Shown here: piece after piece, positions 1 to 64,000 of the stretch
How the letters are laid out: every line of letters begins with the position of its first letter
How positions within the stretch are numbered: position 1 is the first letter of the stretch
NCBI GenBank assembly: GCA_049510745.1
Contig: JBEKYR010000024.1
Span: forward strand, 1-64,000
DNA length: 64,000 nt
Direction of reading: 5' to 3'
From: Verrucomicrobiota bacterium
GTDB taxonomy: Bacteria > Verrucomicrobiota > Verrucomicrobiia > Limisphaerales > Palsa-1400
Program-made: the position numbers and the translations under genes
Notes under the pieces: generated by a model
What the model was told of the DNA's origin: nothing
The model's database searches: none
Seen by the model: only the letters and a program-made list of their open reading frames with translations

Positions 1-480
1 AGTTTTTCACAGGTCATTTTTGCCGCCGCGGCAAAGTTATTCACCGTCGGCTGCGGTGCTAAATTCGCTGCGCTCACCTTGCCGCCGATGAATAACTTTG
101 GAAGACCTATAAGGGCGCGTGTGCTCCCGATCCGCAGCCGTCCTTTCGTTACGCGAGGATCAGGGGTCCCTTTCGGCGGGCGGCCCTCCGGAGTTCAATG
201 GCCAATTTTCCATAAAATTTCTGCAATTTAAGGCAAGAAATTGCCAAAAGACGGTGAACGTTCTCTCGATCCGATCGCTATTCTCGACCGCGTGACTGCG
301 ATTCAGTCAGATGAGACGCGCAAGGCTGCGGCATGGTTTTCGGTCCGCAATCGGAACGGACCCCGGAAAGCCAGCCTGACCTTGCTCCCCAGGCAACAAT
401 GGAAAACAGCGGGGATGCCTTTGGCACCCTGCGAAGGGTTTTCCATCATTTTGGCACTGTTTATGCTAGAGTAAATTACC

Positions 481-633
481 ATGAGCAAAATCAGTATCAC
501 AGTTGTGGTGCTAGGGGGGATAGTGGTGGGCTGCTTCCTGGCGAAAATCCGGGCTTCCCTCCGCAAAGGTGCCCCCTTGGGTTACGAGGATGAGGGTGGC
601 TTCCACTTTGGAGCGCCATCGGGAAGGAAATAG
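481..633 (+). CDS. Small single-pass membrane protein, 50 aa (MSKISITVVVLGGIVVGCFLAKIRASLRKGAPLGYEDEGGFHFGAPSGRK)
   Basis: Translated by hand (below the ORF-track cutoff): ATG 481 to TAG 633; hydrophobic N-terminus, then basic stretch and APLGYEDEGGFHFG motif. Confidence 0.6.
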   Translation: MSKISITVVVLGGIVVGCFLAKIRASLRKGAPLGYEDEGGFHFGAPSGRK

Positions 634-813
634 TCCGCCAGCGCCCGGCGCCGGCCGAAGTCTGGTATTTCCCGCCCTTGTTGCTCTGCCTTGATTCAAA
701 GGCGGTAGATCATCAATTCATTGCTCGGCTTTGTGTAAAACCGTAAAGATTCCCGACAATTTGTTGCTGAGTTTCACGCCCAGACACTTTCCCATTTCCA
801 CCCCCCAACGGCC

Positions 814-1257
814 TCACTGGTCGTAGGCGGGAACTTCGCCACAGGGCAGTATCTCCATTGTCAGACAGTAATCCTTGTAGCCCATGGCCCGCCAAAATCG
901 GATCGCCGCCTGGTTTTCGACCAGCACCGACACCGCCAGCCGCTGGGTTGCCGGCCAGATGTGGCCCCGCAACAACCCCATCGCCTCCCGCCCTATCCCC
1001 TGCCGCCGCCGGTTCCGCGCCACGAAAAAATGCCGCAGATAGACCTCCTCGGGCTGGGCGCGATAGAGCGCGTAGGCCGCCGTTTCGCCGTCCTTCTCGA
1101 AGAGCACCGCCTCGTAACCCTCCTCCAGCCAGTGACGCAGGCGCGTTTCCAATTGCGCCACGCTCATCGGGTTGCGGTGCCCCTCATCGGCGATCAATTG
1201 GTGGTTCAACTCCGCCAAAAGCCGGCAATCCTGCTTGGTGGCCATGCGCCAGGTCAT
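814..1257 (-). CDS. GNAT family N-acetyltransferase
   Basis: Acetyl-CoA motif A (FFVARNRRRQGIGREAM) and NxxAxxFW motif; start placed at ATG 1257 (GTG 1266 is an alternative). Confidence 0.85.
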   Translation of the reverse strand: MTWRMATKQDCRLLAELNHQLIADEGHRNPMSVAQLETRLRHWLEEGYEAVLFEKDGETAAYALYRAQPEEVYLRHFFVARNRRRQGIGREAMGLLRGHIWPATQRLAVSVLVENQAAIRFWRAMGYKDYCLTMEILPCGEVPAYDQ

Positions 1258-1267
1258 GCGTCGCACT

Positions 1268-1846
1268 TTACTTGACTTCGATGGATTGCGCCAGTTCCAC
1301 CGCCCGGTTTTCCAGCCATTCCTCCCGCTCGCTTTGCGACCGCTCGTCCCCTTGCGCCAGCATTTGCACCCCGGGCAGCAGGTCGGTTTCGACCACATAA
1401 ATCCGCCGGCCCTGAATGAACGCCGCCACCCCGGTCTTCGGCCCAACCGGCCTCAGATAAATAAACGAAACCGTTCCTTCCCTTGCCGGCGCGTGGTAAT
1501 GAATCTTGCCCACGTCCCCGAATTGGCGCCGGACGAATTCGTCCAGCGCCTTCTCGCGTCCCTGGCCTTCGAGCATCGACATCATCGAACTTTGCGCCGT
1601 AAACACGACCGACGAATAGGTGATGCGGCTTCCCCAATTGTCACGGAACGTCACGCTCTCCGCTGTGTCGCTCGCGATGCGCCCTCCCACTTCGGCGCTG
1701 ACCGGGAACCCCACGGAAAATTCCCCCCGCGCCGAGGTGTAAGTGCTGCCCCGGATTGTCCCGGACAGCCGCGGTTGTGCGGCGCAGGCGGCCAGCAACA
1801 GCGCCGTGCCGAGGCACCATCCAATCATGGCAGTTTTTCGTTTCAT
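1268..1846 (-). CDS. Hypothetical lipoprotein
   Basis: MKRK signal peptide with lipobox LAAC; closely spaced with the GNAT gene. Confidence 0.75.
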   Translation of the reverse strand: MKRKTAMIGWCLGTALLLAACAAQPRLSGTIRGSTYTSARGEFSVGFPVSAEVGGRIASDTAESVTFRDNWGSRITYSSVVFTAQSSMMSMLEGQGREKALDEFVRRQFGDVGKIHYHAPAREGTVSFIYLRPVGPKTGVAAFIQGRRIYVVETDLLPGVQMLAQGDERSQSEREEWLENRAVELAQSIEVK

Positions 1847-1908
1847 CTTGATAGCGTCGCGTCGCGGGCTGGCTAGTGTAGTCCGCGCCCGCGCGGTGCC
1901 AAGTTCTT

Positions 1909-2601
1909 TCACTTCCCCAACACCCGGCAAATCCGCACGCCGTCGCCAATGGAAAGCAACACCGATTCCACCCTTTTGTCGCGCGCCAACTTGCGATTCA
2001 GCCGGTCGATGGCGCGGCCTTTGGCATCCTGGATCGGTCGTTGGCCGCCCAGCCGCCCGCGCCAGAGCATGTTGTCGAACAGGATCAGTCCGTTGGCCCT
2101 CATGCGCGGCAGAACCAATTCGTAGTAGGCGTCATACTCCGCCTTGTGCGCGTCAATGAAGGCGAAATCAAAACGGCGCCCCGGCTCCAGGTTCCGCAAT
2201 GTTTCCAGCGCCGGCCCGAGGCGCAGTTCGATCTTCCCTTCCAGTTTTGCCCGCGCCCAATACCGCCGGGCAATGGCCGTCCATTCCGCGCTGGCGTCCA
2301 GGCACAGCAGCCGGCCGTCGGGCGGCAAGGCGCGCGCGATGCAAATCGAACTGTAACCGGTGAACGTCCCGATCTCGATGGCCGTCCGCGCGCCGATGGC
2401 CCCCGCCAGCAATGTCATCAGCGTCCCCTGGTCCGGCCCGATTTGCATGACCGCGATCCCGCCCAAGGCCGCCGTTTCCGCCCGCAACGCCTCCAGCACC
2501 GCGTCGCGCGGGCCGCTGCGCCACCGGCAGAGGTAGCGGAAAAGGCGCTCGTTCATCACGGTGAACTTGGACGGCGGGGTTTTGCGCAAGCGTGTTTTCA
2601 T
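1909..2601 (-). CDS. Class I SAM-dependent O-methyltransferase (caffeoyl-CoA O-methyltransferase-like)
   Basis: EIGTFTGYS SAM-binding motif, FDFAFIDAHK, DNMLWRG. Confidence 0.92.
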   Translation of the reverse strand: MKTRLRKTPPSKFTVMNERLFRYLCRWRSGPRDAVLEALRAETAALGGIAVMQIGPDQGTLMTLLAGAIGARTAIEIGTFTGYSSICIARALPPDGRLLCLDASAEWTAIARRYWARAKLEGKIELRLGPALETLRNLEPGRRFDFAFIDAHKAEYDAYYELVLPRMRANGLILFDNMLWRGRLGGQRPIQDAKGRAIDRLNRKLARDKRVESVLLSIGDGVRICRVLGK

Positions 2602-2610
2602 TGGAGTCTG

Positions 2611-4698
2611 CTAATTTCCGGGCGCGGCCTGTTGGTAGGTTTGAAGGTCCGCCGCCAACCGCGCCGCCAGGGCCGTTTCGTGGGCGGCCTGGGCCAATTG
2701 CAGCGCGCGCCGGGCGGTGACCGCGGCCTGGGCGGCGCGGCCGGCGCGGGCGTAAGCCGCGGCCAGTTGGCCCATCATAAAATGCGCTTCGCCCAGTTGC
2801 GGGCGCAGCGCCGCCACTTTTTCATATTGACTCAGCGCCTCGTCCAGCCGGCCCAGATCGAGCAGGACGCCGCCGAGGTTGTAATGGGCTTCGGCAAAGG
2901 CCGGCTCCAGGTCGGCGGCGCGCTGGAACTGGGCCAGCGCCCGGTTGGTTTCTCCCTCCCGCAGCAGAATGTTGCCCAGGTCGTTGCGGGCCAGCGCGTA
3001 ACCGGGGTCCAGGGCGATCGCTCTTTCGTAATTGGCGACCGCCTCGGGCGTCCGGCCGCTTTTCAGCAACGCGTACCCCAGATTGCAGCACGCTCCGGGG
3101 AAGTCCGGCTTCAATCGCAGCGCCATTTGGAAATTGGTGATGGCCGCGGTCATTTCGCCCTTTTTCAAATAAGCCTGGCCGATGTCGTAGAAGGCATCCG
3201 GCCCGTTGGGCTGCAATGCCAGCGACCGCCGGCAATGAGCGATGGCTTCGTCGAACTGGCCCTTTTGCAGCAGCGCGTAGCCCAGATTGACCTCCCCGAC
3301 AGGATCGTCCGGTTCGATGGCGACGGCTTCGCGCGATAGGCGAAGGGCCTCGTCGATTTGTCCTTGTTGCAGAAGGATTGCGCTCAGGTTGTTGCGGGCA
3401 ATGAATGAATCCGGATCGCTCCGCAATGTGGCCTGCCAGAGCGTTCGGCTGTCGGAATAATTCCCGCATTGACGCCAGGTCAACAGGCCAAGAAACGCCA
3501 GCAGCGCGGCGTAAGTCGCGGCGCGGAGCGCGGGCCTGGGTGGATCAAAGCGCGAAAAAAGTGTCTCCAGCCCCGCCGCCGCCAAGGCCAGCGGCCCGAT
3601 GCTGGCCGCGTATTGGTAATGGTCGGCCACGAACGTGTAACGAAACGTGTATTCCATGACAAAGCCGAGCAACGGGGAAAGCGTCGCCACGAAATAAAGC
3701 GCGGCCGTTTCCGGACCCCGCCCGGCGCTCTTGCGCAGAGCGAAAATCGCACCCGCTGCCGCCAGTCCGCCCGCCAGCCAGACCCACGCCAGCGGGTCGC
3801 CGGGATTGATGTGCCACGGCGCGTAACTGAACGACAAGTTTGCCGGCCAAAGCAGTTTGCCCGCGTAAAACCAAACCGCCCGGCTGGCGATGAGCACGCG
3901 CCCGGCCAGACCGATGGCGAAGGCCGGCCCGGCGGTGAATTGGTGGTATCGTTCCCACCACACGCTCACCCATCCCATCGACACCCCCAGCGCCAGGAAC
4001 GGCGCCAGTTGCAGCAGGCGCGCAAGGCGGATCGGTTTTCGTTGCAGCCACAGCATCAGCCACAGCGCCGCCGGCAGCGTGCAGGCGGTCGTTTTCGCCG
4101 CCAGCGCCAGCGCCTGACCGGCCAGCGCCGCCCCATACCACCACCAGCGGCCGCGGCGTTCCTCGACAAATTCCACCCACGCCCGCGCCGCCAGCAGACA
4201 GAAAAACAACGACAGCACGTTTTTCAATTCCGTCACCCACGCGACCGATTCGACCTCCACCGGATGCAGCGCAAACAGCGCCGCCGCCAGCCACGATGCC
4301 GGGACGCCCAGGCGCCGGAGCAATCGCCAGAGCAGGAGCGCATTGGCCGCGTGCAGCAGAATGTTGACCCAATGATACCCGGCCGGGTCCAGTCCCCACA
4401 GCCCGCGTTCCACCCGCAAGACCGTATAAACCAGCGGGAAATACTGCGAAGGCGAATCGAGCGAAAACCAGATGCGTTCCAACCCGTCGGGCGCGGTGAG
4501 CAATTTATTATTGGTGACATAAACATCATCATCCCAGATGAACCCAGCGTGCCAGGCCGGCTGATAAGCCAGGACGACGGCCGCGGCCAGCAGCAGACCA
4601 AGAAGCCAGGTCCGGCGCGTCCCGATCCACAGCGATATGCGTAGCGAGTTCAAAGATTGCAACCCCGAAAGCTTTCGGGCCAACCGCCCAAACTTCAA
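2611..4698 (-). CDS. Multi-pass membrane protein with C-terminal TPRs (TMTC-like GT-C superfamily), divergent paralogue
   Basis: GFIWDD, YHWVNILLH, LHPVEVESVAWV, ADHYQY motifs, many TM helices, then TPR repeats; start codon uncertain. Confidence 0.85.
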   Translation of the reverse strand: MKFGRLARKLSGLQSLNSLRISLWIGTRRTWLLGLLLAAAVVLAYQPAWHAGFIWDDDVYVTNNKLLTAPDGLERIWFSLDSPSQYFPLVYTVLRVERGLWGLDPAGYHWVNILLHAANALLLWRLLRRLGVPASWLAAALFALHPVEVESVAWVTELKNVLSLFFCLLAARAWVEFVEERRGRWWWYGAALAGQALALAAKTTACTLPAALWLMLWLQRKPIRLARLLQLAPFLALGVSMGWVSVWWERYHQFTAGPAFAIGLAGRVLIASRAVWFYAGKLLWPANLSFSYAPWHINPGDPLAWVWLAGGLAAAGAIFALRKSAGRGPETAALYFVATLSPLLGFVMEYTFRYTFVADHYQYAASIGPLALAAAGLETLFSRFDPPRPALRAATYAALLAFLGLLTWRQCGNYSDSRTLWQATLRSDPDSFIARNNLSAILLQQGQIDEALRLSREAVAIEPDDPVGEVNLGYALLQKGQFDEAIAHCRRSLALQPNGPDAFYDIGQAYLKKGEMTAAITNFQMALRLKPDFPGACCNLGYALLKSGRTPEAVANYERAIALDPGYALARNDLGNILLREGETNRALAQFQRAADLEPAFAEAHYNLGGVLLDLGRLDEALSQYEKVAALRPQLGEAHFMMGQLAAAYARAGRAAQAAVTARRALQLAQAAHETALAARLAADLQTYQQAAPGN

Positions 4699-4866
4699 GA
4701 TTCAAAATGAATCACCTCCCCGAATCCTCGCCCAAGAAGACTTTTTTAACCGCGAAATACGCAAAACACACGAAAAAGAGTCCCCTTTCGCGTATTCCGC
4801 ACTGCAATAGTGGAGAATCATGCAATTCCAACAAGATTTTGTCCGGCAGAGGCTGAAAGCACAGAG

Positions 4867-5007
4867 AAAAGAGTTTTGACAGGATGAACAAGATGCACAG
4901 GATGAAGAGCGGAATTCTCTTTCCTGAATCTGTTCTTAATCCTGTTCATCCTGTTCATCCTGTTCATCCTGTCCGTCTTTTTTTTGGTTGCGGCTGGCCG
5001 CACTGTG
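4867..5007. repeat. Dispersed ~140-bp hairpin element with 9-bp periodic arms (ACAGGATGA), copy 1
   Basis: Its reverse complement aligns over the whole length to 55500-55627. Confidence 0.85.
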
Positions 5008-5107
5008 TATTTCACGGTTCAAAAACAATTCCTTAGGATTTGGGGCTTGCTGAAGGGGTTGCGGGGGATTCAACCTCTCAAGCAACTGTTTTTGTCGGAA
5101 CTCAATC

Positions 5108-5338
5108 ATGATGAAAGAACACGAACGAGTGGTGTTGAAGACCGCCGTGCCCTCGGAGGCCTTGGAGGCCGGAGACGTCGGCACGGTAGTGCATGTCTAT
5201 CGGGATGGCTTGGCTTACGAAGTCGAGTTCACCACGCTGGACGGCAAGACAGCGGCTGTGGTGACAGTGGAAGCCGCTCAGGTCCGGCCGGTCAGAAAAC
5301 GTGAAATCACACACGCCCGCGCCTTGGCGCCGGCCTGA
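5108..5338 (+). CDS. DUF4926-like small protein
   Basis: 76 aa; GDVGTVVHVY...YEVEF pattern typical of the family. Confidence 0.8.
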   Translation: MMKEHERVVLKTAVPSEALEAGDVGTVVHVYRDGLAYEVEFTTLDGKTAAVVTVEAAQVRPVRKREITHARALAPA

Positions 5339-5364
5339 CGCCGGAGGAAATCAAGATCAAGGAG

Positions 5365-5640
5365 TTGTTTCAGACCTCCATTCCAAACGTCTCCATGCAT
5401 ATTCGCAATGTTGTCAGCCAAAACGAGTTGCACCCGGGTTCAGTTGTTAAGGAATTCTTAACACCTGCCGCTGACGGTAAGAAATACCAGACTCGGTTTT
5501 ATAACCTGGACGTCATTATTTCCGTGGGCTACCGGGTCAAATCCCTGCGAGGCACCCAGTTCCGCATCTGGGCCACCCGGCGGCTGGCGCAGGCCGCCCC
5601 CCTCAAGACAGTGCCGATGGATGTGTTTGCCCTGGCCTAA
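5365..5640 (+). pseudogene. Internal fragment of a RhuM-family (virulence RhuM) protein
   Basis: ELFQTSxxNVSMHIRN, ADGKKY, YNLDVIISVGYRVKSLRGTQFRIWAT; no clear start and truncated after the motif. Confidence 0.8.
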
Positions 5641-6008
5641 AAGCAAAGCTCAACGGCGCCAAAGGCGAGGAAGCCATCATTCGGTGGATTTCCGAGAAAA
5701 ACATCGAAAGCTTCCGGAATGGCATCAAAGCGGTCCAAAAAGGCACGCAGGTCATCCGAGACGGGAAAAGCCGCCGCAAGGGCAGCTTCCCCGCGGAAGC
5801 CAAATAAAGTCGCAAGGAAAGGCCCCGCCGCAAGGCGGGGGTTTTCCTTGCAAATGCGTGACATAGGGCGGCAGCCCCGAACCCCAACCCCCTGCCGGAG
5901 CACCTCCCCCAGGGGGCTTAATCGAGTCTCGGCTCTTGTACAGCACGAGACTACCGGCTGAAATCATTTGTGCTTTTCAATTTCCGCAGAGTCCGATACA
6001 ATGCGCGT

Positions 6009-6482
6009 ATGTCGATCAAACTTTATCAGAGCACAATTGACGACCGCGTAAATAAGCTATCAAAAAATTATGGAGCCAACAAACACGAGGCTTTTTTGAG
6101 GCTGGTTTTCTACCTCGTGACTGGCAAAGGGTACGACGATCTCGAACCCGAAGACCTGATTGACGGGGCTGGGGATTATCAGATTGACGCACTTCACATT
6201 GACGACAGCAGCACAGAAAACCAAGCCACGATTACCCTTATCCAAGCAACTTTCTCCGACTCAATGAGTTCGAACAAGCTGGTAAAGTTGCATGCCGGAC
6301 TTGATTATCTGCTCCTCCAGCCGAAAGCGACATATTCCGCCTTGATGAACAAGTCACTTGTTGCAAAGATACAGGAGTTCAGGGATTTAAGAAGTCAAAT
6401 CCTGCCGTCGAATAGCCGCCTTGGCAACGGCGGATGCTCTTTTGTGGCGATCACTCCCGCCCCTGAATTCTCAGCCAAATAA
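6009..6482 (+). pseudogene. Probable truncated N-terminal part of an AIPR-like (abortive infection phage resistance) protein
   Basis: Lower GC; DGxxDxxIDAxxID...LIQ pattern; ORF ends before any C-terminal AIPR domain. Confidence 0.55.
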
Positions 6483-6630
6483 CCTTGCAAAATCACCAAC
6501 CTGTGTCATATTCGCGCCGTGCGAGAGCTTGCTCTTTGACATAAAGTGCGGCCGCCGGGCAACCTCCTGTCCCTCGCCGCAGGACGGACCCAGGCCGCCG
6601 GCAATGCCGTCATTCACGACCGCCGCATGG

Positions 6631-6820
6631 CCAATCGTGCTGAATCGTCCTGAATCGTGCTGAATCGTGCTGAATCGTCCTGAATCGTGCCGAATCGTGC
6701 CGAATCGTGCCGAATCGTGCTGAATCGTGCTGAATCGTGCCGAATCGTGCCAAATCGTGCCGAATCGTGCCGAATCGTGCTGAATCGTGCTGAATCGTGC
6801 TGAATCGTGCTGAATCGTGC
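6631..6820. repeat. Tandem repeat, 19 x 10 bp (YGAATCGTGC)
   Basis: Units counted directly; 29-bp direct repeat at 6612-6640 and 6889-6917. Confidence 0.97.
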
Positions 6821-6997
6821 CAAAAAAAGAAAAATCTCAACACGATTGATGAACCATACGCCAAAGCCGAAACTCGGAGTCGCTCGCGATTCACGACCGC
6901 CGCATGGCCAATCGTGCCGAATCGTGCCGATTCCTGCAATGAACCAGATCGCACTTCTTCCTTCATCCTTCTGCCTTCTTCCTTCATTCGAAGCGGT

Positions 6998-8908
6998 TCA
7001 GCGGCCGCCGTTGCCTCCCTGGCGCCGCAAAATCTCGGCCACCCTCGATTTCGCCGGCGCCAAGTCCGGCAGGCTGGCGAGCGCCTTCTGGTATTCGGCC
7101 AGGGCCTCGTTGGTGCGGCCTTGCTGAAGCAGGATTTCGGCGGCGTTGTAATGCGCCTCGCCAAAATCCGGCTCCAACTCCATCGCGCGGCGGAAATGTT
7201 CCATCGCCTCGTCCGTCCGCCCCATTTGCCGCAGGATGCCGCCCAGGTCGTTCTGGGCCAGGGCGTAGTCGGGGTTCAACTCCAGGCTCTTCTGGTAGGC
7301 GCGGACGGCTTCGGGCAGGCGCCGCTGTTGGAGCAAGGCGAAGCCCAGATTGCACCACGCCTGGGGAAAATCCGGCTTGATTTCCAGCGCCTTTTCAAAC
7401 GCCGCAATCGCCTGGTCCATCCGGCCCTTTTTCAAATAAGCCCGCGCCAGCGCGTCGTAAGACTCCTCGCTGCGGGGTTGGGCCGCGATGGATTTCAGAC
7501 ATTGCGCCACGGCCTCGTCGGCGTTCCCTTCCCGCAGGCAAATCTCGGCCAGGTTCAGTTCGGCCTCGGGATCATCAGGCCGAAGGGCGAGGGCTTGACG
7601 GCAGTGAGCGCGCGCTTCGTTCAAGCGCCCCTTTTCGATCAGCCATTTGCTCAGGTCATTATGGGCTATCAGGCTTTCCGGGCAAACGCGCAAAGTGGCC
7701 TCCCACAACGTCCCGCTGTCCCGGTAAATCTCCGCGTGCCGCGAAGTCAGGACAACGCAAACCGCGACCGCCGCCGCGCCGGCCAGGATCATCGACTCGC
7801 GCAGAGCGGGCCGCCACGCCGCCAAGTCATGCATCCCCCACGCCACCATGATCCAGAGGCCGACGCACGGCAGGTAGGTGTATCGGTCGGCCATCAACTG
7901 CGCGCCGACCTGCACCAAACCGATGGTCGGCACCAGCATCCCCAAAAACCAAAACCAGCCTACCGCCAGATACGGCCGCGACCGCCCCCGCCAAACCGCC
8001 AGGGCCGTCACCGCCCCCAGCAGCAAAGGCGCGCCGACGACCGGACCGGCGCGGAGCGGCTCATGCGGATAGAACGACGCCAATTCCGCCGGCCAAAAAT
8101 CCTTCGACAAGTAGCCCGCGTAGGCCAGGGGGACATTGCCCAGCCGCTCCCCCAGCGGGAAGCGCGCCAGCGACGCCATCGCGCCGGTCCGTTCCTGCAC
8201 CAGGAACGTCACCACGCTCGAGCCAATCGCCAAGAGAAAGAATGGAACCTTCTCCAGGACGAGCCGCCAGCCCAGCCGGAAACGGTCCAGCGGCCAGTAG
8301 TCAAGCAAAAGGAAAACAAACGGCAACGTCACCAGCATCGGCTTGGCCATCAGTCCGACCGCGAACAGAACCAGCGCGGCGGCGTAATAGAACTTGAAAT
8401 TCGAAATTTGAGATTTGAAATTCTCCGCATAGCGGACGTAAGCCCACGCCGTCAGCAAGCCGAAGAACGCGCTCAACACATCCTTTCGCTCCGAAATCCA
8501 GACCACCGATTCCACCCGCAACGGATGGAGCGCGAACAAGGCGGCGGCCAGCGCGCTGCGCCAGGGCGCGCCCGTCATCCGGCGCAGCAGCAGCCACAGC
8601 AGCGCCGAGTTGGCCAGATGCAGCAGCACGCTGGTCAAGTGATGTCCCGCCGGGTTCAGCCCGTAAAGCTGGCAATCCAGGCTATGCGACATAAAGGTCA
8701 CCGGATTCCAATTGGCCCCGTCGGTCGCCGTCAAAGCCCACCGGACGCCGGGCCAGTTCAAACCGCCCCGGACGTGCCAATTGCCCGTGACATAAAACGG
8801 ATCGTCATAGTTGACAAACCCGCAGCCAAAAGCCGGCCAAAACGCGGCCAGGACCGCGAGGCCGAGCAGGCAGGAAATGACCCAGGCCTGGCGGGTGGAA
8901 GAGTTCAC
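6998..8908 (-). CDS. TMTC-like GT-C membrane protein with TPR repeats
   Basis: FVNYDD, HPLRVESVVWISERKD, ADRYTY, TPRs. Confidence 0.9.
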   Translation of the reverse strand: MNSSTRQAWVISCLLGLAVLAAFWPAFGCGFVNYDDPFYVTGNWHVRGGLNWPGVRWALTATDGANWNPVTFMSHSLDCQLYGLNPAGHHLTSVLLHLANSALLWLLLRRMTGAPWRSALAAALFALHPLRVESVVWISERKDVLSAFFGLLTAWAYVRYAENFKSQISNFKFYYAAALVLFAVGLMAKPMLVTLPFVFLLLDYWPLDRFRLGWRLVLEKVPFFLLAIGSSVVTFLVQERTGAMASLARFPLGERLGNVPLAYAGYLSKDFWPAELASFYPHEPLRAGPVVGAPLLLGAVTALAVWRGRSRPYLAVGWFWFLGMLVPTIGLVQVGAQLMADRYTYLPCVGLWIMVAWGMHDLAAWRPALRESMILAGAAAVAVCVVLTSRHAEIYRDSGTLWEATLRVCPESLIAHNDLSKWLIEKGRLNEARAHCRQALALRPDDPEAELNLAEICLREGNADEAVAQCLKSIAAQPRSEESYDALARAYLKKGRMDQAIAAFEKALEIKPDFPQAWCNLGFALLQQRRLPEAVRAYQKSLELNPDYALAQNDLGGILRQMGRTDEAMEHFRRAMELEPDFGEAHYNAAEILLQQGRTNEALAEYQKALASLPDLAPAKSRVAEILRRQGGNGGR

Positions 8909-10977
8909 GGTTCGAAGTCTCCGGGCTGGCCGGGCGCGGCGCGGAAGGGGACGCCGTCCTGGTATTGACGCAACTGCGCTTCCAAGTCGTCGGCCAGCGC
9001 GCGATTGGTCTGCGCCAGGGCCAATCCGCGGGCTTGCTGGGCGGCCGCGATCGCTTCCGGGAATCTTCCCGCTTCCGCGCAGGCGGCGGCGAGGGCGCCC
9101 AGGATCAACGGGCTTTTGCCGTGCGTGTCCTCATTGGCTTCGCGCGCCAACTCGACCGCCTTCGGCCCGTCCCGGAGGGCAGGGTCGGGCGCGGTGGCCA
9201 GCAGCCAGGCCAGATGGCTGGCCGCCGGGGCGAAGACGGGGCGCAATCTCAGCGCCCGCCAGTAATGCGCGACCGCCTCGGCGGGGCGGCCCAGTTGCAC
9301 CAGCGTGTTGGCCAGTTTGTACTGTGCCTCGGCGAAATCGGGCCGGGCCTCCAACGCTTTTTCGAAACAGCCTTGCGCCTCGCCCGCCTGCCCGCGATCC
9401 AGCAACGCTTCGCCAAGAGAAAAGCCAAAGTCCGCCTCCTTCGGGTCCAGCGCGACGGCTCTCCTCAAGCAACGCAAAGCGTCGTCCGGCTGCTGATTTG
9501 TCAGGAACGCGCGTCCGAGATTGAAGTGGGCCTTGGCGAAGAGAGGCTGGCTGGCAATCACCTGCTGGAAATGCCCGATGGCTTCCGCCGTCCGGCCTTG
9601 CTGCAAGAGGAGGAAGCCGAGGTCATTTTCAGCCAGCCAATAGCGCGGATTTTCCCGCACCGCCTCTTCAAAGCATTGGAGGGCGGCGGGAAGGTTCCCC
9701 TCGTACGTCAAGGCGCAGCCAAGGTTGTAGTGGGCAAGGTAATTATTCGACGTGACCGCCAGCGCGTGAGAGAAAAGCGTCTCGGTCGTTTTCCAATAGC
9801 GCACTTGCCGCGGCGTCAGCGCGGCGCACGCCATCACGGCCAATCCGCCGGCGCACACGGCCGCGACGCGCTGGCCGGGGCGGCGGGCCAGATCGCCCAT
9901 GCCCCAACTGACCATGATCAAGACTCCGATGAGGGCAAGGTAGGTGTTCCGGTCCGCGCACGATTGTTCCCCGACCTGCACCAGCCCGATGACCGGGACG
10001 AGCATCCCCAGGAACCAGAACCAACCCACCGGCAGGAAAGGGCGATGCCGCCCCTGCCAAACAACGCCAGCGGTGACCAGCAGGAGCAAGACGGTGGCGC
10101 CCGCCACTTCCAGGACAGGCCAATGTTGCGGAAAGGGATAGAACACCGCCAGGCCGCCGGGCCAAAAAGTCTTTCCCAGGTAGCGCGCATAGGCGACGGG
10201 CATATTCTCCAGGCGGGCGGCCAGCGGGAGTTTGGCCAGGGACAACACCGCGCCGCCGCGCTGCTGGACAAGATACGTGACGACGCAGGAGCCGATAGTC
10301 AATACCATGAATGGAACCTTCTCCAAAATCAGCCGCCGGCCCAGGGGGAAACGCCCCAGCGGCCAGTAATCGAGCAACAAGAGCACAAACGGCAGCGTCA
10401 CCAAGATCGGCTTGGCCATCAGCCCCAGCGCGAACAGAACCAGCGCCGCCGCATAGAACAGTTTGAACTTTGAAGTCTGTGCTTTGAACTCCTCCACATA
10501 ACGGACATACGCCCACACCGCCAGCAAACCGAAGAACGCGCTCAACACATCCTTGCGCTCCGACACCCACGCCACCGACTCGACGCGCAGCGGATGCAGG
10601 GCAAAGAGCGCGGCCACAAACGCGCTGCGCCAGGGCGCGCCCGTCAGGCGGCGCAAGAGAAGGAACAGCAACACCGAGTTGGCCGCGTGCAGCAGCACGC
10701 TGGTCAAGTGATGTCCAGCCGGGTGGGAGCCATAAAGCTGAAAATCCAGGATATGCGACAGCCAGGTGACCGGATGCCAGTTGCTGGCGTAGCCGGTCGT
10801 GAAAGCCCACCGGATGCCCGGCCAATCGAATCCCTGCTGGACGTGGGTGTTCAAGGCCACGTAGTCCGGATCGTCGTAATAAAGAAAGCCGCAACCCAGC
10901 GCCGGCCAATACACGGCCAGCACCGCGAGGCCGAGCAAGCATGAAATGACCCAAGCCTGGCGGGAGGAAGAGTTCAA
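8905..10977 (-). CDS. TMTC-like GT-C membrane protein with TPR repeats
   Basis: FLYYDD, HPLRVESVAWVSERKD, ADRNTY, TPRs; 4-bp overlaps with both neighbours. Confidence 0.9.
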   Translation of the reverse strand: MNSSSRQAWVISCLLGLAVLAVYWPALGCGFLYYDDPDYVALNTHVQQGFDWPGIRWAFTTGYASNWHPVTWLSHILDFQLYGSHPAGHHLTSVLLHAANSVLLFLLLRRLTGAPWRSAFVAALFALHPLRVESVAWVSERKDVLSAFFGLLAVWAYVRYVEEFKAQTSKFKLFYAAALVLFALGLMAKPILVTLPFVLLLLDYWPLGRFPLGRRLILEKVPFMVLTIGSCVVTYLVQQRGGAVLSLAKLPLAARLENMPVAYARYLGKTFWPGGLAVFYPFPQHWPVLEVAGATVLLLLVTAGVVWQGRHRPFLPVGWFWFLGMLVPVIGLVQVGEQSCADRNTYLALIGVLIMVSWGMGDLARRPGQRVAAVCAGGLAVMACAALTPRQVRYWKTTETLFSHALAVTSNNYLAHYNLGCALTYEGNLPAALQCFEEAVRENPRYWLAENDLGFLLLQQGRTAEAIGHFQQVIASQPLFAKAHFNLGRAFLTNQQPDDALRCLRRAVALDPKEADFGFSLGEALLDRGQAGEAQGCFEKALEARPDFAEAQYKLANTLVQLGRPAEAVAHYWRALRLRPVFAPAASHLAWLLATAPDPALRDGPKAVELAREANEDTHGKSPLILGALAAACAEAGRFPEAIAAAQQARGLALAQTNRALADDLEAQLRQYQDGVPFRAAPGQPGDFEP

Positions 10978-12719
10978 GGTTTGCCCCCTTCCAAGGCGGC
11001 GAGCTGGCTGGCCGCGTCACTCCAGCCGGGGCGCAACTCCAGCGCGCGCCGATACTGCTCGATGGCTTCCGCGCGCCGGCCGAGTTGGCGGAACGTTTCG
11101 GCCAGGGTGTAGTGGATTTCCGGCACATTGGGGTTGAGGGCCATGGCCCGCTGGAAACAATCCAGCGCCACCTCCGGTTGGTGATTGGCCACGAAAGCGC
11201 GGCCCAGGTTGTAATACGCCTCCGGAAAAGCGGGTTTGGTCACAAGGGCTTTTTCAAAATGCGCCACCGCCTGCGCGATACGGCCCTCGTGCAAGAGGGC
11301 GTAACCGAGATTGTTGTGGGCCTGTGCCGGGTCCATCCAGAAAGCGCCCGCATTCTCGGCGGACAACGCTCCCTCAAAACACTCGATGGCCTTGGGATAA
11401 TCGCCGCTCTCCATCACCGCGCAACCCATGTTGTAATACGCAATGTAGTTCTCGCCCGTCACCTCAAGCACGTGGGAGAAGATCGCGGCGGTGTCGTGCC
11501 AGTAGCGGATTTGCGCCGAGGCCGACGCCGCCAAAGCCAGCAGAGCCAGTCCGCCCGCCCCCGCCGCGCCCCGCCGAAGAATCCGGTTCGAGCCGGCCCA
11601 CTCATTGAGGCCCCATGCCACCATGATCCAGAGGCCCACGCTCGGCAGATAGCTGTATCGGTCGGCCATGGAAATCTCGCCGACCTGCACCAGGCCGATG
11701 GTGGGAAACAACATGCCCAAAAACCAAAACCATCCCACCGCCAGATACGGTTGCGCCCGCCGCCGCCACACCACCCAGCCGGTGATCGCTCCCAGCAGGC
11801 CCACCGCGCCGGCCACTTCCAATGCCCCCCAACGCTCATGCGGATAGAACAGCGCCAGGTTCGACGGCCATGCGTTTTTGAACAAATAGCGCACATAAGC
11901 CACCGGGACATTGGCCAGGCGCGTGCCCACAGAGAACCGGGCCAGCGTGGCCATAGCGCCCTCGTGGTGTTGCACCAGGAACGTCACCACGCTCGAGCCG
12001 AGCGCCAAAAGAAAGAATGGAACCTTCTCCAGGACCAGCCGCCAGCCCAGCCGGAAACGGTCCAGCGGCCAGTAATCGAGCAACAAAAGCACAAACGGCA
12101 GCGTCACCAGCATCGGCTTGGCCATCAGTCCGAGCGCGAACAGAACCAGCGCCGCCGCATAGAACAGTTTGAATTTTGAACCCTTGTCCTCCGTAGCCTT
12201 GGCGAAGGAGGATCGAACTTTAAACTCCTCCACATAGCGGACATAGGCCCACACCGCCAGGAAGCCGAAAAAAGTGCTCAACACGTCCTTGCGCTCCGAA
12301 ACCCACACCACCGATTCCAGCCGCAACGGATGCAGCGCAAACACGCCGGCCACAAACGCGCTGCGCCACACCGCGCCCGTCAGGCGGCGCAAGAGCAGGA
12401 AAAGGAGGAGCGAGTTGGCCAGATGAAAGAGCACGCTGGTCGCATGGTGCCCCGCCGGGTTCAAGCCGTAGAGCTGGAAGTCAACCAAGTGCGACAGCCA
12501 GGTCAAGGGATGCCAATTGGCGCAATGGTCCGTGGTGAACGCCCACTGGATGGCGGCCCAATTCAACCCGTGCTGGATGTGCCCGTTGTGCGTGACATAG
12601 TCGGTATCGTCGAATTCAATAAAGCCGCAGTGCAACGCCGGCCCGTACACCGCCAGCACCGCCGCGGTCAACAACAGACACACGGCCCATGTCTGGCGCC
12701 GGCTTCCTCGTTCTGTCAT
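10974..12719 (-). CDS. TMTC-like GT-C membrane protein with TPR repeats
   Basis: FIEFDD, HPLRLESVVWVSERKD, ADRYSY, TPRs. Confidence 0.9.
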   Translation of the reverse strand: MTERGSRRQTWAVCLLLTAAVLAVYGPALHCGFIEFDDTDYVTHNGHIQHGLNWAAIQWAFTTDHCANWHPLTWLSHLVDFQLYGLNPAGHHATSVLFHLANSLLLFLLLRRLTGAVWRSAFVAGVFALHPLRLESVVWVSERKDVLSTFFGFLAVWAYVRYVEEFKVRSSFAKATEDKGSKFKLFYAAALVLFALGLMAKPMLVTLPFVLLLLDYWPLDRFRLGWRLVLEKVPFFLLALGSSVVTFLVQHHEGAMATLARFSVGTRLANVPVAYVRYLFKNAWPSNLALFYPHERWGALEVAGAVGLLGAITGWVVWRRRAQPYLAVGWFWFLGMLFPTIGLVQVGEISMADRYSYLPSVGLWIMVAWGLNEWAGSNRILRRGAAGAGGLALLALAASASAQIRYWHDTAAIFSHVLEVTGENYIAYYNMGCAVMESGDYPKAIECFEGALSAENAGAFWMDPAQAHNNLGYALLHEGRIAQAVAHFEKALVTKPAFPEAYYNLGRAFVANHQPEVALDCFQRAMALNPNVPEIHYTLAETFRQLGRRAEAIEQYRRALELRPGWSDAASQLAALEGGKP

Positions 12720-12796
12720 GGCCGTCCATCCTAACGTCCCCGCCCCAAAAACAGAAGGCCATTTGACGGGCGCGGCCGGCGGGGGGCGTCTTTCGC

Positions 12797-14674
12797 TTAT
12801 TTGCCCCGAGCGCCATCAGGGGGGCGCGGGTGGGCGTCGCTTTGGTATTGACGCAGCGGCCCTTCCGCGGCGGCCGCCAGAACGCGGTCGCCCCGCGCCA
12901 GCGCCAGTTCGCGGGCGCGGCGATAATGCGCCATCGCTTCCGTCAGACGGGCCTGTCGAACAAGGGCATTGGCCAACTGATAATGGGCGCGGGCGAAGGC
13001 GGGCCGGATTTGCAGCGCCTTTTCCAAATAAGGCGTCGCCTCGGACGGCCGGCCCTGCTCAAGCAGGGTTTCGCCGAGGCTGTAGTTGATGTCCGCCACA
13101 TTGGGGTCGATGGCCAGACCGTGTTGGAAGGCATCGATCGCGACGTCGGGCTGGCGATTGGTGAGAAAGGCGCAGCCCAGGTTGTAGTAGGCCTCCGGGT
13201 AGGCGGGTTTGCTGACGAGGGCCTTTTCAAAATGCTCCACCGCCTGGGCAACGTGGCCTTCGCGCAGCAGGGCGTAGCCAAGATTGTTGTGGGCCGGCGC
13301 GGGATTGGCCCAGGTAACGTCACCGCTTTCGGCATACAACGAATCTTCAAAGTATTCGACCGCCTTCGGGTAATTGCCCTCCGCGAGCGCGATGCAGCCC
13401 AGGCTGTAACTGGCAAGATAGTTGCGGCCCGTCGCATCGACCGCGCGCGAGAACAGGACGGTGCTGTCTTTCCAGTAGCGGATTTGCCGCGAGGTCAACA
13501 CGGCGCAGGCCATCACCGCCAGCCCGCTTCCCAAGATCAGGCCGTTCAAGAAAAACGGACGCCGCGCGGCCAGCTCGTGCATCCCCCAGACCACCATGAT
13601 CAACAGCCCCACGCACGGAAAGTAGCTGAAGCGGTCGGCCATCGCCTGATCCCCGGATTGCACCACGCCAATGGTGGGAACCATCGTGCCCAAAAACCAG
13701 AACCAGCCCACGGCCAGGTACGGCCGCCTGCGCCACTGCCAGAGCGCCCATCCGCTGGCCAACGCCAGCAGGCCCGTCGTGGCGGCGACTTCCCACCAGT
13801 GCCAGCGCTGCTGCGGATAGAAAGCGACGAGGTTTTCCGGCCAAAAAATCTTGCCCAGGTAGCGCACGTAGGAAACAGGCACATTGGCCAGGCGCTGGCC
13901 CAGCGAGTACCGGGAGAGCGATTTGACCGCGCCCGAGCTGTTCTGCGCCAGGAACGTGATGACGCTGAAGCCGAATGCCAAAACCAGGAACGGAATTTTT
14001 TCGCGCAGCAGCCGCCAGGAAAAGGGCGCGTCAAATTGGAACCGGCGCAGCGGCCAATAATCGAGCAGCAACAAAACAAACGGCAGCGTCACCAGCATCG
14101 GCTTGGCCATCAGCCCGAGCGCGAACAGAACCAGCGCCGCCGCATAGAACACTTTGAACTTTGAACCCTCCGCTTTGAACTCCTCCGCATAGCGGGCGTA
14201 GCACCAAATCGTCAGCAAACCGAAGAACATGCTCAACACGTCCTTGCGCTCCGAAACCCACGCCACCGACTCGACGCGCAGAGGATGGAGGGAAAACAAC
14301 GCGGCGACCAACGCGCTGCGCCAGAAAGCGCCTGTCAAGCGTTTCAGGACAAGGAAGAGCAGGACGGAGTTGGCCGCATGCCACAGCAGGCTGGTCAGAT
14401 GATGCCCCGCCGGCTGCAACCCATAGCACTGGTAATCCGCCATGTGCGACAGCCAGGTCAGCGGCAGCCAATAGCCGGCGTGGGTCGCCGTGAAGGCCCA
14501 TTGAACGCTGGGCCAGGTCAATCCGTGCTGGATGTCCGGGTTTTCCGTGACATAGACGCCGTCATCGAAATCGACGAAGCCGCAGCGCAACGCCGGCCAG
14601 AACGCGGCCAGCGCCGCCGCGGCCAACAACAGACACACGGCCCAAGTTTGGCGTCGGCTTGCTGGTTCTGTCAT
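12797..14674 (-). CDS. TMTC-like GT-C membrane protein with TPR repeats
   Basis: FVDFDD, HPLRVESVAWVSERKD, ADRFSY, TPRs; start set at MTEPASRRQTW by homology to the next paralogue. Confidence 0.9.
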   Translation of the reverse strand: MTEPASRRQTWAVCLLLAAAALAAFWPALRCGFVDFDDGVYVTENPDIQHGLTWPSVQWAFTATHAGYWLPLTWLSHMADYQCYGLQPAGHHLTSLLWHAANSVLLFLVLKRLTGAFWRSALVAALFSLHPLRVESVAWVSERKDVLSMFFGLLTIWCYARYAEEFKAEGSKFKVFYAAALVLFALGLMAKPMLVTLPFVLLLLDYWPLRRFQFDAPFSWRLLREKIPFLVLAFGFSVITFLAQNSSGAVKSLSRYSLGQRLANVPVSYVRYLGKIFWPENLVAFYPQQRWHWWEVAATTGLLALASGWALWQWRRRPYLAVGWFWFLGTMVPTIGVVQSGDQAMADRFSYFPCVGLLIMVVWGMHELAARRPFFLNGLILGSGLAVMACAVLTSRQIRYWKDSTVLFSRAVDATGRNYLASYSLGCIALAEGNYPKAVEYFEDSLYAESGDVTWANPAPAHNNLGYALLREGHVAQAVEHFEKALVSKPAYPEAYYNLGCAFLTNRQPDVAIDAFQHGLAIDPNVADINYSLGETLLEQGRPSEATPYLEKALQIRPAFARAHYQLANALVRQARLTEAMAHYRRARELALARGDRVLAAAAEGPLRQYQSDAHPRPPDGARGK

Positions 14675-14892
14675 GGCCATCCATTTTAACGTCCGCGCCG
14701 CGAAAAAAGAAGGGTATTTGCGGCGCAAATGGAGCGAGCCGCGTCAATGGTCAAAGAAGATCGGATTTCGATGGGAGAAACTCAGGACCGCAGCAGCCCT
14801 GGAGAATTATTGATGTCATCAATAAGCCCGGATGCAGGTGTGTTGACAACCGGCGGCGGGCGGGTGATGTTTGACAGGGGTGGTTCCTGAAA

Positions 14893-15738
14893 ATGAATCG
14901 AAGCCGTCAGTGGAGAGCGTTTACGCTCATTGAGTTGCTGGTGGTCATTGCGATCATCGCGATTCTGGCGGCTCTGTTGCTGCCGGCACTGTCCACCGCC
15001 AAACATCACGCGCACGATGTTAATTGCGTGAGCAATCTCAAACAAATCACCGCTAGTGGGCTGATGTACATGAACGAGACGGGGCAAACTATTGTTGAAG
15101 TCGAGACGAATGATTTGGATTCCTGGGTTCAAAGCTTAAGCCCTTACGGATTAGCAGGTAATATTCTCCTTTGTCCGGCGACTCATATTGCGACCCAGGA
15201 GAATCCAGACGCGGATATAATTGGCAGCGCCAGCCTTGCATGGTGCAATTGGCCGACGGGCACAGTTGCACCGGTCAATGGCAGCTATAGCATGAATGGT
15301 TGGCTTTTCTCTTGGGACCCGAATATTACCAGTTTTTCCACATGGGTGCCCTCACCCCCCACGGTTGTCGTTAACAATCCCCAATTCGTTTTTAATAAGC
15401 CAACGTCAGTTCAAAGACCGGCACAGACGCCATTCTTTAACGACGCGGTGGTTTGGAACGAGTGGCCGCTGGAGGGCGACGCTCCCGCGTCCGATCTTTC
15501 AAAAGGAGCAGCCCAGAATATACTGGGAATGCCGCGCTGCACGATTTGGCGGCATGGGGGGAAAACGGCGAGTTCTTTCGTTCGAGGCTCGCCTCTCCCG
15601 TTTCCTTCTCTGCTGCCAAACTCAGCAGCAATCAACGTCGGTTTTGACGATGGCCATGCCCAAATGGTGAAGTTGAACTCCCTTTGGAGTCTCTACTGGC
15701 ATAACAAGTGGAGGCCATCGGCAACGCCGCCGCCGTAA
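14893..15738 (+). CDS. Prepilin-type N-terminal cleavage/methylation protein with C-terminal H-X9-DG-type motif
   Basis: [26 protein letters not shown]-terminus; RHGG...[10 protein letters not shown] near the C-terminus. Confidence 0.9.
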
Positions 15739-15906
15739 AACCCAAACAAAAGACCAGCGTTTACACGCGGCCCGACCCCTGGCAGCAAAGCTGTCCAGGC
15801 CGAGCAAGCTTGAAACGACCCAAGTCTGGCGGGTAGAAGAATTCGAGGTTCGAAGTCTCCGGGCTTCAGGCCGGCGTCGTTGGTCCGGAGTCTCCGGGCT
15901 TTTGCA

Positions 15907-16254
15907 GGTTCCTCGACGTTTTCAGTGGAATGGAAATGGTGCGTCCATCCAATCGCAGCCAATAACCGTTCTACAATCCCGAAGGGATTCAATCACTCAG
16001 CCCAGGGTTGGCCGATTCCGAGAGGCCTACCCTGGGTAGTTGCATGCGAGTGACACAACCCTGAAAGGGTTGAATATCAAAGGCTTAGGAAACAGAGTCA
16101 ACCCCTTGCAGGGTTGTGATTCTTCTCTGATCTTACCCAGGGTAGCTCGTGCCTCGCAACCCTGGGCTGAAAGATTCAATCCCGTTGGGATTGGCAAAAC
16201 CAATCACGACCCTCCAAACGTTGCTGTTCATTCCACTGGAATCGTCGAGGAACC
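15907..16254. mobile_element. MITE (348 bp) with 26-bp terminal inverted repeats, 8-bp target duplication and internal REP-like hairpins
   Basis: TIRs GGTTCCTCGACGTTTTCAGTGGAATG / GGTTCCTCGACGATTCCAGTGGAATG (24/26); CTTTTGCA at 15899-15906 and 16255-16262. Confidence 0.88.
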
Positions 16255-17619
16255 CTTTTGCAGGGCATCGACTTTTGGCAGCGAACAGATGACGGTGACG
16301 CCGCCCTCCTTCGGCGCCCGGATAGTGAGCGTCGCCCCAATCATCCGGCACCGATGACGCATGACGCGCAATCCCATCCCCTTGCCTTTCGGCCCCGTGG
16401 ACCGAAAGCCGGCGCCGTCGTCCTTGATCTTCAAAATCAGGCGCGATTTTTTCACCGTCAGGCTCAGGAAAACGGTCTTGGCCGCGCCGTGCTTGATGGC
16501 GTTGGTCGCGGCTTCCTGGGCGATGCGGTAAAGATGCACGGCCACGGCGTTGTCGGCAATTTTGATCTCCGGATCGCATTCCAGCTCGCACGCCACGGCG
16601 AACAAGGTGCGAAGATTCTCCGCCAATTGCTCCAGCGCCGCCTCGATGTCATTGGCGTCGAGGACGACGGGGCAGAGGCCGCGCGAAAGGCGGCGGGTCT
16701 GGGCCAGGGCCTGGTCGATGAGCGCAGCAATACTGCCGGCGGACCGGGCTTCCTCCAAGCCCCTGGCCTCAAGTTTGTGCTGCAAGACTTTGGCCAAAAA
16801 GGCGATGCCGGTCATGGATTGGCCCAAGCCATCGTGCAAATCCTGCCCCAGCCGCCGCTGTTCGCGTTCGCTGATTTCCTGGATTTCCCGCTCCAGATTG
16901 CGCCGCTCCGTCACATCGCGCAGGATGCTCAAATTCAGGTCCGGCGCCAGTCGGGTGGAGGCGAATTCGATGAAGCAGCTTTCGCCGTTGGGCTTGTTGA
17001 AGGCCATTTCGCCCAGCCGTTCGGGCCGCCGGGGAGTGTCCGGATGCAGCGTTTTGGCCAGGACGCTGCTCCCCTTCCATTCCAACAACTCTTCCCGGCT
17101 CAATCCCAGCAGCCGGCAGGCGGCGCCGTTGACTTCGACGAAATGGCCCCGGTTATCGGAGATGAGGATGGCGTCCATGCTGCGCTCGAAGAGCAGGCGA
17201 AAGCGTTCGTGGCTTTTTTGCAGCGCGGCGAGCGTGGCGGCCTGTTGCATCGAATAACGGATCACCCGCTCCAGCATGACCGGCTCCAATTGGTCCTTGA
17301 GCAGGAAGTCCGCCGCACCCAACTGCGCCGCCTCCAGGTCCACGTGCGGAGCGTCGTGCCTCGTCAGAATCAAGATCGGCGTCCGGACGCCGTGGGCGAT
17401 GGCTTCGCGCAGCAATTCCAGTCCCGTGCGGGCGCCCAGGCGAAAGTCGAGCAAACAGACATCGTGCCGGTTTTCCTTCAACGCCGACAGGCCGGCCTCG
17501 TAGCTGGGCGCCCATTCGGTGGCAAATGTCTTGCCCGGCACCTTGTCCAGCAAGCGGCGCAGGAGCAAAAACGAGCTTTCCTCGTCATCCACCAACAGAA
17601 CACGAACCGTGGTTTGCAT
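16228..17619 (-). CDS. Hybrid sensor: receiver + PAS + HisKA_3-type histidine kinase
   Basis: VLLVDD...LLD receiver, PAS, ERE..RLGQDLHDGLGQ H-box, EAATNAIKH, DDGAGF, GMGL; TTG 17649 is an alternative start. Confidence 0.92.
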   Translation of the reverse strand: MQTTVRVLLVDDEESSFLLLRRLLDKVPGKTFATEWAPSYEAGLSALKENRHDVCLLDFRLGARTGLELLREAIAHGVRTPILILTRHDAPHVDLEAAQLGAADFLLKDQLEPVMLERVIRYSMQQAATLAALQKSHERFRLLFERSMDAILISDNRGHFVEVNGAACRLLGLSREELLEWKGSSVLAKTLHPDTPRRPERLGEMAFNKPNGESCFIEFASTRLAPDLNLSILRDVTERRNLEREIQEISEREQRRLGQDLHDGLGQSMTGIAFLAKVLQHKLEARGLEEARSAGSIAALIDQALAQTRRLSRGLCPVVLDANDIEAALEQLAENLRTLFAVACELECDPEIKIADNAVAVHLYRIAQEAATNAIKHGAAKTVFLSLTVKKSRLILKIKDDGAGFRSTGPKGKGMGLRVMRHRCRMIGATLTIRAPKEGGVTVICSLPKVDALQKGSSTIPVE

Positions 17620-17722
17620 GTCGTTGACGGGAACAATGTATTCTGGCAAGCCCCTCCGGTCAAAGCGGCCCTGCCCAGCCGTGGGCGCGCCGGCGTTGAA
17701 GGAACCGGTCGCCGGCTCTCCG

Positions 17723-18643
17723 CTATTTTGGCGGGAGAACGTTGGCCTCGGGGGTGACTTTGTCGATGTTGGGAGTGACGTCGGCCTGCACGTTGCCCAC
17801 CGCCCAATTGATGCCGCCGATCAAAACCTTTTGGAAGACGGGGTTGGCCCAGATATCGGCCCGGTGGCCCATGCTGGTGTAAAACACCCGTCCCTTGCCG
17901 TAAAGCTGCGCCCAGGTGGAGGGAAAATTGGGCCGGCTGTAAAAGGCCTTGTTGCCGCCGGAGGACTTGTCCATGGTCGAGGTGTCCTGCACCAGCAGCA
18001 CGTGGAGCGCGGGGGAAAAGTCCTTGAACGTGTACCATTCCTCCAGCGGCCCGAAATCCTCCGGAAAGCCGCTCAGGCCCGGAAAGTTCGTGTCCACGCA
18101 AATCTGGCGGGCGCGCTGTTGCGAGCCGTGCATGATGAATTCGGCGCCGATCATCTTTATGTAAGGATCCGCGTTTTCCCCGTCCTGCACCAGCCGGGCC
18201 GGTCCGAATTCCTTGTTGCCGGGCGAATGGAATGTGTCCGTCGCCGAGTGCGCGCCGATGAACCCCTTGCCGTTGCGGATCGCCTCCAGGAAGGCGGCTT
18301 TGCCCTCTTTGGACATGGGCGGAGAGTGGTCGGCGCCGGACTCGGTCAAGTCGCCTGTCGTATAGAAAAAGAAGGCGTCGTATTTCGCGATGTTTTCCGG
18401 CGTGAACACGGTGCCGTCTTTGGTGAAGGTGAAATCGAAGTGGTTCTCTTTCCCCAGGCGGGCCAGGATGACTTGCGCGGGGCTGGGCTGGCCCCCCTTC
18501 TCCGCAATCATGTCATGTTCAAAACCGGACGATTTGGAAAAGAAGAGGATCTTTTTGGGCGCCGCCTGCGCGCCCGCCGGCTGCGCAGCGAAAAACAGAG
18601 CGCTCATCAGCGCGAGAGTTGTGAGTGAAAAGAGAATCTTCAT
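17723..18643 (-). CDS. Secreted ThuA-like (class I glutamine amidotransferase-like) protein
   Basis: Signal peptide; SGFEH, GFIGAHSATD, EEWY, GKGRVFYTSMGH. Confidence 0.88.
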   Translation of the reverse strand: MKILFSLTTLALMSALFFAAQPAGAQAAPKKILFFSKSSGFEHDMIAEKGGQPSPAQVILARLGKENHFDFTFTKDGTVFTPENIAKYDAFFFYTTGDLTESGADHSPPMSKEGKAAFLEAIRNGKGFIGAHSATDTFHSPGNKEFGPARLVQDGENADPYIKMIGAEFIMHGSQQRARQICVDTNFPGLSGFPEDFGPLEEWYTFKDFSPALHVLLVQDTSTMDKSSGGNKAFYSRPNFPSTWAQLYGKGRVFYTSMGHRADIWANPVFQKVLIGGINWAVGNVQADVTPNIDKVTPEANVLPPK

Positions 18644-18893
18644 GCCGTAGCCTTTCTCAGCGCACTTTACGGAGAACGCCCCTCGATGCCAAGCAAAAAC
18701 CAACGCGCCCGGCCAAACGGCCAAACCGGCCGGCGCTATTTCCGGCGGCGCGCCAGGAAAGCCGCCGCTCCCGTCAATCCCAATATCATCGTCGTCGGCT
18801 CCGGCACAGGTGTTGTCAGGCTGAACGTCGAAGCCCCTGGTGTATTTTGTTTTTTATTTCGTCTTCCGCCTGACGCCGGCTACTTTAAACCCC

Positions 18894-19853
18894 ATGTCTT
18901 CGGAATGGTTCCAGCAAATCCTCGCGGCCGGCCGGCGGTTGCGCGGCCAGGCGCACCGGACACCGGTCCTGACCTCGCGCGCCGTGAGCCAGGCGGTGGG
19001 CGCCGAGGTGTTCTTGAAGTGCGAGAACTTCCAACGCGGCGGCGCCTTCAAGTTTCGCGGCGCGTTCAACGCGATTTCCCAATTGGACGAGGCCGAACGC
19101 AAACGGGGCGTCATCACTTTTTCCTCGGGCAATCATGGCCAGGCCGTGGCGCTGGTTTGCCAATTGCTCGGCGTGCGCGCCACCGTCGTCATGCCCGGAA
19201 ACGCCTCCCCTCTCAAACGCGCCGCCTGCAAAAGCTACGGCGCCGAAGTCGTCCTCTGCGATCCCGACAACACCAGCCGCGAAGAGGTCAGCCGCCGCCT
19301 GCGCGACCAACATGGCTACACTCTGATTCCCCCCTTCGACCATCCGCAGGTCATTGCCGGCCAAGGCACTGCCGCTCTCGAGATGATCGAGGAATTGAAA
19401 GCGCTCGACTGGCTGGTCGCGCCCTGTGGCGGCGGCGGATTGCTCAGCGGCACGGCAGTGGCGGCCAGGAACATGCTGCCGCAATGCCGCGTCGTCGGCG
19501 TCGAACCGGAATTGGGAGACGACGCCACCCGATCTTTCCACACCAAAAGCCTGCAAACCGTCAGAAACCCCGCCACCATCGCCGACGGCACGCGCACCGC
19601 TTCGTTGGGCCAATTCACCTTCCCGCTGGTGCTCCAAAACGTGGACGACATGAAAACCGTGAGCGAGGGAGCGATCAAAGAAGCGGTGCGAACGCTGTTT
19701 TTCCGCATGAAACTGGTGGTCGAGCCTTCGGGCGCGCTTGGTTTGGCGGCGCTTTTGAGCGGCGCGCTTCGCCCGTCCGGCCGCGTCGGCGTCATCCTCA
19801 GCGGCGGCAACGTGGATGGGCCGGTCATGGCGGCGATTCTGAGCGAAGGCTAA
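18894..19853 (+). CDS. PLP-dependent threonine/serine dehydratase family enzyme
   Basis: KCENFQRGGAFKFRGA, SSGNHG, GGGGLLSG, EPSGA, SGGN. Confidence 0.93.
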   Translation: MSSEWFQQILAAGRRLRGQAHRTPVLTSRAVSQAVGAEVFLKCENFQRGGAFKFRGAFNAISQLDEAERKRGVITFSSGNHGQAVALVCQLLGVRATVVMPGNASPLKRAACKSYGAEVVLCDPDNTSREEVSRRLRDQHGYTLIPPFDHPQVIAGQGTAALEMIEELKALDWLVAPCGGGGLLSGTAVAARNMLPQCRVVGVEPELGDDATRSFHTKSLQTVRNPATIADGTRTASLGQFTFPLVLQNVDDMKTVSEGAIKEAVRTLFFRMKLVVEPSGALGLAALLSGALRPSGRVGVILSGGNVDGPVMAAILSEG

Positions 19854-21079
19854 CCTGCCTGCCGATCATCGCCCGCTTCCCGGCCAAGCTCCAAAACGCG
19901 GCAGACAATCCGGGCAATAATCCACTCCTCGTCGGTGCGAATGACCCGCACCGTGGCGGGACTGCCATCGGATGAAATGACGGGCGCGCCGGCCTCGTTT
20001 CTCGTTCCGTCCAGTTTGATGCCAATGAACTCAAGGCCGCGGCAGATTCTGGCGCGAACCTCCGGGGCGTTCTCGCCGATTCCGCCGGCGAAGACCAGCG
20101 TCTCCAAACCTTCCAGCGCTCCGGCCAGCGCGCAAATCCACTTCTTCGCTTGATAACAAAACAACTCCACGGCTTCCGCGGCGCGGACGTCTTCCTTTTC
20201 CCGCAAGAGCAACTCGCGCACATCGGAACTGATTTCCGAAACACCGAGCAAGCCCGACTCGTGATTGACCATGTGATGGAACTGCCTGGCCGTCACCTGT
20301 TCGGCGCGCGCCAGATACCAGCCGAGACCAGGGTCCAAATCGCCCGAACGGGTGCTCATGGGCAAACCGGCGGTCGGAGTAAAACTCATGCTGGTATCGA
20401 TGCTTTTGCCGCCGCGCACCGCCGTCACGCTCGCGCCATTGCCCAGATGCGCCAGAATCACCCGGCCCTGGGCCGCTTTGGCCCCGGCCACCCGCGCCAA
20501 CTCTTCCATGAGATAGGCGCAGGACAACCCGTGAAAACCGTAACGCTGCACCCCCCTGGCAAAATAACGCCGCGGAATCGGCAGCAACCGGGCCACGCGG
20601 GGCATGTCATGGTGGAAGGCCGTGTCGAAGCAGGCGATCTGCGGCAGGTCCGGGAAGCGCCGGTGAAAAGCCTCAGTCAACAGGATTTCCTCCGGGAGAT
20701 GCTCGGGATCGAACGGACTGAGCTGGCGCAGCTCATCCATCATCGCCGGGGTGATGCGCTGCGGTTCCCAGTACTTGGGTCCGCCATGCACCACGCGGTG
20801 CCCCACCGCGGCCAGCGCGCCGCGTTGGATTCTTTCCTGAATCCAATCCATCAGCAGGTTCACCGCGGCCGTGTGGTCAGGCAGGATGACCGGTCGCGAG
20901 AAGTTGTCCGTTTCTTCCAGACCTTTGACGACAAAGCTGCCTTGGGGCAGACCCACCCCTTCCATCCGGCCCGCCAGCATCCGCCGCATGGCCGGGTGGG
21001 TCTGGAACAGGGCGAACTTGATGCTCGACGACCCGCCGTTGACCGTGAGGATGCTGCCGTTTGCGGTGCTCTCTTTCAT
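19850..21079 (-). CDS. ackA: Acetate/propionate kinase
   Basis: NGGSSSIKF, GHRVVHGG, FDTAFH, YGFHGLS, HLGNGAS, TRSGDLDP, GGIGEN, TDEE. Confidence 0.95.
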   Translation of the reverse strand: MKESTANGSILTVNGGSSSIKFALFQTHPAMRRMLAGRMEGVGLPQGSFVVKGLEETDNFSRPVILPDHTAAVNLLMDWIQERIQRGALAAVGHRVVHGGPKYWEPQRITPAMMDELRQLSPFDPEHLPEEILLTEAFHRRFPDLPQIACFDTAFHHDMPRVARLLPIPRRYFARGVQRYGFHGLSCAYLMEELARVAGAKAAQGRVILAHLGNGASVTAVRGGKSIDTSMSFTPTAGLPMSTRSGDLDPGLGWYLARAEQVTARQFHHMVNHESGLLGVSEISSDVRELLLREKEDVRAAEAVELFCYQAKKWICALAGALEGLETLVFAGGIGENAPEVRARICRGLEFIGIKLDGTRNEAGAPVISSDGSPATVRVIRTDEEWIIARIVCRVLELGREAGDDRQAG

Positions 21080-21210
21080 CAAGTGATAAATGGCGCCCGG
21101 ATATTACTGGCGAAGCTTTCGCGCCGTGTCGGGAGGCTGCCCCATCCCGCCCGCCCTGTCAACCGGCAGCGCGGTTCCGGGTATTTTTAGGATTTTCATT
21201 TTTTGGCCCG

Positions 21211-21260
21211 ATTTACCCGGATTTACCCGGATTTGTCCGGATTTTTCCGGATTTGTCCGG
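21211..21260. repeat. Tandem repeat, 5 x 10 bp (ATTTDYCCGG)
   Basis: Read directly from sequence. Confidence 0.9.
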
Positions 21261-22195
21261 GTTTTTCGATTCGTTTTCCAGGTTGGTTCCGGCTTCTTTG
21301 GCAGGTTTTCGGAGCAGATGCCGGTGCTGGCGGTGCATGGGGTCCGCGTTTGGACTGGTCCGGGACGGAGCTTTAACGTTAAGCCTGTCACCTGCAAATG
21401 ACGGCGAATGGTGCATACGAGGGCGAACGTCCAAGGTTTGACTGGCTTGATCGAGGAGCCAATGGGACCAAGGAGACGAATGGGACGAATGGCTGATGCG
21501 ATGGGAGAGGTCTGCGATCCACGGGCCGGTGTTGACCGGGCCGCACTGAGCACTTTGCCTGTTGCATGTATCATTCATGCTGGCTCGATTTAAGCACAGG
21601 TCTATCAAGAGGAAAAACCTACGGAAGGAAAAAAAAGCGAATTTAAGAATGAGTGAACTGGAGGAGAATGAGCGAGTCAGTGAATCAGTGAATGAGTGAG
21701 TGGGGCAAAAGGGGTGCGGAATGGCGGGGGCGATGTTGACCACGAAAGGCACGGAATAGACGAAAAGGGGGGCGGAATTGCCGCGAAATTCTATTTCGCT
21801 GAAGCAATGGAGGACGGGACAACTGGCAAAAGCCTTGGCGCCTTCTTGGGAGCGCGACCGTCCCGCTGCAGTCCCTGTGCCACGCCCAACGTTCCGCCGC
21901 TGAATGAAATCAGTGGCGGAGTCGGGGTCATTCCGCCGCGCTTCAATACGGGCGATTGCCCGTCGCAGGCGCAACACAGGCAGACGCCAAGGCTCTCCTT
22001 TCTCAAATGCCGGTAGCCGTACAGTTTGAACCACTCCCGGTCGATTTCGCCTCGCAGTCGCCCTGTCTCAGCCCAATCTTCCGCGAGACTTGAACCCTGA
22101 AGCGAAAACAGAAACGTATTCCAGTCGCGTCTTGTGAATGTTCTCAAGAAATCAGGACTTGACCATTTTGCCGGGATCGGGATCGATCCACGACA

Positions 22196-24277
22196 ATGTC
22201 TGAGAAGTCGCGGCGTATTCCGAAAGGGAAAGAAGCCGCTCCAAGGAAGCGGTTGGATCAGAGATCCGATCCAAAACGCAGATACACCGTCCACCGCAAG
22301 TTTCCCGACCCGCTTGCCCGTCCGACCAAACGAACCGGAACGCACGCCGCACGTCTTCGCGACGAACAACTCGCCATGCCCTTCGTCGTGCCACAGCGCC
22401 TTGAAGCCCAACCGTTCCTGAAGTGGGCAGGCGGCAAGGCAAGTCTGCTCCGCCAGCTCGAGGAATTCTTTCCGCACGAGATCGACCGCTACATCGAACC
22501 GTTTCTTGGGGGCGGTGCGGTGTTTTTCCATCTCAAGCACCGTTTCCCGGATATGCGCGCGTTCCTGCGCGACAGCAACAAGGAACTCATCAATTGTTTC
22601 CGGGTTGTGCGCGATCGGCCGGTCGAGTTGATGCTCTTGCTCGATCATCACACCGAATCCTTTCACGAAAATGGTGCGGACTATTTCTACCGCATCCGCA
22701 AGCAGCACGACCTGACCGACGATCTCGCCCGGGCCGCGCGCACCATCTTTCTCAACAAGACCTGCTTCAACGGCCTCTGGCGCGTCAACGCCAAGAATGA
22801 GTTCAACACCCCCGTCGGTTCGAACAAGACTCCGAATCTTTACTCGCGCGAAAATCTGCTCGCCGCGTCCGCCGCCTTGCAGGACGCACAACTGGAGGCG
22901 CAGGACTTTCGCACGACCGTAGACGAAGCGCGCCGGGGCGATTTCATCTACTTTGACCCGCCATATCTGCCAATCTCCGCCTATTCGGATTTCAAACGCT
23001 ACACGCCAGACCAATTCCGCGAGGCCGACCAGGTGGAACTGGCGCGCGTCTTTCGCGAACTGGATGCAAAAGGCTGCCGCGTGGTCTTGTCTAATTCCGA
23101 ACATCCGCGCACCCGCGAACTTTACGCCGGGTTTTCCATTCACGTTGTCTCCGCGCCGAGATTCATAAATTGCAAGCCTGGCGGAAGGGGAAGTATCTCC
23201 GAGCTCGTCGTCGCGAACACCGGTGCCACAAAGCATCCGCAAGTGTTTTTCACATCGTCTGCCGAGCCAGAGTTTCCTGAAACGAAATTCATGGGGAGCA
23301 AACAACGCCTGCTCCCGTTCATTCTCAAGAGCCTTACCAAACTGAAATTCAATTCAGCGCTTGATGCTTTCTCGGGAAGTGGCTGCGTCGGGTACGCCAT
23401 TAAGCAAACTGGCGTTCGCGTTTATGCAAACGACTTCTTGAATTTCTGTTTTCACACAGCGCGAGCCACAATCGAAAATAATTCAACGATGTTGACAGAG
23501 GAAGACGTTGGCAAGCTGGTTCGTCTAAATTCATCTGCCCCAACATTTGTTCGCGAAACTTACAAAGATTTGTTCTTCGACGAAAAAGACTGTGAGTTCC
23601 TCGACAACCTGTGGGCAAATATCCAAGAGTTGCAATCCCCACTAAAAGCTTCGATGGCCCTGGCTGCCGCGTCCCGGGCCTGCATGAAGAAACGTCCACG
23701 CGGACTGTTCACATTTACTGGACACAAAGGTTGGGATGGACGTGTGGATCTGAAGCTGTCCATGCGCGAGCAATTCCTCTTCGCCGTCACAGCCTTCAAT
23801 GGAGCGGTGTTCTCAAATGGTCAGCAAAACAAAGCCTTCAACTCAGACGTGTTCGATTTGCAGCCTGATCTTGCTGATCTGGTTTACATAGACACTCCGT
23901 ATATCAGTCCGTATTCGGACTGCGACTACACACGCCGTTACCATTTTGTTGAAGGCTATTGTCGCTACTGGCGAGGCCTCGATATCACGGACACCACCAC
24001 GAAGAAGATTCGCTCTTACGAAACGGATTTCTCGACCAAAGCCCGCGCGCGCCAGGCATTTCAAAAGCTGTTCCACCATTTCTGCAAGTCAACGTTGGTC
24101 GTTTCGTATTCTTCCAATTGCATTCCAAGCAAGAGCGAAATGGTTGAGTTGCTAAAGAATGAGAAGTCGAACGTGACGGTTTGCGAATCGGCACACCGTT
24201 ATCACCACGGCAATCACGCTCACAAAGTTGGTGACAACAAGAACGAAGTCGTTGAATATCTTTTCATTGCTGAGTGA
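22196..24277 (+). CDS. Fused two-domain N6-adenine DNA methyltransferase (Dam/D12 class twice)
   Basis: Domain 1: LKWAGGK, EPFLGGGAV, FIYFDPPY. Domain 2: FMGSKQRL, DAFSGSGCV, LVYIDTPY. Start may be ATG 22376. Confidence 0.9.
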   Translation: MSEKSRRIPKGKEAAPRKRLDQRSDPKRRYTVHRKFPDPLARPTKRTGTHAARLRDEQLAMPFVVPQRLEAQPFLKWAGGKASLLRQLEEFFPHEIDRYIEPFLGGGAVFFHLKHRFPDMRAFLRDSNKELINCFRVVRDRPVELMLLLDHHTESFHENGADYFYRIRKQHDLTDDLARAARTIFLNKTCFNGLWRVNAKNEFNTPVGSNKTPNLYSRENLLAASAALQDAQLEAQDFRTTVDEARRGDFIYFDPPYLPISAYSDFKRYTPDQFREADQVELARVFRELDAKGCRVVLSNSEHPRTRELYAGFSIHVVSAPRFINCKPGGRGSISELVVANTGATKHPQVFFTSSAEPEFPETKFMGSKQRLLPFILKSLTKLKFNSALDAFSGSGCVGYAIKQTGVRVYANDFLNFCFHTARATIENNSTMLTEEDVGKLVRLNSSAPTFVRETYKDLFFDEKDCEFLDNLWANIQELQSPLKASMALAAASRACMKKRPRGLFTFTGHKGWDGRVDLKLSMREQFLFAVTAFNGAVFSNGQQNKAFNSDVFDLQPDLADLVYIDTPYISPYSDCDYTRRYHFVEGYCRYWRGLDITDTTTKKIRSYETDFSTKARARQAFQKLFHHFCKSTLVVSYSSNCIPSKSEMVELLKNEKSNVTVCESAHRYHHGNHAHKVGDNKNEVVEYLFIAE

Positions 24278-25293
24278 AGATTCCAAGCAAAGACGTAATA
24301 CAAGCGGATTCGCCCGAGCGAGTGATGGCGACTATTGATGCTGTCGCGCGAGGCGCGCGCGATGATAAAGACATCGCGGCAGCCATAGGCGGACTGGACC
24401 CGCGCCAGGGCAGATATTACCGGCGCGCGGCTGAAATCCTTGGCCTTATGGTGCGCGACGCCCACCGCTCAACCGTTACCCCGGCCGGCAAAGAATTCGC
24501 CAACGCGCAACATGCTGTGAAACAGGGGCTATTCATTCGTGCAGTACTCGGAGATCCACTTTTCCAACGCCTGTTTGCTTATCTGGAGTCCAAGGGAAAT
24601 TCCGGTGCTACGCGAGGCGACTTGAAAACGTTTCTTGCCCAAGTGGCGGACCTCGGTGCTGATAGCATGGTCAAACGCCGCGTGTCCTCCTACACGAGTT
24701 GGCTGGAGAAGCTCGGCCTCGCGAAGCCAGTAGGCAGTCGTCTGGTGCTCGACAAAGTCCCCGTCGCCGTGCCGATCGTCCGTTACGAATCAGACGAAGA
24801 ACCAATGTTCCCGATTCGTTACGATCTGAAGGAATATGAAGAGCAGGCGCAGCGGGTCGCAAGTCGCCGGGAGGCAATCACCTATTACATTGACCAAGCA
24901 AAGCGTGAACGCGCAACCACGAGCCACGAAACATTGGTGAAGCTCATGGCCGAGCGTTTGCGGCAGCGCGGCGCAATGCCAAAGGCGAATCGTTACATTG
25001 ACCTCTCCGTCCGGTGGGGAGACGCGGATTACTTGTTCGAGATGAAATCCACGACGGACGACAATCCGCACGCGCAGATTCGCCGGGGGCTTTCCCAGCT
25101 TTACGAGTACCGCTACATTCAGAATGTGAAGAAGGCAAAGCTCGTGTTGGTCATTGAGAATCCGCTGCCAAAAGAAAACCGCTGGATGGAAGACTATTTG
25201 ATCCACGACCGGGGAGTGCTGCTGGTTTGGGATGGCAACGGAAAGTTCGATTGTTCAACAGAGATTCGCGAGCAGCTTGAGTTCTTGAGTTGA
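24274..25293 (+). CDS. Putative restriction endonuclease: helical/wHTH-like N-terminal part plus PD-(D/E)xK nuclease
   Basis: GTGA overlap with the MTase; IDL...YLFEMKS...IRRGLSQLYEY catalytic-type motif. Confidence 0.7.
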   Translation: MKIPSKDVIQADSPERVMATIDAVARGARDDKDIAAAIGGLDPRQGRYYRRAAEILGLMVRDAHRSTVTPAGKEFANAQHAVKQGLFIRAVLGDPLFQRLFAYLESKGNSGATRGDLKTFLAQVADLGADSMVKRRVSSYTSWLEKLGLAKPVGSRLVLDKVPVAVPIVRYESDEEPMFPIRYDLKEYEEQAQRVASRREAITYYIDQAKRERATTSHETLVKLMAERLRQRGAMPKANRYIDLSVRWGDADYLFEMKSTTDDNPHAQIRRGLSQLYEYRYIQNVKKAKLVLVIENPLPKENRWMEDYLIHDRGVLLVWDGNGKFDCSTEIREQLEFLS

Positions 25294-25498
25294 ACTCGTA
25301 AAGAACGCAGAGATAAGAGCTTACGTTGTTTTTTGGGGAGTCTGGGTCATTGATTATCAACGACCTGCAATTGGGCATTTGGAAATTTTTGGCAGGGATC
25401 GGACACGGTCGCAGGAGGTCCAAAGGGTGAGATGGCCTTGCCTGCGGAACGGCAGTTTCAACTTGGAACGGGGCGAGGGCAATTGTTAGCCTTTCCCG

Positions 25499-26308
25499 AT
25501 GGTCATTGCCTTTACCAAAATGAACGGGGCGGGAAACGATTTTATCCTGATCGACAATCGGGCGCGGGAGATTCGGCTTCAGCCCGCGCAGATCGTCCGG
25601 TTGTGCGACCGGCACCGCGGCGCGGGGGCCGATGGCGTGATCCTCCTGGTGCCGTGTGCGTCGGGCCAGGCGGACTGGGCCTGGGACTTTTACAACAGCG
25701 ACGGCAGTTGCGCCGAGATGTGCGGCAACGGGGCGCGTTGCTTCGCGCGCTTTGTGCGGCGCTTGACCGGCGTGGACAAGCCGTTTCGTTTTGAAACGCG
25801 GGCCGGCGTCATCGCCGCGCGGTTCGACGGCGAGAAAGTGACGGTGAGCCTGACCGCGCCGGCGGATTTGCGCTTGCGCCGGAAAATCCTCCTGGGCACC
25901 GGCCCGGCGGAGATTCATTCCGTCAACACCGGGGTGCCGCACGCGGTGCTGTTCGTGGAGGACGCCGACAAGGCGATGGTGCAGGCGCTGGGCCGGGAGA
26001 TCCGGCATCATGCGCTCTTCGCCCCACGCGGCGCCAATGTGAATTTCGTCCAGGTGCTCGGCCCCGGCGCCATCCGCGTGCGGACCTACGAGCGCGGGGT
26101 GGAAGGGGAGACGCTGGCCTGCGGCACGGGGGTGACGGCCTCGGCCCTGGTCACGGCGGAGTTGCGCGGTTTTAAATCGCCCGTCCAAGTCCAGGTCCAG
26201 GGCGGCGACACGCTGGAGGTGAGCTTCGCGCGGGGGAACGGGCGGTTTGCCGGCGTCGCCTTGACCGGCCCGGCGGAGTTCGTGTTCGAGGGAAGGATCG
26301 AAATGTAA
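25499..26308 (+). CDS. dapF: Diaminopimelate epimerase
   Basis: KMNGAGNDF, AEMCGNGARC, TGVPH, RTYERGVEGETLACGTG. Confidence 0.97.
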   Translation: MVIAFTKMNGAGNDFILIDNRAREIRLQPAQIVRLCDRHRGAGADGVILLVPCASGQADWAWDFYNSDGSCAEMCGNGARCFARFVRRLTGVDKPFRFETRAGVIAARFDGEKVTVSLTAPADLRLRRKILLGTGPAEIHSVNTGVPHAVLFVEDADKAMVQALGREIRHHALFAPRGANVNFVQVLGPGAIRVRTYERGVEGETLACGTGVTASALVTAELRGFKSPVQVQVQGGDTLEVSFARGNGRFAGVALTGPAEFVFEGRIEM

Positions 26309-27570
26309 TGGAGCGCCCGCCCAACCCGTACGCCATCCTGCGGAACTGGGATTATTTATTTTACTTGACCGGCCGTTTCATCGCCTCCTTTGGCCAGCAA
26401 ATGCTCACGGTGGCGGTGGGATGGGAACTCTACGAACGGACCCGCTCCTCGCTCGCCCTGGGCCTGGTCGGCCTGACGGCGTTTCTGCCCATGGTGGTGA
26501 TGACGCTGCCCGCCGGGCACGTCGCCGACACGCGCGAGCGCAAGAAAGTCATTATCGCCATGCAGGCGGTGCTGGCGATCATGTCGCTGGGACTGGCGTT
26601 GATTTCGTGGCGGCAGGCGCCTGTCTTGTGGATGTATCTTTGTCTCTCGGTGGCGGGCGTGGCGCGGACGTTTTTATGGTCGGCCAGCGCGTCGTTTTTG
26701 CCGCAGTTGGTGGAGCGGAAGGAGTTTCCGCTGGCCATGACCTGGTCGGCCAGCACCTTTCAATTCTCCGCCGTGACGGGTCCGGCGGCGGGCGGCGCGC
26801 TGATTGCGCTGACGCACAGCGCTGTCGTCGTCTATTTGGCCAACGCCGTGGCGTCCCTCCTCTGCCTGGGGATGGTCTGGCTGGTGCGCGCCCATCACAA
26901 GATTCCGCCAAAGGAGGAATTTTCGCTCAAGACCGTTCTGGGCGGATTCCATTTTGTCTTCGGCCACCGCGTCATTCTGGGCGTGATAACGCTGGACATG
27001 TTCGCGGTGCTCTTCGGGGGCGCGACCGCCTTGCTGCCGGTCTATGCCAAGGACATCCTGGGGGTCGGGCCGCAAGGGTTGGGCCTGTTGCAGGCGGCTC
27101 TGCCCGTCGGCGCGGTGACGTGCGCCCTGCTGATGGCGCATCGCCCGCCGATGCACAAGGCGGGGCGTTCGATGATTTGCGCCGTGCTCATCTTCGGCCT
27201 GGCGACGATTGGTTTTGGCTGCTCGAAATGGTTTTGGCTCTCGCTGCTCATGCTTTTCCTCTGCGGTTTCGCCGACAACATCAGCGTGATCGTGCGCCAC
27301 ACCCTGGTGCAACTGCTCACGCCCGACGCGATGCGCGGCCGGGTGTCATCTGTCAACAACCTTTTCATCGGCACCTCGAATGAACTCGGCGGCTTCGAGT
27401 CCGGCCTGGTGAGCCAGTATTTCGGCCCGGTCTTTTCGGTCGTGTCCGGCGGGGTGGCGACGATCCTGGTGGTGATGGCGGTGGCCTGGTACTGGCCGGA
27501 AATCCCGCGCTTCGGCCAATTGGTGCAGCCGGAAGAATCGCCGGCGGAGGCGGAGCCGAAACCATTATGA
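26308..27570 (+). CDS. MFS transporter
   Basis: About 12 TM helices; GHVADTRERKK MFS motif; LDMFAVLFGGA, SNELGGFESG. Confidence 0.92.
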   Translation: MERPPNPYAILRNWDYLFYLTGRFIASFGQQMLTVAVGWELYERTRSSLALGLVGLTAFLPMVVMTLPAGHVADTRERKKVIIAMQAVLAIMSLGLALISWRQAPVLWMYLCLSVAGVARTFLWSASASFLPQLVERKEFPLAMTWSASTFQFSAVTGPAAGGALIALTHSAVVVYLANAVASLLCLGMVWLVRAHHKIPPKEEFSLKTVLGGFHFVFGHRVILGVITLDMFAVLFGGATALLPVYAKDILGVGPQGLGLLQAALPVGAVTCALLMAHRPPMHKAGRSMICAVLIFGLATIGFGCSKWFWLSLLMLFLCGFADNISVIVRHTLVQLLTPDAMRGRVSSVNNLFIGTSNELGGFESGLVSQYFGPVFSVVSGGVATILVVMAVAWYWPEIPRFGQLVQPEESPAEAEPKPL

Positions 27571-27689
27571 AGCGACAGGAGCCGGGATCCAAGATTACAA
27601 ATTTAAGATTTTCAATTTTCAATTTTCAATGACGTTAAAGACCCGCCTCAATACGCGGGGTCCAATTCAAAGCCCAATCTCCACCCGCT

Positions 27690-28544
27690 TCACCGTGCGG
27701 ATGCTCTCGCGCACGCTTCCAGCAGGGCCGCCCCTACTTCTGCCAAGCCCGGCGCCACCATGTCCGGCGGCGGATCGCTGGCGGCGGCTTGTTCCGCGGT
27801 CGCTTCGCCCGTCAGCACCAGCACTCCCAGCGCCCCGCTGCGCCGCGCCATGACCATGTCGGTGTAAAGACGGTCTCCCACCATGGCCAATTGCCGCGCT
27901 TCCAGCGAATGCCGCCTCAAAATGCCCTCCAGCATCGCCACGTCCGGTTTGCCCAGCACCGCGGCCGGGGCGCGGCCGGTGGCTTTCTCCAGCGCGGCGG
28001 TGATTGCGCCGCAATCGACCAGCACCGTCGGTTCGTCGCTCGGACAAACGCAGTCGGGGTTGGTCGCAAAGTAGGGCACGCCCTTGGCTATCCACCAGGC
28101 CGCCCGGCACAACCGCCCATAGGTCAGCGTCGTGTCGAATCCAACGATGACCGCGTCGGGCCGCGCGGCCGGATCGTCGGGCAGCAGCGTGAAGTCCGCC
28201 CTGGCGAACGCTTCGCCCAAGGCGGGCGTGCCGAGGACAAACAGGCGCCTTGTCGCCGGCCAGTTGCGGCGGAGATATTCGATGGTCGCTTGCGTGGAGG
28301 TGTAAATCTGGTCCGGCTCGACGCGGATTCCCAGGCGGAGGAGTTTTGCCTGGTAATCGCGCTCGTTCTGCGAGGGGTTGTTGGTCAGGAACGTGTAACC
28401 AATGCCGGCCTTCCGCAATAGTTCGAGGAAAGGCAGTGTTGTGGGAAAGAGGGTCTCCCCCTTGTAAATCGTTCCGTCCATGTCCAGCGCGATGTGGCGG
28501 ATGCCGGCCAATCGTTGCGGCAGTGGGATCAAGCCGGGTTGCAT
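27690..28544 (-). CDS. HAD-IIA family hydrolase (NagD-like)
   Basis: DMDGTIY, LTNN, GKP, VGDRLYTD. Confidence 0.93.
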   Translation of the reverse strand: MQPGLIPLPQRLAGIRHIALDMDGTIYKGETLFPTTLPFLELLRKAGIGYTFLTNNPSQNERDYQAKLLRLGIRVEPDQIYTSTQATIEYLRRNWPATRRLFVLGTPALGEAFARADFTLLPDDPAARPDAVIVGFDTTLTYGRLCRAAWWIAKGVPYFATNPDCVCPSDEPTVLVDCGAITAALEKATGRAPAAVLGKPDVAMLEGILRRHSLEARQLAMVGDRLYTDMVMARRSGALGVLVLTGEATAEQAAASDPPPDMVAPGLAEVGAALLEACARASAR

Positions 28545-28594
28545 CAGGCCTTGGTCATTTGGACGTTCGGGTTCAAAGCAAAGGGTGCCCGCGC

Positions 28595-30322
28595 TTACTG
28601 CGTCAGCGCACGGTAATAGCGATACGCGTACGCCGCGCCATCGGGGTCGGTAAAATCCAGGCTGCCAAAGGCCGGGGGGTTGGTGAAAATCGGCGTCCAG
28701 TTCATCAAATCGGTCGAAGCCTCAATGACGATGGCGCCCTGGCCGGCCAGATTTGTCAGGACGATGGATAATTGGCCGCCGCTGAAGGACAGAGCGCCGC
28801 CGCCGGTGGCGAAAGCAAGCGGCACGTTGGTCACGCTCAGGGTCACCACCGCGCTGGGCGTGGCGCCGTTGGCGTTGGTCAGAATGGCCTGGTAATACCC
28901 GGCGTTGGTGAGCTGCACGTTGGTCAGCGACAGGGTGTAATTGGTGGCGTTGGGAAGATTATTGTTGTCAAATTGCCATTGGCAGCCCGACGACCCGGTC
29001 GCGGCCAGCGTGAAACTGGCGTTGCCGTGCAGCGCAACCGCCTGGCTCACCGGCTGCGCCGTGATTTGCGGCGGCAATCCGATGCGGAAAAACGACCCCC
29101 AGCCGTTGGTGCCCCCGTAGTAGGCCGTCCCGTAAAAATTGCCGTCCGTGGCTTGCAGCAGTTCAATCGGAGCCGCGCCGTCCGTGTTGGTGGCCTCCAG
29201 GATGTCTTCCACGAAGTTGAAGGAATAAAGCGGGTTGAGCACGCCGCCCTGGGTGAATTGGAAAACCGTGCCCGAGCCGTTTTGCCCCCCGTCATAAGCG
29301 ACGCCGTAAAAATTCCCGTCCGCGCCCAGCACCAGGGTCCGCGGGCTGGCGCCGTCGTTATTGTAGTAGGGATAAGTCGAGGCCTGCGCGGTGAAGGAAT
29401 AAAGAGGCGTGAGAATTCCGTTGGTGGTGATTCTAAAAATCGTTCCGGTCCCGTTCGTGCCGCCCGCCGTGCAGGTCCCGTAGAGCTTGCCGTCATTGCC
29501 TTTGATCAGGGCCGCTTCGGGGGTGGCCCCGTCGATGCCGTTGGTAAACGAATAGATCGGCGTCACCTTCCCCGCCGCCGTGACCGCGAAGACGGTGCCG
29601 TAACCATTGGAACCGCCGGAGGTGGTGGTTCCATAAAGGATTCCATTGGCAGACTGCAGCAAGGAAGCCTTGGGCGTGGCGCCATCCACGCTGTTGGAAA
29701 AGGAGTAGAAAACGGTCATTTTCCCCTGGTGCGTGATTTGAAACACCGTTCCATAACCATTGGTGCCGCCGGCCTCGGCCGTGCCGTAGAAGTTTCCGTT
29801 GGTGCCAAGCACCAAGGCATAACTCGGCGTGGCGCCGTCCGCGTTGGTCAGCAGTGTTCCTTTCGGTTTCACTTTTGCGAACGAATATAACGAGTTGAAC
29901 GTTCCGTTGGAGCTGATGTTAAATATGGTCCCATAACCGTTGGTGCCGCCAATCTGCGCCGCCCCGTAAAACAAACCGTTGGTTCCCTGAACCAGCGCGG
30001 CAGACGGATTGGCGCCGTCGGTGCTGTACTTGAACGAGTAAAGCGGCTTCATCGCTCCGGACGTCTTGAGCTGGCAAATGGCGCCATACTCGTTCGTCCC
30101 TTCGTTGACCCCGCTCACGTAGAAATTTCCGTTGGTCCCTTGCATCAACCCGGCGGGGTTTCCGCCATCGCCCGCGCTTGGGACGCCGCTGAAGGCGTAC
30201 AAGACAGTCAGTGTTTGCGCCGGGGCGCCCAGCGCCGCCAGCCATAACGCAGCCGCCAACACCAGTCCTTGCTCGCCTGCGTTGCGGGAATCGGCCCATT
30301 TTCCTGTTCGATTAGTTTTCAT
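28595..30322 (-). CDS. Secreted protein with GloVer-type tandem repeats, Ig domain and C-terminal ASTxLxxW...YYRA domain
   Basis: Repeats of DGAxP...GxFYG...GGTNGYGTVF; PQITAQP Ig domain; signal peptide after MKTNRTG. Confidence 0.88.
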   Translation of the reverse strand: MKTNRTGKWADSRNAGEQGLVLAAALWLAALGAPAQTLTVLYAFSGVPSAGDGGNPAGLMQGTNGNFYVSGVNEGTNEYGAICQLKTSGAMKPLYSFKYSTDGANPSAALVQGTNGLFYGAAQIGGTNGYGTIFNISSNGTFNSLYSFAKVKPKGTLLTNADGATPSYALVLGTNGNFYGTAEAGGTNGYGTVFQITHQGKMTVFYSFSNSVDGATPKASLLQSANGILYGTTTSGGSNGYGTVFAVTAAGKVTPIYSFTNGIDGATPEAALIKGNDGKLYGTCTAGGTNGTGTIFRITTNGILTPLYSFTAQASTYPYYNNDGASPRTLVLGADGNFYGVAYDGGQNGSGTVFQFTQGGVLNPLYSFNFVEDILEATNTDGAAPIELLQATDGNFYGTAYYGGTNGWGSFFRIGLPPQITAQPVSQAVALHGNASFTLAATGSSGCQWQFDNNNLPNATNYTLSLTNVQLTNAGYYQAILTNANGATPSAVVTLSVTNVPLAFATGGGALSFSGGQLSIVLTNLAGQGAIVIEASTDLMNWTPIFTNPPAFGSLDFTDPDGAAYAYRYYRALTQ

Positions 30323-30563
30323 GGTAATAGCTCTCCACTGGCGGGGAGGATTTCCGAAAGGCCCTCTGCCCGCGCTTTGTTTCGGCTGAACAACGATTCC
30401 CGCAGCCCGTGCCCATACTCTTACCATACTTGCTCGGGCGTGTCGAGAAAAACTTCGCCGGCCCCCCGGCGCATCCCGGTGTTTTGGCAACCCCATAATC
30501 CATGGAGGGGGTGGACATGCCAAAGCTCACGTCGCTCGCGGTTGACGCTGCGCCCCCACAATG

Positions 30564-31661
30564 TTAGCGCGGGATCGCAGTCTGCAAACAGGCCGTCTCC
30601 GCAGGGGTGAGCGGGATGGTTTGGGGCCAGTACTCGTTTTTCATGCGCCGGGCGCCGTCGCCAACCACCAGATAAACCAGGTGGTGCTTCCGTGCTTCGT
30701 TGTGCCGGGCGCAGATCACATCCGTCTCGCTCCAACCGGTTGGAACGGCCACGGACGGGTACATCGCCAGAACGCCGCGGACGCCCTTCATGTCCCGCTT
30801 GTCCATCTCCGCGTAGTAGTGATCCTCGGCGTGGCGAGACCACGTTTCCGCGTACGGAAATTCCAGAGTCTTCCGCACAACCGTCCGGTCCCACCATGAC
30901 AACTCGACCATGTTCAAGGTCTGCCGCAAGCCTTCCTTTTGCAGCAGCCCGCGGGCGGTCTTGATAAAGGCGTGCATGCCGGCTGTCTCTGCGCCGTAAT
31001 CGCCCGCTATCGGGCCGAGGGTATCCCAATGGACGCCGTCGAAACCGAGTTGTTTTATCGGGCCGACCCAGCGTGAAACCATAAGCTTCGCCCAAGCGGT
31101 GTTGGCAAAGTAAGTCGGGAACCGGGGTTTCTCGACGCGGGGTGGGTGCCAGTGCCATTGGCCCTTGGCATCGCGCAATTTCCGTATATCCCGCCGGGGG
31201 TCTTCGAGGTCCTGCTCCTCCGCGCCGACGGCCTGCACATACGCCCAAGCCCGCCCACCCTGTCGATGCACCTCGTCGATGCTGACCTCTATTGTATGGC
31301 GGCTGATTGGGCTGCGGCGGAAATAGGGATCAGTCCAATCGGCGCCTCGCACCGGAGTGGAATAATCGGCAAACCAATCGTAAAATTGAAATTCGCGGAT
31401 GGCATACTCCCGAGCCATCGTGGCGATCCGGGCGCGGATGGCGGCTTCCGGTTGCGGTCCCAGAACGGCACTGGAGATGAAACCATATTCCCCTGCCAGA
31501 CCGTAAAACTCGGTGGCCGAGGGGGGTTGGTTGCCGGCGGGCGCGTCGGCGGCGTGCGCGAAAAGGTCCCCGGCGCCGACCATTGTTGCGCCGCGGGCCA
31601 TGACTTCAAGAAAACGGCGGCGATTCATCTGCCCGAATGCGAAGCGTCTTGTGGCGGACAC
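30564..31661 (-). CDS. Tat-exported glycoside hydrolase family 66-like protein (catalytic barrel only)
   Basis: RRRFL Tat motif; QFYDW and GFDGVHWDTLG motifs. Confidence 0.65.
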   Translation of the reverse strand: MSATRRFAFGQMNRRRFLEVMARGATMVGAGDLFAHAADAPAGNQPPSATEFYGLAGEYGFISSAVLGPQPEAAIRARIATMAREYAIREFQFYDWFADYSTPVRGADWTDPYFRRSPISRHTIEVSIDEVHRQGGRAWAYVQAVGAEEQDLEDPRRDIRKLRDAKGQWHWHPPRVEKPRFPTYFANTAWAKLMVSRWVGPIKQLGFDGVHWDTLGPIAGDYGAETAGMHAFIKTARGLLQKEGLRQTLNMVELSWWDRTVVRKTLEFPYAETWSRHAEDHYYAEMDKRDMKGVRGVLAMYPSVAVPTGWSETDVICARHNEARKHHLVYLVVGDGARRMKNEYWPQTIPLTPAETACLQTAIPR

Positions 31662-31793
31662 CTCGTTAAATCTTTCATGCTCAAAGTGGGGAAATTAAAT
31701 GGGTCTGGCAACGATATAATCCCGGATCCCCCTCGGGATTGTATATTTCGCAAACCATAGACTTGTTGACTGTGTTTGCATTTCGTGCCCGCT

Positions 31794-31919
31794 TTATTTC
31801 TTGTTTTTCTTCGGCGGTGGCGTGGCGAGCATTTTTCGCAGCACGTCCTCAACTTTCATCCCCGCCAGATTTAGCGGCGCGATCTTCTCGCGCACTCGCT
31901 TTTTACTTTTTCTTTTCAC
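31794..31919 (-). CDS. Small basic protein inside the IS, 41 aa (MKRKSKKRVREKIAPLNLAGMKVEDVLRKMLATPPPKKNKK)
   Basis: Translated by hand: GTG 31919 to TAA 31794, downstream of the transposase. Confidence 0.5.
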   Translation of the reverse strand: MKRKSKKRVREKIAPLNLAGMKVEDVLRKMLATPPPKKNKK

Positions 31920-31998
31920 GGATTCGCTTTCTTCCCCATCTGATCTTGGGTGGTTTGGCTTTTACCAGTCAATCGTAATGCCGTCTGCATCGGTTGAG

Positions 31999-32964
31999 TC
32001 AAACTACTTGGCGATATGTCAGGCGTTTGCCTTCAACGGATTCAATCGCCTTGACCATCCTCGCGCCGTCCGAAATGCCGCGTGTGTTCCACCGAAATTC
32101 AAATTCGCCCGCGTATTTCGGAAGGTGTTCACGGCTCACATGATGCCACGAACCCACAACCCCGCGCTTTAACAAGCTGAAAAAGCTTTCGCATCCGTTG
32201 ACCCCCGATTTTGTTCCGTCCGCATTTTGGCGGGTGTACTCAAAATTGCTGTGGTTCACAATATCGTGCCGGGCATAGTCCTTGAACCGGCCCCGGTAAA
32301 CCCCGGAGTCATCCGTGTTCAGGGTGGCCGATTTGGAAACAAAAGCGGTGATGATTTTCCGAAGATTTAACTGGGTGACATTCGGGACAACTTGTGTCCG
32401 CACGGCCCCACCGCGTTGAACCAGGGCAATGACCGGCGTTTTTCTCACGACCTTTGTTTTCATGTCGCCCTTGCCGCCAACGTAGGTTTCGTCACATTCC
32501 ACCGTGCCTGTGAGCGGCGGTGCGTCGGAATCATCCAACCCCATTGCAAAACGGATGCGATGCGTCATAAACCATGCGGTTTTATACGTGACTTTCAGCA
32601 TCCGGTGCATCTGGTGTGAACTGGTGGACTTCTTGCCGGAACACAGGATAAACACCGCCAGCAGCCATTTGCTGATCGGGATATGGCTGGCCTCAAAGAC
32701 CGTGCCAACGGTTACGGTAAACTGTTTCCTGCACGCTCCGCACTTGTAAACGCCCTTGCGGGCCGGGGCTTTGCTAGTGGCTTTTGGCTCAAGCCGATAA
32801 ATCGGCTTTGCCTTGCCGTCATTCTGGCAGTGAGGACACACCGGGCCATTGGGCCAGCGGAGCGATTCCAGCAATTCGCGCGCCTTGTCGTTGTCGCTGT
32901 ATTGCTGCGCAAGCTCAACCAGGTTTAGCTCGTTCGCATCCAATTCTGTTTGTTCTGTCTTCAT
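31999..32964 (-). CDS. IS1595-family DDE transposase
   Basis: RWPNGPVCPHC...YKCGACRKQFTV zinc ribbon; YKTAW; VECDETYVGG, TD, VNH, ESFFSLLKRG, EFEFRWN. Confidence 0.96.
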   Translation of the reverse strand: MKTEQTELDANELNLVELAQQYSDNDKARELLESLRWPNGPVCPHCQNDGKAKPIYRLEPKATSKAPARKGVYKCGACRKQFTVTVGTVFEASHIPISKWLLAVFILCSGKKSTSSHQMHRMLKVTYKTAWFMTHRIRFAMGLDDSDAPPLTGTVECDETYVGGKGDMKTKVVRKTPVIALVQRGGAVRTQVVPNVTQLNLRKIITAFVSKSATLNTDDSGVYRGRFKDYARHDIVNHSNFEYTRQNADGTKSGVNGCESFFSLLKRGVVGSWHHVSREHLPKYAGEFEFRWNTRGISDGARMVKAIESVEGKRLTYRQVV

Positions 32965-32978
32965 AAACCTTTATTTGT

Positions 32979-33899
32979 TTATTGCGACTTAAAACCCTCG
33001 AAGCTTGAAATTCCACTTTCGTTAAACATCTTTGCCAGTTTCTCAGCGGTTCTTGGTGTCGCTTTGGCGATGAAATCTTTCCATAGTTTCTTGACCTTAT
33101 CGCTCTCTTTGCTCAGGAGGCGCTCAATAGTTTTGTTCCGGCGCTCTTTTTCGGACTGCATTATTTTTTCGAGTTTATTAGACCATCGCGGCAGTTTGTT
33201 TACTGTCGAAATAATCACCAAACTAAGCCCGAAAGCACTAGGATGGATTGTCTGCGAATTGGGGTCTTTCATTTTTTCCGATGCGCCTAAATCATTGAGT
33301 ATCAGGCCAACCTTAGCTGGAGAGCTGCAATACGCATCATGCTTGCAGACGGTTTCTATAATATAGGCAGCAAGCGTAAAGCCCAGCCCCTTATCCATGT
33401 CTCGTTTTGTGTGTTCGCTCAACAGATAACTTCCAAGATTAGCACCACAGCCTATTGCAGAATACCAGGAAGTCTCTTTATCGCATCGCGCAACGGCCAG
33501 ATCGACAGTGAATATGTAAGGCCGACTATCGAAATAATATGCAAGCATGAGTTCAGACTGCAATTCATCTTTCCTGATTAAATCCTGTAATTCTGACATC
33601 GTACAATTGCAGTATTGCTCTTTGAGTTCGCGCTTCACCTGGATCATTGCAGAACGCGCCATTTCAGCAGGCATCCTATAATCGGTGATTTGTGTGGTTG
33701 TGGCTGTTTCTCGCAGCATTTCAATGGCGCGTGCAGAAGTTCCGGCATGGCCTGCTTGTGCAATTAAAACAGAGCGATCAGCGAATTTTATAGAAGTGAT
33801 TTTTTGGGCATCTGTGCGCTTCATTCCTTCGCGGGTGGTTTGGCTATCGCCCGCCAAAACAATCGCGTCTTTACAAATAAGACCAATAATTATTGTCAC
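32979..33899 (-). CDS. Proteasome-beta/Ntn-hydrolase-like protein (IS passenger)
   Basis: GTG start gives (M)TIIIGLICKDAIVLAGDSQTT with Thr1, Asp17, Lys32; AQAG and AIGCG motifs; low GC. Confidence 0.8.
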   Translation of the reverse strand: MTIIIGLICKDAIVLAGDSQTTREGMKRTDAQKITSIKFADRSVLIAQAGHAGTSARAIEMLRETATTTQITDYRMPAEMARSAMIQVKRELKEQYCNCTMSELQDLIRKDELQSELMLAYYFDSRPYIFTVDLAVARCDKETSWYSAIGCGANLGSYLLSEHTKRDMDKGLGFTLAAYIIETVCKHDAYCSSPAKVGLILNDLGASEKMKDPNSQTIHPSAFGLSLVIISTVNKLPRWSNKLEKIMQSEKERRNKTIERLLSKESDKVKKLWKDFIAKATPRTAEKLAKMFNESGISSFEGFKSQ

Positions 33900-34148
33900 G
33901 CGCGTCTTTCGTTTTGGTGATTCACGGAAGCTGTTCATGGTCAGAATGAAGAAATTATTTGGGTTTGGCAACTATATAATCCCGATCCCCCTTGTCACCA
34001 GTACTGGTGACTGGCGGCTTTTCCGGGATGAAGTAAGCTGTGGACAGTTGACGGGGCGAAATGCGGGTTTCCGTGTGTGTGTCAGCGTAATGTTCCGCGG
34101 CGCTGCCCTGGTTGACAAAACGATTTCAAAACGTTTGTTCTCAGTCAG

Positions 34149-34185
34149 AGAGGCCGGGCCAAAAACCCGGCCTCTTTGATTTTTT
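34149..34185 (+). terminator. Rho-independent terminator-like hairpin
   Basis: Perfect 10-bp stem AGAGGCCGGG/CCCGGCCTCT followed by TTGATTTTTT. Confidence 0.75.
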
Positions 34186-34374
34186 GCCGCCGGCGCCGAC
34201 GGCCTCTTTACCCGACTTTCGCAACCGGACGGGTTGATGTTTCATACCGCGAAGGGCTTAAAAACCAGCGGCAAATTCCCCCCGCCCAGCTTTCAATTTG
34301 TAATTGACACACTGCCGCTTGACGGGACGGCCCACCTTGCCCATCATGCCGCCGGGCACGCGCCCTTCTTTTAT

Positions 34375-35598
34375 ATGAGTCTCGATCAACTTTATTCAAA
34401 ATTGACAATCAAAACAAACGCCAAGCTGGCCTTGGTCGTCCTGGACGGTCTGGGCGACATCGCCACCAAGGAACAGGGCTTTCTGACCCCGCTGGAAGCC
34501 GCCCACACCCCCAACCTTGATGGCCTCTCCAAAATCGGGGCGCAGGGCCGCATGATCCCCGTCGCCCCGGGGATCACTCCCGGCAGCGGGCCGGGGCATT
34601 TGGGTTTATTCGGGTATGATCCCGTTGAATTCCAGGTTGGCCGCGGCGTCATTGAAGCCCTCGGCCTGGGCGTGGACCTCAAAGCCGGCGACGTCGCCGC
34701 GCGCGCCAATTTCTGCACGCTCGACGCCAGCGGCATTGTCACCGACCGCCGCGCCGGGCGGGTGGAAACCAAAATCACCGAGGAGCTTTGCGCCTTGCTC
34801 TCGCGCAAAGTCAAAACAATCGGCGACGCCGAGATCCTCATCAAACCCGGCACGGGCCATCGCTTTGTCGTCGTCTTCCGCGGGCCGGGGCTGGAAGGGC
34901 CGCTGAGCGACGCGGACCCGAATCGGGAAGGGCTGCCGGTGCCGGAAGTCCATCCGACCGATCCCGCCTCAGTCAAACAGAAGAAAACCGCCGCGCTGGT
35001 CGGGCAGTTCCAGCGGCAGGCCTTGCCGGTCATTGCCGGGAAAAAGCCGGCCAACGGCTTCCTCCTGCGCGGCATCGCCCATCAACCCGCCCTGCCCACC
35101 ATCGAGGAGCGCTACGGCTTGCGGCCCGCCTGCCTGGCCGTCTATCCCATGTACAAGGGCCTGGCGCAACTGGCTGGGATGACGAAGATCGAAGGGCCCA
35201 AAACCATCGCGGAGCAATTCCAGCGTTACCTGGCCGAGTACGACAACTTCAATTACTTCTTCATCCATTACAAATACACCGACATGTATGGCGAAGACGG
35301 GAATTTCGAGGCCAAGAAAAAGGCAATTGAGGCCTTTGACGCCGCCCTGCCCATCCTGCTGGAGAAGCGGCCGGACGTGCTGGCCATCACAGGCGATCAT
35401 TCCACGCCCTGCGCGGTCAAGGGCCATTCCTGGCATCCGCAGCCGGTGCTGCTGGTCTCGGCCTTAAGCGGCTGGGACAAATTGGATCGTTTCACCGAGA
35501 CCGGCGCCAACCTGGGTTCGCTGGGCGTGTTTGAATCCAAGTATTTGATCCGCCTCATGCAAGCCAACGCCCGGATGTTCGACAAATTCGGGGCCTGA
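34375..35598 (+). CDS. apgM: 2,3-bisphosphoglycerate-independent phosphoglycerate mutase (ApgM type)
   Basis: VLDGLGD, TPLEAA.TPNLD, PGSGPGH, GRGVIEALG, DRRAGR, TGDHSTP, GHSWHP. Confidence 0.93.
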   Translation: MSLDQLYSKLTIKTNAKLALVVLDGLGDIATKEQGFLTPLEAAHTPNLDGLSKIGAQGRMIPVAPGITPGSGPGHLGLFGYDPVEFQVGRGVIEALGLGVDLKAGDVAARANFCTLDASGIVTDRRAGRVETKITEELCALLSRKVKTIGDAEILIKPGTGHRFVVVFRGPGLEGPLSDADPNREGLPVPEVHPTDPASVKQKKTAALVGQFQRQALPVIAGKKPANGFLLRGIAHQPALPTIEERYGLRPACLAVYPMYKGLAQLAGMTKIEGPKTIAEQFQRYLAEYDNFNYFFIHYKYTDMYGEDGNFEAKKKAIEAFDAALPILLEKRPDVLAITGDHSTPCAVKGHSWHPQPVLLVSALSGWDKLDRFTETGANLGSLGVFESKYLIRLMQANARMFDKFGA

Positions 35599-35733
35599 GG
35601 CGGGGGGAGGCATCACGGGGCGCTGGGCGGAAATGGCGCCTCCAGACGCTTGAAAAACCAGGGCGGAGCCGGGCGTTTTCCAAGCATTTTGTGGTTGATT
35701 TTTCAGGAGGAAAACATACTCTCTTGAACCGTG

Positions 35734-38700
35734 ATGCCTGCCAAAACCTTTTTATTCCAATTGTTCGGTCGCTGCCGCGGTCCGCTTCATCGCTCTCCGT
35801 CGCGCGGCCTTGATTCACTCCTCCTGTTCGGTTGCCTGCTGTTTGCCGGGCCGCTTTACGGCTTCGACATCGTGGCTGACTTCAGCACCAATGCCAATCC
35901 CAACGGCGTCTGGAGCTACGGCTGGGAAACCAACGCCGGCGGCCCCTTCCAACTGATGGTGTCCAATCAAACTGCCGATTCGGGCTTGCTTGTCGGCTGG
36001 CAAAATGGCCTGACGCAGCCGAACTGGAGCGGTTTGCTCAAGTATTTTGGCACCAATGCCGACTCTCCCTCGAACCCGAATTATCCCGATGACCTGCATC
36101 TGGACCCCCAGTCCCACGCGGTCATGGTCCGCTTCACCGCCCCCAGCAACGGCACTTACCAGATTGACGGGCTGTTCCGCCTCGTTGACACCGGCACGCG
36201 CCCGCATGATCTCCTGATTCTCTCCAACTCCATCGCCACCAATTTTCACGTCCTGACCGCGTACGGCCAATTCGGCGCCCAATTCCCGTTCGCCTTCACC
36301 TCCGCGTTGAACCAGAACGACACCCTGGATTTTATGGCAAGCCTCAATGGGAACTTTGCCTATCTCTCAACCGGCCTGAAAGGGTCGATCACACCGGCCA
36401 ACGGCATCACCTACACCTGGACCGGTGCGGCTTCCGGCGATTGGTCCAATCCGGCCAATTGGACTCCCCAAAACACCCCCGGCGGATCGGACACCGTTCT
36501 CATCGGCACCGGCGGTTCCCCCATCGTGAGCAACGCCGCCAGTGTCGGCGCCGTTATCCTGAGCAGCGGCGCGACGTTGAACGCCCAGGCGGGCCTGACC
36601 ATCTCCAATCTGTTCAATTGGGACGGCGGCGGTGTTGCGGGCGCATTGACCATTGGCGCCAATGCCACGCTGAATTTGAACAGCCCCGCCACGAATACTC
36701 CCTACGGCCAGCTTTCCATGACCGGGGCAACGATCATCAACAATGGCACGGTGGTGTGGGATGGCGGCACTCTGGTGGCCGATTCCAACACGGTCGTGAT
36801 CAACAACGGCCTCTGGCTGGCCCAGATGGACGACCTGTTTTCCAATCCCAACGGCGGCAGCGCGGTTTTTGACAATTACGGCACGTTTGCCAAGTCGCCC
36901 ACAACGGGCGCCAGCACCTTTTCCGGCGTCGCTTTTAACAACGCCGGCGCGGTCACGGTCGGCAGCGGCGCGGTGAACTTCGGTTCCGGGGGCGTCTTTG
37001 GGGGAACGTTGCTGGCGACCAACGGCAGCACGATTTTGCTTTCCGGCGGCGGCGTGTTGAGCGGGGTTTTTACAGCGGCCCCCGGCTCCAGCGTGGTGCT
37101 CAACGGCGGGACCTTCACCAACGCCAAGGCCGCCTTCGCCGGCGGCGGCAGTTCTTACATGACCAACGGCATGCTGCTGTTGACCAACGATGTCAGCCCG
37201 AACCTCGTCCTGGCCGGCGGCTTGGTTTTTTTGGGGCCGCAATTCCAGGCCTCGGGCGCGATCACCAATTTGACCCTGGCGGGCGCGACGTTGACGGGCA
37301 CCAACACGGTGGCGGGAACGCTGGCCTGGCAGGGAGGCGAAATCGACGGGGTGCTGACCATTAACAACGGCGGAGTGCTTGATTTGAACGGATCGGCGAC
37401 CCTGGTCCAGACGGCCGCGTTGACCAACGCCGGGCAGATTTTCTGGCGCGGCTCCAGCGATTGGTATCTGTACAACCCCGGCAACGCCAGCGGCGGCTTG
37501 ATCAACAACCTCGCCGACGGTGTCATCGACGTGTTCTGCGACCAGACGATGTACAATCAGTCCGGGTCCCCGTGGATAGACAACAGCGGGATTTTCAGGA
37601 AATCGCAGGGGAGAGGCGTCACCAAGCTCAACGTGCTCTTTACCAACGCCGGCGTGGTCGAAGTGCTGAATGGCTCGCTGACTTTCAACCAGCCCGGCGA
37701 TTTCGGCGGCTCGTTTAGCGCGGCCAACGGGGCGGTCTTCAACTTCAACGGCGGCGGCGTCCTGAGCGGCTCGTTTTCGACCGGCTTCGGAGCGACCCTT
37801 AATCTGGCCGGCGGCGCGTTCTTCCCGACGTCCGGGGTTTCCTTCGGCGGAGTGGGGACCAACGAGCAAACCGGCGGGACACTGACGTTGTTGAACGATG
37901 TGATCCCGAATTTGATCGGGAACGGCGGCTCGGTGGAGTTGGCGCCGGGTTTTCAAAATGGTTCGATCAACAATCTCACCTTGAACAACCAGACACTCGA
38001 GGGGGCCAACACCGTCACCGGGACGTTGACCCTCGGTGGCGCCTCCACCGTCGCCGGGCCGTTGACGGTCGCGTCCAATGGAGTGCTGAATATCGACGGG
38101 AATTCTTATGCCCAGGCCAACCTGACCAACGCCGGAACGGTGAACTGGAACGCCGGCTATTTTCAGGTGCAGTACGGCAGCGGCATCTACAACCTCCAGG
38201 GAGCCGCCTTCAACATCAATCTGACGTCCGGCAATTATATGGACAACAATTACGGCTCGGAGTTCTTCAACAATGCCGGACTGCTCCAAAAATCCACCAA
38301 CAGCAGCAGCGTTACCATTTATCTGATCCTGACCAACAGCGGGACGGTGGATGTGCAAGGCGGCACTTTGGTTTTCGGCAACAGCCCCTCGTATCCGGCC
38401 CCGCTGCTCGGCGGCGTCTTCCTGGCGGAGACCAACGCCCAGATCAACTTCAACGGCGGCGGAGCGCTGACCGGCCTCTATAACGCAACCACGACCGGCG
38501 TCATCGAACTCACCGGCGGCGCGTTTACCTACGGCGCCATTCCGACCTTTGCCGGGGCGGGCCTCAGTGAGATGACGGGAGGCTCCCTGACGCTGGTCAG
38601 CAACGTCATTCCGAACCTGGGCATCCAGGGAGGAACCATTACTCTCGGCCCCTCCTTTCAGGGCGGCACGATCACCAACCTCAATCTCAACGGGGCCACC

Positions 38701-41700
38701 CTGGTGGGAACCAATATCGTCACCGGCGTGTTAAGCATGAGCGGCGGCGATCTCTATGCGGGAGCCTTGACGCTGGCTCCCTATTCCACCTTGAATTGGG
38801 GCGGCGGCTACATCGAAATCCCCCTGACCGTGCCGGCCAACGCGGTCATGAATATAACCGGCTCCTCCTCCTACTATACCTACCTTTACAGTCCGCTCAG
38901 CAATGCCGGAACAGTCAATTGGACCGGAGGGGACATCTATCTGGAATCCAGCGTCGCGATCAACAATCTTCCCGGCGGCACGTTCAATTCCGAAGGCGGC
39001 TACGTGATGGGGTATTCGTCTTACTACGGCGGGTCTTTCATCAACGCCGGGTCCTTCATCCAAACCAACACTTCCGGCACGACTTATCTCGAACTGCCCT
39101 TCAACAACCTTGCCACCGTCAACGTGGCCAGCGGAACCCTGGCCTTTTACGACTACGGCAGCACGATCGGCGGCAATTATCAGGCCGGGCCGGGAGGCAC
39201 GATTGATTTTGGGAGCGGCGGCTATCTCACGGGCAACTACACGGCCCTGCCCGGCGGCACCATTAACCTGTCCGGCGGCGTGTTTAGCAACGCGCCCTCC
39301 ATGCTTTTGACGGGCGGCGGCGGCTACCAGCTCGACGGCGGCACCATCACCCTGGTCAGCAATGTGATTCCCAATCTTCAGTACACCTACGGCACTGTCA
39401 ACCTCTCCCCGTCTTTTCAAGGCGGCGCCATTACCAATCTGACCCTCAATGGGGCGAGCCTTTCCGGCGCCAACGTGGTGACCGGGACACTGACCATGAA
39501 CGGGGGCGATATTTCCGGGCCGCTCACCGTGGCCGGCAACGCGGTCTTGACCCTGACGGGGCCGAACACGGTTTACATTTACAGCGCGCTGACCAACGCG
39601 GGCACGATCGACTGGATGGGCGGCAGCATCTACCTCGATTCCACCAACGCCCTCTACAACTTTGAGGGCGCGCTCTTTAGCATTCAATGCGACCAATACC
39701 TCTACAGTTACGAGGTCTATAACTATTACACGGGAACCTACACTTACGCCCCATTCATTAATTACGGAACGATCACCAAGACCAATGCCACCGGCACCAC
39801 GTCTTTTGACGCGCCGCTGAACAACGCCGGAACGGTGAACGTGGACTCGGGTGTTATTAATCTCAACGAGGGCGGCGGTTTGACGGGCCTCTATTACACG
39901 GCGCAGGGGGCTGCCTTCAACCTCACCGGAGGGTCTTTCACCAACACTCTCGCCAACACGCTGTTCACCGGCCCAGGCTCCTACGCGATAACCGGGGGCA
40001 GCCTCTATCTGGCCGGCGACATGATAACAAACCTCCTCCTGGAGGGCGGCGATATCTATCTCCTGCCCGGCTTTCAAGGCGGCACGATTACGAACCTGAC
40101 CTTGAACGGAGCCATCCTCGAGGGGGCCAACACCGTCACCGGCGTTTTGAACATGACGGGTTACAGCGATTTCTACGGGCCGCTGACCCTGGCTCCAAAC
40201 TCCGTCTTCAACTATGGCGGCGGCTACTTCGAGTATCCGGTCACTATTTCCAACAATGCCGTCATGAATATCACCGGGCCGAATTACACGGAGTTCGAGG
40301 CGCCCTGCACCAACCAGGGGACGATCAACTGGACGGGGGGAACCATCTATCTTTATTCCTCCCTCTACAATCTGTCCAACGCCGTCTTTAGCATTCAGTG
40401 CGACCAGGACCTCTATGATTCGGGAACTATTTACAACGCCGGCCTGATCGTCAAGACGAATACGTTCGGCGCGACTTACGAGAACGGGTTCATTGCCAAT
40501 ACCGGCACGGTCGATGTCGAGAGCGGCCAGATGCTGTTCGGGGAATCCGATGGACTCATCGGGGGCACCTGGCAGGTGGGCATCAGCGGCCTCAACAGCT
40601 ACGGACAGTTTGTATTCGAGAATGCAGCCGTGCTCACCAACGTGCTCAATCTCAACCTGGAAAACGGCCTTTTGCTGGCCCCGGGCGATTCTTTTACGCC
40701 CGTCACTTACTACTCGGAAATCGGGGTTTTCTCGGCCGTCAATTTCCTCCCGCCGCAAGGCGCAAACACCACCGTGAATTACACCCCGACGAACCTGACC
40801 ATTGCGGTCAGCAGCGTGGTCGGTCCGGTCATCAGCATCAACAGCCCGACCAACTACCAGACCTTCTACGGTGAAGCCCCCATTCCCATCCAGGTTGCCG
40901 TGTCCGACGCGGACACCACCGTTCTGATGGTTCAATACTACCAGGGAAACACCTTCATCGGCTCCTCCGTTTCCGGTCCGGCGTTCCCCATCATGTGGTA
41001 CGGCGCTTCGGTGGGCCTTTACACGTTGACGGCTGTGGCGACCGACGCGGCGGGGGCCGTGACCACTTCCGCTCCCGTTCCCATCGTGGTCTATCCCTTT
41101 ACCGAGGGCAGGAATTATGTTTGGACAGGAAACAGTTCGGCCAATTGGTCCGATTCCGGCAACTGGTCTCCCGCAGGCGTCCCCGGCGCCGGGGATAACG
41201 CCTTTCTCAACAGCGGCGTCATCAACCTGAACGACGGTTTCAGCGTCAACAATGTCATCCTCAACGGCGGCGTTCTGGGCGGCACGGGATTCCTCACCGT
41301 CAATGGCGGATTGGTCTGGACGGGCGGCGTGCTCAACAGCGCCATCACCGTCGGCCCCGGGGCCACGCTCCAGATCGAGGGACTCAGCCCGCTGACCCTG
41401 TCCAACGCCACCCTGATCAATCTCGGAACGGCCTTTTGGATGCAAGGCGACATTCTGGCTGTCAATGGGGTCATTGCCAATGAGGGTTCCTGGACGGCGT
41501 CCGGCGGCAGCAATGTGACGTGCCTCGCCAGCTTCCTCAACAGCGGCTTGGTCGAGGCCACCAACGGCGCCACCCTGAATCTGAGCGGCGGCGGAACCCT
41601 GGACGGCTCGTTTACGGCGGCGGCGGGAGCGAACATTAACTTCAGCGACGGCAGTTTCGACTATGGCGCCAATCCCGTCTTCGGCGGAAATGGGGCGGTG

Positions 41701-44700
41701 AGCCTGACCGGCGGGGGTTTGACCCTGACCAACACCGTCAGCCCCAACCTGGCGCTGGCGGGGGGCAGTCTGTTCCTGGGACCGGCCTTCCAGAATGGAG
41801 GCGCCATCACCAACCTGACGCTCTCTGGTTCCGCGTTGTCCGGCAGCAACGTCGTCACAGGCGTGTTGAACCTCACCGGCGGCAGCATCTACGGCCAGTT
41901 GACCGTGACCGAAGGCGGGTCCCTCAATTTCTTCGGCCCGCAATACATGTACCTGGAATCTGCCACCCTGCTCAACTTCGGCCGGGTCAACTGGCTCGGC
42001 GGCGAAATCTACGGCGACTCCGACGCCATCACCAACAACAACCTGTGGCTCATCGAATCGGACAACGACCTCGACCTCTACCAGTCCACGTTTGTCAACA
42101 ACGGCACGGTCCAAAAACTGGATTCTGTCAACACGACTTACTTCTCCCTCGACGCCTTCGTCAACAACGGAACCGTCGATGCGGAATCGGGCCACATCAG
42201 CCTCAACGCTTCCGGCGCGCTGGCCGGCGCTTACCAGACGGGAAGCAGCGGGGAAATCGATTTCGCGGGCGCGAACATGACGCTGGCGCAGTTCCCGGCC
42301 TTCACCGGCAACGGATCGTTCGACCTGACCGGTGGCATGCTGACCATTCTCAGCAATGTGCCGCCGGGCTTCGCTCTGGCGGGCGGGACGGTGGCGCTGG
42401 GTCCGGGTTTTCAGGCCAACGGCGCCATCACCAACCTGACGCTGGCCGGCGCGACCCTGGCCGGCTCCTACACCGTCACGGGCGTCTTGAATTTCGCGGG
42501 CGGCGCCATGAGCGACTCTCTGACCATCGCCGCCGGCGCCACTCTCAACCTCATGGGGCCGAATGAATTTGATGTGATCTCGGGCGCGCTGACCAATCTC
42601 GGCACGGTGCAATGGTCCGGCGGCGATATCGGCATGGAGGACGGAACGGTGATCGTCAATGATTACCAGTGGGTGGCGCAATCCGACAATATGCTGGGCT
42701 ATTATTGTGATTGCATCACCAACGCGGCCTTCATCAACAACGGCGCGTTCCTTAAGCAGGGCACGACCGGATACACTGAAATTAAAGGCATCGCTTTTAA
42801 CAACGCGGGCACGGTGGACGCCGAAACTGGCACGATCGATTTTGAGGATGGCGGCCAGATCGCCGGAACCTACAACACGGCGGGCCAGGCGGCCGTTGAT
42901 TTCAGCAGCGGCGCTTACACCGCCGCCGCGCCCCCCGGCATCACCGGCGGCGGGACGGTGCAACTGGACGGCGGCAGTCTAGCGCTGATGCAGGATCAGA
43001 TTCCCGGCCTGCTGCTGGCCGGCGGCACGGTCACCCTCGGCCCGGCTTTTCAAAGCAACGGCGCCATCACCAACCTGACCATCCAGGGCGCCACCCTGGC
43101 CGGCAGCAACCTGGTCACCGGCACGCTCAATTTCGGTTACGGCAACATCGATGGGTGGCTGACCGTGGCCACCAATGGGACGATGGTCATCGGTTCAAAC
43201 TATCCGGAGTACTCCCTTTATTTGGAATCCGGCGCCTTGACCAACTTCGGCACCGTCCTTTGGTCGGGCGATTACATCGAAGGAGGCCTCACCACACTCT
43301 TCGTCAATAATGGATTGTGGCTGGCGCAGGGGGATAACGATTTGGAGTATTATTATTACAATACGTCCGCCTTCCTGAACAACGGCGTCTTTCGCAAACT
43401 GGGCGGCACCGGTTACACTTACGTTTCCATACCGTTTATTAACAACGGTCAAGTCGATGCCGAAACCGGCACGGTTTATTTCGACGATGGCGGCCAGATC
43501 GGGGGCAATTACATCAGCGCGCCGGGGACGGCCATTTATTTTGCCGGCGGCAGTTTTACCAACGCCACGCCGGCCGGCTTTGCCGGCCCCGGCGCCGTCG
43601 AATTATACGGGACTCTCACCCTGCTCTCGGATCAGATCCCCAGTCTGCCGCTCAACAACGGCACGCTCATCCTCGGCCCGGCTTTCCAAAACAACGGCGC
43701 CATCACCAATCTGACCTTGAGCGGCGCCGCTCTCCAAGGCTCCAACCTGGTGACGGGAACGTTGAACTGGACTGCGGGCTACCTGTCCAGTTCGCTCACG
43801 GTGGCGCCCGGCGGCGTTTTGAACATCTCCTCCACCGCCCAAAAAGAACTCTACATCAATTATTATAATTCATCCAGCCTGGTCAATTTCGGCACTGTCG
43901 TCTGGTCCGGTGGAGAATTGATCGGCACCGCGCAGACCGCCGTCACCAACAACGGCCTCTGGCTGGTTCAGACCGACAGCGACCTCTACTCCTATTCGCA
44001 GAACCTGATATTCGTCAACAACGGCACGTTCAGAAAGACAACCACCGCCGGCACGACCTACTTTTACTACGTTACTTTCATCAATTCCGGCACGCTGGAC
44101 GTTGAATCCGGCACCGTCAATTTCCCCTCCTATTCCGCTTACGAGCAGACCGTCGCCACTCTCAGCTTCGGCGCCTCCGCCCCCAGCCTCACCGGCCAGT
44201 TGACTCTTTCCAGCGTTGTGAACCTCGACGGCGCGCTGACGCTCAATCTCCTGAACGGTTACACGCCCGTCGCCGGCGACGTGTTGAAGCTGATCACCTA
44301 CCCGTCGGCCGCAGGCTCCTTTGCCAATTTCAACCTCCCGCCCCTGGGCGCCGGCTTGAACTGGCAAACCGAGGTCGGCTCCGCCGGCGTCCTCCTGCGC
44401 GTGGTGCGGTCCCTGGCCTCCGCCAATACTCTGGGCCTGAGCGGGACCGTCACCGACATCAATCATCAACCCATCGCCGGCGCCATCGTCTATGCCGCCA
44501 TTACTTCCGCCACCGCCACCAATTTGATTCAAAACGGAAGTTTTGAATCCCCGAACATTGGTTCCACTTATTTGACCTACGGCCCCGGCTCGACCAATAT
44601 CCCGGGCTGGACCGTGACCGGGTCGCCCGGCTCGGAGGTGGGCATCGCCGGTTATTATTGGGAGGACGTCCCGGCCGAGGATGGCAACCAGTACCTTGAC

Positions 44701-47700
44701 GTGACCGGCGACCGCGTGCCAGGCGGCGGCATCACGCAAACCTTTTCGACCATCGCCGGCGCCTCTTACGACCTGATCTTCTATCATGGCTCGTATAACC
44801 ATTACGGCATCAACAACGCGCTGGGCGTGACCATTGCCGGCAATTCCTATGCCTATGGCGAAACTTCAGCCGGCAACGGCAGCCTGGATTGGCGCCAGGT
44901 CGTCATTCCCTTCGTTGCCACATCCAATTTCACCACCCTGGCGTTCACCAACCTGACCGGCTTCTATTCCGAGGACAATTTCGTGGACAACGCGCAGGTG
45001 GTTCCGCCGGATTTCAACCGCGTGCTCCAGACGGTCACCGCCTCCGACGGCTCCTACCAAATCCCGCTGGCCAATGAAACCTTCCAAGTCGGTGTTTCCG
45101 GTCTGGCCGCCTTCGGCTACAATGACATCCCGGCCGGGCCGGTGGCGATGAACGGCACAAATCAAGTGACCAACTTCGTCGCTACTCCCTTGAGCTTGAC
45201 CAACACCGGGCCTTTCACCATCACCACCTCGGCCAGCCCGCCGGACGCGGGAACAACCGCCGGCGACGGAACAAATTACGCCAACGGCGCCTCGGTCACG
45301 GTGACCGCCACTGTGACCAATGCGGGTTTCGTGTTTTCCAGTTGGACGGAAAACGGCTACCCGTTTAGCACCAACGCCAGCTATACCTTCACCGCCACAC
45401 GGAACCGCGCCCTGGTCGCAAACTTCTCGCCGCTCTTCTCGATCTCCACCGCCGTCTATCCCTCCGGCGGGGGATCTGTTGTCGGCGGCGGCACTTACGC
45501 CAGCAACGCCTCCGTCACGGTTACTGCCACGCCCAATGCCGGCTTCGCCTTTACCAGTTGGACGGAAAACGGCGTCGTGCAAAGCACCAGCGCCAGCTAC
45601 ACCTTCACCGTCACAACCAACCGCACTCTGGTGGCTAACTTTTATACGCCCGTTGTCATCACGACTGCGGCCAGCCCGCCGGCCGGGGGAATAACCGGCG
45701 GCGGCGGCACTTACGCCAGCGGCGCCTCCGTCACGGTTACAGCCGCGGCCAACGCGGGTTTCGTCTTTATCAGTTGGACGGAAAACGGCGTCGTACAAAG
45801 CACCAGCGCCGGCTATACCTTCATCGCCACAAACAACCGCGCCCTGGTCGCGAACTTCTTGCCGTTCTACTCGATCTCCGCCTCCGCCAATCCACCCGGC
45901 GCGGGAACCATTGGCGGCGCCGGCACTTACGCCAGCAACGCCGCGGTCACGGTTACAGCCACGACCAATGCGGGTTTCTTCTTTGTCAGTTGGACGGAAA
46001 ACGGCGTCGTGCAAAGCACCGACGCCAGCTATGCCTTCACCGCCACGCGGAACCGCGCCCTGGTCGCAAACTTTTTGCCGCTTTATCCCGTTTTGCTCAA
46101 CATCTCCGCCAACCTCCCCAGCCCGGTCCCGGCGACGACCAATTTTGTTCTGCGCCTCCAGTTCGACCGGACGATGAACACCGCCGTCGCGCCGACCGTC
46201 TTGTTGACCAATGCCGCCGCGGGCGCCTCGCAGCCGGTCGTGGCCGCCAACGGCTCCTGGAGCACTGTCTCCAGTTCCAACGACACCTATTCGACGCCCC
46301 CGATCACCATTGCCTCGAACATGGATGGCACCGTGCAGGTGTGGGTCTCCGGAGCGACCGATTACCGGGGCGACCAAATGGTGCTCACCAACCCCACCAG
46401 CTTCATCGTGCGCATCTCCCCGCCTGTCGTGGCCATTTCCGCGCCAGCCAATGGTTTCTCCTGCACAACGACCGACACCTTCAATTTCACCGCCGGCGCC
46501 AGTTCCGGCTTTGGCATCGCCAGTTTGAGTCTCTATGCCAATGGGACCAACCTGGCGGGAACCACCGGCCCCACCAACTTCACTGCGACCGTAAGCGATC
46601 TCGCCGCCGGCAGCTATCGCCTGACCGCTGTGGCGGTGGACAACCGCGGGTTGGCCAGCACTTCAAGAGTGACCCACATCACCGTCAACATCCCGGGAAC
46701 CTATTTGATCGACTTCGAGGGCGTGGACGCTTCCACCAACGCCGTTTCGGGCGATCTGCTGGCCAATTACCTGTCCGGCTATGGCATCACGCTGGCCAAT
46801 GTCACCAGCAATACGACCGTGGCCGTGCAGAATGACATGAACATCGCGCGCGGAAACCTGACCGTGGCCCAATCCGGCGATAACCTGCTGACCCAGAGCG
46901 GCGCCAACGGGTTGGTTTCCTACACGTTGGTCTTCAACCAGCCCTATAAGAGCATCAGTTGGTGGCGCACCGAGCTGCTGGCCGGCCCCGGCATCGCCAC
47001 GCCGGCCTGGCAGGCCACCGCCTACGACGCCAACAGCAACCAAGTCGGCCTGGTCCGCGAGCAGCAGGTCTTCAGTTCGGTCAATCTGCCGGCCAAACAA
47101 TTCTCCCTCTCCGCTCCAGCCATCATGTCGGTGACATTTACCGGCAACAACAGCATCGGCTCGTTCGATAACCTGCCGCTGGATGACTTGCTGCTTTCGA
47201 TTTTCCCCAGCAACGCCATCAGTGTCAGCCTCAGCGCCAACAACACCAGTCTCTCCGCGCCAGGCCAGGTGACTTTGACCGCGCAAGCCTCCGAAGTGAA
47301 CGCTTCGATCAGCGAAATCGACTTCTACGAAGGCCAAAACCTGATTGGCGGCGCCTTTGGCTCTCCTGCCGCGCTGGCCTTGCAGAACCTGGCCCCGGGG
47401 ACTTATTCCTTCACCGCCGTCGCCACCGACAACAACGGGGCCGTGCGCAGTTCCACCCCGGTCACGGTCACCGTCAACACTAGCTCCGGCGTCAGCGTCA
47501 TCAACTTCGATTCGCTGGACACTTCGTCCGGCGCGGTCGGCGGGGCGGACTTGTCCAACTATCTGGCCGGCTTCGGCCTCACGCTCACCAACGTCACCCA
47601 GGGCACGCGCCTGGAAGCCGACAAGGGCAACGATCTCTCCCGCGGCGCCCTGGCTGATCCGTCTTCGCCGCTCAACCTCTTCACGCAAGTCGGCCTGAGC

Positions 47701-50700
47701 CAGCCCGCTCCGGTCACGTTCACCCTGGCGTTTGCCAACCCGGTGCAAAGCTTCGGATTTACCCGCGTTGGGCTGACGCCCGGCAGCAGCCTGGCCCTGC
47801 ATCCCGCCTGGACGGCGCACGCCTTCGACGCCTCGGGCACGGAGTTGGAGTCGGTCAGCGAACCGTTGATCCCGGTGACTTCGGCCGCCATTCCGGCCCG
47901 GGTGTTCCAGTTGGCCGGCGCCAATATCACTTCCGTGCGGTTTGATTCCGACCCCCAGGGGTCGGCGTCCTTTGCCGCGGTGCTGCTGGACGATCTTGTG
48001 CTTGAAACCAATGCCGCCTCCAATGCGCTCTCCATCACCCTCTCCGCTCCGGGCAACCTGACCGCGCCTGCCAACTTCCCGTTGACCGCCAGTGTCCAAC
48101 CTGCCAATGGGAGTGTGGACCACGTGAATTTCTATCTGGGGCCGGCGTTGTTGAGCGTCGCGTCGAGCAGCCCTTACAGCGCCGTGTATTCCAACGCGCT
48201 GCCCGGATCCTACACCTTCACCGCGCAAGTGGTGGACACCAACGGTTATGCCAAGTTTTCCGCTCCGGTCCAGGTGACCGTCGCCGTCGGGGCCAATTCG
48301 ACCAACCTCAACTTTGACTCGCTCTCCGCCCCGGCGACCGGCGCGGCCCTCACTTCGTATTTCGCCGCCTATGGCATCACCGTGACCAACCTCAGCCCCG
48401 ACACCACCCTGTCGGTCTTGAGCCAGGCCGCCCTTTACGGCGGCGGTTTGGCGCCGCCCACCAATGTCCTGACGCAAACCGGCTCCAACGGACCGGTCAG
48501 TTTCACCCTGCTCTTTTCGAACTTGTTGACTCAGTTCTCCTTCACCCGTCCGCAATTGACGGCCAATCCGTCTGTCAGTCATCCGGCCTGGCAGGTGCAG
48601 GCCTTTGATGCCCTGGGCGTCCCGCTGGCGCAGGCGCAGGAGGGGCTGATCTCCAGTTCCACCAACGTCCCGGCGGCCACGTTCACGCTGCAAAGCTCCA
48701 ACGGCATTGCCGGCATTGCCTTCGAGTCGGAAGGCAACGGCTTTGCCACCTTCAATGCCATGCTCCTGGAGAATTTCACCTTGACTGTCAGCCCGGTCAG
48801 TTTCCCGCCCTCCGTCCTCCTGACCAACCCCTTGCCCGGTCAGGTCTATGCCGAGCCCGGGGTGATTCCGCTCGCGGCCAGCGCGGTCGATCCCGGCGCC
48901 ACGATCGCCGGCGTCAGCTTCTACGCCAACGCCTCCAACATCGGCTCCGCTTCCTCCAGCCCGTACTCGATCTCCTGGACCAATTCGGCCACCGGCCCGT
49001 TCGCCCTGACCGCCGTCGCCGCCAATAACTTCGGTTTGAGCCGTTCCTCGCCGCCTGTCAACATCAGCGTCGTCCCGGCGGCGGGCGTCTTTGGCATTTC
49101 CGGGCAACCGATCGGCCAGACGGTCGCGCTGGGCGGCAGCATGGTCTTTGATGTCGCCGCCTCCGGCTCCAACCTCACCTATCAGTGGAACCAGAACAAC
49201 CTGCCCTTGCCCAACCAGTCCTCCAATGTCCTGGTCATCGCCCAGGTGGGCGACGACGACGCCGGCAATTACACGGTGACGGTCGCCAGCGGCGGCCAAT
49301 CGATCACCAGCCAGGTCGCCGTCTTGACCGTGTTGAATCCGCCGGGCATCACCGCCCAGCCGCAGTCGGTTTTTGCCACGATCGGCGGCACGGTGACGTT
49401 GTCGGTCGGCGCCAGCGGTGCGGAACCTTTTAGTTATCAATGGACCCTCAATGGCACCGGCATCGCCGGCGCGACCAATTCCACCTACGTCATCACCAAT
49501 GCGCAGCCGTTGAGCTCGGGCAATTACTACGCCATCGTCGCCAATTCCGTCGGGCTTACCAACAGCGCCCTCGCCACGGTCGTCGTCACCAATGTCGGCG
49601 GCTATCAGTCCGCCGATAATTTCTCCAACCGCATCAGCATCAATCCGCTGGTCAGCCCGGTCATCGGCAACAACCTCAACGCCACCCGCGAGCCGGGCGA
49701 ACCGCTGCACGACGGCAAACCGGGCGGCAAATCCATCTGGTACACCTGGCACGCCAGCTTCACCGGCGTGGTTTCCCTCACGACCCTGGGCAGCACCTTT
49801 GACACCTTGCTCGCCGTCTATACGGGAACCAACGTCGCCAATCTGACCCTCGTCGCCGCCGACGATGATTCCGGCGGTTTCTTCACCAGCTTGGTCACCT
49901 TCAACTGCGTCGCGGGCACAGATTACCAGATTGCGGTGGACGGTTTCCAGGGCGCCGCCGGCACGGTCGTGCTCGGCCTGCCCGCGGGCACGGGCTATCG
50001 CGTCTTGAATCCGGCTTCCGGCGATGCGGTTCCTTCTATCACGCAACAACCCACCAACCAGGTCGTGCCGGCGGGTTCCACCGTCACCTTGAGTGTTTCC
50101 GCCTCCAGCGTGTCGCCCCTGACTTACCAATGGTCTTTCCAGAACATGCCGGTGGCCGGGGCCAGCAACAGTCAGTTCGTCATTTCAAACTTCCTCTCCG
50201 CCTCCGTCGGCAACTATTCGGTGCTGGTGGCCAACAACGTCGGTTCCGTCCCCAGCGCCATCGCCAATATCCAGGTCATCGTGACCAACAACACCGGCAC
50301 GCCCTCCGGCAGCGCGCAGGACAAGTTTGGCGACGCGGTTGATTTGTCCCAGAGCGCCGGCACCGATTCGGTCGGACGGCGCGAAGACAGCGGGGGCGAC
50401 GTGCGCGGCTTCAGCGTTTCGCAGACCTTCAGCACCGTCGGAGCAACCAAAGAGGCGGCCGAACCCAACCCCGCCGGCCAGTCCGGCGGCGCGTCGGAAT
50501 GGTACATCTACACCACGCAGGAGGCCGGCACGCTCCATCTGGATACTAGCGGCAGCGCCTTTAACACCATCCTGGCCGCTTATACCAATTCCGGCTCCGG
50601 CGCCCCCACCTTCGCCACCCTGGTCGAAGTCGTCAGCGGCTTTACCACCAATTACCAGAAGGATGGCCAGCCCAGCCTCGACATACCGAACGTTCCGGCG

Positions 50701-53103
50701 GGCCTCACCTTCTACGTCGTGGTGGACGGCTATAACGGCGTCAGCGGCATGGCGCACTTGAACATTGGTTTGGGCGTGCCACCCACCATCGGTTCCCAGC
50801 CGCAAAGCAGCACCAACGCTCCCGGCCAAACGGTCGTGTTCTCCGTCCTGGCCACCGGCACCACCAATCTCTTCTACCAGTGGCAGTTCGACAGCGCCAA
50901 CATTGGCGGGGCCACGGCCGCTTCCTACACCAACGTCAACGTCCGGGCCGGCTCTGTCGGCTCCTACACCGTCATCATTAGCAATGTCGTCGGCGTCGTT
51001 ACCAGCGCGCCGGCCGTCCTCACCCTGCAATCGGTTCCCTTCATCCTCGCCCAACCGGCCAGTACCAACGTCAGTCCCGGCCAGACCGCAAGCTTCTCCG
51101 TCACCGCCGGCGGCGTCGCGCCTCTCTCCTACCAGTGGTATTTCAACAGCGCCGGCATTGCCGGAGCCACAAACACTTCCTACACCATCCCCGTTGCCCA
51201 GGGCGGCTCTGCCGGCTCCTACACCGTCGTCGTCACCAATTCCTTCGGCGCGGTCACAAGCGCCCCGGCCGTCCTCGTCGTGCAAGGGGCTCCCTTCATC
51301 GTCAGGCAACCGGCTGGCATTAACGCCGGCCTCGGCCAGACTGCAACCTTCTCCGTCACCGCCGGCGGCGTGCCGCCGTTCTTCTACCAGTGGTATTTCA
51401 ACGGCAAGAAGATTCCCTGGGCGACCAATTCCACTTTCACCCTCCCTTCCGTCCTGACCAACTATGACGGCTCCTTCTCCGTCGTGGTGAGGAACTCCTC
51501 CGGCAGCGTCACCAGTGCGGATGCCGTCCTGATCGTCGAAAACGAGCCTCGACCCACGGTCGCCATCTCCTCGCCCGCCAACAATTCCACCACCACCGCC
51601 GCCAGCGTCACCGTCAAAGGCACCGCCGCCGGCAAAGCCGGCATCACCCTGGTGCAACTTGTTGTCAATAGCAATCTACTCGGCTCCGCCGCCGGCTCCA
51701 CCAGTTGGTCGCGCGCGATCGATCTCCTTCCCGGAACCAACCGCATCACTGCGACCAGCTTTGATGCCAACGGCGTCGCCTCCGCTCCCGTCACCCACTC
51801 CGTCTTCCGCAAGGTCGTCTCCACCCTGACCCTTCTGACCAATGGTCCCGGCGGAATCCTCGGAGAAGCCAATGGCGCCGCGCTGTTCATCGGCAGGGGT
51901 TACACCGTCACCGGCGTGCCCAAGCCCTCGTCCGGATTCCTGTTCAGCAACTGGATGAGCGGCGATTCTCCCACCAACCTGACCCTCCTGAGCGAGAGTC
52001 CGGTCCTCAATTTCATCATGTCCTCCAACCTCGTTCTCCAGGCCAGCTTCGGCCCCAACCCCTTCACCAATGTGGCCGGCGCCTACAACGGTCTCTTTCC
52101 CACCAATTTCACCGAGGTCACCGAATCCAGTTCCGGCTTCATCACCGCCAACCTCACCGCCTCCAAGGGCGCCTATTCGGCCCGCTTGCTCCTGGACGGC
52201 GGCGCCTATCCGTTCAGCGGCTCCTTTAGCTTGACAGGCGACGCCCGGCACACCATCAATCGCTCCGGCAAGTCCCCCGTCACCGTGTTCCTGCACCTGG
52301 ACGTCAACACCAATCCGCCCGACAACCTGCTCACCGGCTCCGTCAGCAACGCCGCTTGGGTTTCCCCCATTTACGGCGAGCGGGCGGTGTTCAACGCCAA
52401 GACCGATAAAGCGACGGCTTATGCCGGCAAATACACCCTGATCATTCCGCCCGGCCCCGGCGCGCCGCAAGCCTCGCCGGGCGGCTATGGCGCCGCCATG
52501 TTCACCAACAACCTCGCCGGCGTCTCCGCCCTGGCCGGTCATCTCGGCGACGGCGCCGCCATCAGCCAATCCGTCCCGATTTCCCAGTACGGCGACATCC
52601 CCGTTTATATTTCCCTCTACTCGGGCAAAGGCTCGTTGTGGGGCTGGCTGACCTTCAGCAATATCGCGACCAATACTCCCCCGCAAACCCTCTCGGGCGA
52701 TGTCAGTTGGATCAAAACGCCGCTTCGGGCCAAACCGTTCTACACCAACGGATTCATCGTCCAGACCAACGTGCTCGCCTCGGTTTACGTGCCGGCAAAC
52801 ACTCTGCCGCCGACCAACTACACCCTGACCATTTCCAACGCCAGCCAGGGCATCCAGTTGGTTTACAGCAACCTCTCCTTCGTCAACCGCAAATTCACCA
52901 ACAACGCCGCCTTGACCAATCCCACCAACAAGCTCTCCGTCACCTTTGCCCCGGCCACCGGTGTGATGACCGTCACCTTCCATCCGACCGGCGCGCCCCC
53001 CGTCACCGCCACGGGCGTCGTCCTCCAGGATCAGGCGGCGACCAATGGCGCAGGATGGTTCCTGGGCAGGACCAACAGCGGTTACTTCCTGTTGCAGCAG
53101 TAA
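35734..53103 (+). CDS. Giant secreted/surface protein (~5,790 aa): beta-helix-like repeats, bacterial Ig-like, DUF642-like, InlB B-repeat-like and Ig domains
   Basis: Single uninterrupted ORF with host-like codon bias and a signal peptide; repeated domains visible. Confidence 0.93.
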   Translation: MPAKTFLFQLFGRCRGPLHRSPSRGLDSLLLFGCLLFAGPLYGFDIVADFSTNANPNGVWSYGWETNAGGPFQLMVSNQTADSGLLVGWQNGLTQPNWSGLLKYFGTNADSPSNPNYPDDLHLDPQSHAVMVRFTAPSNGTYQIDGLFRLVDTGTRPHDLLILSNSIATNFHVLTAYGQFGAQFPFAFTSALNQNDTLDFMASLNGNFAYLSTGLKGSITPANGITYTWTGAASGDWSNPANWTPQNTPGGSDTVLIGTGGSPIVSNAASVGAVILSSGATLNAQAGLTISNLFNWDGGGVAGALTIGANATLNLNSPATNTPYGQLSMTGATIINNGTVVWDGGTLVADSNTVVINNGLWLAQMDDLFSNPNGGSAVFDNYGTFAKSPTTGASTFSGVAFNNAGAVTVGSGAVNFGSGGVFGGTLLATNGSTILLSGGGVLSGVFTAAPGSSVVLNGGTFTNAKAAFAGGGSSYMTNGMLLLTNDVSPNLVLAGGLVFLGPQFQASGAITNLTLAGATLTGTNTVAGTLAWQGGEIDGVLTINNGGVLDLNGSATLVQTAALTNAGQIFWRGSSDWYLYNPGNASGGLINNLADGVIDVFCDQTMYNQSGSPWIDNSGIFRKSQGRGVTKLNVLFTNAGVVEVLNGSLTFNQPGDFGGSFSAANGAVFNFNGGGVLSGSFSTGFGATLNLAGGAFFPTSGVSFGGVGTNEQTGGTLTLLNDVIPNLIGNGGSVELAPGFQNGSINNLTLNNQTLEGANTVTGTLTLGGASTVAGPLTVASNGVLNIDGNSYAQANLTNAGTVNWNAGYFQVQYGSGIYNLQGAAFNINLTSGNYMDNNYGSEFFNNAGLLQKSTNSSSVTIYLILTNSGTVDVQGGTLVFGNSPSYPAPLLGGVFLAETNAQINFNGGGALTGLYNATTTGVIELTGGAFTYGAIPTFAGAGLSEMTGGSLTLVSNVIPNLGIQGGTITLGPSFQGGTITNLNLNGATLVGTNIVTGVLSMSGGDLYAGALTLAPYSTLNWGGGYIEIPLTVPANAVMNITGSSSYYTYLYSPLSNAGTVNWTGGDIYLESSVAINNLPGGTFNSEGGYVMGYSSYYGGSFINAGSFIQTNTSGTTYLELPFNNLATVNVASGTLAFYDYGSTIGGNYQAGPGGTIDFGSGGYLTGNYTALPGGTINLSGGVFSNAPSMLLTGGGGYQLDGGTITLVSNVIPNLQYTYGTVNLSPSFQGGAITNLTLNGASLSGANVVTGTLTMNGGDISGPLTVAGNAVLTLTGPNTVYIYSALTNAGTIDWMGGSIYLDSTNALYNFEGALFSIQCDQYLYSYEVYNYYTGTYTYAPFINYGTITKTNATGTTSFDAPLNNAGTVNVDSGVINLNEGGGLTGLYYTAQGAAFNLTGGSFTNTLANTLFTGPGSYAITGGSLYLAGDMITNLLLEGGDIYLLPGFQGGTITNLTLNGAILEGANTVTGVLNMTGYSDFYGPLTLAPNSVFNYGGGYFEYPVTISNNAVMNITGPNYTEFEAPCTNQGTINWTGGTIYLYSSLYNLSNAVFSIQCDQDLYDSGTIYNAGLIVKTNTFGATYENGFIANTGTVDVESGQMLFGESDGLIGGTWQVGISGLNSYGQFVFENAAVLTNVLNLNLENGLLLAPGDSFTPVTYYSEIGVFSAVNFLPPQGANTTVNYTPTNLTIAVSSVVGPVISINSPTNYQTFYGEAPIPIQVAVSDADTTVLMVQYYQGNTFIGSSVSGPAFPIMWYGASVGLYTLTAVATDAAGAVTTSAPVPIVVYPFTEGRNYVWTGNSSANWSDSGNWSPAGVPGAGDNAFLNSGVINLNDGFSVNNVILNGGVLGGTGFLTVNGGLVWTGGVLNSAITVGPGATLQIEGLSPLTLSNATLINLGTAFWMQGDILAVNGVIANEGSWTASGGSNVTCLASFLNSGLVEATNGATLNLSGGGTLDGSFTAAAGANINFSDGSFDYGANPVFGGNGAVSLTGGGLTLTNTVSPNLALAGGSLFLGPAFQNGGAITNLTLSGSALSGSNVVTGVLNLTGGSIYGQLTVTEGGSLNFFGPQYMYLESATLLNFGRVNWLGGEIYGDSDAITNNNLWLIESDNDLDLYQSTFVNNGTVQKLDSVNTTYFSLDAFVNNGTVDAESGHISLNASGALAGAYQTGSSGEIDFAGANMTLAQFPAFTGNGSFDLTGGMLTILSNVPPGFALAGGTVALGPGFQANGAITNLTLAGATLAGSYTVTGVLNFAGGAMSDSLTIAAGATLNLMGPNEFDVISGALTNLGTVQWSGGDIGMEDGTVIVNDYQWVAQSDNMLGYYCDCITNAAFINNGAFLKQGTTGYTEIKGIAFNNAGTVDAETGTIDFEDGGQIAGTYNTAGQAAVDFSSGAYTAAAPPGITGGGTVQLDGGSLALMQDQIPGLLLAGGTVTLGPAFQSNGAITNLTIQGATLAGSNLVTGTLNFGYGNIDGWLTVATNGTMVIGSNYPEYSLYLESGALTNFGTVLWSGDYIEGGLTTLFVNNGLWLAQGDNDLEYYYYNTSAFLNNGVFRKLGGTGYTYVSIPFINNGQVDAETGTVYFDDGGQIGGNYISAPGTAIYFAGGSFTNATPAGFAGPGAVELYGTLTLLSDQIPSLPLNNGTLILGPAFQNNGAITNLTLSGAALQGSNLVTGTLNWTAGYLSSSLTVAPGGVLNISSTAQKELYINYYNSSSLVNFGTVVWSGGELIGTAQTAVTNNGLWLVQTDSDLYSYSQNLIFVNNGTFRKTTTAGTTYFYYVTFINSGTLDVESGTVNFPSYSAYEQTVATLSFGASAPSLTGQLTLSSVVNLDGALTLNLLNGYTPVAGDVLKLITYPSAAGSFANFNLPPLGAGLNWQTEVGSAGVLLRVVRSLASANTLGLSGTVTDINHQPIAGAIVYAAITSATATNLIQNGSFESPNIGSTYLTYGPGSTNIPGWTVTGSPGSEVGIAGYYWEDVPAEDGNQYLDVTGDRVPGGGITQTFSTIAGASYDLIFYHGSYNHYGINNALGVTIAGNSYAYGETSAGNGSLDWRQVVIPFVATSNFTTLAFTNLTGFYSEDNFVDNAQVVPPDFNRVLQTVTASDGSYQIPLANETFQVGVSGLAAFGYNDIPAGPVAMNGTNQVTNFVATPLSLTNTGPFTITTSASPPDAGTTAGDGTNYANGASVTVTATVTNAGFVFSSWTENGYPFSTNASYTFTATRNRALVANFSPLFSISTAVYPSGGGSVVGGGTYASNASVTVTATPNAGFAFTSWTENGVVQSTSASYTFTVTTNRTLVANFYTPVVITTAASPPAGGITGGGGTYASGASVTVTAAANAGFVFISWTENGVVQSTSAGYTFIATNNRALVANFLPFYSISASANPPGAGTIGGAGTYASNAAVTVTATTNAGFFFVSWTENGVVQSTDASYAFTATRNRALVANFLPLYPVLLNISANLPSPVPATTNFVLRLQFDRTMNTAVAPTVLLTNAAAGASQPVVAANGSWSTVSSSNDTYSTPPITIASNMDGTVQVWVSGATDYRGDQMVLTNPTSFIVRISPPVVAISAPANGFSCTTTDTFNFTAGASSGFGIASLSLYANGTNLAGTTGPTNFTATVSDLAAGSYRLTAVAVDNRGLASTSRVTHITVNIPGTYLIDFEGVDASTNAVSGDLLANYLSGYGITLANVTSNTTVAVQNDMNIARGNLTVAQSGDNLLTQSGANGLVSYTLVFNQPYKSISWWRTELLAGPGIATPAWQATAYDANSNQVGLVREQQVFSSVNLPAKQFSLSAPAIMSVTFTGNNSIGSFDNLPLDDLLLSIFPSNAISVSLSANNTSLSAPGQVTLTAQASEVNASISEIDFYEGQNLIGGAFGSPAALALQNLAPGTYSFTAVATDNNGAVRSSTPVTVTVNTSSGVSVINFDSLDTSSGAVGGADLSNYLAGFGLTLTNVTQGTRLEADKGNDLSRGALADPSSPLNLFTQVGLSQPAPVTFTLAFANPVQSFGFTRVGLTPGSSLALHPAWTAHAFDASGTELESVSEPLIPVTSAAIPARVFQLAGANITSVRFDSDPQGSASFAAVLLDDLVLETNAASNALSITLSAPGNLTAPANFPLTASVQPANGSVDHVNFYLGPALLSVASSSPYSAVYSNALPGSYTFTAQVVDTNGYAKFSAPVQVTVAVGANSTNLNFDSLSAPATGAALTSYFAAYGITVTNLSPDTTLSVLSQAALYGGGLAPPTNVLTQTGSNGPVSFTLLFSNLLTQFSFTRPQLTANPSVSHPAWQVQAFDALGVPLAQAQEGLISSSTNVPAATFTLQSSNGIAGIAFESEGNGFATFNAMLLENFTLTVSPVSFPPSVLLTNPLPGQVYAEPGVIPLAASAVDPGATIAGVSFYANASNIGSASSSPYSISWTNSATGPFALTAVAANNFGLSRSSPPVNISVVPAAGVFGISGQPIGQTVALGGSMVFDVAASGSNLTYQWNQNNLPLPNQSSNVLVIAQVGDDDAGNYTVTVASGGQSITSQVAVLTVLNPPGITAQPQSVFATIGGTVTLSVGASGAEPFSYQWTLNGTGIAGATNSTYVITNAQPLSSGNYYAIVANSVGLTNSALATVVVTNVGGYQSADNFSNRISINPLVSPVIGNNLNATREPGEPLHDGKPGGKSIWYTWHASFTGVVSLTTLGSTFDTLLAVYTGTNVANLTLVAADDDSGGFFTSLVTFNCVAGTDYQIAVDGFQGAAGTVVLGLPAGTGYRVLNPASGDAVPSITQQPTNQVVPAGSTVTLSVSASSVSPLTYQWSFQNMPVAGASNSQFVISNFLSASVGNYSVLVANNVGSVPSAIANIQVIVTNNTGTPSGSAQDKFGDAVDLSQSAGTDSVGRREDSGGDVRGFSVSQTFSTVGATKEAAEPNPAGQSGGASEWYIYTTQEAGTLHLDTSGSAFNTILAAYTNSGSGAPTFATLVEVVSGFTTNYQKDGQPSLDIPNVPAGLTFYVVVDGYNGVSGMAHLNIGLGVPPTIGSQPQSSTNAPGQTVVFSVLATGTTNLFYQWQFDSANIGGATAASYTNVNVRAGSVGSYTVIISNVVGVVTSAPAVLTLQSVPFILAQPASTNVSPGQTASFSVTAGGVAPLSYQWYFNSAGIAGATNTSYTIPVAQGGSAGSYTVVVTNSFGAVTSAPAVLVVQGAPFIVRQPAGINAGLGQTATFSVTAGGVPPFFYQWYFNGKKIPWATNSTFTLPSVLTNYDGSFSVVVRNSSGSVTSADAVLIVENEPRPTVAISSPANNSTTTAASVTVKGTAAGKAGITLVQLVVNSNLLGSAAGSTSWSRAIDLLPGTNRITATSFDANGVASAPVTHSVFRKVVSTLTLLTNGPGGILGEANGAALFIGRGYTVTGVPKPSSGFLFSNWMSGDSPTNLTLLSESPVLNFIMSSNLVLQASFGPNPFTNVAGAYNGLFPTNFTEVTESSSGFITANLTASKGAYSARLLLDGGAYPFSGSFSLTGDARHTINRSGKSPVTVFLHLDVNTNPPDNLLTGSVSNAAWVSPIYGERAVFNAKTDKATAYAGKYTLIIPPGPGAPQASPGGYGAAMFTNNLAGVSALAGHLGDGAAISQSVPISQYGDIPVYISLYSGKGSLWGWLTFSNIATNTPPQTLSGDVSWIKTPLRAKPFYTNGFIVQTNVLASVYVPANTLPPTNYTLTISNASQGIQLVYSNLSFVNRKFTNNAALTNPTNKLSVTFAPATGVMTVTFHPTGAPPVTATGVVLQDQAATNGAGWFLGRTNSGYFLLQQ

Positions 53104-53112
53104 GCCCAAGAC

Positions 53113-53796
53113 ATGGCGCCGTTTTTGCAGTTGCGGGATGTTTGCAAATCCTATCATTCCGTCCTCGACGGCCCGCCCGTGGCCGTGCTCGAAGGCATTA
53201 ATCTCGAAATGCAGCCGGGCGAATCCGCCGCCATCATCGGCCCCTCCGGTTCCGGCAAGAGCACCCTCCTGAACATCATCGGCACCCTCGACCGCCCCAC
53301 GAGCGGCCAGGTCTCTCTCGACGGACAAGACCTCCTGCAACTGGACGACGCGCAATTGGCCGCCGTGCGCAACCGCCAGATTGGATTCGTCTTTCAATCC
53401 CATCATCTGCTCCCGCAATGCACCGTCCTGGAAAACGTCCTTGTCCCCACCCTGGCGGGTGGCGACAACCCCCATCGCGCCACCGCCCCGGACCGCGCCC
53501 GCCGCCTGCTCGAACGCGTCGGCCTGGGCCGGCGTCTGGACCACCGTCCGGGCCAGCTTTCCGGCGGCGAACGCCAGCGCACAGCCATCGTCCGCGCCCT
53601 CATCAACCAGCCCCGCCTCCTGCTGGCCGACGAACCCACCGGCGCGCTGGACCGCGCCGCCGCGGGCGAACTGGCGCGCCTGCTCGGCGAGCTGAACCGC
53701 GAGGAGCAAGTCACCGTCATCCTGGTCACCCACGCCGAGGACTTGGCCCGCTGCATGTCCCGCCGCTTCCAGCTCGTGGACGGACGGCTGGTTTGA
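53113..53796 (+). CDS. ABC transporter ATP-binding protein (LolD/MacB type)
   Basis: GPSGSGKST, IGFVFQ, LSGGERQR, LLADEPTGALD, VTH. Confidence 0.95.
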   Translation: MAPFLQLRDVCKSYHSVLDGPPVAVLEGINLEMQPGESAAIIGPSGSGKSTLLNIIGTLDRPTSGQVSLDGQDLLQLDDAQLAAVRNRQIGFVFQSHHLLPQCTVLENVLVPTLAGGDNPHRATAPDRARRLLERVGLGRRLDHRPGQLSGGERQRTAIVRALINQPRLLLADEPTGALDRAAAGELARLLGELNREEQVTVILVTHAEDLARCMSRRFQLVDGRLV

Positions 53797-53917
53797 AAGT
53801 TATTGACAACTGAACCCAGCAGTTGCTTTCCAACTGCAAAGAGCGCAGGACAGCGATCCAATTCCTGATGTGTGAATCATCCTGAATCCGGCAGTTGGAT
53901 TTTAAGAAAAAAAAGGA

Positions 53918-54030
53918 AGCCACAGATGGACACGGATAAACACAGATTTTAAGAGCCATCCCTCGTTGGGTGACTCCTGTTTTTTCCCCAACTCCTTCTG
54001 ATCTGTGTCTATCTGTGTTCATCTGTGGCT
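53918..54030. repeat. Hairpin element with 30-bp arms built of 10-bp units (ACACAGATRR)
   Basis: 53918-53947 and 54001-54030 are inverted repeats, 27/30. Confidence 0.88.
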
Positions 54031-54105
54031 GTAACTGATTTCTTAAGGATCATATCTTTCAGCGAACACTGATCAAAAACTGTAAAACGTGATGACTTTA
54101 TGCCG

Positions 54106-54927
54106 TCAACTCAATTGTTGAATGTATGAAGTTGACCCCAATGCTTTATTGAATGTATGAAGTTGACCCCAATGCTTTAGACCCTCTGGCCTTTTAATGG
54201 ATTCAGGATGCGGACTCGTGTTCGTTGTAAACGGATGCTTGCCGAGATTTGTTTCCGAAGGATATCGAACTGCAGAAAATTCAGTAATTAAATTGCTTCT
54301 CTGCTCGGGGGTGTATTTCAAAAATTCTGCATCGGGAATGCTTAACAGTTTGTCGACATTTCGCACTAATGGCGCAGGTCGTGAGGAGTAGGATTCGTCC
54401 TCCTGTCTGATCCAGAGAATGTCCCCAGATACCGCAGAAAGTAGCACTTGGACTGCAGGGGTCGTCCCCCAATCCAGCCAGTAAATCGGGACCGGCGGAT
54501 TTCCATCCATTCCGCCTGGGATTCGAAACTCCGTAACCTCGGGCTGCTCCTTTTCCAATTGAACCACCGACACGTCCAGTTTTCGCAGGCAATTGGTGGC
54601 AATTCGGTACGCATCATTCGTAGTAATCGTAACGTTCGTCGAGGAGAGGCTCCGTTGGTACGCCTCAAGAGAAATCCCTCCCGGCTCCGTCAGCTTCGTA
54701 ATGTAGCTAAGCCGTCCCGACATTCCGAATGAAAAGGAATAGTGTTGGGTTTCGATAACCCCCATGTATCCACAGACCCGATGGTCGTATACGCTAACCC
54801 TCGCGAGGTCCTCGATTTTGATGGGCAGTCGTTCAGGTAAGCCTAATCGATCGCACTCAAAAGTTGCCTCCGCTAGCATAAGAGAAGCGAGAACAAAGTT
54901 GTATGCCAAGGACGCCATTATGCTCAT
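54106..54927 (-). CDS. Hypothetical low-GC protein
   Basis: 273-aa ORF in an AT-richer segment; no recognised motif. Confidence 0.7.
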   Translation of the reverse strand: MSIMASLAYNFVLASLMLAEATFECDRLGLPERLPIKIEDLARVSVYDHRVCGYMGVIETQHYSFSFGMSGRLSYITKLTEPGGISLEAYQRSLSSTNVTITTNDAYRIATNCLRKLDVSVVQLEKEQPEVTEFRIPGGMDGNPPVPIYWLDWGTTPAVQVLLSAVSGDILWIRQEDESYSSRPAPLVRNVDKLLSIPDAEFLKYTPEQRSNLITEFSAVRYPSETNLGKHPFTTNTSPHPESIKRPEGLKHWGQLHTFNKALGSTSYIQQLS

Positions 54928-55015
54928 CTTTCAATTCACTTGCTTATTCTCTGGTCAGAGACATGCGCACGCAATAAATACAGCCTAATATAAAGTAAAC
55001 GAGAGAGGGTCACTC

Positions 55016-55470
55016 CTAGGATGTTGGTATTGAATCATTTTGTCTCCTCATTTGTTTTTCAGAAGCGCCAGTTTCGCCCTGGCTTGCTGGAACTGGCGCA
55101 GACCGCCGGGGCTTATTTTCCGGGGGCCGCGCCCGGCATTGGTGTAATGGCCCGTTGCCAGGCGCGCGGTGAGCCAGCGAAGCGACACGGTGCTGCGCTC
55201 GCGCAACCAACCCGCCAAGGCCGCTTTCTTCGCCGAAACCTTGGGCGGCGGGGCCAACGACTTCCGCCTTGTTCATGTTCAAAGCCTCTCACTCTCTGCC
55301 ATCGCCGTCAAGGCCCCGTCCCAATCGAGGGGGCGTCACTTTTCGACCGCCGCTCAAAGCTGGCTGGTGTTGCCTTGCCATGGTTTTGTCCAATTGCTGA
55401 TGAGCGCGTGGGGTTTGATCCGTTTGGGGGCTGACATGATTTCCGCCACGATTGGCAAAGAACCGCGAAA
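55016..55470 (-). pseudogene. Degraded remnant of a Y1/REP-associated tyrosine transposase-like gene (C-terminal HTH part)
   Basis: KAALAGWLRERSTVSLRWLTARLATG pattern; stops and frameshifts upstream; 5' boundary approximate. Confidence 0.55.
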
Positions 55471-55499
55471 CAGCCGAAGATGAAATTGCCGCAACAGAG

Positions 55500-55627
55500 C
55501 ACAGCGCGGGAGCCGCAACCAAAAAAAACGGACAGGATGAACAGGATTAACAGGATTAAGAATGGATTCAGAAAAAAGAATTTCCCCTTCATCCTGTCCA
55601 TCCTGTTCATCCTGTCAAAACTCTTTT
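55500..55627. repeat. Dispersed hairpin element with 9-bp periodic arms, copy 2 (inverted relative to 4867-5007)
   Basis: GCCGCAACCAAAAAAA..GGACAGGATGAACAGGAT...CATCCTGTCAAAACTCTTTT shared with copy 1. Confidence 0.85.
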
Positions 55628-55733
55628 TTCCACATGGGGTGGGGACCCCCTTTTTCGGGCCGGGCATCGAAATTTTTGCATCGCCTCTCCCGCCGGCCTG
55701 GCCGATACTCCGGCGGTGCAGGCGCGCGATTTG

Positions 55734-58415
55734 ATGAAGCGGACGTGGCAGGGGAAAGGCCCGGCGGCCTTTCTCCTGGGCGCCCTTCTATGCTGCGCCG
55801 GGTTCCCTGGCCAGTCCGCGCGGGGCGCTCCGCCGGCGGACGAGGCCGCTTTTCGCGCGGCCTTCAATTTGTTTCAGGACTTCCAATATCCGTTGGCCGA
55901 AACCAACTTCAGCAATTTCCTGGCCGTCTTCACCAATTCCACCCACCGGGCCGACGCCATTCTTTACCTGGCGCGCGCCCGCCTGGAGCAATCCAATTAC
56001 AACGGCGCGATCAATCTGCTGGAAGCAACCTTCGCCGGAGCCAGGGACCTGACGCCCGATTATGTCTTTTGGATCGCCAAGGCCCGCCTCAAAGCGGGCG
56101 ACTATCCACGCGCCGCCGAAGGGTTTTCCAACCTGGTGAAAAATTCCCCCCACTCTCCAAGGGCGTTGGAAGCCGCTTACGACGAGGCCGACGCCTGCGC
56201 CCGGATGGGCCGGTGGCCGGAGGTCATCCGCTTGTTGCAGCCGGCCGATGGCGCCTTCCGCCTGATGGCGGCCGAGGACCCGAAAGGCGACTTTGCCACC
56301 ATGGGGTCACTCTTATTGGGCGAGGCCCTGTTTGCGCAGACTAACTACCCCGATGGCGAAAAAGTGGCCGGCGCCATCGACCCCGCCGGACTCAAACCCG
56401 AATTCCAATGGCGCCGCCAATACCTGTTGTGCCGGATCAAACTGGCCGCCGGACGCGCCGAGGAAGCCTTGAACGAGAGCACCAATTTGCTCGATGTCGC
56501 CTTCGGCCCGCGTCACCAGGCCGAGAGCGTGTTCCTGCGGGGAGAGATTCTCGAAAAGCTGGGCCGGCCGGCGGAGGCTCTGCCGACCTATGCCCGGAAT
56601 CTGGCGGACACCCTGCCGGACACTTTCCAGGAGCAGGCGCTGGCCAAAACGGTCCAGTTGACCGTCGCGCTCAACCCCACCGCCGAGGCCATCGCGGCGC
56701 TGGAGGGCCTCGTCGCGCGGCGTCCGCGGGCGCCCGGCCTGGAATTGGCGCGATTGAGCCTGGGTGAATTGTATTTGAAGGCCAATTTCCCCCCGCCGAA
56801 ACTGGCGGAAGGCACAAATGGCGCGCCCCTGCCCACCAATTCATTGGAACACGCGCTGACCAATTTCACCATTGTCATCCGTGATTTCACCAACAGCCCC
56901 CTCGTCCCCAAGGCGCATCTGGACCGCGGCTGGTGCTATTGGACGCAAGGCAAGATCAGCCAGGCCAGGGCCGATTTCGAGGAAGCCGCCAACCATTTGC
57001 CTTTTTCGGAGGACCAGGCCGTGGCCCGCTTCAAGCTGGCCGACGCGCAATTCTCCGGGCAGGACTACGCCGGGGCGGTGAGCAATTACAACCTGCTCCT
57101 GGCCCAATTCGACAAATTTCCCGCCGTCACCAACGAGCTTTTCGACCAGGCGCTCTACCAATTGGTCGAGGCGAACATCAGCCGGGGCGACGATGAGGCC
57201 GCGCGCGCGGCGGCGAAGAAAATCCTGGAATGGTATCCGGGCAGTTACTTCGGCGATCGCAGTTCGCTGCTGATGGGGGAGGATATGAACTGGAAGCTGC
57301 TGATGGGGGAGGATTTGAACCGGAAATATGACTACGACATGGTGCGAACAGTCTTCACCGACCTGATGAAGCGCTCGCCCAATTCGCCCTTGCTGCCGGA
57401 GGTGCAATACGCCATCGCGCGCACCTACGACCACCAACAAAATTGGCCCGCCGCCATCAGCGGCTACACCCAGTGGGTCACCAATTACCTCCACGATCCC
57501 CTGTTGCCGGAGGTCGAGTTCTCCCTGGCCCTGGCCTATGACCAGGCCGGAATGGAGACCAACGCGCTGATGAAATTCACCAATTTTGTCGCCCGCTTTT
57601 CCACCAACTCCACCAACCTCGCCGCCTGGGCGCAAAACTGGGTCGCCGATTTCTACTACGACCAGGAGGATTTTCCGTCGGCGGAAAAAAATTATGAAGT
57701 GCTCTTCCAGAAGTTTGGCGGCGTCGGCGATCTGGCTTGGCAGGCGCGCTTGATGGCCGGCAAGGCCGCCTTGGCCCATCAGGCCGTCGAGGACGCGCGC
57801 CAGTATTTTTCCGATCTGGTCAAGGACACCAACGCCCCGCCCGCCCTGGCCAGTCAAGGCTGGTTCGCGCTGGGCGATACCATCTTCCAGCAGTTTCAGG
57901 CCAACCCGACCAACCAAACGTATCTCAATGACGCCATCGCCGCCCTCAGCCGGCTGACCAATGGCGCGCCCACCAACCCGATCGCCGTCGAGGCGCTGGG
58001 CCGCTTGGGCGACTACTACGGCCATTGGGCGGACATCAAATCGGACCCCGGCGTCTATGCGAAGGTGATTGAGCTGTATGGGGCGATTGCCAGTTTCCCG
58101 GCCAGCAATGTCAGCGTGGCCGTGCGCAGCCAGGCGGAGGTCGGCCTTGGGGTCATCGCGGAAAAGCAGCACTTGCCGCAGCAGGCCCTGGAGCATTACT
58201 GCAAAGTTCTCTACGGATACGATCCCAACCACTTTGATCCCTACTGGCTGGACCGCGCCGGCGAGTTCGCCGCCCGCCTCTGTGAAGACCAGCAACAATG
58301 GGACCAGGCCGTCCGCATCTACAAACGGGTCATCGACGCGGTGCCGGCCCTGCGGCCCGTCTTGGAAAAGAAAAAAAACGCCGCCCAAAGCCACTCCGAA
58401 GCGGCGCGCAATTGA
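55734..58415 (+). CDS. Large secreted tetratricopeptide repeat protein (BamD/YbgF-like repeats)
   Basis: Signal peptide; many TPR-like units with PxS/SPL loops. Confidence 0.85.
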   Translation: MKRTWQGKGPAAFLLGALLCCAGFPGQSARGAPPADEAAFRAAFNLFQDFQYPLAETNFSNFLAVFTNSTHRADAILYLARARLEQSNYNGAINLLEATFAGARDLTPDYVFWIAKARLKAGDYPRAAEGFSNLVKNSPHSPRALEAAYDEADACARMGRWPEVIRLLQPADGAFRLMAAEDPKGDFATMGSLLLGEALFAQTNYPDGEKVAGAIDPAGLKPEFQWRRQYLLCRIKLAAGRAEEALNESTNLLDVAFGPRHQAESVFLRGEILEKLGRPAEALPTYARNLADTLPDTFQEQALAKTVQLTVALNPTAEAIAALEGLVARRPRAPGLELARLSLGELYLKANFPPPKLAEGTNGAPLPTNSLEHALTNFTIVIRDFTNSPLVPKAHLDRGWCYWTQGKISQARADFEEAANHLPFSEDQAVARFKLADAQFSGQDYAGAVSNYNLLLAQFDKFPAVTNELFDQALYQLVEANISRGDDEAARAAAKKILEWYPGSYFGDRSSLLMGEDMNWKLLMGEDLNRKYDYDMVRTVFTDLMKRSPNSPLLPEVQYAIARTYDHQQNWPAAISGYTQWVTNYLHDPLLPEVEFSLALAYDQAGMETNALMKFTNFVARFSTNSTNLAAWAQNWVADFYYDQEDFPSAEKNYEVLFQKFGGVGDLAWQARLMAGKAALAHQAVEDARQYFSDLVKDTNAPPALASQGWFALGDTIFQQFQANPTNQTYLNDAIAALSRLTNGAPTNPIAVEALGRLGDYYGHWADIKSDPGVYAKVIELYGAIASFPASNVSVAVRSQAEVGLGVIAEKQHLPQQALEHYCKVLYGYDPNHFDPYWLDRAGEFAARLCEDQQQWDQAVRIYKRVIDAVPALRPVLEKKKNAAQSHSEAARN

Positions 58416-58419
58416 CCGT

Positions 58420-59319
58420 TCACATCATTTTCAGCAGCGTGCCGGCCATGTCCGAGGGCGTCGGCGCGATCCCAATGCCCGCCTGCTTGAAGGCCGCGAT
58501 CTTGGCCGCCGCCGTCCCCTTGCCGCCGCTGACAATCGCGCCCGCATGACCCATCCGCCGGCCGGGCGGCGCGGTCGCCCCGGCGATGAAACCCGCCACC
58601 GGCTTCTTGCAGTTTTTTTGAATCCATTCGGCCGCCTCCTCCTCCGCCGACCCGCCGATCTCGCCGATCATAATGATGCCGTGCGTTTCCGGGTCCTCGT
58701 TGAACATCTTGATGATGTCCAGGTGGGATGTGCCGTTGACCGGGTCGCCGCCGATGCCCACGCAAGTCGATTGCCCGGCGCCGCGGCAGGTCAATTGCCA
58801 GACCGCCTCGTAAGTCAAGGTGCCGCTGCGGGACACCACGCCAACATGGCCCCGCTTGTGAATGTAGCCCGGCGCAATCCCGATCCGGCAGCCGCCGGTC
58901 GAGTCCGGGCCTTCGCCCGGCGTGACCACGCCCGGACAATTGGGGCCGATCAGCCGCGTTTTGCCTCCCCTCATAGCCTGTTTGACTCTTATCATGTCGT
59001 TGACAGGGATGCCTTCCGTAATGCAGACGATCAAGTCCAGCCCGGCATCGACGGCTTCAAGGATGGCGTCGGCCGCGAAGGGCGGCGGCACGAAAATGGT
59101 GGAAACGGTCGCGCCCGTCTGGCGGGCGGCGTCCCCCACGGTGTCAAAAATGGGGATATTTTTCCCCGCGTGCCCAAAGTTCTGGCCGCCTTTCCCCGGA
59201 GTGACGCCCGCAACGACCCGCGTGCCGTAATCGAGGGACAGTTGGGTGTGCCTGGCGCCGAAACTGCCGGTGATGCCCTGGACAAGGACCCTGGTGTCGG
59301 GTTTAACGAGGATGGACAT
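58420..59319 (-). CDS. sucD: Succinyl-CoA synthetase alpha subunit
   Basis: [39 protein letters not shown]. Confidence 0.97.
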
Positions 59320-59326
59320 GATAAAT

Positions 59327-59800
59327 CTAGCTTTGTTGTTCCTTGATTCTTTTCAAATACCTCACGGTGATTCTGTCGTGATCGCGGTTCATGGCTTCTT
59401 TGGCGCGGATCAACGCGTCGATGTCGAGAATCCGGCATGCGCCATACGGCAACTCCACTTCCACGCTCTGTTTCAAAACTTCTTCAAAATTGCCGACACC
59501 CAGCACTTCACCCAGACAATCAACAACTCCCAAATCCGTCTTCAGATATAAATTCTTCAAGCGCGCGCACTGGTCCGATGTCAGTTGCAGCGGCAAATCC
59601 GGCCTTGAGCGATGCACCGGATGCAAATCGGCCATGGCCTTCTGGATTCGCATCAAATTCGCTTCGCTGAATCGGCAGCAAATATCCACGTCGCGCGTGA
59701 CCAGCGTCACGCCGTGCGCCACCGCGGCAAATCCGCCGACCAAAACAAACTCGACCTGCGACGAAATCAATCTTCGCGTCAGTTCACTTAAGTTTTGCAT
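59327..59800 (-). CDS. Nucleotidyltransferase-fold protein (putative toxin-antitoxin component)
   Basis: [29 protein letters not shown]. Confidence 0.82.
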
Positions 59801-59993
59801 GACGTGCTTTCATCGCGGCGCGCAACGACTCGCCAAAATTCAAAGCGTCGTCGTTGGCCTGCATCCGTTCCCACGGTGTTTTCGTCAGACTGTCTTTCAG
59901 CAATGACAAATCAACATCATCGTCCGTCGCCACGTCATGAGGCGGCAAAGTCTCCTTCAAAATCATCTCTTCGTGGGCGCGTTTTTGTGGCAT
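59784..59993 (-). CDS. Small hypothetical protein, putative partner of the nucleotidyltransferase
   Basis: DVDLSLLKDSLTKTPWERM; overlaps the start of the NTase gene. Confidence 0.7.
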   Translation of the reverse strand: MPQKRAHEEMILKETLPPHDVATDDDVDLSLLKDSLTKTPWERMQANDDALNFGESLRAAMKARHAKLK

Positions 59994-60066
59994 GAACTTC
60001 ATAGAATCATTGAAACGCCTGCTCCCAAGTCTTATCGTCGTCGAAATCGAATGGAGCGAATTTCTG

Positions 60067-60486
60067 TCAGATTGTCATCGGTCCAAACGCCTTCACCACT
60101 TTCTGCGCCGCTGCCAGAATCGGTCCGCCTGCCACGAGTTTCTTCGCGCGCGAATCCACGCGCAGATTCATGCCTTCGAGCGAGCGCGCGCCGAGAATTT
60201 GCAAATCTCCCGGCTCCCCAAAGATGACTTCATCAATCGTGATGGCGTCGCCAACATGAATGATGGCAAAGCCGACAGCCCGGGTGATTTCCTGACCATT
60301 CGCCATGACGAAGGTATAATCTTTTTTCTCACGCTTGACGCCGATGTTTTTTAATGTTTCGCCGTCAATCCAGGTGAACTCCGCGCCGGAGTCCACGAGC
60401 AATTGTGGCACTTCGGCAGATTTCTTCCGGTCAACGTGGTTCGCCACTTTGCAATTCGTATAAAATGTCCCCATACGATTTTTCAT
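60067..60486 (-). CDS. Clan AA (retropepsin-like) aspartyl protease
   Basis: LLVDSGAEFTWI catalytic motif; MANG; ILGARSLEGMNLRVD. Confidence 0.85.
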   Translation of the reverse strand: MKNRMGTFYTNCKVANHVDRKKSAEVPQLLVDSGAEFTWIDGETLKNIGVKREKKDYTFVMANGQEITRAVGFAIIHVGDAITIDEVIFGEPGDLQILGARSLEGMNLRVDSRAKKLVAGGPILAAAQKVVKAFGPMTI

Positions 60487-60498
60487 GGTGCCAATTTA

Positions 60499-61704
60499 TC
60501 ATCTTCCAACCGCCTTCACAACCTTTTGCGCGGCGTCAGCCATGGAATCGCCGCTGATAATGGGCAGGCCCGAATCCCGCAGTATCTGTTTGCCCAGTTG
60601 CGCGTTGTTGCCCTCCAATCGCACCACCAGCGGCAGATTCAAATGCGTCTCCCTCGCCGCCGCCACGATGCCCGCGGCGATGATGTCGCATTGCATGATG
60701 CCGCCAAAAATGTTCACCAGGATGCCCTTGACGTTGGGATCGCTCAAAATGATCTTGAACGCCGCCGTCACCTGCTCCTTGCTGGCGCCGCCGCCGACAT
60801 CCAGGAAGTTCGCCGGCTGGCCGCCAAAATGCTGGATGATGTCCATCGTCGCCATGGCCAGTCCCGCCCCGTTGACCAGGCAGGCGATGCTGCCGTCGAG
60901 TTTGATGTAATTGAGATTGAATTTGCTGGCTTCGATTTCCAGCGGCGCTTCCTCGGCCAAATCGCGCATCGCCTGGATGTTCGGGTGCCGGTAAAGAGCG
61001 TTGTCATCCAGGCTCATCTTGGCGTCGATGGCCAGCAAACTGTCCTTGCCGTCTTTGCCGGCGATGACGCAGAGCGGATTGATCTCCACCAGGCTGGCGT
61101 CGCATTCCCACCACGTTCGATAAAGGCCGGCGAACACTTTGACTCCCGCGGCGATCAGGTCGCCCCTCAACCCCAGCGCCACCGCCACTTTGCGGCCTTG
61201 AAAAGGCAGGAATCCGGCGGCGGGATCGATCGATTCCCTGATGATCTTTTCCGGATGCCCGGCGGCGACTTGTTCAATGTCCATGCCTCCTTCGGTGCTG
61301 GCCATAAGGATGGGCCGCGCCAGCGCGCGATCCAGGAGCACGGCGCAGTACAATTCCCTCTTGATGGCCGGGGCGCTGGTGACGAGGACCTTGCTCACGA
61401 CGCGGCCTTCGGGACCGGTCTGTTTGGTGACCAGGACCTGGCCGAGCATGGCCGCGGCCATTTCAAAAACCTCGGCGGCACTTTGGCAGAGTTTGACGCC
61501 GCCTTGAAATCCGCTTTGGAACGTCCCCTTGCCGCGCCCGCCCGCGTGGATTTGCGATTTGACCACGACCAGGGCATCGCCTTTGGCGAAGAGGCTCTCG
61601 GCGGCTTTTTTCGCGGCGGCGGCCGTGCCGCAGACCTCGCCCGGCGGCACGGGCACGCCGTACTGCGCCAGCAATTGTTCGGCCTGGAATTCGTGGATAT
61701 TCAC
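60499..61704 (-). CDS. sucC: Succinyl-CoA synthetase beta subunit
   Basis: MNIHEFQ, KSQIHAGGRGK, EINPL, NGAGLAMATMD, ANFLDVGG, NIFGGI. Confidence 0.97.
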   Translation of the reverse strand: MNIHEFQAEQLLAQYGVPVPPGEVCGTAAAAKKAAESLFAKGDALVVVKSQIHAGGRGKGTFQSGFQGGVKLCQSAAEVFEMAAAMLGQVLVTKQTGPEGRVVSKVLVTSAPAIKRELYCAVLLDRALARPILMASTEGGMDIEQVAAGHPEKIIRESIDPAAGFLPFQGRKVAVALGLRGDLIAAGVKVFAGLYRTWWECDASLVEINPLCVIAGKDGKDSLLAIDAKMSLDDNALYRHPNIQAMRDLAEEAPLEIEASKFNLNYIKLDGSIACLVNGAGLAMATMDIIQHFGGQPANFLDVGGGASKEQVTAAFKIILSDPNVKGILVNIFGGIMQCDIIAAGIVAAARETHLNLPLVVRLEGNNAQLGKQILRDSGLPIISGDSMADAAQKVVKAVGR

Positions 61705-61743
61705 CGGGAGTTTGAACTTTGAACTTTCCTGCCGCTGTTCAGT

Positions 61744-62940
61744 TTACATTTCCTTGTCGAACACCAGCACGTAGCTGTCTTTGGGCAGCAGCAGTTTGCC
61801 CTTCTCCGGGATCTCGACGACCGACGTTTCCGGCCTGGAACCGGGAAGATTGACCTGGTAGGCGGCCCCGTCCCTCTTCCAGGTGCCGGTGGCCACAATA
61901 CTGTTGTCAAGACTGGTTGGGTCCAGCTTTTTCAAAAGCATTTGCTGGTTCGGCAGCGCCGTCAGGGAAAGTCCGGTGATGATCGGGAACATCTCCGCCT
62001 GGAGTTGCCTCAATTGCACCGGCGTCAATCCCGGATGCCGCCGTCGCTCCTGCGCCAGGCTTTCCCCGCGGTTGACCGTCCAGATGCCCAGGATGGTTTC
62101 GCTGTCAAACTTGGCCGATTGGCCGGTCGTCAAATACTGCTGCAAATCATCCAAATCGTTCCCAATCATGGCGGAAATCTCGCTCGTGATGGCCGCGTTG
62201 GTCAGCATCGCCTGCACCTTCGGATGATTGACAACGTCGATGATTCTTCCCTCCGCGATCAATTGCTGCAACGTCACGTCCGTGGCCAGGTCCTGGAAAT
62301 CCTTCCGCTCCCCCAGTTGCAGAAAGGTCGGATAATGCGCCAGCCGGCTTTCCAGCAGCGGATTATGCAACACCAGGCTGACGATGTCCGCCGCCTGGTA
62401 CACCTGGCGCGGCGTCGGGTCGTACGCCGCCACCACGCGGTCCATTTTGAGGCTGCCCAACTGCGCCCGCAGGTTGGTCAACAATTGCGCCTTGGCCGGA
62501 GCGCCCTCCCCCGCCGCTTCCGTCGTGAAATAACCCCCCGCATAAACCGGGATCATCAACAGGATGAAATAGACCGCGCCGTTGAGCAACCCGACGCACA
62601 GGCCCAGGCGCGCATAGAGCCGCCGCCAACTGATGAGTCTTCTCTCGTCGGTCACCTTGTACTTGAAATAAACCGCGATTTTCTCGTGCAAGACGTGCCC
62701 GGCGATCTTGAAGATGATGAGCACCGCCAAAAACGCGATCGCCTGCGGCAGAAACAGCCCCCACACCGGATGCTTCAGTCCGAAGAGCGGCAGCAAATGT
62801 CTGGTCAGGGGCGAGAGCGGGCCGGCCAAAAGCGCGCCCAGGACCAGCCCAAGAAACGAAAACCCCGCCCGCACGGGACCCGTATAATATCCCGTGACGC
62901 CGACCAATCCGAGGCAAAGCAAGGCGATGAACCAGACCAT
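61744..62940 (-). CDS. CvpA-family membrane protein with long C-terminal extension
   Basis: Four N-terminal TM helices with GYYTG.VR and RLGLCVGLLNG pattern. Confidence 0.65.
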   Translation of the reverse strand: MVWFIALLCLGLVGVTGYYTGPVRAGFSFLGLVLGALLAGPLSPLTRHLLPLFGLKHPVWGLFLPQAIAFLAVLIIFKIAGHVLHEKIAVYFKYKVTDERRLISWRRLYARLGLCVGLLNGAVYFILLMIPVYAGGYFTTEAAGEGAPAKAQLLTNLRAQLGSLKMDRVVAAYDPTPRQVYQAADIVSLVLHNPLLESRLAHYPTFLQLGERKDFQDLATDVTLQQLIAEGRIIDVVNHPKVQAMLTNAAITSEISAMIGNDLDDLQQYLTTGQSAKFDSETILGIWTVNRGESLAQERRRHPGLTPVQLRQLQAEMFPIITGLSLTALPNQQMLLKKLDPTSLDNSIVATGTWKRDGAAYQVNLPGSRPETSVVEIPEKGKLLLPKDSYVLVFDKEM

Positions 62941-63044
62941 GCTGCAAGCTAGGGGTTTCCCTCGAAAAAAGCACGAATTAATTTCGCCCAACCCCGCTTC
63001 CGCTCCCTCGCTGATTCACTGATTCACTCATTCACTGACTCTCT

Positions 63045-64000
63045 TCAATCGTCGTCCTCCTTGTGCGCGAAGACAAAAGCGGCGTGAACGGGGGCCGGCA
63101 TGGGGGAATTGGCGCCGCGCACCGATTTCCACACCACTTCGTTGAGCAGATAATCGTCGGCCGCGTCTTCCCTGGCGAAATTCATCTTCAACTGCGCGCC
63201 CCACGCGGCGGCCGTGTTCTTTTCGTTAAGATCGACGTTCGACGGCAGCGCGCTGTAGGGCCGCAAGTCCGGTTCGCCTTGAAACGAGGCAAACATCGGC
63301 GTGGCGGCGGCGTCGAACTGCGACATCGGATTGAGTCCGAGAATCAACTCCATCGTCCGCAGCATGCTGGTGGTGGAATACATCGTCGAATCGGTCACGC
63401 CGCGCCGTGCATACGGGCTGATGACGAACGCGGTCGTGCGGTGCGCCTCGACGTGGTCGGCGCCGTTTTGCGAGTCGTCTTCGATCACGAAAATGGCCGT
63501 TTGCCCCCAGGTTTTCGAGCGGCTGACCGCCTCGACGATGCGCCCCAACGCCAGGTCGTTTTCGGCGACGTAGGCCGCGGGTGTCGGGAAAGACCGAGTG
63601 GCGCCGTGGGTGTGGTCGTTGGGCAGGCGGATAATCTGGAGGCGGGGCATTTGCCCAGCCGTTTCAAGGCGCTGAAATTCCGCGATGAAACGGTCCGCCC
63701 GCTTCAGATCGCTGTAACCGAGGTCGAAACCGCGAAACAGCGGGTCAATGTGCCCTTCGAGCGCTCTGAGCCGGGCGCGCGCCGGCTCGTCGGGACGCTC
63801 GCCGTTGCCGACGAATTCGCCGTAGCTGCGGTAGCTCACGCCCGCTTCACTGGCGCGGTCCCAAATATACCCCGACGCCGGCGAGGCGATTGGGAAAAAA
63901 CCCTCGGCGGGATAGGGAAATTTGCCGTTGCGATTATGTCCGTAGTTCAAGGGCCATGTCTTTTCCACGAAATCCGTGCAATAGGCGGCCATGCTCCATT
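63045..64000 (-). CDS. Phosphoesterase/alkaline phosphatase-family protein, C-terminal part (start lies outside the window)
   Basis: LPNDHT, NDLALGR.VE, EDDSQNGADHV, ISPY, MLRTMELILGL. Confidence 0.88.
   Translation of the reverse strand, partial: WSMAAYCTDFVEKTWPLNYGHNRNGKFPYPAEGFFPIASPASGYIWDRASEAGVSYRSYGEFVGNGERPDEPARARLRALEGHIDPLFRGFDLGYSDLKRADRFIAEFQRLETAGQMPRLQIIRLPNDHTHGATRSFPTPAAYVAENDLALGRIVEAVSRSKTWGQTAIFVIEDDSQNGADHVEAHRTTAFVISPYARRGVTDSTMYSTTSMLRTMELILGLNPMSQFDAAATPMFASFQGEPDLRPYSALPSNVDLNEKNTAAAWGAQLKMNFAREDAADDYLLNEVVWKSVRGANSPMPAPVHAAFVFAHKEDDD

Follow-up and report, generated by a model that had tools for sequence, protein, structure and literature searches.

Introduction

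Among prokaryotic proteasome-like proteins, 22 groups without an assigned function were described by Fuchs et al. (2021; PMC8665760). In the sections of that paper covered here, informative genomic context was reported for none of the groups, no propeptides were described, and uncapped-proteasome roles were proposed for homologues lacking partners. Insertion sequences that carry passenger genes are an established class within IS1595, where they are known as transporter IS (tIS), for example MTnSag1 and tISCpe8 (PMC5704250, in the part considered). Here we analyzed a 64,000-nucleotide stretch of a Verrucomicrobiota genome (the window), in which a proteasome-beta-like gene is carried by an IS1595 element. 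That the gene encodes such a protein and that it is transposon cargo can together be taken as practically certain. Among the openly accessible papers searched (subscription papers, including Siguier 2009, lay outside the coverage), none linked proteasome-like proteins to IS1595 and none described the target of this IS1595 lineage. The initial annotation had put the system forward as a candidate for an undescribed one. For the target site and the genomic surroundings this holds, whereas the protein is probably catalogued already (PMC8665760, as far as its group descriptions go) and passenger-carrying IS1595 elements are known. What these searches did not find in print is the combination of proteasome-like cargo with IS1595, and the target preference.

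Organization of the IS1595 element

The element is complete and extends from 31734 to 33984 (2,251 bp). Its 24-bp terminal inverted repeats, located at 33961..33984 (minus strand, cargo side) and 31734..31757 (plus strand), match at 19 of 24 bases, and the 8-bp target duplication AGGGGGAT flanks the element on both sides (33985..33992 and 31726..31733, both minus strand). The ends resemble what we take to be the end motif of the IS1595 subgroup ISNwi1. The transposase gene (31999..32964, minus strand) encodes a 321-aa IS1595-family DDE enzyme (NF033547, 178 bits against a cut-off of 75), which was assigned to a lineage here called clade A. The quick tree used for transposases separates clade A from a clade B, the two being about 35% identical. 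A 40-aa basic ORF lies 3' of the transposase gene (31797..31919, minus strand). Of the 25 clade-A transposases examined, 12 are followed by the motif of this ORF, and 7 of 19 clade-B transposases by another peptide.

Another copy of the inverted repeat begins 1 bp past the target duplication (31701..31724, minus strand) and is probably the end of an older, stacked element. Because this second end is stacked beside the first, a repeat finder initially returned direct repeats only. In the region 30564-31724 (minus strand), a 17-codon ORF comes after this end, and its stop codon overlaps the ATG (31628) with which a Tat-signal GH66-like gene (PF13199) starts; the old end may now drive this gene. 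A third, weak element-end motif, possibly due to chance, was located at 30483-30501 upstream of the gene for a 642-aa secreted repeat protein. In an independent peat run, one contig includes all of 30200-34027, at a depth equal to that of the flank. Neither an empty site nor a circle junction was detected in four sets of contigs, a kind of data that cannot show absence, and no RNA records containing the element were listed.

The cargo gene and its start codon

The cargo gene is located at 32979..33899 on the minus strand. The ORF (33899-32979) has 306 codons, begins with GTG-Thr, and would yield 305 aa after Met removal. It ends 14 bp before the transposase ATG at 32964, and its GC content is 44.5%, compared with 60.3% for the genome. 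The earlier picture of a low-GC ORF inside the IS ends, on the transposase strand and 14 bp upstream of it, was confirmed. Across 86 distinct loci the codon before Thr1 was GTG in 74 and ATG in 12, while GTG accounts for 25% of the internal Val codons. Since a start codon always directly precedes Thr1, no autoprocessing is needed, and the GTG start with Met removal proposed at first is supported. An obligate propeptide was rejected on the identity of this codon and on the 28 of 86 loci that have no standard in-frame start further upstream.

In the window, an in-frame ATG at 33938 precedes the GTG by 13 codons (33900..33938, minus strand) and could give a longer isoform with a 14-residue basic leader. 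Of 85 loci, 13 had an in-frame stop within the 45 upstream bases; stops in the other two frames were found in 43 and 50, and shuffling of these bases gave 47 +/- 4, kin loci not being independent in these counts. Translated in the cargo frame, the 45 bases are rich in Lys, Arg and Pro. The open state of the leader frame makes it likely that some family members also have a second isoform with a blocked N-terminus. In clade-B loci such as L028, L029, L033, L085 and L094, the distance from element end to GTG mostly varies in 3-base steps (63, 69, 72, 75, 87) despite the absence of a standard upstream start.

Fold and active site of the cargo protein

The cargo protein scored 45 bits with PF00227 (gathering cut-off 22.4) and matched PHROG 1040 (8.5e-9). 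Its AF2 model (pLDDT 95.1) has the proteasome-beta fold. The top rank in VIA-align was a 20S beta chain (Z 22.6, rmsd 2.7 over 197 residues), followed by Anbu (Z 21.6), mycobacterial PrcB (18.9), HslV (18.4), BPH (16.7) and connectase (11.4). The Ntn sandwich is present in the model with H1-H4: residues 52-66 and 76-95 form H1 and H2, an extra helix (101-110) follows H2, and helices 153-163 and 170-187 are joined by a 6-residue loop with no H3/H4 insertion. The C-terminal tail had been described as basic and helical. The 43-residue helix at 236-278 agrees with this, but a strand at 227-231 precedes it, so that the tail is not purely helical; searched alone, it returned only atlas leads scoring under 0.9. 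A three-copy homo-oligomer prediction scored 0.02 and carries no weight either way here.

The family comprises 554 clusters at 50% identity (E <= 0.001). A profile search of a word-indexed database added almost nothing. No fusion forms were seen among the longer proteins, which is weak evidence. Conservation was analyzed in 130 near-full-length members drawn from 169 family proteins. The window protein has Thr1, Asp17, Lys32, Gly49, Cys150, Asp187 and Cys190. Thr or Ser occupies position 1 in 129 members, and Asp17, Lys32 and Gly49 are present in 128, 130 and 127, respectively. These answer to the N-terminal Thr/Ser, Asp17, Lys33 and Gly47 expected of PF00227 proteins. Cys190 is found in 128, Asp187 in 92 and Cys150 in 73, with Ser at the last position in another 19. 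The active-site residues first read from the window, together with its GCG motif (G149-C150-G151), were therefore as claimed, and so was the Ntn fold. The original list of residues and parts had not included Cys190 at the Ser169 position, the ATG at 33938, the 40-aa ORF or the target palindrome.

The catalytic residues are retained across an overall identity of about 25-30%. This speaks against an inert passenger under no selection, a reading to which broken copies and a 265-bp remnant holding only the start of the gene would otherwise lend themselves, and which we find hardly credible.

In pairwise registers, Cys150 falls on the Ser129 position of 20S beta subunits and Cys190 on the Ser169 position. 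The Ser129/Asp166/Ser169 set is linked to the Thr1 amine (Huber et al., PMC4792962, in the part covered), and this relay is not kept in the family, with Cys at the Ser129 position in 73 of 130 members and at the Ser169 position in 128. Such changes alter the amine relay, and connectase shows that the fold can ligate (PMC8665760, in its section on that enzyme); both would suit a connectase-like ligase or another non-proteolytic amidase. The model, however, keeps H1 and H2, has no S3/S4 lid and gave Z 11.4 with connectase against 22.6 with the beta chain. A ligase or amidase is accordingly very improbable, and the connectase-type ligase suggested at first is unlikely on architecture.

Insertion beside a host palindrome

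A perfect 18-bp palindrome, likely the binding site of a regulator, is located at 33994..34011 and is the landmark of clade-A insertions. At the clade-A junction, the palindrome is followed by one A and then by the 8-bp duplication. Among the loci fetched through the protein, which were not chosen by site, 15 of 23 distinct clade-A ends lay at the exact palindrome junction; a degenerate palindrome was present at one of the other eight ends and none at seven. A sample collected through the transposase displayed the exact junction in 9 of 17 clade-A elements. The remaining eight included one palindrome with five mismatches, one element stacked behind another end, one clean exception (L249) and five that were truncated by contig ends or visible at one end only. 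No palindrome junction was found in 12 elements of intermediate lineages or in clade B, and the target duplications of both are AT-rich. With two mismatches allowed, the junction pattern occurred in 26 of 401 genomes, a few of them being chance matches at that tolerance, and the reversed control gave none. The bare palindrome was detected in 26 of the 31 genomes of the taxonomic family and in 17 of the 18 that are near-complete; most have two to four copies. Being widespread in family genomes, the palindrome is a host feature. A preference of clade A for it as a target is very probable. L123, a seeming second-site insertion, was treated as a chimera or recombinant because its 8-bp duplication is identical and the sequence switches from C5 to C24 inside the repeat.

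Behind the palindrome, a conserved small-RNA-like unit (34046..34181, plus strand) points away from the element. It consists of a -10-like box, about 135 conserved bases and a strong, terminator-like hairpin. Three copies are present in the host genome (G000), the further two lying in C5 near 123004 and in C2 near 270051, and two of the three are empty of any element. None of 200 shuffles folds as well as the unit (z -3.25), and the consensus structure of the unit displays weak covariation, with 4 of 15 pairs changing on both sides. Searches of Rfam gave only sub-threshold hits. The unit is unannotated and occurs in multiple copies and in most genomes of the family. The finding points to a multi-copy small RNA and a regulator in soil Verrucomicrobiota.

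The site is occupied by elements with the cargo gene, by elements with other cargo (L198, L204, L208, L211) or by cargo-less remnants, and the transposase may be either way round. Ends are stacked in the window, L067, L247 and L251. Two remnants at the palindrome are of MITE size, L137:1528-1742 (215 bp) and L021:1396-1660 (265 bp), and both have intact ends and duplications. At the element end of the window, a candidate hybrid sigma-70-like promoter (33971..33998, minus strand; 10 of 12 positions) would take its -35 from the palindrome edge and its -10 from the inverted repeat. It faces the cargo gene, and one such site is within chance expectation for the region. Insertion at a fixed offset beside an 18-bp palindrome offers testable target selection by a simple DDE IS, which is of interest for safe-harbour integration.

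Distribution of the family and exchange between carriers

The survey of genomic context covered 93 distinct loci retrieved by way of the protein; five distant outgroup loci were left out. A locus counted as linked to IS1595 if an element end lay no more than 230 bases upstream or an IS1595 transposase no more than 3 kb away. By this definition 63 loci were linked to IS1595 and three to IS1-type elements (66 of 93 together), and 27 to neither. In the 42 loci with adequate flanks the numbers were 32, two and eight, respectively. End patterns were found in 25 of 5,000 random control windows. The family is a habitual cargo of IS1595 and IS1-type elements. In L009:1269-3154 and L010:1320-3122, family members overlap the start of IS1-type transposases, which constitute a third carrier lineage. 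Acidobacteriota members of the family exist in the atlas and are under-sampled here, since the search patterns were derived from the closer half of the family.

The gene was present in 12 of 31 genomes of the host's taxonomic family (E <= 0.001, fragments included) and in 11 of 401 genomes of the order (1e-20), and in none of 300 other genomes of the phylum (1e-12). A tblastn search gave no match in 50,697 phage and 72,556 plasmid records, which probably hold few of this lineage. The single viral-contig match of the family itself lies within an IS. The host genome has four divergent copies, and the other three are 26-34% identical to the window copy and have no adjoining transposase. One is encoded between a rolling-circle Rep (PF23343) and a tyrosine integrase, in a small integrated element (L001:4448-10374; G000 C5 109447-115376). 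The second overlaps an HNH gene, and the third lies behind a clade-B end. The host genome also has another complete IS1595 element (L004:4883-7802; G000 C35), with a 40% identical transposase and unrelated cargo of no assigned family.

The cargo phylogeny, a FastTree of about 205 residues in which deep nodes are weak, did not follow that of the transposases, and copies from clades A and B interleave. L067 has a transposase 84% identical to that of the window and a cargo protein only 36% identical, while two clade-B elements carry cargo 46-49% identical to the window protein. When 401 genomes were searched through the transposase, 6 of the 17 clade-A elements proved to contain the gene, as against none of the 12 intermediate-lineage elements fetched, eight of which have matched target duplications; the flanks of most clade-B hits were too short to judge. 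The cargo, swapped between lineages and missing from complete elements, is thus exchangeable and dispensable for transposition.

These data bear on the possibility that the cargo serves the element, trimming or removing the transposase or the 40-aa peptide and so releasing the strand-transfer complex, limiting transposition or favouring retention. Optional accessory genes of this kind have a precedent in TnpB of IS200/IS605 and IS607. The IS linkage of the loci fits such a role, as does the location of the lone viral-contig match in an IS. The cargo is also the first gene inside an inverted repeat, and it lies directly upstream of the transposase and co-oriented with it in the window, L067, most clade-B elements and the IS1-type L009 and L010. 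Yet it does not track the transposase, it is head-on to it in at least six complete clade-A elements or loci (e.g. L035, L059, L078, L212, L213), it is absent from most clade-A and all intermediate-lineage elements fetched, and three host copies adjoin no transposase. We therefore regard an element-serving function as possible but doubtful. The regulation of the transposase proposed in the initial annotation was not established, for the same lack of co-variation and the many complete elements without the gene.

Neighbouring genes and the host proteasome

No alpha subunit (PF00227) or ATPase was encoded among 139 neighbouring and cargo ORFs scanned, and no HslU was found among the neighbours, in line with the stand-alone gene described at first. 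Related elements carry a SocA/Panacea antitoxin (L208), a methylase-Mrr fusion (L036) and a ClpP-like protein (L072). The last, L072:6936-7505, is a ClpP-like protease and the second cargo of an element that also contains a family member. Copies not assigned to IS1595 neighbour HNH (L002), PIN (L100) and superinfection immunity genes (L010), or Panacea together with methylase-Mrr (L093). When 37 co-cargo proteins were scanned, only HNH, methylase and trypsin-like domains were matched and most ORFs had no family. No partner, sensor or substrate gene recurred, and none of the 130 members matched PADLOC, so the anti-phage effector role first suggested is not established.

Elsewhere in the window, 22196-25293 (plus strand) encodes a double adenine methylase of the D12 class and, after it, a DUF7226 protein whose C-terminus is likely a nuclease; the two probably form a type II restriction-modification pair. 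A 5,790-aa secreted protein with Ig-like repeats is encoded at 35731-53103 (plus strand).

The host genome has genes for Pup, PrcB, a divergent PrcA-like protein and PafA, and for an ARC-like ATPase accompanied by Dop (G000 C5 125315-128460, C30 31206-34743). The cargo might enter this 20S proteasome as a substitute beta subunit, or poison it. Against this, PrcB was found in only 9 of 18 cargo-positive genomes, compared with 53 of 121 in the order, which led us to reject dependence on the host 20S proteasome; the cargo also shows 19% similarity to the host PrcB and has an extra helix at the pore-loop site. A role with the host proteasome is unlikely to explain the family in general, and an alternative subunit in particular has very little probability.

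A general stress peptidase has somewhat more in its favour. It would be ATP-independent, would clear damaged proteins in the manner of an uncapped proteasome, and might be switched by the two cysteines and the palindrome regulator. The roles proposed for partnerless homologues (PMC8665760, in its discussion of these), the nearly invariant Cys190 and the candidate hybrid promoter created at the palindrome by insertion are consistent with it. A housekeeping benefit, however, should fix the gene, which is instead patchy (11/401), very divergent and often broken, with split frames at several loci, and the host already has Pup-proteasome genes. We consider this explanation improbable.

Possible function of the cargo

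The reading we favour, as a serious possibility somewhat short of an even chance, is that the cargo is a stand-alone, ATP-independent Thr protease of narrow specificity, carried as conflict cargo to the benefit of the host against phages or mobile DNA. It is suggested by the extreme divergence, the multiple unlike copies per genome, the exchange among carriers and the co-cargo (Panacea, methylase-Mrr, HNH, PIN, ClpP-like). It is weakened by the lack of PADLOC matches, by co-cargo that mostly has no family match and by the tie to insertion sequences (66/93 loci). Defence genes are usually far less tied to insertion sequences than this family, and with so strong a tie an optional element helper fits almost as well as conflict cargo.

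For a conflict protease, the following steps can be proposed. The promoter at the element end would drive the cargo gene, and Met removal would expose the amine of Thr1, with no autoprocessing needed. Activation of Thr1 would fall to Lys32 and Asp17, while Cys150 and Cys190 would stand in for the proton-relaying serines at its amine and might confer redox sensitivity. In the longer isoform Thr1 would be blocked by the basic leader, which could lower activity. A host regulator probably binds the palindrome, and the site may act as an intergenic safe harbour at which cargo-bearing elements come, go and stack.

A wider and tentative model, doubtful as a whole, is that this IS1595 lineage homes to the operator of a host regulator before a multi-copy small RNA, builds a promoter from that operator as it inserts and keeps the site as a dock where cassettes rotate. 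Its main cargo would be stand-alone proteases of the proteasome-beta kind, which would combine a Thr/Cys/Cys site with an on/off design based on two starts and serve defence or element maintenance. If true, this would give the first function for an orphan proteasome branch and a DDE IS guided by a host DNA-binding protein. In any case, the compact three-gene element gives a functionless proteasome-like group a context that is directly testable.

Comparison with known systems

Like the tIS elements MTnSag1 and tISCpe8 (PMC5704250, in their published outline), the element has an IS1595 DDE transposase, repeats of about 25 bp, an 8-bp duplication and passengers. It differs from that outline in its proteasome-like passenger and in that insertions of its clade mostly lie at a constant distance from a palindrome of the host.

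Of the proteasome-like proteins compared, 20S beta (PF00227; TIGR03634; TIGR03690) is the closest in structure and has the catalytic triad and oxyanion glycine in common with the cargo. Identity with 20S beta was ruled out, since the cargo reaches 38.2 bits with TIGR03634 against a cut-off of 224, has no alpha gene beside it and no Gly(-1) propeptide, has Cys in place of Ser129 and Ser169, and is mobile. Anbu (PDB 5LOY, 5NYG) aligned over the greatest length, 218 residues, and both proteins have a long C-terminal helix (H5), but the cargo has no conserved operon and has the extra helix after H2; a single-sequence phmmer search retrieved no Anbu chains at E <= 1. HslV, BPH and connectase have the fold in common with the cargo, whereas its C-terminal strand and helix are absent from all three. 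The HslV models scored 13.1-13.6 bits against cut-offs of 137-158, and these scores together with the absence of HslU excluded HslV. BPH was excluded as well (Z 16.7, no such strand and helix). Connectase has lost H1/H2 and carries a two-helix S3/S4 insertion, the reverse of the cargo model on both points, and was likewise set aside. None of the outcomes named at first as refuting was seen: an Ntn fold is predicted, the active-site residues are conserved and the gene has no clean fit in a characterized family. The first interpretation is supported in part.

The protein probably belongs to one of the 22 functionless groups of Fuchs et al. (2021; PMC8665760). PMI-2 to PMI-6, as described there, were excluded because the cargo has no H3/H4 insertion and merely a 6-residue loop. 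The PHI group, as far as its published description goes, has a Thr1/Asp17/Lys33 core, a helix after H2, no H3/H4 insertion, a long C-terminal helix and no ATPase partner, as does the cargo, and was reported in PVC bacteria. The modelled architecture of the cargo fits PHI by description, so that the cargo may be a member, and departs from that description in its recurring IS context and its optional leader.
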